From a virus: DNA of 32,374 nt. The DNA lies in IMG/VR virus record IMGVR_UViG_3300025018_000383; one strand, written 5' to 3'. Position 1 is the first letter of the stretch, and every line of letters starts with the position of its first letter. Of the stretch, positions 1 to 32,374 are shown one piece after another. The notes under the pieces are model-generated. The model saw only the letters and a program-made list of their open reading frames with translations, made no database searches and was not told where the DNA came from. Both the position numbers and the translations under genes were made by a program.

Positions 1-127
1 AAGCCCTGTGCGGCGGGCCGTGCTGGCGAACAGCGCATCAGCGGCCAGTCGCACTGCGGCTTCGGCTTCTGGCGCCAGCGCCAGCGCCGGGCCGGCGTTC
101 TCGGCAAACCACGCATCACGGATGGCT
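1..127. repeat. Terminal overlap, copy 1 (identical to 32248-32374)
   Basis: Direct comparison: nt 1-127 (aagccctgtgcggcgggccg...catcacggatggct) equal nt 32248-32374 exactly. The repeat lies inside a coding region. Confidence 0.97.
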
Positions 128-2166
128 GGCGGCGCCAACGTCACCAGCTTGTCGCGCAGCGCCTGATCGCCATCGAACATTTGGATTGCAATAGGGTCGA
201 ATGCATGGCTGGTGGCCAGCAGTGCGCCAGCATGGGCGGCCAGCGGCGCCTGGCGGTGCACCGCCTGGAACACATCCACCGCCCGATCGCCTGCGCCATT
301 GACCACCAGCCGCGTTAGCACGGCCGCCTGTTCGCTGTCGGCGGACGCAAAGGCGTTTTGCAACGCGGTAACTTCAGCAGGTTTCAGCAACGCCAAACGC
401 CGGCCCATGTCGTTTTCCAGTGCCGCCATCTGTTCGCGGCGCACAGCCAGCGCCGCCGGCAGTGCTGCGGGGGTGGTCGGGTCGATGGCAACAGGTTGGG
501 CGATCAGTCCGTAATCTTCCCCATATTGGACCGGATCGGCGCGCAACCCTGTATCTTGGGTCGTCTGCAATTTCTCCAACGCCGTCAGGCGCGCGGCGCT
601 GGCGGCATCCTGCACACCAGCGCCGCGGGCCTCTGCCACATAGGCTTGCACTTGTTGCGGCGGCAGTCGCGCCACCGCAGCCATTTCAGCTTGCAGATTT
701 TCGGCCTCTTGCAACGCCACCAGGCTGTCGCTGTCGCCCAATTGGGTCAGGCGGGTGCGCAAATCGTCCAGGCCGGTATAGGTGCGTCCGGCGTTCAACG
801 CCGCGACTGCCACCTTGGTGTCGGTGGCGGTGCGGCGGGTGGCATCCTGGTGGGCGCGGTCGTGGCGGCTCACGCCTTCCAGCATGCTGGCCGTCAGTGC
901 CCGGCGCTGGTCTGGCGTGAAGTCATCGCTTTGCAATTCGCCGCGGGCAAAGGCGTCGGCAAACAGGCGGGCCGCTGCTGGCCCTTGTTCCAGCGCTTGA
1001 TCGAACTGGGCCAGAACACCCTGCTTCGCCAGCGATGTCGTAAAGTCTTCGCCCATTTTGACGATCTGGCCGGGCGATTGCATCTCGCCTGCCGCCAGCG
1101 CCGCACGGGCGGCGGTGAAGCGGGCCACTGCCTCGCCGACCTGATCCATGTCGCCCGCGCGCATGGCGGTTTCGGCCTGAGCCTGGGCGCGCTCTGCCGT
1201 GGTCAGCAGGGTGATCTCGTCCCGCGCTTTGCCTGCCCTGGCGATTTGTCCCGCCAGATCGGTGCGTAGCCGAAACGTCTTGCGGTCGAACGATAATGCT
1301 GCCGCCTCACGCAGGGCAGCCGGTTGGCTGGCGACAACCGCCTCGCGCACGGCCTGGGCGCGACTGTCGAAGGCTTCCAGGTCGTCCCCAACCGCCTGCG
1401 CAATCCCCACCAGCTGCTGTTCGCTCGCAAACTCAGCACGGGCAAAGGCCGCTGCCTGCGCTGCCGTGCGGGCGCGGTCGGCGCGCGCTTCGATGTTGCT
1501 TTCGATTGCCAGCCGCCCGCGGCTGATCTTTTCCTCCAGGCCAATCGCCACTTGGTCACGCAGGCCCGGCGGCAGTTGAGCTAGCAATTGATCGCGATAG
1601 GTAACGGCAGCGGCATCGAAGGCCGCGCGGTTTTCCGGCGTTTTCCGCGCCAGCCTCGCCAGCGTTTCATCGCTTTGGATAAAGGCCCGCGCCATTGTGC
1701 GGCGATCCGCGTTCGCGTCGTCGGCATCGGCGACGGCGATCCCTGCCACACTGGCCTTTTGGTCGAACGCCAGGCCAATGCGCTCGCGCAGGCTCTCTGG
1801 AACTTGCTCCAGCACAGCCGTGCGGTCGGCGCTCAGCCGGGCCGAAAAGGCTCTAGGGTTGCCATCGGTCTCACGTGCCGAAGCCGCAATCCGTTCGTTG
1901 ATGGCAATTTCGGCACGGGCTAGGGCGGATGTCTCGCGGCGTTGCTGATCACGGGCGCCGATTTCCAGTGCCACATTCGCCAGCGCGCCGGCCGCCGTCG
2001 CCACGCCTTGAAACACGTCGCCTGCGCCAGCGGCCGCCGGCGGTTGCAAGCGCGGCGTGATGATCCGCCCCCCAGGCAAGGCCAGGCCGCGGGACTGAAA
2101 GCTCGGCACCTCATCGATTTGCGAGACGGGCCTGCGACCTTGGAAGGGGCGCGGAGCAATCCCCAT
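1..2166 (-). CDS. Large internal virion / ejection protein, N-terminal part. A single ORF of about 874 aa continues across the circular junction into 31789..32374.
   Basis: ATG at 2166-2164 overlaps the upstream stop (TGATG). My hand translation of the minus strand is open from 2166 to nt 1 and reads ...VRLAADALFASTARRTGL, which is the start of the listed ORF 31789..32301. The ORF track misses it because there is no stop inside the left edge. The protein is Ala/Arg/Gln-rich and helical, in the position of T7 gp15/gp16-type core proteins. Confidence 0.8.
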   Translation of the reverse strand, partial: MGIAPRPFQGRRPVSQIDEVPSFQSRGLALPGGRIITPRLQPPAAAGAGDVFQGVATAAGALANVALEIGARDQQRRETSALARAEIAINERIAASARETDGNPRAFSARLSADRTAVLEQVPESLRERIGLAFDQKASVAGIAVADADDANADRRTMARAFIQSDETLARLARKTPENRAAFDAAAVTYRDQLLAQLPPGLRDQVAIGLEEKISRGRLAIESNIEARADRARTAAQAAAFARAEFASEQQLVGIAQAVGDDLEAFDSRAQAVREAVVASQPAALREAAALSFDRKTFRLRTDLAGQIARAGKARDEITLLTTAERAQAQAETAMRAGDMDQVGEAVARFTAARAALAAGEMQSPGQIVKMGEDFTTSLAKQGVLAQFDQALEQGPAAARLFADAFARGELQSDDFTPDQRRALTASMLEGVSRHDRAHQDATRRTATDTKVAVAALNAGRTYTGLDDLRTRLTQLGDSDSLVALQEAENLQAEMAAVARLPPQQVQAYVAEARGAGVQDAASAARLTALEKLQTTQDTGLRADPVQYGEDYGLIAQPVAIDPTTPAALPAALAVRREQMAALENDMGRRLALLKPAEVTALQNAFASADSEQAAVLTRLVVNGAGDRAVDVFQAVHRQAPLAAHAGALLATSHAFDPIAIQMFDGDQALRDKLVTLAPPAIRDAWFAENAGPALALAPEAEAAVRLAADALFASTARRTGL

Positions 2167-2924
2167 CAGGCGGCAGCTCGCAAAGCAACTTGACTGAAAC
2201 CTAGCAGGTCTTGCGTGATGCCGGCCGTCGCGCGGCGGCTGATCGTGTTGCTCGTCGACGCTAGCCCGGCCTGGTCGGCCTGGAAGCTGGACGTGCTCAG
2301 GTTTCGGTCCGCGGCGTTGAACAGGTTGCCTGCCCGCAAAATCCGCAATTCTCGCTCAGCACTGGTGAAAGCGGCGGTGCGGGCGTCGGCCGCGCTGCCG
2401 GCGCCCAGATCAAGACCCGCCGCGGCCAGCCGCACACCCTGGGCGGCCAGCGTGCGTTGCAGTCGCAATTGGTTTTCCTGTTCCGCCGTCGCGAAGGCCA
2501 AGCCATCGCGCTGGACTTGCAGCGCCAGGCTGGCACCCTGCAACTCGCTTTGCGATGTCAATTGTCGTGCCAACAGGCGCTGCTGTTCGGCGGCGGCCTG
2601 CTGCTGTCCGAAGATGCCCGAAACCGTGCTAAGCCCAGAAAGGCCAAGGCCGATGGTGCTGGCGTTCGCGCCCAGAAAGCCCAGAACGCCACCACTACTG
2701 GCGGCGCTGGCGCCCAGCGACGTTCCGAGGTTCAACCCCAAGCCGATCGGCACGGCCGAGGCGCCGGCGGCTGCTGCGCCTGGCACCAGCGTGAGACCAG
2801 CGGCGACGGGCGCGCCAGCGGCGCCAGCGGCCGCCGGGGCAGCCAATAGGCCAAAGCCGCCCGTCGCGGCTCCCAATCCGGCTAGCGCGACCAGCGGCAA
2901 GGCGACCGAAAGCGCTTTTCCCAT
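2166..2924 (-). CDS. Membrane-active internal virion protein (252 aa): uncharged Gly/Ala/Leu-rich N-terminal half plus coiled-coil C-terminal half
   Basis: Internal ATG at 2924 (MGKALSVALPLVALAG...) overlaps the stop of the nozzle gene (TAATG). The listed longer N-terminal extension overlaps the upstream CDS. About 105 residues carry only one charged residue, followed by a Q/L/A/R heptad-like region. It sits in the position of T7 gp13/gp14. Confidence 0.7.
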   Translation of the reverse strand: MGKALSVALPLVALAGLGAATGGFGLLAAPAAAGAAGAPVAAGLTLVPGAAAAGASAVPIGLGLNLGTSLGASAASSGGVLGFLGANASTIGLGLSGLSTVSGIFGQQQAAAEQQRLLARQLTSQSELQGASLALQVQRDGLAFATAEQENQLRLQRTLAAQGVRLAAAGLDLGAGSAADARTAAFTSAERELRILRAGNLFNAADRNLSTSSFQADQAGLASTSNTISRRATAGITQDLLGFSQVALRAAA

Positions 2925-5101
2925 TACGTCGCAATCTCCAGGGTCACGGCGGCGATTGTCGCTGGCAACGGCATGCTGCCGCTCAACCGCAGCCTGGCAC
3001 GTTCCGCCCGTCTGCCGCCAGACCAGCCCAAGGTTCGCACCCGCCACTCACCGCTCCAGGGTGTAATCGGGCTGTCGAACTGATCCACATCGGTGCGCGG
3101 AAAGTTCAAATCTTGGCCGTTGACCGCACAGCCCGCGGTATTCCAGAAGCGGATGGTTGCGTTGACAATGCGATGCCGGCGCCCGGCCAGCGGCCGATAA
3201 CCGCCCTGCGCCACCGGCATTAGCAGAATTTCCCATGTCCGGGGAAAGCCTATGTCCAGCGCACTCACTTCCTCAGGCAGGGTGACGGCGCCGGCGACGA
3301 TCGTCGCATTGCCAAGAAATCTGCCGTCACCGACCAGCTGCACTGTTTCGCCATCCAACAGGCTCAAGCCGGCCCAGTTGGCCGTCGGCGCGCCCGCGGT
3401 CTGGCGGATGGCGCCAGACAAGTTCAGGCCCTCCACCTCTTTTTCCAAAAAGATCGTCGGCTGGCCGGCGATGTCACGCTCTGTCAACAGGTACAACGCT
3501 TCGCCGACCACGGCCACGTCCAAAATGGTGCCATCGATGGTCCATTGCGTCCAACCGGCCACTTGTTGACTGCGCTTGGAATTCAGGACGGCCATGGTTC
3601 CATCGCCATTCAAGACGAACAAATGCGTCGCGTTCGCTGCTGCGTCGCCACGGCGCACCGCGATCCGGAACGGCCCCGTGATCAAGCTGCGCGCCAGGAT
3701 CGACAAATCCTGCTGGTCATAGCCGGACAAGGCATCGTTATAGACGACCTCGTTAATGCCAACTGCCGTGCCGCCATCACTGGCCTGGACAAAGGCCATG
3801 GCCCGTTCCAAGGCTACCGGCTGCACGGCCGCGGCGGGCTGGTCGATATCCTTGCGCGGGATGAAGGTGTTCGGCGTGATGCCTGCGCCCGTGCGTTGAA
3901 CGAACACGCCGTTGTCCGTCAGCAAGAACAGTCCGTCGCCGCTGAACAGCGAATGAATGTTCGACACCTCATTGCCACCCAGCTCTGCGGCAACGGCATC
4001 GGTATCTAGCAGGTCAAGCCCTACCTTAAAATCGTAAGGGTCGGCGATGGTAGAGCCGTCAATCCGGTTCGGTCGGTCGCGGTGGCCCGCCAAGTAAAGC
4101 CGGCCCTCGTGCAGTGCGCAGGCAGCTGGATAGCCGCGGCGCGCACTCCAAACAGGTTCTGTCAGACGCCGAAATTCCCAATTCCCGGCCGTGATCGTGT
4201 TGATGTTCTGAAACGGCTCTTGCACCGCGACACGTGCCACGGTGGTGGATACCACCTGCGTGATAATCGCCTCGCCTTGGTTGCCGCGGATGAAGGCGTC
4301 GACATCATCGTCAACGAAATAGGGCGCGCTCAGGGTGACAGTTACGGTTTCGCCCGCGGTTGCGCTGGGCGTCAAGTTCACTGGTGGCCCCAGGTAGCCA
4401 TCCATGCGGAACAGCCATGCACCCGGCACCATCGGGTTGGTATTGGGCCAGTCGCTGGTAACGTCGACGGTCACAACGGTGGGGCTGGTATAGCCAACTA
4501 CGCGGGCTTGCCCGGAATTGCCGTTGACGATGGCGCCCACATCGGCAGCGCGCCAAAAGTCGGCGCTGGCGGTCAGGGTAACGCCGCTGCCCGTAACGGC
4601 GCCAGGCGTCACCGTATAGGCCGGATAGGTTCGGGCAAACAGCACCTTGGGCACGTTGACAAAGGCAGTGACTGTCAGGCTCCAGGCGATATCACTTCCC
4701 TTGCGTTGCAGCGTGTAGGTCGGATAGCTGGCGTGTGTCACGAACATCGTGTCGCGCGACTGGGTCCAGATCAGCGACGGCACGTCAGCCGCAGCCCAGG
4801 GCGAGGCCAGGGTGGCGACCAGGGCATCGTCACGATAAATCTTTAGCGACAAATTCAGCCACACCAGCAGGTATTGCTGGGCGGCGGAAAAGCGAAACCG
4901 GGTGGTGCGCAGCGCGCCCGGAATGGTGGCGATAATTTCAGTGCCATTGGCGGCGCGGGCCATGCCGCGCGGATCCAAGGTGATGTTGCGTAGTACGCGG
5001 GCGCTGGCATAGAACGGCGCCACGTCTTCGCGGCCAGCCGCTTCATGGTCGATCTGGCCGGCTGTGAAGGAAAAATGCTGTTCGAAGCCACGGCGCGCCA
5101 T
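2924..5101 (-). CDS. Tail tubular protein B / nozzle-like protein (725 aa)
   Basis: Long ORF immediately after the 190-aa adaptor-like gene. The size and order match the T7 gp11-gp12 pair. Beta-rich composition. Assignment is by synteny, not by a recognised motif. Confidence 0.6.
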   Translation of the reverse strand: MARRGFEQHFSFTAGQIDHEAAGREDVAPFYASARVLRNITLDPRGMARAANGTEIIATIPGALRTTRFRFSAAQQYLLVWLNLSLKIYRDDALVATLASPWAAADVPSLIWTQSRDTMFVTHASYPTYTLQRKGSDIAWSLTVTAFVNVPKVLFARTYPAYTVTPGAVTGSGVTLTASADFWRAADVGAIVNGNSGQARVVGYTSPTVVTVDVTSDWPNTNPMVPGAWLFRMDGYLGPPVNLTPSATAGETVTVTLSAPYFVDDDVDAFIRGNQGEAIITQVVSTTVARVAVQEPFQNINTITAGNWEFRRLTEPVWSARRGYPAACALHEGRLYLAGHRDRPNRIDGSTIADPYDFKVGLDLLDTDAVAAELGGNEVSNIHSLFSGDGLFLLTDNGVFVQRTGAGITPNTFIPRKDIDQPAAAVQPVALERAMAFVQASDGGTAVGINEVVYNDALSGYDQQDLSILARSLITGPFRIAVRRGDAAANATHLFVLNGDGTMAVLNSKRSQQVAGWTQWTIDGTILDVAVVGEALYLLTERDIAGQPTIFLEKEVEGLNLSGAIRQTAGAPTANWAGLSLLDGETVQLVGDGRFLGNATIVAGAVTLPEEVSALDIGFPRTWEILLMPVAQGGYRPLAGRRHRIVNATIRFWNTAGCAVNGQDLNFPRTDVDQFDSPITPWSGEWRVRTLGWSGGRRAERARLRLSGSMPLPATIAAVTLEIAT

Positions 5102-5105
5102 CGGG

Positions 5106-5678
5106 CTAGCCTCTGGCGTCGATCAACGGAAACGACTGGATGACAATCGGCGTTGCCTGCTGGCTATCGATCCGCTTGGCGCGGCTCAGCTCAAGCTCGG
5201 CTTGCTGCAGGAAGGCGCCATAGCGCTGGTGATCTTCCGTCACCGCCATGCACAATTCGGCCCGAAGTTGCGCGCGCATCAGCGCCACGAAGTGGGGCGG
5301 CCAGATGGCCTCTGGCGCATCATAGACATAGCTCAGAATGGCCGGATCGGCATTGGTGTGCACGCGGCCCTCTGCAACGCGATAGGGCCAGCCGCGCCCG
5401 CGGTTCCGCTGGCCTCCCAGTGCAACTGCGTGCAGGAAGTCGGCCGGCAGCGCATAGGCGAAGTCGTAATCAGCAACCGGGATGGCCGCCAGCTTGGCCA
5501 ACTCCGCCTGTGCACTGGCAAAGCCCCAGCGATGCACGGTCAACATGGCCGATCGAACAAAGGGATAAAGCGCCCGCGCGGCCTCGGCGCCCGCGCCATC
5601 ATCCTCCAAAGAGGTGATGGGCGCGTCGCCTAGGGCCACTAAGGCCGCACTGACAATTTCGACGTCAGTCGCAGGCAT
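5106..5678 (-). CDS. Tail tubular protein A / head-tail adaptor-like protein (190 aa)
   Basis: The 190-aa size and its position (capsid, small gene, this gene, 725-aa gene) parallel T7 gp11 (196 aa). The N-terminus IVSAALVALGDAPITSLED...HRWGFA resembles podovirus adaptor N-termini as I remember them. Confidence 0.55.
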   Translation of the reverse strand: MPATDVEIVSAALVALGDAPITSLEDDGAGAEAARALYPFVRSAMLTVHRWGFASAQAELAKLAAIPVADYDFAYALPADFLHAVALGGQRNRGRGWPYRVAEGRVHTNADPAILSYVYDAPEAIWPPHFVALMRAQLRAELCMAVTEDHQRYGAFLQQAELELSRAKRIDSQQATPIVIQSFPLIDARG

Positions 5679-5679
5679 G

Positions 5680-5940
5680 TTAATCGGTGTTCACCGTGAC
5701 TGCGGTGGCGTTGGTCGTGTCGACGTTCACGCCGTCGTTCAGGTTGACCATCGCCAGGCCGTTGCCGTTGCTGCCGCGGATCAGCATGAAGTCTCCGACC
5801 GCCAGCTGGCTCATGGCCGCGTTGAAATAGCCGGTGGTGTCGATCGTGATCAGCGTATCCGTCTCGCTGGTATAGTGGAACATCCGCTTGCCGGGGCGAA
5901 TTCCGGCGACATGCTCAAGCGTCGATTGGGTGAAAGCCAT
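5680..5940 (-). CDS. Small head-module protein (86 aa), possible decoration/cement protein
   Basis: Internal ATG at 5940 is preceded by GGAGA at 8 nt spacing. The listed upstream extension (to 6186) overlaps the capsid gene in another frame. The stop abuts the next gene start. Confidence 0.6.
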   Translation of the reverse strand: MAFTQSTLEHVAGIRPGKRMFHYTSETDTLITIDTTGYFNAAMSQLAVGDFMLIRGSNGNGLAMVNLNDGVNVDTTNATAVTVNTD

Positions 5941-5961
5941 AAGGTTTGTCTCCAGATTGTT

Positions 5962-5980
5962 GGCGGCGCCAGGCGCCGCC
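5962..5980 (-). terminator. GC-rich stem-loop just downstream of the major capsid gene (possible attenuator or mRNA-stabilising hairpin; no U-tract)
   Basis: GGCGGCGCC-A-GGCGCCGCC is a perfect inverted repeat in the 62-nt gap between the capsid stop (6003) and the next start (5940). Confidence 0.35.
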
Positions 5981-6002
5981 GATGGTGTGAGCTCGTTCGG
6001 CG

Positions 6003-6839
6003 TTAGGCGATGACAATATCGTCCTTCAGGCGCAATTCCACGATGCCACGCGCATCGATCCCGACGGCACCCTGACTCAGTTTGCCATTGAACAGCCAGG
6101 CGTCTTTCAGCGGGATGAAGTCGATTTTCATGGTGACTTCCTTGCCGCTGGCGTGGCCGACCGCGGTTTGATGAAACATGAAACACTTGCGCGTGTTAGC
6201 AGCAGCCACTGGCAGGCCACTGTGGTGCAGCCAGATGGTATTGCGCCAACGCCGCGCCTCCATGTTCTTCAGCCACGGGTATTGGTCCCCGACATAGTCC
6301 GCGTTCGAAAATTCGGAGATATTCAACATTTCCGACCAGGCGTGCGGCGATAGCACCGCATACCGGTTGCCATCGTCCGGCAGATCATTCGCGTTCATGG
6401 CTTCGATTGCCTGCGCCGCCACCGCCTTCGTAAAGGCAGTCGTATAATCACCAACCACTGTGCCCCCGGCGGCTTCCAGGGCGGCGATGATAAGGGCGTC
6501 GGTTTTCCGTCCAAGCGCCCAGCTGGAGGCGTTCACGCGCACCATGCGCTCGTCAATGTTGGTTTTGATGGTGTCCAGGTCATCGACCAGGGTCGGGGCA
6601 TACCAGTCGCCCAGCGGGCACTCGACAGGCGCGTGGTCCAGATCTTGCACAGGCACGTCACCGTTACGGGTTTTCTGTGCCGCTTCGATCGTTCCAGTTT
6701 TCTGAAACGTGGTGGACGAGCCGATAACGCCGCTCTTGCGCCGGACCGCGTTGCGCAGCAGCGACCCCTGGCGCTGATAAGCCTGGTGCACTTCCGCCTC
6801 ATACCGGCGGATAAAGGCTTGATCGATATTTTCGGGCAT
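6003..6839 (-). CDS. Major capsid protein (278 aa, presumed HK97-fold)
   Basis: Position directly after the scaffold gene. The N-terminal pattern F-x3-Y-x3-V-x2-AYQ-x2-GS-LR and the overall layout match podovirus (BPP-1-type) capsid proteins as I recall them. Preceded by a long structured leader. Confidence 0.75.
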   Translation of the reverse strand: MPENIDQAFIRRYEAEVHQAYQRQGSLLRNAVRRKSGVIGSSTTFQKTGTIEAAQKTRNGDVPVQDLDHAPVECPLGDWYAPTLVDDLDTIKTNIDERMVRVNASSWALGRKTDALIIAALEAAGGTVVGDYTTAFTKAVAAQAIEAMNANDLPDDGNRYAVLSPHAWSEMLNISEFSNADYVGDQYPWLKNMEARRWRNTIWLHHSGLPVAAANTRKCFMFHQTAVGHASGKEVTMKIDFIPLKDAWLFNGKLSQGAVGIDARGIVELRLKDDIVIA

Positions 6840-7077
6840 GCAGGAAGTCTCTCTTGGCTGTGGAGGGCCGGCGACCGCGTCACGCGCACCACTCCCGATA
6901 ATGCCGGGAAACGCTCCGGCAGGCGGGCAGTGTGGGCGCAGGTCTTGCCAAGAGAGGCCACGCTATGTGGCAAGGCATTCAGGGTGGCGGTAGCCGCCAG
7001 GGGGCCGTTTGCCTTGCCCGTGTTCAGACGTTGATCAACTCCGAAACGAATTGCAAGCAGTTTTTCCGAGAGTCCCG
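6840..7077 (-). promoter_or_regulatory. Structured 238-nt leader between the scaffold and capsid genes, with three mutually exclusive helices
   Basis: Inverted repeats read directly: 7011-7018/6969-6976 (8 bp, enclosing GGCGG-tag-CCGCC at 6986-6998), 6968-6974/6944-6950 (7 bp), and 6947-6956/6849-6858 (10 bp). The last arm ends 9 nt upstream of the capsid ATG. Confidence 0.45.
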
Positions 7078-7947
7078 TTAAACGCTATCACCCGCATAAA
7101 GCCTGGCGTATCCGTCCGTGACCTCCTGGATCAAAACCGGGTCGTGGTCACGCCAATAGCGCGGATCGTTCATCTTGGCTTTCAGGTCGGCCTCACTGAT
7201 CGGCGCTTGGGTCGGCGCCGTGCGGCGGGCCACCATCGGTGGCTCTTTGGCAGCGCCCATCAGACGATGCAACAGCCTGACGCCGGCCGCCGATCCTGCG
7301 GCAGTTTTGGCCGCCGTCAGTAGCTCCATATCCGGCTGGCCTGTTGCGTCAACCGTCTGCGCGGTCAACCAATCGCGCAGCTGTTGCGCTTGCACCTTGG
7401 CGGCCGCTTCGCCGCCAAAAAATTCTGTCACGGCCGCGCGTTCCACCTGTTCGCGCTCAGCTTGCTGCTTCTGCCAGTCGTTCTGCTCTGCTACTTCCGT
7501 TTCAAGATATGTTGCGACAAGCTCGTCGAACATGCCTTGCGTGGCGATACCCTTATGTTTCGCCGCGACCTCTCGAAACGCCATGGCAAGTGGGTGTTCA
7601 TCGTCGATTTCCACCCTATCGGCCATATTGTCCGGCACGTGGAGTTCATAGGTCTCCGGCACTTCGCCGCGGGCAGACAACTGCTTTCGCAGGTCCAGCG
7701 CCCGCTTGGCTGCGCGGGTCGGATTGATGCTGCCTGTGGCTTCGTCCCACAGGTCCGGCGGCACCTCGAAGCGTTCGCCATCCAATTCGACCACGCGGGC
7801 TGCTTTGCCGGCCGTGGCCGTCGAGGTTTCTCCGGTCCCTGCCGTAGCATCAGCCGCAGGGGCCGCAGCATCGGTGGCCGCATCGGTCGCCGCATCGTCG
7901 GCAGAGCCGTCCAGGCCGATCAGATCGGAAGTGTGCTTAATGGGCAT
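7078..7947 (-). CDS. Scaffolding protein (289 aa)
   Basis: Sits between portal and capsid. Acidic and helical, with a low-complexity DAATDAATDAAAP N-terminus and an NDPRYWRDHDP motif near the C-terminus, as seen in podovirus scaffolds. Confidence 0.65.
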   Translation of the reverse strand: MPIKHTSDLIGLDGSADDAATDAATDAAAPAADATAGTGETSTATAGKAARVVELDGERFEVPPDLWDEATGSINPTRAAKRALDLRKQLSARGEVPETYELHVPDNMADRVEIDDEHPLAMAFREVAAKHKGIATQGMFDELVATYLETEVAEQNDWQKQQAEREQVERAAVTEFFGGEAAAKVQAQQLRDWLTAQTVDATGQPDMELLTAAKTAAGSAAGVRLLHRLMGAAKEPPMVARRTAPTQAPISEADLKAKMNDPRYWRDHDPVLIQEVTDGYARLYAGDSV

Positions 7948-8155
7948 TTCGTCCGTCCTTCACCATCATCAGAATTTGCAAGGCCAAGTCGCGGGCGCCG
8001 GCTTGTCTGGCCAACGCGATGCCATCCTTGGCGTCCGCGCTCAGTCTCTCCACGAACACCTGGCGCAGCCAGCTCTCCAGGTGCGCGCCATCCTTGCCGG
8101 CAAAACACCGCGCAAAGGCCGCGTTCAGCTCATGGCCGCTGGGTCGATCGCTCAT
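7937..8155 (-). CDS. Small conserved head-module protein (72 aa), Bbp19-like by recollection
   Basis: ATGA overlap with the portal stop and an 11-nt overlap with the scaffold start. The pattern F-x-R-x-F-x-G-x-DG-x-LE-x-WL resembles the Bbp19-like phage domain. Confidence 0.55.
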   Translation of the reverse strand: MSDRPSGHELNAAFARCFAGKDGAHLESWLRQVFVERLSADAKDGIALARQAGARDLALQILMMVKDGRNAH

Positions 8156-9738
8156 GCTCCTGCCGCTCCGCCGCCACTGCCGCCGGCCGTTTGCCCCAAT
8201 TGCTGCACTAGGGCAGCCTGTTGAGCCTGGGCGGCTTGCTCCTGATCGGCTTGTCGTTCAGCTTCGGTCTTGAACAGGTCCTGCTGCACGTCCGATTGGC
8301 GCAAGAACCAGGCAACGGTGCGTCCCAGGTGCAGCACCGCGCCCACAGCTTCGGGCGCGAACTGGGCAGCGGCGGCAATCGCCGCCATCGCCTGTTGCGC
8401 CTCAGCCCGTTGCCGAACTTTGGCTAGCGGTGGTTTCGGCACAGGGATGAGGTGTTGGCCGTCCACCTCGAAGGGCGCGATATAGTACGGGCTGGCCGCC
8501 ATTTCCGGCAGGCTCAGTACGTCCAGGATTGCCGCGGCCAGCGGCGCTTGTAGCTCACCCATCAAGCGCAATGTCTGCGGGACCTCGACGGCGGCCTGGT
8601 TTGCCACACGCTCGCTGATTTCAAAAGCTGTGCGCCGGTCTGCCCCCACGGCAGGCGGCAGGCCTGGACCCAGAATGTGTTCCCGGATCTGTCGGCGCAG
8701 ATCCTCCAGCACGATCTGGCTCAAATCCAGCTGGATGCCAGAGCGTAGCGGTTGCAGCCCTGCCGATCCGACTGCCTTCGGAATAATTGCCCCCGGCACC
8801 AGTTGAATATTCTGTAAGTTGATCACGCCATCGTCATCCGCCTGCCACATACCGGTCATGGCGATGGACGCGTTTTTCAGGATCAGTTCCAGCGCCTTGT
8901 TGGCCGACTGGATACTGCCCAGCACATCCAACACCCTGCCACGGCCCATCGCTTCGCCTGGTGCCACGCCCGTGCGGAACGCGATACGGCGGTTGGTGCG
9001 ATAGCGGGTCGATTGGATTGGCTCGGATTGGCCGTCGGCGAAAATCAGATATTCCCAGTCCTCGCTTTCCGGGCGATACACCATGGCATCGCACAACTTC
9101 ACCGGCTTGGATTGCTCCGCCTCGTCCGTCGGCTTCATCTGCCCCAGGTCAGCATCTGGCCAGCGGCGCATCACCTCGCGATAGGGTAGTGTGAACTTGC
9201 GGAAAGTGGTGTCCAGTGTCCCGAAAATGCCTTCTTCGACGATGATTTCAGAGGTCGGTACCGTCTCAAAACGCAACGGTCGGCGGGCGGTGTGGGGGTG
9301 TACCGTGATCGTGCCGACCGAAATGTGGCTTTCCATCAGCGCGGGCACGATCTCCAGGTCCAAATTGCTGGCAGCTACCGCGCCGTGGAAGCGTTCGTGC
9401 ACGCCTTGCAGAAATGCCACAGCTGCTGGGTCGGTGGCTGGGTCTCCGCCTGACGCCGTCTCGAAGCCCTGCGGGTAGTCGAATGCCATCCACGCCCTGG
9501 CCGATGGCATCAGGGCCTCTTGGTCTCGCGCGGCACGCTGCATCAGCGCAATCGGGGCAGTGCTGTCATACACCGTCGCCGTGCGGTTTTCCCCAGGCGT
9601 TTTGGTGCCCTGATAGCTTTCGTGGTTGGGTAATGCCAACCGAAAGGCTTCGTCCAGGTGACCGTCCCACAGCCGGCGCCGGGCCTCGGCCGCCGCCATC
9701 CGGGCCAGAACCGGGTGCTGTGCGCCGCCCTTAGCCAC
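8152..9738 (-). CDS. Portal (head-tail connector) protein, about 528 aa
   Basis: ORF of more than 500 aa between terL and scaffold. I chose the GTG at 9738 because it is preceded by AGGTGG at 5 nt spacing and overlaps the upstream TAA. Alternative starts are the ATG at 9699 and the TTG at 9792. Confidence 0.72.
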   Translation of the reverse strand: MAKGGAQHPVLARMAAAEARRRLWDGHLDEAFRLALPNHESYQGTKTPGENRTATVYDSTAPIALMQRAARDQEALMPSARAWMAFDYPQGFETASGGDPATDPAAVAFLQGVHERFHGAVAASNLDLEIVPALMESHISVGTITVHPHTARRPLRFETVPTSEIIVEEGIFGTLDTTFRKFTLPYREVMRRWPDADLGQMKPTDEAEQSKPVKLCDAMVYRPESEDWEYLIFADGQSEPIQSTRYRTNRRIAFRTGVAPGEAMGRGRVLDVLGSIQSANKALELILKNASIAMTGMWQADDDGVINLQNIQLVPGAIIPKAVGSAGLQPLRSGIQLDLSQIVLEDLRRQIREHILGPGLPPAVGADRRTAFEISERVANQAAVEVPQTLRLMGELQAPLAAAILDVLSLPEMAASPYYIAPFEVDGQHLIPVPKPPLAKVRQRAEAQQAMAAIAAAAQFAPEAVGAVLHLGRTVAWFLRQSDVQQDLFKTEAERQADQEQAAQAQQAALVQQLGQTAGGSGGGAAGA

Positions 9739-10021
9739 GAATGCCACCTGCGCCCAGGTTTGTCTTTTCCGGCACGCCGGTCGCCCCGGCAAACGACAAC
9801 AGATCGAAGCCGCCGCGGCGCGCCAATCGTTGCGCTTTCAACTGGCGTCGCCGGGCGGCATTGCCGGCTTCGGCTTCGGTTCGCTGTTGGGCCAGCTGCT
9901 CGGTTTGTTGCCGGGTCAATGCCAAGCTTTCCTGCTGCAACTTGCGGGCTCTGGCTTCGGCGCCCGCATCCGCGGCGGGGGCAATTAGGCTTCCCATAAC
10001 TGTTCCTTCTGTGAGTGTCAT
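9731..10021 (-). CDS. Small coiled-coil protein (96 aa), unknown function
   Basis: ATG at 10021, 3 nt after the upstream stop. Q/R/A/E-rich heptad-like core and a C-terminal RRGGFDLLSF motif. The antisense ORF 9741..10292 is treated as a shadow ORF. Confidence 0.55.
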   Translation of the reverse strand: MTLTEGTVMGSLIAPAADAGAEARARKLQQESLALTRQQTEQLAQQRTEAEAGNAARRRQLKAQRLARRGGFDLLSFAGATGVPEKTNLGAGGIRG

Positions 10022-10024
10022 GAT

Positions 10025-10516
10025 TCAGGTTAGAGCAGGACCATCTGGAACGGTAAACTTTTCAGCGCCGCCATGCGTTAGCACGCCCTGTTTCGTCGTC
10101 ATCAGATGGTCGAATAACTGTTTCGGTGTCGCCCCCCTGAAATCGCGTACACCAGCCAGGCCGGCGATCACGGTGGCGCAAGTGTACTGCTTTCCCAACA
10201 TCGGCACTTGCGGTTCGTTGTCAGGAAGCACCAGCACCACTGCCCCACCGTCCTCAACTGCCCGCATGGCGATGGTGTGCTGCACCAGCTGATCGGCGGC
10301 CGGGTCATCCTCCGGCGCCTCGATCACCCGCAACCCTTGCAACAGCGGATCGACGATGATCCAGCCGGCCAAGCTCCGACGCATTGCCAGACAATGTTGA
10401 AAGCCACGTGGCAGGCCCTGCACAAATCGATAATAGCGTTCGAATTCCGGCGATAGCACCATGCCGATCGGCACGGCGGGCGCGCTCTGAAAGATGATGG
10501 CGTAGGCGTGCGACAT
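10025..10516 (-). CDS. Hypothetical protein (163 aa)
   Basis: ORF tightly packed between terL (stop at 10519) and the next gene. No motif recognised. Confidence 0.6.
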   Translation of the reverse strand: MSHAYAIIFQSAPAVPIGMVLSPEFERYYRFVQGLPRGFQHCLAMRRSLAGWIIVDPLLQGLRVIEAPEDDPAADQLVQHTIAMRAVEDGGAVVLVLPDNEPQVPMLGKQYTCATVIAGLAGVRDFRGATPKQLFDHLMTTKQGVLTHGGAEKFTVPDGPALT

Positions 10517-10518
10517 GA

Positions 10519-11991
10519 TCAGGGGAACACTCCAAAGTTCGAACGGGCCACAACCTGGCGCAGCGCCCGGCGGGCCGCGTGCGGTTCAGCGTCCGGCTCT
10601 GCGCCAATGCCGACCGCACCCATTATGCCATATTCCAATGCCTCGACCACATGGCTGAATTCCGTCTTCAGCACCGGGCCATAATAGTCCGAATTGGGCT
10701 GCAACAGCCGGCGACGATGCTCACCGGCCAGCCCTTGGATCAGCACCTTGCAGGCTGGGTCGATCAACAGGCCGGGTGTGCCAGCCACCGTGCGCCGTTT
10801 CAGCGCCTTGCGGATCGGCGTCTGCCGTAAGTCCGGCGCGTTTGTGGTGCATGGCAGAATTCGCATGCCAGTGACCTTGCGAAGCTCCGTGAGCCACGTC
10901 TGGTCGGCGTTGATGCTAGACCTCGCCCCACCAGCCATATCCGCATAGCCGACCACCTGAAGGCCTTTGAGGCGCGAGGCGCGCAATGCCTGCACCATCT
11001 CGCCAAAGGTGTACACGTCCCAGCCCTCTGCTGGCGGAGCCAGTTCGGCCAGCGCGCGCCACTGACCGTCCGGCATCCATTGGAGGAATACGGCCGCCGC
11101 GTGCAACCCCTGGTCAAAGCCAGCGACCACCTGTGCGTCCGCTGGCGTCAACGGCGCGCCGGCCACGTGCAGGCTATGGGCGAATTCTGGATAGACCGCA
11201 GCGCGGCTGAATTGATTGGACGGCTCACACATCACCAGCCGGCGGTACACGTGATCATCCATCGAGCGCCGCAGGTTTTCGTAATAGCCAGCGGGAAGGT
11301 TCTTCACGTTCTCCGCCGCGGCCAGGTGCCCGCCTGGCTGGCGGAAGACGGCCCAATTCGCCGGGACCTCCAGATACAGGCGCTTGTGCCATTCCGTGCC
11401 CAGCTCTGGGCTGTTGGTGTCGCCCATCAGGATCCGTCGCTTCGGCGCGCCGTGCCCGTCTGCCGTGCGTGGATAGCGACCCAGGCGGCCATAAATGAAG
11501 CTGAACAGCTCCAGCGGCAGCAGGGTTGCCTCCACCAGCAGTGCGTGCGTTGTTTGCAAGCCGCGCATGGTCGCCTCTACCGAGTTTTCGCCGAAAGCCA
11601 AGAACAGCATGGTCAGTTCGATTTGGCCTTTGCCGTCGTCGATCAGGATCGTCTGGGTTCGCACTGGCGCGCCAACATAGCCCATTTCTTTCGGAAAGAA
11701 CGCAAACCAGTCATCCATGAAGGTCCGCTCCAGGTTCGGATAGGTCGATCCAATCACCGCCCACTTGCATCGGCGAACGCCGTCGCGCGGGCTGCGATGT
11801 TCGTTCTGCGCCACCCGGAACACATTGACAATGTTTGCTGTCGTCTTGCCGCTGCCTTGCGGGCCTTCCAGCAGGAACAGGTCTGGGTCGGGCGTACTGC
11901 CACCATCCAGCCCATACACCACCGCCCGGCTATAGGCGTTGGCCACTGGACCAACCGGCGCCAGGCGCAACAGGTCCTGCAGGTCACTCAC
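10519..11991 (-). CDS. terL: Terminase large subunit (490 aa)
   Basis: Walker A LLEGPQGSGKTT near the N-terminus. Size and position upstream of the portal fit. GTG start overlaps the stop of a micro-ORF (GTGA). Confidence 0.85.
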   Translation of the reverse strand: MSDLQDLLRLAPVGPVANAYSRAVVYGLDGGSTPDPDLFLLEGPQGSGKTTANIVNVFRVAQNEHRSPRDGVRRCKWAVIGSTYPNLERTFMDDWFAFFPKEMGYVGAPVRTQTILIDDGKGQIELTMLFLAFGENSVEATMRGLQTTHALLVEATLLPLELFSFIYGRLGRYPRTADGHGAPKRRILMGDTNSPELGTEWHKRLYLEVPANWAVFRQPGGHLAAAENVKNLPAGYYENLRRSMDDHVYRRLVMCEPSNQFSRAAVYPEFAHSLHVAGAPLTPADAQVVAGFDQGLHAAAVFLQWMPDGQWRALAELAPPAEGWDVYTFGEMVQALRASRLKGLQVVGYADMAGGARSSINADQTWLTELRKVTGMRILPCTTNAPDLRQTPIRKALKRRTVAGTPGLLIDPACKVLIQGLAGEHRRRLLQPNSDYYGPVLKTEFSHVVEALEYGIMGAVGIGAEPDAEPHAARRALRQVVARSNFGVFP

Positions 11992-12089
11992 AGCAAGCCC
12001 CCCACACCCCCGGAAAGGGTTTGAAATTGATCTGTGTCAGGCGAGGCCTGAAAGGCCTGAAACAGGGCAGATTTTTGCACGGGGTCCAT
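11988..12089 (-). CDS. Micro-ORF (33 aa, MDPVQKSALFQAFQASPDTDQFQTLSGGVGGLL), translationally coupled to terL
   Basis: Its ATG overlaps the stop of the 55-aa ORF (TGATG) and its TGA overlaps the terL GTG (GTGA). It has no SD of its own and is below the ORF-track size cutoff. Confidence 0.25.
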   Translation of the reverse strand: MDPVQKSALFQAFQASPDTDQFQTLSGGVGGLL

Positions 12090-12256
12090 CAGAGAAAACA
12101 AGGGAACGGTTGGGGGGGGCGGCGGCGGTCGGCGATGGGCTGGCTGACAGGCCGGGTCGGAGACACGGAAATCAGAGGCTGGCCCCTGCGGTTGTCTGAT
12201 TTGCTATCAGCCGTCCGGCCCTGAAATTCAGCAATCCTATCAACGCGTTGTGTCAT
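12089..12256 (-). CDS. Micro-ORF (55 aa, MTQRVDRIAEFQGRTADSKSDNRRGQPLISVSPTRPVSQPIADRRRPPQPFPCFL)
   Basis: Its ATG overlaps the terS stop (ATGA) and is preceded by AGGAGAG at 8 nt spacing. It contains the C8 run (plus-strand G8 at 12112-12119). Hand-translated codon by codon. Confidence 0.35.
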   Translation of the reverse strand: MTQRVDRIAEFQGRTADSKSDNRRGQPLISVSPTRPVSQPIADRRRPPQPFPCFL

Positions 12257-12783
12257 TCTTCCAACTCTCCTGTTTCCAACTCCGCCCGCACCGCTTCGCT
12301 AAGTGATTGATTTTCCACCGATCCTGCCGAGAGGGTCAGTGTCGGCAGGACTGGCTGGTTGGTCATCACGCGGCCAGCATTCGGGTCGCCATCGATCTGC
12401 TCGACCGCCACGATCACATGCGCGTTGCGCGTCTCAACCTGGATTGCCGGCTTGGCCAGCTCATAGGGCAGCAGCGCCTTGAGCGCATCCATCTGGTATT
12501 CCGCCGCGTCGGCCTTGTCCATCCCCAGATGCCCTGCCAAATCGCGTAGCGGCGCGCGGGCAATCTCCATCAGGCGATAGGCCGGAGAAAAGCCCGTCGC
12601 CTCCATGATATCCCGGAAGGTCCGCGACTTGCGGTTCTGCGCGCCGGCCGGCCGGCCACGCCCTCGTGTCGCCGGCCGCGCGTCTCCGAACAAGTCCGGC
12701 GTATCCGGCCACTCATCAGCATGCCCAGCCAGCGCCGCCGCCTCCTCTGCCGCGATCTGCGCGAGCCCGCTCTTTTGCGCCAT
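12253..12783 (-). CDS. terS: Terminase small subunit-like protein (176 aa)
   Basis: Position upstream of terL. Basic RGRGRPAGAQNRKS motif typical of small terminases, with an acidic C-terminal tail. Start taken at ATG 12783 (MAQKSGL); an alternative GTG lies at 12822. Confidence 0.6.
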   Translation of the reverse strand: MAQKSGLAQIAAEEAAALAGHADEWPDTPDLFGDARPATRGRGRPAGAQNRKSRTFRDIMEATGFSPAYRLMEIARAPLRDLAGHLGMDKADAAEYQMDALKALLPYELAKPAIQVETRNAHVIVAVEQIDGDPNAGRVMTNQPVLPTLTLSAGSVENQSLSEAVRAELETGELEE

Positions 12784-12814
12784 TATCCGCCCCCGATAAT
12801 ATGCGCAGCCGCCG

Positions 12815-13067
12815 TGTAACACCCCAACTCGTCACCGTTACACCGACCGTTACGCCCTAATCCACTGATACCATTACTACTATATCCATATGTAACACTG
12901 TAACATATGTAACATGTATATAGTACATGCGCATGCGCGCGCGCGCGCATGTAGGGTGCGCATTCGGCGTTACAGCCGTTACACGCCATCCTCGCCCCCA
13001 AACTCCGAGGAATTTCCGCGCCTAAGCTGTAACGCCAGAGCGTTACAGCCCTGTTACACGGCGTTAC
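12815..13067. repeat. Iteron array: 12 copies of GTTAC(A/G)/TGTAAC in 253 bp, both orientations
   Basis: TGTAAC copies at 12815, 12891, 12899, 12908 and 13028. GTTACA or GTTACG copies at 12837, 12849, 12969, 12978, 13042, 13053 and 13062. Spacing within clusters is 8-12 bp. The region is non-coding, between the helicase stop and the terS start. Confidence 0.85.
12923..12953. repeat. 31-nt perfect alternating purine/pyrimidine tract containing the 20-nt palindrome CATG(CG)6CATG (12932-12951)
   Basis: Read base by base. An AT-rich stretch (catatgtaacatgtatatag) lies on its left. The tract sits at the centre of the iteron array. Confidence 0.9.
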
Positions 13068-13117
13068 ACCTCTGCAATTGCGAACGGGAGAGGAACAAAG
13101 GTACATCATTCCGCGGC

Positions 13118-14926
13118 TCAATAATCTGTTCCGGATTTCGGGGAGCGCGAGGGCAGCGACGACGGTGGTAGCAAGCTGGCCAGGTGAGGCTCGACAGGGA
13201 TGGCAACCCCGCGTGAGACGACGCCCGCGAACCTCACGGCGCCGGAGATGATCGCGCCATCCAGCCGTCGCAGCGACTGGCTCCACGACCCGTCGGTGCC
13301 GCTTGCCGTGCCCCAACGCTGTCCGCGATAGAGCGGGGCCAGGGATGGATTGCGGTTAGCCACGACCAGATGATAAGGCGGCGCGCCAATCTCCAGCCGC
13401 ATCCCGTGACGCTGCAGGACTGTAAGGCCGTGGCTCTCGTCCGGGCGCATGCCGTTGATGAGGACATCTTGCATCGCCTGCTGGATGACCTCCGACACCG
13501 TGCGGCGGCTGCCTTTGGATGGCTCGATCTGGGAGGCCAGGAGGTGGTGCAGGCAGGATACCTCGTCATCCTCCCGATCCGACCTCGCCGCCAGGTCCTC
13601 GGCGCTCAAGAGGTGCAGCCATGGCTCGATCGCCGCATGCGATGGTTGTCCGTCATCAAGCACCACATGCGCGGCCGCCAAAAGCGTGCCGTAAACATCG
13701 GCGCCGCGCGCATCGTGGGCTTGCTCCCGCATCCGGTCCTGATACCAGCTCAACAACTCGGGCCAGCGTCGCCACCCCTGGATCATCCGGCGCCGCATCG
13801 CGGCACCTGTCGCCCGCAAGGCGGGATAATCTAGTGCCAGTGGCGGCTGATCCCCCAGCCGGCCAAGGTCCAGCACCGCCACTCGGCTTTTGTCTTGCGG
13901 CAGCAGCGGTGGGATCAGGATCGACGAAAAGGCAAATGCGCTGCGCAACTCCGTCTGCATCACCCGATGATCCGCCGACGATCGGGCGCTGCCGCCACCG
14001 CTGGCCGCTAGCCGCATCAACGTGATTAGGTCGTTAGTCCTTCTGTTGTCGCCCTCGTTCTCTTTTTCGTCCAATATCACAGGGATTGAGGAGACGGCCA
14101 GCAGCGTCTTGATCGCTGCTGCGGTCACGTCCTCGATATGGATCAGCCCTCGGTCCAACACGGCGATCATCACGTCCAGCAGCGTGGATTTGCCAGAGCC
14201 GGCGCGGCCAGTCACCCAGATGGATGGTCGCCAACGCAACGCCCCTCCGATCATCGCCATGCCAAGCCAGCCGACGACCAGCCGCGCGTCCAGTTCCGGG
14301 CGCTGCCAGGCCCATGTCTGCAACATCCGATGCAGATCGGCAATGCCGTCGTCGCACGCATGATTGCTGGCCTGGGGTCTGGGCTGCGCCGGGCCTGCGC
14401 AGTAGACATGGCGGCCGATTTCGCCGGGCGAGTGCCAGCCAAGGCGCTCGTGCCAGATGCGATTGCCGTAGTGGATGACCAGGGCGCCATCCTCATCCGC
14501 CCAGGCGCCTGGCCCGCGCTCAACGTTGGTGGGATTCCACACTCCCTTTGCGGCGCAGGCTGCCATCAGTGCATCCTGCGCGGCTGTCACGTCGAGGCCT
14601 CCCAATGGCTCGCCGTCTTTGTTGAGCCGGGGCCAATGATCATAGAGCCAATCGATCCGAGTGCCCGCCATATGGACGATCGCGGGGCGTGCAATCTTGC
14701 TGGATTGGATCACGCGCAGCTGACCGATCGCGTCGAGAAACACTGAGCAGTCGCCATAGATGCCTAGCGGCGTGATCGGACAATCGGCCGGCAGCCATTG
14801 ATGCGCGCTGCCGCCGTCCCCCTCGTCAGGCGCTTCCCGATCCACCGGGATTGGGACAGGTTCGGCTCGGTCGATCGCGGCACCGATGGCGGCGGTGGCT
14901 GTCGGTCGGGGAGTGGCGGCGTTCAC
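13118..14926 (-). CDS. Replicative helicase, SF3 / P4-alpha C-terminal type (602 aa), DUF927-like N-terminus
   Basis: Walker A VTGRAGSGKST and Walker B-like PVILDEKE. Located directly downstream of the Toprim primase. GTG start with GAGG upstream. Confidence 0.72.
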   Translation of the reverse strand: MNAATPRPTATAAIGAAIDRAEPVPIPVDREAPDEGDGGSAHQWLPADCPITPLGIYGDCSVFLDAIGQLRVIQSSKIARPAIVHMAGTRIDWLYDHWPRLNKDGEPLGGLDVTAAQDALMAACAAKGVWNPTNVERGPGAWADEDGALVIHYGNRIWHERLGWHSPGEIGRHVYCAGPAQPRPQASNHACDDGIADLHRMLQTWAWQRPELDARLVVGWLGMAMIGGALRWRPSIWVTGRAGSGKSTLLDVMIAVLDRGLIHIEDVTAAAIKTLLAVSSIPVILDEKENEGDNRRTNDLITLMRLAASGGGSARSSADHRVMQTELRSAFAFSSILIPPLLPQDKSRVAVLDLGRLGDQPPLALDYPALRATGAAMRRRMIQGWRRWPELLSWYQDRMREQAHDARGADVYGTLLAAAHVVLDDGQPSHAAIEPWLHLLSAEDLAARSDREDDEVSCLHHLLASQIEPSKGSRRTVSEVIQQAMQDVLINGMRPDESHGLTVLQRHGMRLEIGAPPYHLVVANRNPSLAPLYRGQRWGTASGTDGSWSQSLRRLDGAIISGAVRFAGVVSRGVAIPVEPHLASLLPPSSLPSRSPKSGTDY

Positions 14927-14985
14927 AATCCGCTAGCCTCAGCGGCCACCCGGGTGATTGGTCTGTCGGTTAGGCGGCAGGCCAT

Positions 14986-16092
14986 CTAGGCGGCTCCCCC
15001 GGCGTTAGATGTGGTTGCATCGGGCGCCGCGAACGCTTGCAACCAGGCGTTGAAATCCTTGTAGGCCGGATCCGGCCTTGCAATAGCGACGTCGAGCCCC
15101 TGCCGCACCAGCCGTTGACTGGCGCTGCGCAGCGTCACGCGGGCCGGATGCTCCACCACTTGACCATCCGCGCGAATGATGGTCAGCGGATCATTGTCAG
15201 CGCCGATGATCACGCGACTGATGCCGGCTGGCAGTTGCAGGCGGGCAAGGCCACTGATCGTGCCGACGGCCGCCGCGCGGTGTTGCGGCCGCAGCAGCGC
15301 CATCGATAGCGCGTCCTCGATGCCCTCCGTCAGCAGCAGCGTCTCGCCAAGCGCGGCCTTGGACCAGGGCCGGCCCGTCGAGCCGCGGGACAGTGGGATG
15401 CACAGGCCGGCGGTGGCGCCCAACACCATCTTGGCCCTTTGCAGCCGCGCTTTGTGCCAGCTCGTCCCCTGCCCTGTCAGATAGGTGCGGTGCACCGCAC
15501 GGACGCGCCCGACGACATCGCACATCGCGGCCAGCATGGCCGGCTCCGGTCGTTTGGTCTCGGCGCAGTAAGTGTCCCATGCAAAGCGCAGCACGCTGGG
15601 CGGTCGCGGCAGCGCGCGGATGTCGATGCCGCGGCCCATCAAATACCACTCGGCGGGGCTGCCCGCTAATGGGTCGGCCGCATACCATATGGCGGCAGCC
15701 GTCTTGGCCCGATCTGCCTGCTGCCGATCATACTGGTCGCGGGCAGCTTGATCTTGCTGCTGGATCGCACGGCGGCGTTCGGGCGCCAGTGGTGCATCGT
15801 CTAGGCACAGCCTGCGCTTGGCCCAGCGTACCGCCTCGGCCTTGTTGCCTCCGTACAACGTGGCGGCAACAAGGTCCAGCATGTCGCCAGCCTCGTCGTT
15901 GGCCGCAAAGTTTTTCCACAACCCCTGCTTGCTGCCAGCACCACGATGCACGGACAGGCGGGTGCCGGCCTCACCTGCCAGTGAGCCTGCGGTCCATTCG
16001 TTGCCAGCGCGACAGGCGCCTGGCAACAGCTCTGGCACCAGGCTGTCCACCTGGGCATTCAGGTGCCGCGCGATCTCGGATATATCCATCAT
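14986..16092 (-). CDS. Toprim-domain DNA primase (368 aa)
   Basis: Toprim signature LLTEGIEDALS plus IIGADND. The N-terminal region resembles the P4-type primase N-domain but has no Cys-x2-Cys pairs. Confidence 0.75.
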   Translation of the reverse strand: MMDISEIARHLNAQVDSLVPELLPGACRAGNEWTAGSLAGEAGTRLSVHRGAGSKQGLWKNFAANDEAGDMLDLVAATLYGGNKAEAVRWAKRRLCLDDAPLAPERRRAIQQQDQAARDQYDRQQADRAKTAAAIWYAADPLAGSPAEWYLMGRGIDIRALPRPPSVLRFAWDTYCAETKRPEPAMLAAMCDVVGRVRAVHRTYLTGQGTSWHKARLQRAKMVLGATAGLCIPLSRGSTGRPWSKAALGETLLLTEGIEDALSMALLRPQHRAAAVGTISGLARLQLPAGISRVIIGADNDPLTIIRADGQVVEHPARVTLRSASQRLVRQGLDVAIARPDPAYKDFNAWLQAFAAPDATTSNAGGAA

Positions 16093-16099
16093 GCCGGTC

Positions 16100-16411
16100 T
16101 CATATTGCCAGCGGGCCAGGTGGGTGGGCCTCGTCCAGGCTGCCGCCGCCTAGCAGCGCCCGCCGACAAACGCGAGATTTTGTGGCGTAGCGGGCAGCAA
16201 GCCGCTGCGCCGCGATCGCACTCCGGCGCGCATGCATGCCTTGGGCATAGAGCTGATCGGCCAGCATGAGCCTAAATACTTGGTCCTGCGCCGTTGCAGA
16301 GTGCGTCGCCGCACGTGCCGCGTATACCGTCGCCATCTCGCTCCAAAACTCGGCGTGGTGGGTGATCCGGACTACCTTGGATTGCTGGTCGACCATTGGT
16401 GACGGCTCCAT
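16100..16411 (-). CDS. Hypothetical first gene of the leftward arm (98-103 aa)
   Basis: The ORF abuts the control region. The second ATG at 16396 (MVDQQSK) has GGAG 9 nt upstream and may be the true start. Confidence 0.5.
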   Translation of the reverse strand: MEPSPMVDQQSKVVRITHHAEFWSEMATVYAARAATHSATAQDQVFRLMLADQLYAQGMHARRSAIAAQRLAARYATKSRVCRRALLGGGSLDEAHPPGPLAI

Positions 16412-16604
16412 GCCGCGCTGCCGTAGCGCGCTATCCCTATTGATTGTCTCTGCGATAGGCGACTGTCAATGCACTTGCTGCCTGGCCTGGGGCAGCGTCA
16501 ACTGCGACATTGTGTCAACGGGAAAGAAAAGTGTTGCAAAAGGCAACATCCGATGCGATATTGTGATTGTCAACAACACGGGCCCCGCAAACGGAGACGG
16601 ACCA
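16412..16604. promoter_or_regulatory. Divergent control region with repeated operator-like elements
   Basis: Direct repeat GCGACATTGTGTCAAC (16504-16519) and GCGATATTGTGATTGTCAAC (16555-16574). Palindrome TGTTGC-aaaag-GCAACA (16532-16548). Inverted repeat CTGCC-n8-GGCAG (16478-16495). Four TTGAC(A/G) hexamers on the minus strand. Confidence 0.6.
16534..16562 (+). promoter_or_regulatory. Candidate sigma70-type rightward promoter TTGCAA-N17-GATATT
   Basis: -35 at 16534-16539 and -10 at 16557-16562, with exactly 17 nt between them. The -35 lies inside the TGTTGC/GCAACA palindrome and the -10 lies inside the second direct repeat. Confidence 0.35.
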
Positions 16605-17006
16605 ATGACTAGCACAATCACCTACGCCGACGGTTGGTTGACCGATAAAAACTTTAACCGGGCGAGCGTCGAGTACTTCGGATCACGCGCGAAAGCAGAA
16701 GCGGCTTTGCGGTCATTAAAGGATTGCCGCAATTGCACCAATTGCCGCTATTGTTCGGCCTGTTACCAATGTGTTGGCTGCTTCGGATGCTCCGGATGCA
16801 GCGATTGCAAAGACTGCGCCGGATGCGATTACTGCAACAGGTGCGCTCTCTGTATCCGGTGCATCTTTTGTCTCGGTTGCCGCCGTTGCACAGACTGCAC
16901 CAGGTGCGGCACCTGCAAGAATTGCGACCGCTGCGTTAATTGCCACGATCGCACGCGGTGCGCCGATTGCACCTATCTTTCCCAGCCCAAGGAGCAAGAC
17001 CAATGA
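16605..17006 (+). CDS. Cysteine-triplet-repeat protein (133 aa): a 40-aa N-terminal domain followed by (C-x-x)25 and two more in-phase Cys
   Basis: ATG at 16605 with GGAG 8 nt upstream. I verified the translation codon by codon: DC RNC TNC RYC SAC YQC VGC FGC SGC SDC KDC AGC DYC NRC ALC IRC IFC LGC RRC TDC TRC GTC KNC DRC VNC HDRTRC ADC. The stop overlaps the next ATG (ATGA). Confidence 0.75.
   Translation: MTSTITYADGWLTDKNFNRASVEYFGSRAKAEAALRSLKDCRNCTNCRYCSACYQCVGCFGCSGCSDCKDCAGCDYCNRCALCIRCIFCLGCRRCTDCTRCGTCKNCDRCVNCHDRTRCADCTYLSQPKEQDQ
16725..16970 (+). repeat. Degenerate 9-nt periodic coding repeat (TGY-N6)n
   Basis: Cys codons occur exactly every 9 nt from 16725 to 16943, then at 16959 and 16968 in the same phase. 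This also explains the spurious open frames on both strands here. Confidence 0.9.
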
Positions 17007-17494
17007 CCTACTACATCATCGAGACCCAATATGTCGGCGGCAACCGCGACACGGCCAGCCTCAACCGCCACACTGTCCAGATTTGCACGATGCCGGCCGC
17101 CGAGTATGGCGACGGCCAGCCAGTCACAAGCGGATGGTGCGGCGAGGATGCCGGCGTAGCGACATTTGCCCACGGCGAATACCAGACACTCGACGCGGCG
17201 CGGGATGCGGTTGAAGCTCTGTTTGAGGATATCGGAGAGGATGCATGCGCGTCCCAAGACAGGTCCGTGGCAGAGACCTACCGAGTGGGCAGGTACACCT
17301 TGAGCCAGATCGACACGGAAGCCTACATCAACGATGCGCTTGCTGAGCCATCGTCGGAGACGCTCACGGCCGAAACCCTGCTCGACATCGCCGCCATGAT
17401 TGTAGAGGCGGCGGCTGGGGACAACCTTGAACTGACCGGCACTCTCGCGATTTTGCAGCGGCGGTTAGCGGAAGCCAGCAGTGAGACCGAATAA
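17003..17494 (+). CDS. Hyperacidic, lysine-free protein (163 aa)
   Basis: ATG at 17003 overlaps the upstream TGA, with AGGAG 8 nt upstream. By hand count there are 12 D plus 17 E against 8 R and 0 K. Confidence 0.7.
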   Translation: MTYYIIETQYVGGNRDTASLNRHTVQICTMPAAEYGDGQPVTSGWCGEDAGVATFAHGEYQTLDAARDAVEALFEDIGEDACASQDRSVAETYRVGRYTLSQIDTEAYINDALAEPSSETLTAETLLDIAAMIVEAAAGDNLELTGTLAILQRRLAEASSETE

Positions 17495-17515
17495 CAAACT
17501 GGACGATTTGTGTTC

Positions 17516-17539
17516 CCGGCGAGCGGATGCGCTCGCCGG
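17516..17539 (+). promoter_or_regulatory. Perfect 10-bp GC-rich hairpin CCGGCGAGCG-gatg-CGCTCGCCGG between early genes
   Basis: Read directly. There is no following T-run, so it is not a canonical intrinsic terminator. Confidence 0.4.
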
Positions 17540-17559
17540 AGCAACAGAAAGGCGATGAA

Positions 17560-17781
17560 ATGACGAACCGAGATCCTGCCGCCCGGCTGAATGGCGCCGG
17601 GCACCTTTTGGAAGGCGAGCCCACGCTCCTGATCGCGCATCGGTTGGCGGTCGAAGACTATGTTCTGGCCATGCGGGTGAACGATTACAGCGGGGCCGAT
17701 GAAGCCGAAGAGGCAATCGGCTATATCGAGGGGCGGCTTCGAGAGCGGGGCGTGCCGTTTGCCCCATGGGTGCCGGAATGA
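17560..17781 (+). CDS. Small acidic protein (73 aa), unknown
   Basis: ATG at 17560 after AAAGG. The listed upstream start at 17527 lies inside the hairpin. The stop overlaps the next ATG (ATGA). Confidence 0.55.
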   Translation: MTNRDPAARLNGAGHLLEGEPTLLIAHRLAVEDYVLAMRVNDYSGADEAEEAIGYIEGRLRERGVPFAPWVPE

Positions 17782-18176
17782 CGATGGTCACACCAGCGGA
17801 AATCCGCGCCGCGCGCAAAGCCGCCGGGCTCACCCAGCAACAATTGGCCGATTTGCTGGGTTTTGAGCGGACACACATCACGTCTTGCGAGACGGGCCGG
17901 CGGACGCTCGACCAGTGTGCGAGGCTTCTTGTTCGCGGGCTCGAACGGTACGGCCTGAACTTTTTGCTGTCCCTTATGGATCATCCCGCGGCAGCTGAGC
18001 CGGGCAGACCTGGCGACGAATTGGTGTCCGCAACTTCCGGCGCTCGCGTCACGATCGACTCGCGGCCAGGATCATTTGTCATCCGCGATCAAACCGGCGC
18101 GCAGCTTGGCATCGCCGATCGGGGGCTTGCGGAGGCCATAGGATGCAGGCTGATTGCCTGGGCAGCCAGGAAATGA
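17778..18176 (+). CDS. XRE-family helix-turn-helix regulator (132 aa)
   Basis: Motif IRAARKAAGLTQQQLADLLGFERTHITSCETGRR is a classic HTH_3. A C-terminal domain of about 70 aa follows it. Candidate immunity or early regulator. Confidence 0.8.
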   Translation: MTMVTPAEIRAARKAAGLTQQQLADLLGFERTHITSCETGRRTLDQCARLLVRGLERYGLNFLLSLMDHPAAAEPGRPGDELVSATSGARVTIDSRPGSFVIRDQTGAQLGIADRGLAEAIGCRLIAWAARK

Positions 18177-18293
18177 TCGCCCTGAACGGCACTACCGCAA
18201 TGACGATGCGTTTTGTCCTTGCAGTAGTCCAAAAATAGCCGCACCATTCACTTGCGCATCACGCGCGCCGTTATCGCCTGAAAGGATACGTTA

Positions 18294-18548
18294 ATGTTTC
18301 CGCAAACTCCCATCGTGCCAACCCCTCCTGATGTCATTTACAAGGTTCAAGCCGGCCGCGCCGGCAAGATCGAGTTCGTCAACCGCGCAAGCGCCGAAGC
18401 GTACCTCGCATTCCGCGGCTACAAAACTGCGACAATCGAGCATTGGTGCAATGGGCAAATCCTAGGCTTTGCCGCCTATGTCGACGGCAAAGCTGTCGCG
18501 CTCAAAGGCACGTTTGATCGCAATCTTATCGACGACACCAAGGCCTGA
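18294..18548 (+). CDS. Hypothetical protein (84 aa)
   Basis: ORF follows a 117-nt gap, with AAAGGA 8 nt upstream of the ATG. Confidence 0.55.
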   Translation: MFPQTPIVPTPPDVIYKVQAGRAGKIEFVNRASAEAYLAFRGYKTATIEHWCNGQILGFAAYVDGKAVALKGTFDRNLIDDTKA

Positions 18549-18562
18549 CAGGAGGGTGCAAT

Positions 18563-19045
18563 ATGCTTAACCAAACCTTGAGCAACGACAGGGGGTTGCC
18601 GGCGACCACCAGCGTGTCCCCGTCAAAGCGGCGTAAACTGACAGCAGATCAGCGCGCTATCGTCCGGCATCAATTCGAGACCAACCCCAAGACACTGGAT
18701 ATCATTGCGGCGGTCTGCCAGCGCCTGTTGGGCATCGAGATTTCGGCCCGGCAAATCTACGAGATGGCACGGACTGACGGCTGGCTGTCGCCGGTGCGGC
18801 GTCGGACGCAGGCGCGCAAGTGGTCCATCCAGGACGTGGAGAAGGATACCACGGCACGCGATACTGTCACCCCCTGCAATAATAGCACTGCCGGTGCCAC
18901 GTGCATGTGGGTCATCGGCCAACGGCCCCATGTCGGCTCGCACTATTGCAGGCAGCCGGTCGCAGAAGGCTATGCCTTTTGCGCCGATCACTGTCACGTG
19001 GCCTATACCGCCTGGCCCAAGCCACGCGACCAGGAGGGCTTCTGA
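18563..19045 (+). CDS. GcrA-like cell-cycle regulator homologue (160 aa)
   Basis: C-terminus CMWVIGQRPHVGSHYCRQPVAEGYAFCADHCHVAYT matches the GcrA C-terminal pattern C-[KM]-W-x-IG...[FY]C...G..[YF]C..H..VAY. The N-terminus is HTH-like (LDIIAAVCQRLLGIEISARQIYEMAR). Confidence 0.6.
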   Translation: MLNQTLSNDRGLPATTSVSPSKRRKLTADQRAIVRHQFETNPKTLDIIAAVCQRLLGIEISARQIYEMARTDGWLSPVRRRTQARKWSIQDVEKDTTARDTVTPCNNSTAGATCMWVIGQRPHVGSHYCRQPVAEGYAFCADHCHVAYTAWPKPRDQEGF

Positions 19046-19317
19046 TGAAGGTGGAGGCTTTGAACGGTGTCGGCCAGTCGCCCGCTGCCGAAATCCTCGC
19101 GTACCTGCACAGCTCGCGGCGGTTCGCCGAGCGTGTTCAAGAACTGTGCGAGACGATGGGCGGGATCCCGACGCCGCCATGCGAATGTCCGGTGGAGGTT
19201 GCTGGCGACAGCCTGCTGGCAAAACTGATAACGGCCACTCGGCAGGCCGATCTTCAGCTGTGCGCGGGCTACGCGATGCTTGAAGATTTCGAACAACTTT
19301 TGGACGTCGAACGATGA
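19045..19317 (+). CDS. Hypothetical protein (90 aa)
   Basis: ATG at 19045 overlaps the upstream TGA (TGATG). The listed N-terminal extension from 18901 overlaps the GcrA-like CDS. Confidence 0.5.
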   Translation: MKVEALNGVGQSPAAEILAYLHSSRRFAERVQELCETMGGIPTPPCECPVEVAGDSLLAKLITATRQADLQLCAGYAMLEDFEQLLDVER

Positions 19318-19868
19318 TGAGCCCAAGCCCCATGACAGGACTGTTAATGCCCAGCGGGCGGGTGATCCGCGTGTCCGCGGCTGACGCTAGTCAGATTCAT
19401 TGGCCAGACCTCGCGGAGGTTGCTGCGAAGACATGCTACTTCCATGGGCTCGCACCTGGTGGCATCGTCTCGCACGCCCAACTCGGGTGTCTGGTCCATG
19501 ACCAGGTGCCGCCAAAATTCCGGTGCTGCGCCCTTGTGTTCGGGGCATCCGCCGTCCTCATCCAGTGCTACCATTTCATGCTCGGTGAGGATTGCGAGCG
19601 GCTGATCGATCTGGTCTGCCAGCGCACTGGCGACCCTGCCGCTATCGCCGCCAACTGGCCGGACGAAGTCGTCGCTATGACGCGCGCCATTGCAACAGCG
19701 GCTGGTCACGATACGTTGGCGCCAGCGCAACCGCGCGCGAACGCGTGGCCACGGTGCGACGATCCGCGGCCGCAGACCATTCCGCTGATCACGCCGTGGC
19801 CCTGGAAGACGGCGATGGCCGAATGGCTGGCTCGTGCCAAAGCTGCCGGCCTGACGTGGGAGGGCTGA
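19314..19868 (+). CDS. Hypothetical protein (184 aa)
   Basis: ATGA overlap with the upstream stop. Cys/Trp-rich. There is a faint resemblance to phage HD-domain proteins, but the HD dyad is not present. Confidence 0.55.
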   Translation: MMSPSPMTGLLMPSGRVIRVSAADASQIHWPDLAEVAAKTCYFHGLAPGGIVSHAQLGCLVHDQVPPKFRCCALVFGASAVLIQCYHFMLGEDCERLIDLVCQRTGDPAAIAANWPDEVVAMTRAIATAAGHDTLAPAQPRANAWPRCDDPRPQTIPLITPWPWKTAMAEWLARAKAAGLTWEG

Positions 19869-19872
19869 ACCG

Positions 19873-20217
19873 ATGCCGCCTACCGTCGTCTGCCCTACTT
19901 GCTGTCAGGCGTTGCCGGCCGGGGCGCAGGGCCAAGGCGCTGCTGCGCTCGAACTGGCTGCCGATTTGAGGCTAGGCGGGCAGCAGCGCCTTATCTTTCT
20001 GCACCTCGCTGAAGCCGGACGACGGGGATCGTCAATCGCCAAAATCATTGATGCGCTCTACGTGGATGATCCAGAAGGCCGCGCGCTCACCGCGAAGGAC
20101 GGCGTGCGGGTGGTCGTCCACCACCTACGCCGACGGCTGGCCATCACATCCTGGCGGGTGGAGACAATCTTGGGTTTTGGTTACCGCCTTGTGACACCCA
20201 CGCAAGAAACATCATGA
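19873..20217 (+). CDS. Winged-helix DNA-binding protein, OmpR/PhoB C-terminal type (114 aa)
   Basis: Pattern LIFLHL...SIAKIIDALY...VVVHHLRRRL...VETILGFGYRLV matches the Trans_reg_C layout. N-terminal CPTCC. Confidence 0.55.
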   Translation: MPPTVVCPTCCQALPAGAQGQGAAALELAADLRLGGQQRLIFLHLAEAGRRGSSIAKIIDALYVDDPEGRALTAKDGVRVVVHHLRRRLAITSWRVETILGFGYRLVTPTQETS

Positions 20218-20612
20218 AACACGCAAAATCTCTGACATTCGCGTTGTCGATCCGGCAACCCTGGGCCTGGCTGGTCGTTAACGGACATAAGCGCCTAGAA
20301 AACCGCACCTGGGAGACACGCTTTCGCGGGGGCATCCTCATTCACACGGGGCAGCGTGTCGTCCCGGGCGACTATGACCTGGCCAGATGTCTGGCCGAGG
20401 CTGACGGAGTGACAATTCCTCCACTCCGTCAGCTGCCACGCGGGGGCATCGTCGGTCGGGCGGATATTACCTACGTCATCAACTATTCGACCAGCCATTG
20501 GTTCTTTGGACCGGTCGCGTTTGTTCTCGAAAACGCGGCGCCCTTGCCGTTTCGCCCGCTCCGAGGCCAGCTGCGTCTGTTTCCGGTAGATCCCTTCGCG
20601 ACCTGTGAGTGA
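20214..20612 (+). CDS. ASCH domain protein (132 aa)
   Basis: SIRQPWAWLVVNGHKRLENRTW...GGILIH is the characteristic ASCH N-terminal signature. ATGA overlap with the upstream gene. Confidence 0.7.
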   Translation: MKHAKSLTFALSIRQPWAWLVVNGHKRLENRTWETRFRGGILIHTGQRVVPGDYDLARCLAEADGVTIPPLRQLPRGGIVGRADITYVINYSTSHWFFGPVAFVLENAAPLPFRPLRGQLRLFPVDPFATCE

Positions 20613-20629
20613 CATTAGGAGCCCCAGCC

Positions 20630-21820
20630 ATGGCACGTCAGAAAATTCCGTATCTCGTCCAGAAAGCCAGCGGCTGGCATTGGCAGCCAGCTAAGGCGTT
20701 GCGTGTCGCCGGCTGGCCGGCGGTGGCACTGGGTAAGGAACGCGCCCAAGCTATCGACCAGGCCATCAAGCGCAACGATCAGGTGGCAGCCTGGCGCAGA
20801 CGGGCCGATGCTGATGCGCCGGTGCCGACCCCGGCCGTGACTGGCAGTATCTTGGTTGCAGATCTGATCGACCGTTTCGCCGGCTCCCGCAGTTTTACGG
20901 CATTGGCTCCCAACAGCCGACGTTGCTACCACTGGTGCCTGCACCAGATCAAAGACTGGTGCGGCGACAGGCCTGCCAGCACGCTGGATGCCACGCTGCT
21001 GCGGGATTGGTATCACTCGACCCATGACCGACACCCGGCCAAAGCCAATGCCCTGCTTGCCATGATGCACACGCTCCTCCGCTTCGCCGCTGATTGCGAG
21101 CTCGTGACCGGTCCAAATCCGGCCGCGAGGGTGCGGCGCCGCAAGGTCCGGCCGGCGGAGCGACCGCTCTGGCGGCCGGATCAGGTCCGCCATGTGGTTG
21201 CCACTGCCGATCGGATGGTGGACGGCCTTGGCTGCGGATACTACTCGGTTGGGACCGTGATCCTCACGAATTATTGGCTGGGGCAGCGCCTGAACGATAT
21301 TTTGGCCTTACCGATCCGCCCGATCCAGGATGGTCGCACCGTGATCGCGCAGCACAAGACCAATGCCCGCGTCTCGCTGCCCAGTGGCATGGTGGAGGAG
21401 CTGGTGGTGCGGCTCGACCAGCAGGCTCGACAGTCGGCCGCTGTACAGGCCGGCGCCGTTGTCCAGCCGATGGCACTAATTATCAGCGAGGCGACCCGTC
21501 GCCCTTATACCGAGGCTGGCGACACCACCCACCATTTCGGTCGTCGGTTCCGGGCGGTCCGCGCCGAAGCGTCCAGGACTATGCCGGATTGCGCCGGCCT
21601 GCATCCGCAGATGCTGCGCCACACTGCGGTCGTCGCGTTGGCAGACGCGGGTTGCACCGTCCCCGAAATTGCCGCGATCTCCGGCCATTCGCTGGCCAGC
21701 GTCCATGGCATCCTGCAACGCTATCTCCGCGCCACGGCGGTTCAGGCGGCGAACGCCATGCGCAAGCGGCTAGCGGCCAGCGAAAATGCGGTGGCTGTGC
21801 GACAGGAAAAGGCCCAGTAG
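20630..21820 (+). CDS. int: Tyrosine recombinase / phage integrase (396 aa)
   Basis: C-terminal catalytic region HPQMLRHTAVVALADAGCTVPEIAAISGHS...LQRYL (R, H-x-x-R, H, Y). ATG at 20630 with AGGAG upstream; an alternative start lies at 20609. Confidence 0.9.
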   Translation: MARQKIPYLVQKASGWHWQPAKALRVAGWPAVALGKERAQAIDQAIKRNDQVAAWRRRADADAPVPTPAVTGSILVADLIDRFAGSRSFTALAPNSRRCYHWCLHQIKDWCGDRPASTLDATLLRDWYHSTHDRHPAKANALLAMMHTLLRFAADCELVTGPNPAARVRRRKVRPAERPLWRPDQVRHVVATADRMVDGLGCGYYSVGTVILTNYWLGQRLNDILALPIRPIQDGRTVIAQHKTNARVSLPSGMVEELVVRLDQQARQSAAVQAGAVVQPMALIISEATRRPYTEAGDTTHHFGRRFRAVRAEASRTMPDCAGLHPQMLRHTAVVALADAGCTVPEIAAISGHSLASVHGILQRYLRATAVQAANAMRKRLAASENAVAVRQEKAQ

Positions 21821-21956
21821 GAGTGTGCCCACCAGGCCCTTTGCCTCTGCGATCATGCCATTCTCTTTCGTTGCGCTTGGCGGCGGCGGCGCTGGCGCAG
21901 CAGCGTTGCGATGTGGCCGCGCAATTCTCTGGTCGCGGCTGCTTCCGCCTCCGTCG

Positions 21957-22232
21957 CTAGTCTGGCTCGTCTTTCAGCCGCTGCAAGGCGACGCTTAGCC
22001 GTTTCGTCAGACGGGTACTGGCCTCTATCCGATCGGTCAGGCGGGCAATTTCTTTGATCCTCGCCGCATGCATCTCTTGGTGCATTCGATCCGTGCGGCC
22101 GCGCTCGTGGCGCAAGTCTCGGTAGATGACATAGCAGGCCCACAAACTTCCGAAGACCATGGCCGAGAGCAGCAGCCGCACGTCGTCCCACGTCCGCAAC
22201 CGTTCGATGAGAACCGTCAGCAATTCTCCCAT
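21957..22232 (-). CDS. TM plus coiled-coil protein (91 aa), i-spanin-like or other lysis/membrane protein
   Basis: N-terminal TM segment LLLSAMVFGSLWACYVIY followed by an R/E/L-rich helix. It is the last gene of the leftward arm. The competing overlapping ORF 21853..22248 is Arg/Ala-rich and less protein-like. Confidence 0.5.
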   Translation of the reverse strand: MGELLTVLIERLRTWDDVRLLLSAMVFGSLWACYVIYRDLRHERGRTDRMHQEMHAARIKEIARLTDRIEASTRLTKRLSVALQRLKDEPD

Positions 22233-22267
22233 TTCCCACGCTCACCATGTCACGACCTCATCCATCG

Positions 22268-22591
22268 CTATCGGAACACCGGCGGCTGCCAGGTGCCGAG
22301 GTTGTCCGGCCGGCCGTCTGGGCCCGGCCGGCCGGTGTCATTGTCCCAGCAGTCCACACCCACCAGCGAGTAGGCGCCATCCGGCGATTGCACGTACCGG
22401 CCCAGCCGCAGGGCCGTTGCCGCTCGTTGGTTCGGCCCGGCCGGGCACACCACCTCGCCCATCACCTTTGCAACCTGGTCATTGACTTGCGCGCATCCGC
22501 CCAGCCACATGACAGCGGCGACCAAGACAAGGCGACGGGTTCTGATGCCGGCCAATTCGTGGCAACGGCTTTTTGGTTCGAGTGGCATCAT
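22268..22591 (-). CDS. Lipoprotein (107 aa)
   Basis: Internal ATG at 22591 overlaps the upstream stop (ATGA). Signal peptide with lipobox LVLVAAVMWLGGC. The longer listed ORF (to 22885) overlaps two upstream genes. Confidence 0.6.
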   Translation of the reverse strand: MMPLEPKSRCHELAGIRTRRLVLVAAVMWLGGCAQVNDQVAKVMGEVVCPAGPNQRAATALRLGRYVQSPDGAYSLVGVDCWDNDTGRPGPDGRPDNLGTWQPPVFR

Positions 22592-22818
22592 TTCATTTTG
22601 CCTTTCACGACGTGTTGGACGTCCTCTAACGCTTTGACCAGGTGCGGCGGCAGGCTGGCACGGATGGACGGCCAGGTGGCGGCGAGGATGCCAGCGCCGA
22701 CCATCGCCGCCCCTACCAGCTCTTCGTCTTCCAGGCCCGCCAGATAACCGAGGCCTGCACCGACCAAGGCGCCAAGACCGCCCTGTACCGATGCGGCCGC
22801 GGCAATAATTTTCTGCAT
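22588..22818 (-). CDS. Holin-like two-TM protein (76 aa)
   Basis: ATG at 22818 preceded by GGAGGG at 8 nt spacing; an alternative GTG at 22836 overlaps the upstream stop. Two glycine-zipper hydrophobic helices and a charged C-terminal tail (VVKGKMK). Confidence 0.55.
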   Translation of the reverse strand: MQKIIAAAASVQGGLGALVGAGLGYLAGLEDEELVGAAMVGAGILAATWPSIRASLPPHLVKALEDVQHVVKGKMK

Positions 22819-22832
22819 GGGCTTGCCCTCCG

Positions 22833-23462
22833 TCACGACACCGCGACCGACCAGTCGTCGAACGGATCCCTGGAGTTATCCCCATAGCCGCCTATGCCGG
22901 CATAGGTTCCGCCCGCTGCCGCAACATCGGCAAGTGCGGTCGGCCCATAGATGATCCCATCTGTTGCTGTGGAAATCGTCAGCGCGCCCGCAGACCAGGT
23001 CGCGGTCCACACCCCGGCCGGGTTGGTGGTCGCGCCCAATCCGGCCGCCACCACCGTTACCGTGCCAGCTATTCGTTTCCACACCCTCACTCTTCTATCT
23101 TCCTTCATGACAAACAACCCGTTGTTGCCGGCTGCATCGCACGCGAGCGCCAGGCTTACTGAACTGCGATAGGAATCAATTGGCGCCACAAGCGTCCCTC
23201 GCACCACCATGTCGGTCTGGCCAAAATCGCGCAGAACCACCGCATCCAAGCTCAGTGCCGGAAATCCGGCGGCGCCGTTATAGATCGCTCGATTGCTCAA
23301 CACCTCCAGCGTGTTGGCCGCGCCGATCGGTTGCGACCAGCCGGCATCAAGCGCGGTAAGATCTGTGCCGTCGGCGGCGGTAAAGGTTTCGGTAAAAGGA
23401 TATGGCCCGCCACCGGCGCCCGCTGCCTCTGCCAGTGCTGTCAGCATGCCCAGGAACGACAT
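22833..23462 (-). CDS. Beta-rich protein (209 aa), possibly a lectin/LamG-like jelly-roll tail accessory
   Basis: TAATG overlap with the upstream gene. Beta-strand-like composition ending in DPFDDWSVAVS. No muralytic motif recognised. Confidence 0.45.
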   Translation of the reverse strand: MSFLGMLTALAEAAGAGGGPYPFTETFTAADGTDLTALDAGWSQPIGAANTLEVLSNRAIYNGAAGFPALSLDAVVLRDFGQTDMVVRGTLVAPIDSYRSSVSLALACDAAGNNGLFVMKEDRRVRVWKRIAGTVTVVAAGLGATTNPAGVWTATWSAGALTISTATDGIIYGPTALADVAAAGGTYAGIGGYGDNSRDPFDDWSVAVS

Positions 23463-23788
23463 TACAGTCGGCCTGCCACATTTCTGGCGGCGTCGTCGAT
23501 GTTGGCATTGACCGCGGCGCGCGCGGCGGCGATGCCCGCAGCTAAGGCGGCGGCGGTATCCTCAATGGTCGCCAGGGCATACTCGATTTCGTCCAACGTC
23601 AGCGGCGTTGGTGTTGCGTCTGCGCCCGGATCGGTGATGGTCTTCACGCCCTGCGCCGCGGCGACGATATCCGTCAACAGCGCCTGCACCTGGCTTTTGA
23701 TCGTCAGGTTGCCGACCCTCTCCCGCAATTGGACCGCGCCGCGTTCGGCGGCGGCGGCCATCTGGGCTGGTGTTAAAATCGCTGGCAT
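23462..23788 (-). CDS. Helical Ala-rich protein (108 aa), possible fibre-associated or assembly protein
   Basis: ORF 9 nt downstream of the tail-fibre stop. No motif recognised. Confidence 0.45.
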   Translation of the reverse strand: MPAILTPAQMAAAAERGAVQLRERVGNLTIKSQVQALLTDIVAAAQGVKTITDPGADATPTPLTLDEIEYALATIEDTAAALAAGIAAARAAVNANIDDAARNVAGRL

Positions 23789-23797
23789 TTCACGCTC

Positions 23798-26455
23798 CTA
23801 GGTTCCGTTGATGACGGTGAAAATCGGTCCGGTGGTGTCGATGCATCGGATCGCGGTGGTCTTGTACTGTGCTGGCGTGGTCGGGGTGCCGCCCTGGAAC
23901 GTGCCCCCCGCGCAGGCGAAGGTGGCAGGGCCAGCGCCGACCTGGGTAACCGTGCGGATATAGCCTACAGCAATGCCGGTGTTCGGCACGTTGACCGTTA
24001 CCGGGCTGGCGTTGTTCGAGATGATCTCGGCATACTGCTGGGTGCCCACCGTGCCCGTGCTGATTGATGTGGTGGTGTCCTCGATGACCGGCAGGTCTGG
24101 CAGGCCCAGGACTTTGCCGGTCCCCTTTGGCGCCAGGATCAAGTCGATATCCGCCGACGCGCCGACCGCGGCAACCGTAACGCCACCACCCACGGCTGGC
24201 GTTGTTCGCAGGTAGTTGGTGGCGCCGGCGACTGTGCGCGCTTCAAAATGGTTTGCGCCATCGCCCCCTTGGACCAGCAAGGCCGATAGGGCCGACGCAC
24301 CCAGAAAGGCGTGGCTTGTTCCGTTGTCCTGCAACCACATTTTTCGGGTGGTGCTGTCGGTCGAATTGATCTTGAACGGGATGCCGGCCGATGTCGCATT
24401 CGATGCGCTGTCGGCGCTAGCTGCCAGTTCATCGATTGCCGCTTTGACCTCGGTTGCGGCCAAGCCGCTAGTAGCGTTGTTGTACGTGATTTGCGGCGCC
24501 GATTGCCCCAATCCGTGCAATGTCACGGCACCGAAGGGCGCGTTCTCGACGATTGCGTTCACATCGTTCCCCGTGAACGTCCACCCGTCTCCTTGGCTGA
24601 CCTTGCTGCCGTCCTGCACCAGTTGCACTGGCCAGTGCATGCCCGTGAAGGACATGTAACGTCCTTCTAGGCTACTATTCCCCTGGACGATTGGGCCGCG
24701 ATCGTAGTTTTGCATCGTGATCGACCCCGGCAAGCTCGCGCCTTCGATATTGCTTTCTCGCGACACGTTAACCACCGTGCCGAAGCGCCCACCGGTTTGC
24801 GTGAAATCGGCATTCTGCCAATGCATGTCGCACTGCGTCAGGTAAATTACCTGTAAGTTTGTCGTAAATTCAGTATTGAACTTGATGCGCCCGGCGCCGG
24901 CGGCTGCCGTAAGTTTTGCAGACCCTCCATCGAAATTCATTACTTTGTTCGTAACATTTGGACCGATATCTATAATCATATCGTCCTCGCCATTTGCCTC
25001 GAGCAAAACCCGCGTACCTTGCACCACCATCACATCATTATTGTGCGCCGCCGCATCGATATGGCACTGGTTGATATGAATTTCTCCATCGCGTTGATCG
25101 TACCAGCGCTTGCCTGGTACGGGCACAAAGTGCAGGTCTTGGAAATGCACTCGCCCACCAGCCGTTTCGAAGCTAGCATTCACCGTCGGCATCGTCGCAT
25201 AAGATGGCCCGCGGATATCCATTTCCCCGGTCGGTAAGATGATGGGACTGGATGTATCAACGAATGGCCCGCCGTCCAGATATACAATCCTGGAATTGGC
25301 AGGATGACTTTCCAGGACCGCTCGCCAAGGGTCGGTTGCTGTAAGCGTGATCGCGCCGGCAGGATTGAAACCATAATGGTTCGGGTTAGGGTTTACCGGG
25401 ACAAACCCTAGCAGATCGGGAATGCCAGTCGCGCCGATGGAGGCTCGATAGGCATACCCATTTGCCCAGACGATCGCGCCGTTTGCCCAGGTCTGGCCGG
25501 CCACGATCGCCGCGACAAACTCCGCCCTGGTCGCAAAACCTACCGGCTTTGCCTGCACCACCACCTCGAATGCGGCGCCCGTGTACGTGAAGATTGCGAG
25601 AGCATCTTTTTGCAGCGCACCCTTTGGCGGGTTCTCCCCGGCCAATTGCACGGACTTTGCTGCCAGGCCACTCACCGCCAGCGTGACCGCGTCGCTGGTA
25701 TTGTCGAACGCCAGCCGTCCGACAAACATGTCACCAGCGACATAGGCCGCGTGGGCCGGCGCCGGCGTGAGTACGATCGCGTTGGCCGTTCCGGTCGCGG
25801 TGCCGCACCAGATCGGGCCGCCGCCACCGCCGCCGCCGCCGGGGATGGTAATCGTCGCCACGCCCGCGCCTGCGTCGGTCGCAGAAACACCCGCCCCAGT
25901 GAAGTTTAGGGTGGTGGCTGTGTTGACGGCAACGCCTTCGTCCTGGGTGGCAATGCCACCGCCACCGCCGCCGCCCACCGATGCCAGCATCACCGGCGCG
26001 CCGGTCTCGTCGAAGCCCAGCGCCTTGTTGGCCCGATCCACCGCCGCGGGCAGCACGCCTGGCTGATAGGCATCGCCTGGCGGGAACGCCAACATCTCAA
26101 GCTGCCGATGGCGCAGCTCTTGTTCGCGTGCCGTGATCCGATCCAGTTCCGTGTTCAGCGTGTTTGCGCCAAAGTCGCCTCCCACCGTGAAATCCGTCGT
26201 GCGAGCCGCCAATACCTCGCGCCGCAGCGTGACGGCCTCGCCGCCGATCATCCCCACGCCGAACGTGACAGTGCCCCCAGCATCGGCGCCGGCGCCCGCG
26301 ACGGTATAACCGCCCACCTGCAGGACGCCATTGACATAGACCATCAGGTCCGGCGCACTGAAGATCGGGAATGTGTAAGGGAATACCGTTTGCGCGGCAC
26401 TGGCGGTATAGTCCACCCGGGGCGACAGGTCGCCGATGATGATATGGGGTGCCAT
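23798..26455 (-). CDS. Tail fibre / tailspike (885 aa) with T7-type N-terminal adaptor domain, poly-Gly-flanked insert and beta-helix (depolymerase-like) region
   Basis: ATG at 26455 (MAPHIIIGDLSPRVDYTASAAQTVFPYTFPIF...) lies 2 nt after the upstream TAG. The listed 1082-aa version overlaps the preceding 843-aa CDS. The N-terminus resembles podovirus fibre N-domains. The middle has repetitive beta-helix-like segments. Confidence 0.75.
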   Translation of the reverse strand: MAPHIIIGDLSPRVDYTASAAQTVFPYTFPIFSAPDLMVYVNGVLQVGGYTVAGAGADAGGTVTFGVGMIGGEAVTLRREVLAARTTDFTVGGDFGANTLNTELDRITAREQELRHRQLEMLAFPPGDAYQPGVLPAAVDRANKALGFDETGAPVMLASVGGGGGGGIATQDEGVAVNTATTLNFTGAGVSATDAGAGVATITIPGGGGGGGGPIWCGTATGTANAIVLTPAPAHAAYVAGDMFVGRLAFDNTSDAVTLAVSGLAAKSVQLAGENPPKGALQKDALAIFTYTGAAFEVVVQAKPVGFATRAEFVAAIVAGQTWANGAIVWANGYAYRASIGATGIPDLLGFVPVNPNPNHYGFNPAGAITLTATDPWRAVLESHPANSRIVYLDGGPFVDTSSPIILPTGEMDIRGPSYATMPTVNASFETAGGRVHFQDLHFVPVPGKRWYDQRDGEIHINQCHIDAAAHNNDVMVVQGTRVLLEANGEDDMIIDIGPNVTNKVMNFDGGSAKLTAAAGAGRIKFNTEFTTNLQVIYLTQCDMHWQNADFTQTGGRFGTVVNVSRESNIEGASLPGSITMQNYDRGPIVQGNSSLEGRYMSFTGMHWPVQLVQDGSKVSQGDGWTFTGNDVNAIVENAPFGAVTLHGLGQSAPQITYNNATSGLAATEVKAAIDELAASADSASNATSAGIPFKINSTDSTTRKMWLQDNGTSHAFLGASALSALLVQGGDGANHFEARTVAGATNYLRTTPAVGGGVTVAAVGASADIDLILAPKGTGKVLGLPDLPVIEDTTTSISTGTVGTQQYAEIISNNASPVTVNVPNTGIAVGYIRTVTQVGAGPATFACAGGTFQGGTPTTPAQYKTTAIRCIDTTGPIFTVINGT

Positions 26456-26457
26456 CG

Positions 26458-28989
26458 CTAACGATCTCCGACAACGGCCAGTGGATTGGGGAATTGGTCC
26501 GGGCCTTCGCCGCGGAACAATTGACGGCGTGGCGACCACCAGTATTGCTGGCCGGTCTGTTTTTTCAGCCGCGCCAACTGCGTGCGGAACCGCTTGTCGG
26601 CCTCGGGGTCGGCCAGGCGCTGCAAGTTGTCCCAGACGACGCGCTCCATCGCCAGGCGCGACCACCACAGATTGGTCGGGTTGTAGCGGCTGAAATAGGC
26701 GACCGTCTCGCGCCCGATGTTGGTGTCCTTGCCCTGCACCGCCTCGATCGCGTTGCCAGCGGTCAGGGCAAGCGTATCCTGGGCCAGGCCAGCCACAGGC
26801 CCGGCGATCGTGGTGCTGAGGCCGCCGCCAAAACGGCTGGTGGCCGCATAGAGAAAATCGCCCAGAATGCCGATCCCGCCACCCTGCAACACGGCGGCGC
26901 CCCAAAACTCCAGCGTGATCATGTCGCGCGGTTGCCGGCCCTTGCTGATCTCCTTCAATTGGATGGCCAGACCACCTAGTAAGGTCATGCCAAAGGCGTA
27001 GGTCGACAGCGCCGCAACGCGGTCCTTCCAGTTGGTTTTTGACCACGCCTGCAAGATTGGGCCGTACATTTGCGACGTCACAAATCCCTTGTACATCGCC
27101 ATACTGCGCGCCACCTCTCCCACCACCGTGCCGGGCTTGGTGCCGCCCGTCAGCAGGGCGCGGCCGCGCACGCTGTGCGACGGCACTGCCAGTTCGGTCT
27201 CGCTTTGCAGCATCTCGCGCATGCGTGTCGCCAGCCGCTCAGCGTTGCCGTCGATGTCGGTTCTTGCTGCGATGTCGCGCGGCCGCAGAAATCGCCCGCC
27301 ATCGGCGTGGTGGATCGGCGTGCGACGGATCACGTCCCAGTCAGCGGCGCCCAGTCCATAACGGGCAAAGGCGTCCTGCATGCCGCCCGGCAGGTCCGCG
27401 AAGCTGTCCTCCGCCACCTCGGCCAGGCGGGCCAGATATTCCATGCCGAACGCCCACTTGTTCGTCTGCGTGAACCTGCTCAATAGCGACAGGCGCATCA
27501 CGCTATCGGCGATGCGGCGCGAGAATTCCGGGCCGGTGATTTCACCCATATAGCGGGCTTGAGCTGCGGCGGTTTCCGTCCAGCTTTCGGCGATCAAGCC
27601 CAGGCTGACCGCCAAGCGTTGGTCGCGCGCGCTGCCTGGCGCCAACAACTTCAGCGCTCGGCCGATCGCACGGCGTTGATTGAGGCCGTTCATGGCCGCA
27701 GCAAATCTGACGCTGTTCAGGTCGCTGACGCTCGACAAGAATGCTGCGCCTAACTGCACCGCCTGGAGGCTGTTGCGTGTCGCTGCCACGGTATTGGCAA
27801 GCGGCCCATTGGCAGCGATGCTGTCCCGCCCCGATTGGATGTCGAACATTCGCCGCGCCGTGTCGATCTGCCCGACAGCCCGATCCGTCGCGGCGCGCGT
27901 ACCGCCGCCAGCCTGGAAGTCGTCCATGGCCGCGCGCTTCCGGATGGACTGCGCCAGATGCTCGAACGTCACTCGCGGGTTCGGGCCGAACAACTCCAGC
28001 ATGGCGATATCCCGCGCCATGCCATGGATATGGCCTGTCATCACGTCGAAAGCAGAGCCGGACCGGCCGAAGGCATCGTGATATTCCTGCCAAGCGTCGG
28101 CGTCTGCGAACTTCAGAAACCGATGATCGCTATGACGCTTGGCCAATTGTGCGCCGGCCTGCCGGCCGCTGGGCGTTACAGTGTTCCAGCCCTCAGTGGC
28201 GATGGTCTGGTAAACGTCACGCAGTGCCTGTTCAATGCCCTCGCGCGTGAAATTTCGGCCGGTGCGGTTATCCCGCATCTGGTGCCAATCCAGACGGGGC
28301 CGTTGCAGCGTTTCAGTCGCCGGCTCCAACAGGAAATCCCGCCATGCCTGGAAGCCGGCCTTGGTGACAGCGACGGCGTCATGATGTTGCGGCAGGCCCC
28401 AATTCGGCAGATGGGCAATGTTGCCTCCGGCCCGGTTGAACCGCTGGCGCAACATTTCTGCCACCTGGTTCCAACTGTCGCCCAACTCACGGGCGTGTGG
28501 GTTGCCGCCGCGCTCACCAAACACGGCGCGCACGACCTCAATCAACTGCGGCTTATTGCGCGTCATCGCGAAGACATTGCGGGAATGGTCGGCCAGTAGA
28601 TCCACCAGCTGTTCGGTCGCCTCGGTCTCGATCGCCCGCTTGCGCATTTCGACATTGCTCGCAGCGTTGCCTTTGGCGGTCCGGTCCAGTATTGCCACCA
28701 GGCCGGCGCCCTCGTTGGGCGCACCGTTCAGCCCGCGGAAGTTCCGGACATCGGCATCGCGGGCGACTAGCGCGTGAACCGCCAGCAGTTTGACGCGGCG
28801 ATCTTCGATCATTTTGGCGCGCATCTGCTTGACGGTCGCAATGGTAGCCTCGGCATCCACCGCGCCGGCCGGATGGGTCGCGCGGAAGTTGCGGGCCATC
28901 TCATCATAGATGGCCATTGCTTCCTCGGCCCTGCCTTTTGGGATTTCCCCGTTATCCAAGGCCGTCTGGATGCAATCCCGCAAGCTCAT
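26458..28989 (-). CDS. Large internal virion / DNA-ejection protein (843 aa) with C-terminal hydrophobic segments
   Basis: ATGA overlap with the upstream gene. The C-terminal region has TM-like stretches (AALSTYAFGMTLLGGLAIQL, FWGAAVLQGGGIGILGDFLYA). It sits in the position of T7 gp16. Confidence 0.6.
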   Translation of the reverse strand: MSLRDCIQTALDNGEIPKGRAEEAMAIYDEMARNFRATHPAGAVDAEATIATVKQMRAKMIEDRRVKLLAVHALVARDADVRNFRGLNGAPNEGAGLVAILDRTAKGNAASNVEMRKRAIETEATEQLVDLLADHSRNVFAMTRNKPQLIEVVRAVFGERGGNPHARELGDSWNQVAEMLRQRFNRAGGNIAHLPNWGLPQHHDAVAVTKAGFQAWRDFLLEPATETLQRPRLDWHQMRDNRTGRNFTREGIEQALRDVYQTIATEGWNTVTPSGRQAGAQLAKRHSDHRFLKFADADAWQEYHDAFGRSGSAFDVMTGHIHGMARDIAMLELFGPNPRVTFEHLAQSIRKRAAMDDFQAGGGTRAATDRAVGQIDTARRMFDIQSGRDSIAANGPLANTVAATRNSLQAVQLGAAFLSSVSDLNSVRFAAAMNGLNQRRAIGRALKLLAPGSARDQRLAVSLGLIAESWTETAAAQARYMGEITGPEFSRRIADSVMRLSLLSRFTQTNKWAFGMEYLARLAEVAEDSFADLPGGMQDAFARYGLGAADWDVIRRTPIHHADGGRFLRPRDIAARTDIDGNAERLATRMREMLQSETELAVPSHSVRGRALLTGGTKPGTVVGEVARSMAMYKGFVTSQMYGPILQAWSKTNWKDRVAALSTYAFGMTLLGGLAIQLKEISKGRQPRDMITLEFWGAAVLQGGGIGILGDFLYAATSRFGGGLSTTIAGPVAGLAQDTLALTAGNAIEAVQGKDTNIGRETVAYFSRYNPTNLWWSRLAMERVVWDNLQRLADPEADKRFRTQLARLKKQTGQQYWWSPRRQLFRGEGPDQFPNPLAVVGDR

Positions 28990-29258
28990 GCATCACCGCC
29001 CAGTCTGGCGCGCAATCCGGCGGCCATCAGCTCGTCTTTGACCGCGTTGGCAAAGATGCTGAAGGGATAGGGCGATAGCCAGTCCGCTTCTGCTCCGGTC
29101 TTCTCAGCCCACAAGGCCGTGTGGAATACACAAACCCCGAATGCCGTCGGCGTCTGCTCCATCGCCTCCACCAGGTCCGCCATATCCCGCAGCTTGCGGG
29201 CGATACAAGCTCTGTCGCCCTCTGTTTCAACGGCGTGCAGTCTAACGATTTCGCTCAT
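28986..29258 (-). CDS. Hypothetical protein (90 aa) between two giant virion genes
   Basis: ATG at 29258 overlaps the upstream TGA (ATGA), and its own stop overlaps the next ATG. Confidence 0.5.
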   Translation of the reverse strand: MSEIVRLHAVETEGDRACIARKLRDMADLVEAMEQTPTAFGVCVFHTALWAEKTGAEADWLSPYPFSIFANAVKDELMAAGLRARLGGDA

Positions 29259-31792
29259 CCGCGTGTCCCTGTTTGGCAAATATCTAGCACGTCCAAAAAG
29301 TCTTGTTCCATGTCGCGTTCGTGCAGTAGGTCGGCAACGGTCCTGGTCTCGGTGACAGGCTCACCGTCTTCCCCGATGCGGGTTAATAAGGGGATTTCCA
29401 GGTCTTCGGGAAGGTCATTCAGCCTCGCCTCTAGGCTGGATAGCTGGGCCTGTTGGCCACGGCCCGCGGGCTCGCTGAACAGGTCCAGCGCGGCGGTTTC
29501 CGCCGGTGATGGTGCCGCCGTGTCGATCAGGTCGGGCGCGGCGGGATCGGCGGCGCCGCCGGTGGCGCCTGGCCTTGCTGGTTCTTCCACGCCCGCCAGC
29601 TGGCCCACCTGGCCCGCAGGTTCATCTGGGCCGATAGCTCTGCCATCTGTAAGCCGTGCAACATCGCCGTCTGCAATTGCGCGTCGGACAACTCGGGCGA
29701 ACTCTTTAACGGGAGTTTCATAGCGTCCAGTCTCCTTGGCTTGGCGTGCGGCCGCGTTCAGTGCGTCTGCCACCGGGCCGCGGCGGTTGGCGAGCCGTTG
29801 CAGCAATTCGGCAGCCACCGCTGCCTGGCCGGCGCGGTCGGCATTGCCGGCGGCCAGCGTATTGCCTGCCGCGGTCAAGGTGTCCTGGTTGCGGGCGACC
29901 GTGGCGAAAAGGCCCTTTTCCTGGCGCAATTGCGCAAGCGCGCGCGATAGCACTCGCGCTCGTTCGCGGAAGGCTGAGTCCGCTACTGCGATGGCGCCAA
30001 ACAGATCTTCAATGGTTTGGTCTGGGCCGCGGTTGTCGATGAATTGCCGGGCCAGCGCCTCTGCCTCGGCGATGGTTTCCAGCGGCTCTTGCGCGAACAG
30101 GCGCATCAGCGCCAATTGCAAGGCCGGGTCATCCGGCGCCAGCCGGGCAATCACCGCGGCGTGATCTTCCGGTACCAGCCTGTTGACCACCAGGTCGAAA
30201 CTTTCGTTGCTCAGGTGCGCCAGCGCCTGCCCGTGGCGCACGTTGGCGCTGTTGCGTGGAACACTGGCATCCAGCAGGTCAGGCCGTGCGCGCAACACCT
30301 TCGCCGCATCAACGGCGGTGCCGGTGCCCTCCGCCAGGTTTTTCATGGCGGCGCGCGCCATGGCTTCCGAGGCTGTCACGCCATCGACGGCGCGCAAGAC
30401 GAAGGCGTTGATCTTTGGTTGCTGGCCATCGGCCTGCGCCAAGATACGCTTGGCTAGCGCCAGACGCTGGTGGCCATCGACGATAAATGCCTGGCCGGCC
30501 TCATCGAGCCAGACAATGCCGGCGTTTGCGCGCTCGGCGTTCCATTGCCGCACGCCTTTCAGTCGCTCGGTCACGCCCTGGTCATCGCCGCCGGATTTGA
30601 ACTGGAACCGTTGGGCGTCGACTTGCAGTTCGTTCGGGTCGAAGGCCCGCACGCTGCCATTCAGCGTGCGCCAATCCTCACTTGCAGGGGCCGTCAGCGG
30701 CTGCGCGGCTGGCGCCCTGCCACGCCCTTGCAGCGCTTCATCCGCCTGCGCCAGCGCTGCATCCGGGTTGATGCCGCTAGCGCTTGCGGTCGGGCCGGTC
30801 GCCGGCACCGCGGCCTTTTGCACGCGCCGGCCTTCCTTCAGCCGTCGCAGGGCTTCCTCTGCACGGCTTACCACGGCGCGCAGGTGTTCTGTGGGTGGCA
30901 GGCGTTTCAACACGCGCACCATCTCTGTGTCGGTTAGGCCATTTGCGGCAGTGGCTGCGGCAGCGGCTTCGCCATCCGGCACCGGCTCACCACGCGCGCG
31001 GCGGTCCAGCACCAGCCTGATGGCGGGTGGAATGCCACGCACCGCACCCGTGAACGCGGCAGCGCCACCCGCGGCAGAGGCGGCATTCAGCAGAAAGTCG
31101 GCGGCGGTATAGTCGCGGCCCAGGTCTTCGTAATAGCCGGCCACCGTCGGCGCGCTGACCACCTCGATGCCCACGCCCAGCAGCGCCTCTTGGACCATGG
31201 CCCGGCCGATACTGATGCCGGCGGGGGCGCCAAACGCCAACATGGCAATGTTGGTAGGGTCTTCCATGGCGCCGGCCAGTCCACCAGCCATGCTGCCTAG
31301 CGCGCCAACCGTGGTGGAGGCGCTGCCGATCCGATCCAGCGTTGGCAATTCTTTCGCGACCGCGTCCAGCACGGCCTTGTCGAACGCTTCAGCGCTATCC
31401 GGGACGCCCTGCAGGGCCTGCGGATCGGCGGCGCGACGACGGGCGATTTCCGCCCAAATCCTGGCCTGCTCGCTTTCGCCCGACACGAGCGTGCCGGTGG
31501 TGCGGTCAATCTGCCACCCGCTTACGGCGTCCGCCCGCACTGGGTTGCGGAACGGCGGGACGCCTGGGTCGCGTTCGGCGTTCAGCATGTCCACCAGCGG
31601 ATCATAGGCTTCTCGTCGATTGGCGTCGCGCGACGACACATTGGCCAGCAGGGTCTGGCTGCGGCGTGATGCGGCGAAGTTTTCGACAAACCCCGTCGGC
31701 CGTTCGGCGAATGTTAGACCGCGGTCTAACGTCCGGTTGGCCAGGTTGTCATCGCCTTGTGCTGGTGCGGCGTAGAAGATGCCATCGCTCAT
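29255..31792 (-). CDS. Large virion-block protein (845 aa) with a central ParB/Srx-like domain
   Basis: Residues about 380-500 read FDPNELQVDAQRFQFKSGGDDQGVTERLKGVRQWN...GIVWLDEAGQAFIVDGHQRLALAKRI (DGHQR at nt 30466-30480). Hydrophobic Gly/Ala segments at about aa 155-255. ATGA overlaps at both ends. Confidence 0.65.
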   Translation of the reverse strand: MSDGIFYAAPAQGDDNLANRTLDRGLTFAERPTGFVENFAASRRSQTLLANVSSRDANRREAYDPLVDMLNAERDPGVPPFRNPVRADAVSGWQIDRTTGTLVSGESEQARIWAEIARRRAADPQALQGVPDSAEAFDKAVLDAVAKELPTLDRIGSASTTVGALGSMAGGLAGAMEDPTNIAMLAFGAPAGISIGRAMVQEALLGVGIEVVSAPTVAGYYEDLGRDYTAADFLLNAASAAGGAAAFTGAVRGIPPAIRLVLDRRARGEPVPDGEAAAAATAANGLTDTEMVRVLKRLPPTEHLRAVVSRAEEALRRLKEGRRVQKAAVPATGPTASASGINPDAALAQADEALQGRGRAPAAQPLTAPASEDWRTLNGSVRAFDPNELQVDAQRFQFKSGGDDQGVTERLKGVRQWNAERANAGIVWLDEAGQAFIVDGHQRLALAKRILAQADGQQPKINAFVLRAVDGVTASEAMARAAMKNLAEGTGTAVDAAKVLRARPDLLDASVPRNSANVRHGQALAHLSNESFDLVVNRLVPEDHAAVIARLAPDDPALQLALMRLFAQEPLETIAEAEALARQFIDNRGPDQTIEDLFGAIAVADSAFRERARVLSRALAQLRQEKGLFATVARNQDTLTAAGNTLAAGNADRAGQAAVAAELLQRLANRRGPVADALNAAARQAKETGRYETPVKEFARVVRRAIADGDVARLTDGRAIGPDEPAGQVGQLAGVEEPARPGATGGAADPAAPDLIDTAAPSPAETAALDLFSEPAGRGQQAQLSSLEARLNDLPEDLEIPLLTRIGEDGEPVTETRTVADLLHERDMEQDFLDVLDICQTGTRG

Positions 31793-32374
31793 TGCGGACC
31801 CACCAATGTGCCATCGGTGCGGATCGCTTTCGCCAGCGCCGGAATATCCACGCCGCGCAGGTCGAGCTCATACACGCCGGCCCGGCCGGCGCCACGCAAC
31901 CACTGCGGCCCCGCTCCGGTTGGGTCGGTGGCGCTGATCCGATAGCGGCCATTCCCGACCGCGACAAAGTACAGGTCGCTGTGTTGGCGCTTGCGAAAAG
32001 CTCCGTCATCCACCCAGCGTGGCGACACGCCGCCCACACCGAACTGGGCGAGGTCCTGATCGCGGATGTTTTCCAGTGCGTACTCCAGATCGGGCTGCGG
32101 TACTTGCGGCGGCACCACCGTCAGTAAGCCGTTCACGTCGGTTGAACCGCCGGTTTTCACGCCGTCGGCCCGCACCAGGCCGCCCATGGCCGCATGAACC
32201 GCCGCAGCATAGGCGCGTTTGGCCGCGCGATCTTGCGCGCCAGCCTGAAGCCCTGTGCGGCGGGCCGTGCTGGCGAACAGCGCATCAGCGGCCAGTCGCA
32301 CTGCGGCTTCGGCTTCTGGCGCCAGCGCCAGCGCCGGGCCGGCGTTCTCGGCAAACCACGCATCACGGATGGCT
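31789..32374 (-). CDS. C-terminal part of the internal virion protein of about 874 aa that starts at 2166 (wraps the junction)
   Basis: The reading frame is continuous with 1..2166 through the 127-nt overlap. The stop at 31789-31791 overlaps the next ATG. Confidence 0.8.
   Translation of the reverse strand, partial: AIRDAWFAENAGPALALAPEAEAAVRLAADALFASTARRTGLQAGAQDRAAKRAYAAAVHAAMGGLVRADGVKTGGSTDVNGLLTVVPPQVPQPDLEYALENIRDQDLAQFGVGGVSPRWVDDGAFRKRQHSDLYFVAVGNGRYRISATDPTGAGPQWLRGAGRAGVYELDLRGVDIPALAKAIRTDGTLVGPQ
32248..32374. repeat. Terminal overlap, copy 2 (identical to 1-127)
   Basis: Same as copy 1. A length of 127 is a typical maximum assembler k-mer, which is consistent with a circular-assembly artefact. 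Confidence 0.97.

Follow-up and report, generated by a model that had tools for sequence, protein, structure and literature searches.

A probable replication origin of the pri-rep-ori type, built around a four-cluster iteron array, in temperate phages of Alphaproteobacteria

The 334-bp gap at positions 12784-13117 of the window, as we call the whole 32,374-nt stretch of viral DNA analysed here, is probably a phage replication origin of the pri-rep-ori type, as found in P4 and in the SaPI/PICI satellites. It would be a new variant of this type, present in complete phages and distinguished by iterons always grouped in four clusters and by a centre that is GC-rich and Z-DNA-prone. The sequence-only reading had already proposed an origin at this place, and the proposal is supported by the conservation of the array at its position, by changes in the sites that track the helicase, by a SaPI5-like model of the helicase and by a layout shared with SaPIs and PICIs. 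The features of the region are given in Table 1.

Table 1. Features in and around the gap; read in the direction of transcription, successive iterons are spaced 10, 11, 13 / 51 / 9 / 60 / 9, 8 / 43 / 12, 21 bp.
Feature	Positions	Strand	Description
DNA primase gene pri	14986-16092	-	Opens the replication operon as its first large gene; the helicase gene follows directly
SF3 helicase (D5/P4-alpha/SaPI Rep type), proposed initiator	13118-14926	-	P-loop at residues 236-257
Outer iteron cluster A	13028-13068		4 sites, spacing 10, 11, 13 bp; GTTACA at 13063-13068, 13053-13058 and 13042-13047 on the + strand, 13028-13033 on the - strand
A-B spacer	12984-13027		Holds GGAAATTCC in the window
Inner iteron cluster B	12969-12983	+	2 sites (12969-12974, 12978-12983), 9 bp apart, inverted relative to cluster C
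Central alternating purine/pyrimidine tract	12923-12953		Exactly 31 nt
AT-rich patch, candidate unwinding element	12855-12930		GC ~0.30
Inner iteron cluster C	12891-12913	-	3 sites (12908-12913, 12899-12904, 12891-12896), spacing 9, 8 bp
Outer iteron cluster D	12815-12854		3 sites, spacing 12, 21 bp; GTTACG at 12849-12854 and GTTACA at 12837-12842 on the + strand, 12815-12820 on the - strand
Leader with Shine-Dalgarno sequence before the 176-aa gene	12784-12814	-	..CATATTATCGGGGGCGGATA-ATG in the window
'terS-like' protein, 176 aa	12253-12783	-	AT-hook-like RGRGRPAGAQNRK motif, four helices, acidic tail

All genes flanking the gap lie on the minus strand, and its edges are formed by the stop codon of the helicase gene and by the ATG, at position 12783, of the 176-aa gene. 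The motif GTTACR is found 19 times in the window, with 12 of these copies within the 254 bp between 12815 and 13068, where shuffled sequences predict about 0.09 copies (10.9 for the whole window), in agreement with the 12 copies against a chance expectation of about 0.1 noted from the sequence alone. The first iteron follows the helicase stop codon at a distance of 49 bp, and the array is divided into six and six sites about its centre, the inner clusters being inverted; the array noted from the sequence alone is real. The orientation of the sites had also been described as sorted by side, which is true of the cleanly inverted inner clusters but not of the outer ones, where it is mixed.

The central tract is the longest run of alternating purines and pyrimidines in the window, the runner-up having 14 nt, and it includes a perfect 20-nt palindrome, CATG(CG)6CATG, at 12932-12951; both the tract and the palindrome had been reported exactly. 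The AT-rich patch adjoins this centre and contains cluster C, and the 60-bp windows with the lowest GC of the entire window are located there (12851-12940, GC 0.30 vs ~0.63 overall). It is indeed the most AT-rich patch of this DNA but not the only one, as had been supposed, with GC of 0.35-0.40 also found at 24811-24990. The counterpart of the patch in relatives is the C-D spacer, which has a GC of 0.39 and ATAGATATA-type sequence. Across related arrays the centre has a GC of 0.62 and the AT-rich DNA sits in the spacers of the arms, and the alternating run has a median length of 20 nt in the arrays vs 8 nt in control 260-bp windows.

In regard to other signals, no RNA family was found in an Rfam search of 12500-13400, and a nucleotide search of 10500-16500 against GenBank phages gave zero matches. 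The cumulative GC skew, in which a switch at the gap had been suggested as a sign of an origin, shows none and tracks gene orientation; its absence is uninformative, because the genome is so small that skew follows transcription. DnaA-box-like TTATCCACA sequences (at most 1 mismatch) occur at 0.11 per kb in array regions vs 0.09 per kb elsewhere, which amounts to no enrichment in the related array regions, and GANTC sites are depleted in the arrays, so that involvement of host DnaA or CcrM is not indicated. In origins of the iteron plasmid or lambda type, which depend on DnaA and a loaded DnaB, DnaA boxes accompany the iterons; the arrays show no such feature.

The two genes upstream of the gap encode replication proteins. 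The primase matches Pfam DUF7146 (7.6e-23) and Toprim_3 (5.5e-9) as well as the DNA primases of PHROG 510 (4.5e-35), and its homologue is present in 185 related loci. The helicase matches PHROGs 35358/21086, the former aligning it to the C-terminal part of fused primase-helicases. Its AlphaFold model (pLDDT 88.9) gives in Foldseek the SaPI5 primase-helicase 7ola, a self-loading SF3 initiator, as the best hit (E 2e-8), followed by the helicases of NrS-1, poxvirus D5/E5 and ASFV PrimPol, and the predicted fold is thus that of an SF3 helicase resembling SaPI Rep. Beyond this fold, no sequence similarity to the SaPI Reps is detectable, identity being ~10%. At the C-terminus, the model shows a helix-strand-helix-helix-strand-strand succession at residues 454-523 and a helix with a hairpin at 547-577. 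The profile of this domain found no sequence match in the PDB, including no solved winged-helix domain (WHD).

The same architecture is found beside a homologous helicase in ~165 related loci, mostly of alphaproteobacterial phages or prophages, the relatives being integrated prophages with integrases, among them prophages of Albimonas, Zavarzinia, Sphingomonas, Xanthobacter and Brevundimonas. De novo k-mer clustering over 230 helicase-bearing loci detected an equivalent array in 199 of them, usually just downstream of the helicase. More precisely, array and helicase gene are neighbours in 111 of 167 loci, and in the rest either 0.4-4 kb is inserted or the array is located upstream of the module. 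Related arrays comprise four clusters of ~3 sites with dyad symmetry about the alternating centre. Among 121 non-redundant loci, on which the anatomy statistics are based, 12 is the modal number of sites (44 loci), followed by 11 and 13, and the sites are most often divided 6+6 (40 loci). Spacing in these loci is 8-9 bp in the inner clusters, which are inverted ('<<<|>>>'), and 11-12 or ~21 bp in the outer ones, with spacers of 41-45 bp; in relatives, the A-B spacer of ~43 bp carries a conserved GAAATCAAT(G) motif. The sequence of the site, on the other hand, changes from phage to phage (CGTTACA, CGTCACA, CGTTCCA, GGTTAGG and others), with more than 20 different cores following the general form (C/G)G(T/G/C)NNN(A/G). 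Conservation of the hexamer array in related genomes, on which the proposal of an origin had been staked, therefore holds for its position, in ~165 loci, but not for the sequence of its sites.

Such variation makes it possible to ask which protein the iteron type follows, and comparison of locus pairs indicates that it is the helicase that iteron identity tracks; neither the terS-like protein nor the primase nor TerL is followed. Pairs with helicases at least 55% identical and terS-like proteins below 40% have the same iterons in 20 cases, ambiguous ones in 11 and different ones in 4, while in the reverse situation (helicase <45%, terS-like at least 55%) iterons are the same in 1 pair and different in 14. 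Likewise, similar helicases (at least 55%) combined with dissimilar primases (<42%) gave 11 same, 7 ambiguous and 0 different, and dissimilar helicases (<42%) combined with similar TerL (at least 55%) gave 6 same and 20 different. Expressed as the area under the ROC curve (AUC) with which protein identity separates same-iteron from different-iteron pairs, and taken within fixed bands of the identity of the other protein, the helicase reaches 0.64-0.93 and the terS-like protein 0.53-0.59. The best-scoring window of any protein comprises helicase residues 541-580 (AUC 0.76). In close pairs with different iterons, changes are weakly concentrated in helicase residues 31-90 (N-terminal) and 541-600 (C-terminal). 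Mutual information, calculated column by column for protein residues against iteron bases, revealed no clean specificity residues, noise and phylogeny being dominant. Judging from this co-inheritance, the iterons are probably binding sites for the adjoining helicase, which would read them most likely through its winged-helix-like C-terminal region, residues ~454-581.

According to the mechanism we propose, the SF3 helicase would be made from a minus-strand early operon, together with a Toprim primase, and would double as the initiator. The helicase would recognise a 7-8-bp iteron, YGTTACA, present in inner clusters (8-9 bp spacing) that flank the 31-nt tract and in outer clusters (10-13 or 21 bp) that lie ~43-51 bp further out. 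The six sites on each side would probably position two helicase hexamers face to face. The duplex might then open in the adjacent AT-rich patch and/or through a structural transition of the alternating tract, which is deformable, both site and mode being putative, after which the primase would provide primers and the host polymerase would copy the 32.2-kb circular genome. In a more elaborate version, the conserved GC-rich alternating centre would take the place of an AT-rich element as the functional core of the origin, acting as a B-to-Z, cruciform or YR-step untwisting switch, driven by supercoiling, between the opposed SF3 hexamers. The conserved AT-hook protein of the adjacent gene would use the resulting nucleoprotein complex to start DNA packaging, so that origin and pac site would form one composite element; we regard this version as rather unlikely.

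The strongest rival of the replication origin is a packaging site, pac or cos, in which the adjacent gene would encode the small terminase, the repeats would bind it, and cleavage would take place at the central palindrome. Models for it exist in P1 pac, where hexamers flank the cut site, in pacL/pacC/pacR of SPP1, and in cosB-cosN of lambda, upstream of Nu1. The position of the array speaks for this explanation, as it is linked to the start of the terS-like gene at least as tightly as to the helicase: its end precedes this gene by a median of 44 bp (147 of 177 loci), and it adjoins the terS-like gene alone in 47 loci, the helicase alone in 21 and both in 90. The array stays with the terS-like gene where 1-4 kb has been inserted after the helicase (L093, L160, L075, L141), and the two are found as a pair upstream of the primase in L082, L062, L068 and L176. 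In addition, the terS-like gene is situated just upstream of terL in the window, its product combines an AT-hook-like motif with a DNA-binding-like core of helices, and the genome was assembled as a circle (127-nt overlap), which is compatible with headful packaging. The helicase and the terS-like family always co-occur in phage loci and are thus inseparable there: terS-like loci lacking the helicase were not found, both genes being present wherever the upstream sequence is long enough.

Iteron identity does not follow the terS-like protein. Where terS-like proteins are 55-65% identical, 14 of 15 pairs have unrelated iterons, whereas similar helicases are accompanied by shared iterons even at a terS-like identity of less than 40%, and TerL is not tracked either; moreover, the terS-like protein keeps its DNA-binding part, with a near-invariant GRPxGARNRRT, while the iterons vary. 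A full array with a helicase also exists in an island devoid of terS-like and terL genes, and arrays are found in front of unrelated genes (L028, L036, L097, L127). Furthermore, the identity of the 176-aa protein as TerS is unproven. The gene had been called terS from the sequence alone, but Pfam, NCBIfam, the main PHROG and Foldseek lend the name no support: there are zero Pfam or NCBIfam matches, the main PHROG is a family of unknown function, and PHROG 641 (terminase small subunit), which counts for the packaging site, is matched by 1 of 60 family members. The sole match of the family profile in the PDB is an HMG-I/Y AT-hook (E 0.29), the AF2 model (pLDDT 57) has no Foldseek match, and tblastn of the protein against phages returned nothing. 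A packaging site is accordingly an unlikely explanation of the array, and the earlier idea that the iterons mark a pac or terminal-repeat region or a late promoter is not supported, because site identity follows neither the terS-like protein nor TerL. It is still conceivable that the gap may serve as a pac site, terminal repeat or late operator as an additional function.

Regulation of the late operon, by a multi-site operator/promoter to which the helicase or another early regulator would bind in order to switch on the terS-like gene, terL and the portal gene or to time their expression, and not to start replication, appears quite unlikely. The array always heads a co-directional block of genes and is followed by a conserved leader, AATTAAATATTGGGGnTTTATTC-ATG in relatives, and both remain at the head of the block where a small extra gene has been inserted (L050, L063, L116). 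The AT-rich C-D spacer could hold a -10-like element in its ATAGATATA, and iteron-binding initiators commonly double as transcriptional regulators, as in iteron plasmids. However, a consensus scan of 12500-13400 found no sigma-70-type promoter and no terminator, and 12 sites forming a dyad of two sixes around a noncoding centre go far beyond the needs of an operator and fit the stoichiometry of a helicase. In addition, the array precedes the helicase gene itself in L004, and its co-inheritance with the helicase persists when the primase differs. Finally, a partition (centromere-like) site, for which the short phased direct and inverted repeats of type Ib/II plasmid centromeres could be quoted, or a chance or recombinational repeat cluster with no dedicated function, is very improbable, as neither the window nor the examined loci show a ParA/ParB/ParR-type gene beside the array and the relatives are integrated prophages, while chance is excluded by the enrichment and by an architecture kept across ~165 loci with different repeat sequences.

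Two further elements bear on the proposed origin. In a small Micavibrio island (L004/L147), a P4-type integrase and a 293-aa ORF are accompanied by the helicase and by a full array, in which TGGGACA is present ten times along with an alternating tract of 38 nt and an AT-rich spacer. The island, with no homologue of the primase, the terS-like protein or TerL, may be a satellite with such a replicon. The cultured Pararheinheimera phage KLER1-1 has a fused primase-helicase that is 28% identical, directly 3' of whose gene hexamer repeats are arranged as a dyad around a (TA)n-rich centre.

According to these results, the replication strategy of P4, SaPIs and PICIs, which combines a primase, a self-loading SF3 initiator-helicase and an iteron origin, is also that of complete temperate phages and prophages in Alphaproteobacteria, forming a large family not described before, and this bears on the question of where satellite replicons come from. 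With more than 20 iteron cores, one fixed architecture and more than 100 cognate helicases, the family represents a natural specificity-swap series, from which a protein-DNA recognition code and the geometry of two-hexamer loading could be derived. Why a Z-DNA-prone tract should stand where the centre is usually AT-rich can be tested, and the array can be put to practical use in annotating the origins of these phages and prophages.

Among known systems, the gap resembles the packaging sites P1 pac, SPP1 pac and lambda cosB, in which clusters of short repeats flank a central region beside the small-terminase gene, with bend-prone spacers between inverted sites. There, TerS reads the repeats. 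The difference is that the repeats described here do not track the terS-like protein and that the array also occurs without packaging genes. The core origins of SV40 and papillomaviruses combine inverted 5-6-bp sites, a deformable palindrome and an AT tract, on which the SF3 helicases LTag and E1 form a double hexamer, the origin-binding domain of both being N-terminal to the helicase. This resemblance is one of mechanism only, and we claim homology for nothing but the SF3 core; four pentanucleotides of eukaryotic viruses stand against twelve hexa- or heptamers here.

P4 shares with the present phages a primase and an SF3 helicase, and its replication protein also recognises short repeated sites at the origin, as the helicase would here. 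A single P4 polypeptide unites the primase, the helicase and the DNA-binding domain, and part of the P4 repeats is located in ori and part in crr, at some distance; in the present phages, pri and rep are two genes and the array is a single compact dyad.

The closest parallel is offered by SaPIs and PICIs. In SaPIs, Rep is initiator and helicase in one and recognises penta- or hexanucleotide iterons with its C-terminal WHD. The SaPI origin, which follows rep immediately, while pri precedes it, has 6-12 of these iterons, divided equally between the two sides of a central region and oppositely oriented, and two hexamers are proposed (PMC9371898). Gram-negative PICIs have the same pri-rep-ori layout, shown to be functional, in a study that also cites P4 alpha and its cognate ori (PMC6092414). 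The likeness to these elements, e.g. EcCICFT073, concerns the gene order of primase and helicase, the latter a known initiator in SaPIs and a proposed one here, with the origin region immediately 3' of the helicase gene, and the two opposed sets of 6-12 penta- or hexanucleotide iterons, matched in the window by 12 sites split 6+6. It also includes an iteron sequence that is element-specific and matched to Rep, as seen here by co-inheritance only, and a packaging-type gene block after the origin. On the other hand, the number of ~12 sites is here nearly fixed and they form four clusters with two distinct spacings, and the centre, AT-rich in SaPIs and PICIs and presumed to be where they melt, is a GC-rich alternating purine/pyrimidine tract with AT-rich DNA placed inside the arms. 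Moreover, the carriers are complete temperate phages of Alphaproteobacteria and not satellites. The window genome is a complete circle of 32.2 kb with TerL, a T7-type portal and scaffold, and an integrase, and since it is complete and carries virion genes, the replicon type is one common to PICIs, yet the element is a phage.

The first 127 nt of the window (1-127) are identical to its last 127 nt (32248-32374), and it is therefore a circular assembly of a complete genome of 32,247 bp, for which no nucleotide-level relatives were found among GenBank phages. The genome encodes a tyrosine integrase, an HTH repressor-like protein, a T7-type scaffold and portal, the large terminase, a DUF7146 + Toprim_3 primase and a 602-aa P-loop protein, here called the helicase. 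The helicase ORF (13118..14926), the primase gene upstream, the ORF of a 176-aa protein and, further downstream, terL and the portal gene are all located on the minus strand. The gap at 12784-13117 extends from the helicase stop codon to the ATG of the 176-aa ORF at 12783. Of the 19 GTTACR copies in the window, 12 fall between 12815 and 13068, while dinucleotide shuffles predict 10.9 copies per whole 32 kb, or about 0.09 per 254 bp. Clustering of GTTACA/G iterons around a palindrome in this gap, as described in the sequence-only reading, was confirmed with only small corrections (12 of the 19 copies in 254 bp). Six sites flank the array centre on each side, and the alternating run at the centre contains the perfect palindrome CATG(CG)6CATG. 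The AT-rich patch of the array is likewise real, but it is not the only one in the genome, as had been claimed, since a second, weaker patch is present at 24.8-25.0 kb.

Features of the iteron array, with clusters in the direction of transcription, and related features elsewhere in the window
Feature	Position	Size or sites	Remarks
Outer iteron cluster 1	13068-13028	four sites	spacing 10, 11, 13 bp
Inner iteron cluster 2	12983-12969	two sites	spacing 9 bp
Alternating purine/pyrimidine run, perfect	12923-12953	31 nt	array centre; by far the longest in the window
Inner iteron cluster 3	12913-12891	three sites	spacing 9, 8 bp
GC minimum of the window (60-bp windows)	12851-12940		GC 0.30
Outer iteron cluster 4	12854-12815	three sites	spacing 12, 21 bp
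Second AT-rich patch	24811-24990		GC 0.35-0.40; inside or beside 1082-aa ORF 23798..27046
Second-longest alternating run	16226-16239	14 nt	region 16100-16411
Stretch between the 176-aa gene and terL	11992-12252	262 bp	C-rich run ccgccgccgcccccccca

The second-longest alternating run is situated where the replication operon and the early genes of the plus strand diverge, a region in which ORFs 16100..16411(-) and 16266..17006(+) overlap. The coding strand of the stretch preceding terL holds no ORF of at least 60 aa.

Hundreds of homologues of the 602-aa protein, with 30-42% identity, are found on viral contigs of 30-45 kb and in genomes of Rhodospirillales, Sphingomonas, Albimonas, Zavarzinia, Hyphomicrobium, Xanthobacter, Brevundimonas and others. 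In the 229 loci retrieved, 6-mers clustered within 320 bp were sought without a prior motif. The array is decidedly not absent from related phages: 199 of 230 loci contain a cluster of 7-14 copies of one short word, mostly just 3' of the helicase gene and in one common layout. The word itself varies by phage (CGTTACA, CGTCACA, CGTTGCA, CGTTCCA, GGTTAGG, CGTGAGA, CGTGCCA, CCGCTACAG, GGTGTCTC, CGGGACA, CGTTTCA, CGTAAGA and further ones), with the general form (C/G)G(T/G/C)NNN(A/G), and the layout stays constant across the differing words. It consists of an outer cluster of about three sites spaced by 11-12 or ~21 bp, a spacer of ~43 bp in which GAAATCAAT is often present, an inner cluster of 2-3 sites spaced by 8-9 bp, and a centre of 55-90 bp in which GCGCGC/CGCGTG is frequent. 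Beyond the centre come a further inner cluster, inverted, then 43-65 bp of AT-rich spacer (GC 0.39; resembling ATAGATATA), the other outer cluster and, last, the conserved leader AATTAAATATTGGGGnTTTATTC-ATG. Among 121 non-redundant loci, arrays most often hold 12 core 5-mers (44 loci), followed by 11 (29 loci) and 13 (19 loci), and 6+6 is the most frequent split (40 loci). The longest alternating purine/pyrimidine run of an array has a median length of 20 nt; in control windows from these loci the median is 8 nt and the 95th percentile 11 nt.

The leader lies within ~10-40 nt of the start of whichever gene follows the array (e.g. L171:7185-7212, L031:7262-7299), is kept at the DNA level among phages whose proteins are only 25-30% identical, and remains with the array despite an inserted small gene in one locus (L050); a translation signal, a promoter element and a protein site are candidate roles. 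Near the helicase stop codon, in the last ~90 nt before the array, a CCCCGACCC motif occurs in 32 of 120 loci versus 4 expected (e.g. L005, L037, L088), and may be a coding end or a DNA signal. Two "human fecal" Bacteriophage sp. records (MT835534 and MT835930, 64-66% GC) contain the helicase and an array (AGAACC x10-13 and GTAAC x12, with alternating runs of 19 and 15 nt), and look like members of the alphaproteobacterial family rather than gut phages.

Because the architecture is kept while the site sequence changes, their reader must be a protein that the phage encodes and that co-evolves with them, and the candidates are the two neighbours, the helicase and the 176-aa protein. The array has both genes as neighbours in 90 loci; in 47 it adjoins the 176-aa-family gene alone, in 21 the helicase gene alone and in 7 neither, and in four loci (L082, L062, L068, L176) it lies with the 176-aa-family gene upstream of the primase. 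Position leaves the choice unsettled; sequence comparison decides it. Pairs from 115 non-redundant loci were scored, with "ambiguous" denoting the same core and a different flank. Where helicases are at least 55% and 176-aa proteins less than 40% identical, the iteron is the same in 20 pairs, ambiguous in 11 and different in 4, three of the latter by one base; where helicases are below 45% and 176-aa proteins at least 55% identical, it is the same in 1 and different in 14. Pairs with similar helicases and dissimilar primases gave 11 same, 7 ambiguous and 0 different, and those with dissimilar helicases and similar TerL gave 6 same and 20 different. The area under the ROC curve (AUC) for separating same- from different-iteron pairs by protein identity was 0.64-0.93 for the helicase within fixed bands of 176-aa-protein identity, and 0.53-0.59 for the 176-aa protein within fixed bands of helicase identity. 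In sliding windows over four proteins, helicase residues 541-580 gave the top association (AUC 0.76), and for the helix-rich, putatively DNA-binding part of the 176-aa protein the AUC stayed at background (0.59-0.62). On these comparisons, iteron type is co-inherited with the helicase.

The 176-aa protein, product of a "terS-like" gene (12253..12783), has 183 family members in related loci. They share a near-invariant RGxGRPxGARNRRT resembling the HMG-I/Y AT-hook (E 0.29), followed by four helices, a beta hairpin and an acidic tail. Pfam and NCBIfam gave no match, the main PHROG match is a family of unknown function, the TerS PHROG was matched by only 1 of 60 members, and the low-confidence structure model matched no fold; nothing establishes a small-terminase identity. 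Its conserved DNA-binding features would suit recognition of something equally constant, for example the leader or the AT-rich spacer, and not of the iterons, which vary. A TerS whose pac site lies beside the origin and an origin accessory factor are candidate identities. A pac role may exist as a second function, but that the array itself is a TerS-read pac site is improbable, as the iterons do not co-vary with this protein and a full array is present in a packaging-free island. This small chromosomal island of a Micavibrio MAG (L004:1704-6623; L147 is the same) lies between host genes and carries, in order, a P4-type integrase, a 293-aa ORF, the array (4425-4701) and the helicase; homologues of the primase, the 176-aa family and terL were not found in it. 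The array of this island is made up of ten TGGGACA copies, a spacer with GAAATC, an alternating tract of 38 nt and a further spacer that is AT-rich and includes TAGATA. The island may be a satellite-like element with the same replicon. In further loci, unrelated genes follow the array. An operator of the late operon would account for where the array lies and for the leader, but agrees with neither the number of sites nor their symmetry, and we consider it slightly less probable still. That the array is a partition site or arose by chance is very unlikely.

The AlphaFold model of the helicase (pLDDT 88.9) has the SaPI5 primase-helicase 7ola as its top Foldseek match in the PDB (E 2e-8), followed by the helicase parts of NrS-1, poxvirus D5/E5 and ASFV PrimPol, placing the predicted fold in the SF3 D5/P4-alpha group. 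Its C-terminal part (454-581), without a sequence match among solved structures, is modelled as a winged-helix-like succession of helices and hairpins. In a 729-aa homologue from a Ferrovibrio terrae MAG (L083, P0014), a winged-helix DNA-binding domain, FtsK_gamma (PF09397), is present in addition. We infer that, once primase and helicase are made from the early operon, helicase subunits would use their C-terminal region to bind the 12 YGTTACA sites, and the 6+6 dyad would position two hexamers. Opening of the duplex could then take place at the AT-rich patch (12855-12930), by a transition in the alternating tract, or by both, with priming by the primase and elongation by the host polymerase.

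Taken together, the array, which is real and strongly conserved, is very probably a replication origin. Its kind is known, namely the iteron origin on which an SF3 initiator-helicase loads itself. Within this kind it would be a new variant, carried by a large family of temperate phages of Alphaproteobacteria that is itself undescribed, and no description of the variant was found in the literature searched. In the SaPI satellites, the primase gene lies upstream of rep and the origin directly 3' of it, and Rep is both initiator and helicase, with a C-terminal winged-helix domain recognising penta- or hexanucleotide iterons (PMC9371898). Six to twelve iterons are divided equally between the two sides of a central AT-rich region, in opposite directions, and self-loading of two hexamers, one per side, has been proposed (PMC9371898). 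Gram-negative PICIs have the same layout, with pri-rep-ori function shown and a terS homologue sometimes next (PMC6092414). The window agrees with every feature of this description except two: it is a full phage and not a satellite, and its centre proper is GC-rich alternating purine/pyrimidine, whereas that of SaPIs is AT-rich. Related to this, the cultured Pararheinheimera phage vB_PsoM_KLER1-1 (OM654378) has a fused primase-helicase (gp84, 28% identical) and, directly 3' of it (L274:5207-5600), unannotated dyad repeats of the hexamers TGCTAA and CTTACA around a (TA)n-rich centre, probably an origin of the same kind. In a low-GC genome, such a centre is AT-rich and alternating alike, which suggests that alternation may be the conserved property of the centre.

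Follow-up and report, generated by a model that had tools for sequence, protein, structure and literature searches.

A phage family with cysteine at every third residue: sequence analysis of a PHROG 15341 member and its putative metal-thiolate ladder

What could a phage gain from a protein that places cysteine at every third residue over most of its length, and is such a protein made at all? This question is raised by an open reading frame (ORF) in the IMG/VR virus record IMGVR_UViG_3300025018_000383, whose complete stretch of 32,374 nucleotides is referred to here as the window. The parts of the ORF, with the basis of each assignment, are as follows.

16605-17006, plus strand: coding sequence for the Cys-x-x array protein, which belongs to PHROG 15341; 133 aa plus stop (translation)
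16605-16724, plus strand: predicted N-terminal alpha/beta domain, aa 1-40 (AF2 pLDDT and family-conserved residues)
16725-16949, plus strand: 25 unbroken C-x-x triplets, aa 41-115 (translation)
16950-16976, plus strand: in-phase break R-T-R (aa 116-118), followed by C-A-D and C-T-Y (aa 119-124) (translation)
16977-17003, plus strand: short polar tail LSQPKEQDQ, with no C-terminal domain (translation)

Upstream of the array the protein reads MTSTITYADGWLTDKNFNRASVEYFGSRAKAEAALRSLKD. The first thirteen triplets are CRN CTN CRY CSA CYQ CVG CFG CSG CSD CKD CAG CDY CNR, and triplets 14 to 25 are CAL CIR CIF CLG CRR CTD CTR CGT CKN CDR CVN CHD; RTR CAD CTY and then LSQPKEQDQ complete the chain. Cysteine therefore occupies residues 41, 44 and so on to 113, and again residues 119 and 122, which amounts to 27 cysteines in 28 triplets, with every spacing equal to three except a single one of six. 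Both the 25 consecutive triplets, with their break and two further in-phase cysteines, and the run of cysteine codons from 16725 to 16943 had been described in a first-pass annotation of this DNA, and translation bears them out: 22 TGC and 5 TGT codons are used, the first at 16725 and the twenty-fifth at 16941-16943. At position 3 of the triplet, G, R, N or D is found in 18 of the 25 cases, and position 2 is fully mixed. The next-longest C-x-x run in all six frames of the window has 3 triplets, and in 100,000 residue shuffles of the protein the longest run was 9. Tandem Repeats Finder reported just two short 9-nt patches in the ORF (3.4 and 2.3 copies), which indicates that the array DNA is not a recent tandem duplication and that the periodicity is held at the protein level.

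Because four other ORFs, of 47 to 147 aa, are open over the same DNA, the reading frame had to be checked. These competing frames are one reason to suspect an artefact, that is, a low-complexity or wrong-frame ORF with no real protein behind it. Two others are that gene callers skipped the ORF on two near-identical metagenome contigs and that the family member of phage FL-1 is annotated in another frame. Against this stands the homology of the first 45 residues to a domain conserved in hundreds of proteins. Moreover, the same architecture recurs in lytic Campylobacter phages, which are AT-rich, while the window has 63% GC: gp032 of phage CP220 carries 27 triplets, and vB_CjeM_WX1_0155 has 41 cysteines in runs of 24, 14 and 3 triplets. 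Since the cysteine frame is common to genomes of such different composition, an artefact of DNA composition is ruled out. The spacing of the Shine-Dalgarno (SD) element is good and, as noted, the array DNA is no tandem repeat, and homology leaves the artefact effectively refuted.

On sequence grounds, then, the ORF is a genuine gene in the correct frame, as judged from the N-terminal homology, the PHROG match, the SD element and the Campylobacter architecture. The period-3 cysteine lattice is likewise supported, by comparison of sequences, as a selected protein-level feature conserved in hundreds of homologues. The first-pass annotation had named loss of the cysteine positions in homologues as the mark of a low-complexity artefact; when those positions were checked they proved to be conserved, which is the opposite. 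The closest relatives of the window copy are uninformative for dN/dS, as their contigs are 99.5% identical and carry zero substitutions within the ORF.

The same annotation had recognised no protein family with this lattice. As far as characterised families are concerned this stands, with Pfam, NCBIfam, PADLOC, a PDB sequence search and Foldseek all negative, but the protein is not without relatives. It matches PHROG 15341, catalogued with function unknown, at E=3.9e-19, with aa 8-123 aligned to positions 4-119 of a 276-position profile. An N-terminal profile built from 120 members recovers it from the six-frame translation of the window with 74.4 bits (E=1.7e-22). By profile search, the family comprises at least 658 proteins at E<=1e-3; few of them are named by their source, all of these as 'hypothetical protein', and none has a Pfam domain. 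Searched against 1.84 billion representatives, a profile of the N-terminal domain only gave 396 clusters at 50% identity, and 195 of these reached E<=1e-10. Scans of the window protein, its neighbour and several relatives with Pfam (E<=10), NCBIfam and PADLOC returned nothing beyond noise, and a literature search found no paper on this phage family.

A scan of genome contigs with the window protein alone as query gave no match, and a tighter family alignment gave the genome loci. The members belong to phages or prophages of Alphaproteobacteria, Acidobacteria, Rhodanobacter, Peribacteria and Sulfurimonas and to the lytic Campylobacter phages, a host range of at least five bacterial phyla. Prophage-like loci were found in Kaistia, Phyllobacterium, Hyphomicrobiaceae, Rhodospirillaceae/Rhodospirillales, Paracoccaceae, Terriglobales/Acidobacteriaceae, Granulicella, Rhodanobacter, Peribacteria and Sulfurimonas.

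Three parts make up a family protein. The N-terminal domain, of about 45 aa, has the consensus W-x-x-D-x-N-G-N-[KR]-x-S-V-E-Y-F-G-S-x-E-A-A-x-x-A-L-D-S-L-K-x-C-x-N-C-x-N-C, and its closing C-x-N-C-x-N-C leads directly into the in-phase triplets, of which the window protein has 25. D14, N18, G26, A31, L35, L38, C41, N43, C44, N46 and C47 are invariant or nearly so; the last five are invariant in three alignments (A1, A2 and A5), and the window protein reads SLKD-CRN-CTN-C at this point. The second part is the C-x-x array, with 3 to 41 triplets and a median of 15 in the 263 proteins analysed. The longest array, of 87 cysteines, lies on an IMG/VR contig (L027) and extends the overall range to 3 to about 87. 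The third part is a variable C-terminus. The form met most frequently is a helical domain, some 100 aa long and bearing the motif WHTCxTTHCRAGW; it is carried by the best-scoring members and by 24 of 145 representatives found with the N-terminal profile. Others are a 'SDGYxF...HAGCRxF...HW' domain, an 'IGCEDHTVVEW' domain, an extension of about 310 aa in which no domain can be recognised, and, following a duplicated module, a hydrophobic tail. The window protein and the Campylobacter phage proteins have no C-terminal domain at all.

All frames of the window were searched with a profile of the WHTCxTTHCRAGW domain and gave no match (best E=0.36). In comparison with PHROG 15341, the window protein ends after the array and lacks the remaining 150 or so profile positions, that domain included. 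From its sequence it is thus a C-terminally truncated member, consisting of cap and array only, of a catalogued but unstudied family. Neither the family-defining nature of the N-terminal domain nor the missing C-terminal domain of this copy had entered the first-pass account. DUF6197, five tandem copies of which adjoin one relative (P0116), was considered as kin of the C-terminal domain and rejected (hhalign probability 0.15%).

The rules of the repeat were derived from 4,101 triplets in 266 proteins. Position 1 is cysteine, invariant over thousands of triplets. Position 2 is serine in 53% and almost anything in the rest, and position 3 is D in 28%, G in 21%, N in 16% and R in 14%, with D, G and N together accounting for 65%. 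D, G and N are the residues that adopt left-handed turn conformations most readily. Glycine makes up 0.4% of position 2 versus 20.5% of position 3, and proline is nearly excluded from both (0.2% and 0.0%, respectively). Isoleucine, valine, leucine and threonine each reach 3.1-7.8% at position 2 versus 0.1-0.8% at position 3, where aliphatic and beta-branched residues in general stay at or below 0.8% each. Register is also kept where the array is interrupted: 65 of 93 tabulated breaks are exactly 3 aa long, and the remainder are mostly multiples of 3. In 39 of the 65 single-triplet breaks the lost cysteine is replaced by serine. Neither a super-period of 3 or 4 triplets nor a preferred repeat number modulo 3 or 4 was detected. 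By these position preferences and by the register kept across breaks, the array is, as far as sequences can tell, a structured repeat and not low complexity.

Structure prediction adds a possible geometry. AF2, run on a 122-sequence alignment without ligands, modelled residues 1-50 of the window protein at pLDDT 91-97 as three short strands and two helices. Residues 51-60 reach pLDDT 81 and the remainder of the array 40-51, and the confident part takes in the first 6-7 triplets (pLDDT 94, then 81), placed against the N-terminal domain. DSSP assigns to this model an isolated beta-bridge at residues 39, 42, 45 and so on to 63. These residues hold position 2 in their triplets, and the bridge register is in place from L38-K39-D40 onwards. 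A full-length relative (P0013) gave the identical bridge pattern, with the C-terminal domain at pLDDT 92-98 and the array mostly at low confidence. From the bridge pattern in these models we infer a ladder or narrow solenoid. Foldseek searches of PDB and BFVD with both models returned only another uncharacterised Campylobacter phage protein. A single-sequence search of PDB gave nothing significant, the best match being the antifreeze protein TmAFP (1ezg) at E=2.3, and in a profile search weak likeness to RING, SWIM and CXXC zinc fingers and to 1ezg was confined to the array and was not significant (E 0.03-5).

The genomic setting gives some indication of when the protein might act. The features that flank the gene are listed below.

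16412-16604, no strand assigned: divergent intergenic region, probable promoter/operator, flanked by ORF 16100-16411 (minus strand) and the ORF from 16605 (plus strand)
16593-16596, plus strand: Shine-Dalgarno-like GGAG, 8 nt before the ATG (read from sequence)
17003-17494, plus strand: downstream acidic ORF, 163 aa, in ATGA overlap with the Cys-array ORF

The intergenic region has 193 nt and separates the gene from its divergent upstream neighbour at 16100-16411 on the minus strand. It holds the direct repeats GGCAGCGTCAACTGCGACATTGTG (16491-16514) and GGCAACATCCGATGCGATATTGTG (16542-16565) and further copies of TGATTGTC/GAYTGTCAA; a simple scan of it found no sigma-70 consensus promoter. The stop codon of the array ORF and the start codon after it share the ATGA at 17003-17006. 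The protein that follows, of 163 aa, has a pI of 4.05 and 29 D+E versus 8 K+R. It has no match in Pfam, PHROG, NCBIfam or PADLOC, its sole homologue is a 99% identical copy in the same phage type, and no such acidic protein lies beside the family members at 17 other loci. Judged from these comparisons, the ATGA-coupled acidic neighbour is specific to this phage and is not a conserved partner. The earlier description of the gene as having a good SD (GGAG 8 nt ahead of the ATG), as the first gene beside an operator-like region (the divergent neighbour across a 193-nt, repeat-containing stretch) and as ATGA-coupled to an acidic protein agrees with these findings in every part.

Pfam identifies in the window a T7-type portal (PF12236, E=4e-54), a T7-type scaffold and a capsid protein (PF19821), and further genes encode a DUF7146-Toprim primase, a P-loop protein, an XRE regulator, an ASCH protein and a tyrosine integrase. 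The portal is distant kin of portals from 32-35 kb temperate podophages of Pelagibacter, Methylophilales and Vibrio. This gene content, taken with the kinship of the portal, points to a temperate T7-like podophage or prophage. The cysteine gene is the first of a plus-strand operon that includes the regulator and the integrase. No tRNA gene, tRNA-Cys included, was found in the window.

In relatives with readable neighbourhoods, the gene likewise sits among small early or accessory genes. At one locus (L004) it follows an HTH-S24 repressor gene, with RecT, HNH and methylase genes close by; in a Granulicella prophage (L005) it adjoins CI/Cro-like regulators; at a further locus (L018) it is near PD-(D/E)XK, AAA_24 and methylase genes; and in Campylobacter phage WX1 it is near a helicase and a metallophosphoesterase, with a radical SAM gene two genes downstream. 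An early rather than a virion role had been proposed from the placement in the window, and the relatives fit this, as they too place the gene among early, non-structural phage genes. No conserved neighbour of the family gene was found.

Taken together, these observations are best accounted for by a putative cytoplasmic, early-expressed metal-thiolate ladder or solenoid, a reading based on sequence and models to which we give a probability of roughly 40%. The N-terminal domain would cap or nucleate a continuous period-3 ladder or narrow solenoid, in which position 2 would face the solvent and position 3 would make the turn. The cysteines of all triplets would then face one side or a shared lumen and act as thiolate ligands, with metal ions (Zn, Fe or Cu) tying the array together; at four cysteines per metal, the 27 cysteines would provide about 6-7 sites. 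CxxC and CxxCxxC are classical chelating spacings, and zinc fingers are among the few weak PDB profile matches. The window protein has no hydrophobic N-terminus, and its sequence shows neither a signal peptide nor a transmembrane segment. A protein lacking a hydrophobic N-terminus is expected to be cytoplasmic, and in that location metal ligation is more likely than disulfides. The array might be a metal sink with tunable capacity, or it might be a rigid rod, stapled by metal, on which the N-terminal domain and, in most relatives, one of several alternative C-terminal domains are displayed. Action of the protein would fall in the early phase of infection or induction. Several results count against this reading: most of the array is modelled at low confidence, no super-period of 3 or 4 triplets was detected, the PDB matches are not significant, a lost cysteine is never replaced by the alternative ligands His or Asp, and no metal-homeostasis gene was found linked to the family.

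Disulfide or redox chemistry would make a different use of the same thiols, in a narrow beta-helix with internal disulfides like that of TmAFP, or in a thiol buffer, a sponge for oxidants or electrophiles or a redox switch. The preference for serine in place of cysteine, which suggests that size and packing matter, is in line with such a rod, as are the AF2 beta-bridges at every third residue and the return of TmAFP, the best single-sequence PDB match, in the profile search (E=0.38). None of these PDB matches is significant, however, and TmAFP has cysteine at every sixth residue of a 12-residue unit, whereas the array has no lag-4 periodicity; with no signal peptide or transmembrane segment the protein would also reside in the reducing cytoplasm. 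This reading is held to be unlikely. The same low standing is given to a view in which chemistry is secondary and the array is a length-variable linker or a self-association element, possibly forming higher-order assemblies. A repeat number that ranges from 3 to about 87 would suit a spacer, and so would the at least five C-terminal arrangements that follow the same N-terminal-plus-array module and the presence of this module twice in one protein (P0122). Yet the invariance of cysteine at position 1 over thousands of triplets far exceeds what a spacer needs, and the window and Campylobacter versions keep 25-41 triplets with no C-terminal domain to be spaced.

It has also been considered whether the array is the substrate of an enzyme. 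In a RiPP-type precursor the N-terminal part would be a leader, and a TOMM cyclodehydratase or radical-SAM enzyme, from the host or encoded elsewhere, would make thiazoles or thioethers from the cysteines, as has been proposed for heterocycloanthracin. A published family indeed combines a conserved leader with strain-variable Cys-Xaa-Xaa repeats, and its precursors can sit far from the maturation genes (PMC2674419). The sole NCBIfam match of the window protein, TIGR03601 at E=1.9, and the radical SAM gene of phage WX1 point the same way. The TIGR03601 score is nevertheless 9.1 bits against a cutoff of 35, and Pfam found no YcaO, dehydrogenase, scaffold, Lan or rSAM domain in 32 window ORFs or in the annotated flanks of five temperate relatives. 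AF2 folds the N-terminal part confidently, in the best-scoring members the array is followed by a folded 100-aa domain, unlike a core peptide, and hosts in at least five phyla argue against dependence on a host enzyme. A modified precursor is accordingly rated as distinctly improbable, below either of the two preceding alternatives. Still further down is a translational sensor, in which 27 cysteine codons would tie translation to charged tRNA-Cys and so to the sulfur status of the host, and, as with a leader peptide, the ATGA overlap would gate expression of the genes that follow. Apart from that overlap and the first position in the operon little speaks for it: the N- and C-terminal domains are folded and conserved, conservation of the family does not extend to the downstream gene, strong position-3 preferences are needless in a codon sensor, and the window has no tRNA gene. 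Very little probability is attached to it. What remains is assigned to an explanation not yet conceived.

Comparison with known cysteine-rich systems places the window protein outside each of them. Cys4 zinc modules (DnaJ Cys-rich, CXXC-type, RING) and metallothioneins share with the window protein a high cysteine content and the CxxC/CxxCxxC spacing. The zinc modules are, however, short, with a fixed number of ligands and irregular spacers, and an open-ended strict period-3 array is present in none; the search results agree, with no Pfam match at E<=10 and PDB profile values of E=0.03-5 over the array only. Metallothioneins have CxC and CC clusters and no folded cap, whereas the window protein has CxxC spacing only and a folded N-terminal domain free of cysteine; membership is likewise rejected, with no Pfam or NCBIfam match. 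TmAFP (Tenebrio molitor, 1ezg) is also a cysteine-periodic, Ser/Thr-rich and very narrow repeat, a right-handed beta-helix with a cysteine core. It is secreted and disulfide-bonded, with a 12-residue unit and cysteine at every sixth residue, in contrast to the period of 3 and probable cytoplasmic location of the window protein. No excess identity at a lag of 4 triplets, no signal peptide, PDB values of E=0.38-2.3 and no Foldseek match speak against membership of a TmAFP-type beta-helix. The first-pass annotation had set aside metallothioneins, DnaJ zinc fingers and the beetle antifreeze protein for their different spacings, rightly so, since their defining patterns all fail here.

Missing from that list was a published Cys-Xaa-Xaa family, although membership in it fails too. 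In heterocycloanthracin/sonorensin TOMM precursors, a variable number of Cys-Xaa-Xaa repeats comes after a conserved N-terminal region (Haft 2009, PMC2674419), and heterocycloanthracin precursors can be remote from their maturation operon (PMC2674419). The likeness to this family (TIGR03601) lies in the Cys-Xaa-Xaa repeats of the C-terminal part and in the ease with which gene callers miss both. The heterocycloanthracin precursors have 13 cysteines, occasional 3-residue spacers and Gly-rich triplets, and they lie on Bacillus chromosomes with a co-occurring cyclodehydratase, dehydrogenase and scaffold; the phage family has strict triplets from 3 to about 87, is phage-borne and often has a folded domain after the array. 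With a score of 9.1 bits for a curated cutoff of 35 (E=1.9), a folded N-terminal domain and, in the best-scoring family members, a folded domain behind the array, the window protein falls outside TIGR03601. No maturation genes were found among 32 window ORFs scanned with Pfam or in the flanks of five relatives. The 'cysteine-rich repeats' of Daugavet (PMC7379824; bioRxiv 2026.06.07.730663) were also rejected, being eukaryotic modules of about 30 aa that are unrelated.

If the array does bind metal, or has a defined period-3 structure, it would represent a repeat architecture that Pfam and PDB lack, carried by hundreds of phage lineages whose hosts span at least five bacterial phyla. With its length set by the repeat number, such an array would be of interest for phage biology, as an unrecognised early function, and also for metalloprotein chemistry and protein design. 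In the boldest version, the array would be a new fold: an ultra-narrow beta-solenoid or ladder with three-residue sides, an N-terminal cap and a lumen column of cysteine thiolates that holds a chain of metal ions, in effect a metal-thiolate wire sheathed in protein, of genetically tunable length with 3 to about 87 rungs, deployed early by phages of many phyla as a metal sink or as a rod with interchangeable effector domains. We regard this as a long shot, somewhat less probable than the disulfide and spacer readings and above the modified precursor. The family is systematically under-annotated: gene callers missed the ORF on two near-identical contigs, one deposited phage genome gives it in the wrong frame, and a proper family model would correct many annotations.

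The window, nucleotides 1-32374, is by gene content a temperate T7-like podophage: it encodes a portal (PF12236), a T7 scaffold, a capsid protein (PF19821), a Toprim primase and an integrase. Its 32.4 kb is on par with the whole genomes of the pelagiphage, Methylophilales and Vibrio podophages to which it is distantly related. It also carries the following features:

23798-27046, minus strand, very large ORF with no Pfam match
26458-28989, minus strand, very large ORF with no Pfam match
29255-31792, minus strand, very large ORF with no Pfam match

In the divergent intergenic region preceding the Cys-array gene, the direct repeats GGCAGCGTCAACTGCGACATTGTG and GGCAACATCCGATGCGATATTGTG, 51 nt apart, are found within 16441-16573, alongside three copies of the element TGATTGTC/GAYTGTCAA. 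By appearance, these repeats are sites where a phage regulator would bind as at an operator; a simple scan of the region gave no promoter of the sigma-70 consensus type.

The Cys-array ORF recurs unchanged in two metagenome contigs, L021 and L022, which share 99.5% identity with window 15873-17903 and 16582-17740, respectively. The gene callers of both assemblies left it without a gene call, so protein databases probably hold fewer members of this family than exist. Misreading was also observed in Flavobacterium phage FL-1 (L003 3716-4420, corresponding to about 26455-27159 of KY421186.2), for which the deposited CDS, APZ82901.1, is in the wrong frame and its product reads (APIAPV)n. A different frame of the same locus yields a family-type ORF, in which (CS[DGR])n leads into the C-terminal motif of the family, and because this motif ends abruptly after 'WHSCETT', a frameshift or sequencing error is suggested.

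An extreme member of the family is encoded at L027 4479-5414 (IMGVR_UViG_3300031673_001409), with 87 Cys in 291 aa, strict-triplet runs of 47 and 38, mostly C-K-D, C-D-G and C-E-D, and a degenerate, repetitive N-terminus (IKD five times, then ENGN). In the family proteins P0125, P0155 and P0161, and at L023 4710-5534, the N-terminal-plus-array module is joined to alternative C-terminal domains, 'SDGYxF...IHAGCRxF...A..HW' and 'LKIGCEDHTVVEW', neither of which has an entry in Pfam. Immediately upstream of another member, P0116, five tandem paralogous DUF6197 genes occupy 5002-6768 of L019, a 194-kb Logan contig; kinship of DUF6197 with the family's C-terminal domain was ruled out, as hhalign finds no relation. 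Several Eucampyvirinae genomes (Campylobacter phage records WX1, CP21, F379, CP20 and CPt10) contain 2-3 separate matching places apiece, which may correspond to multiple Cys-array paralogues within one lytic phage genome.
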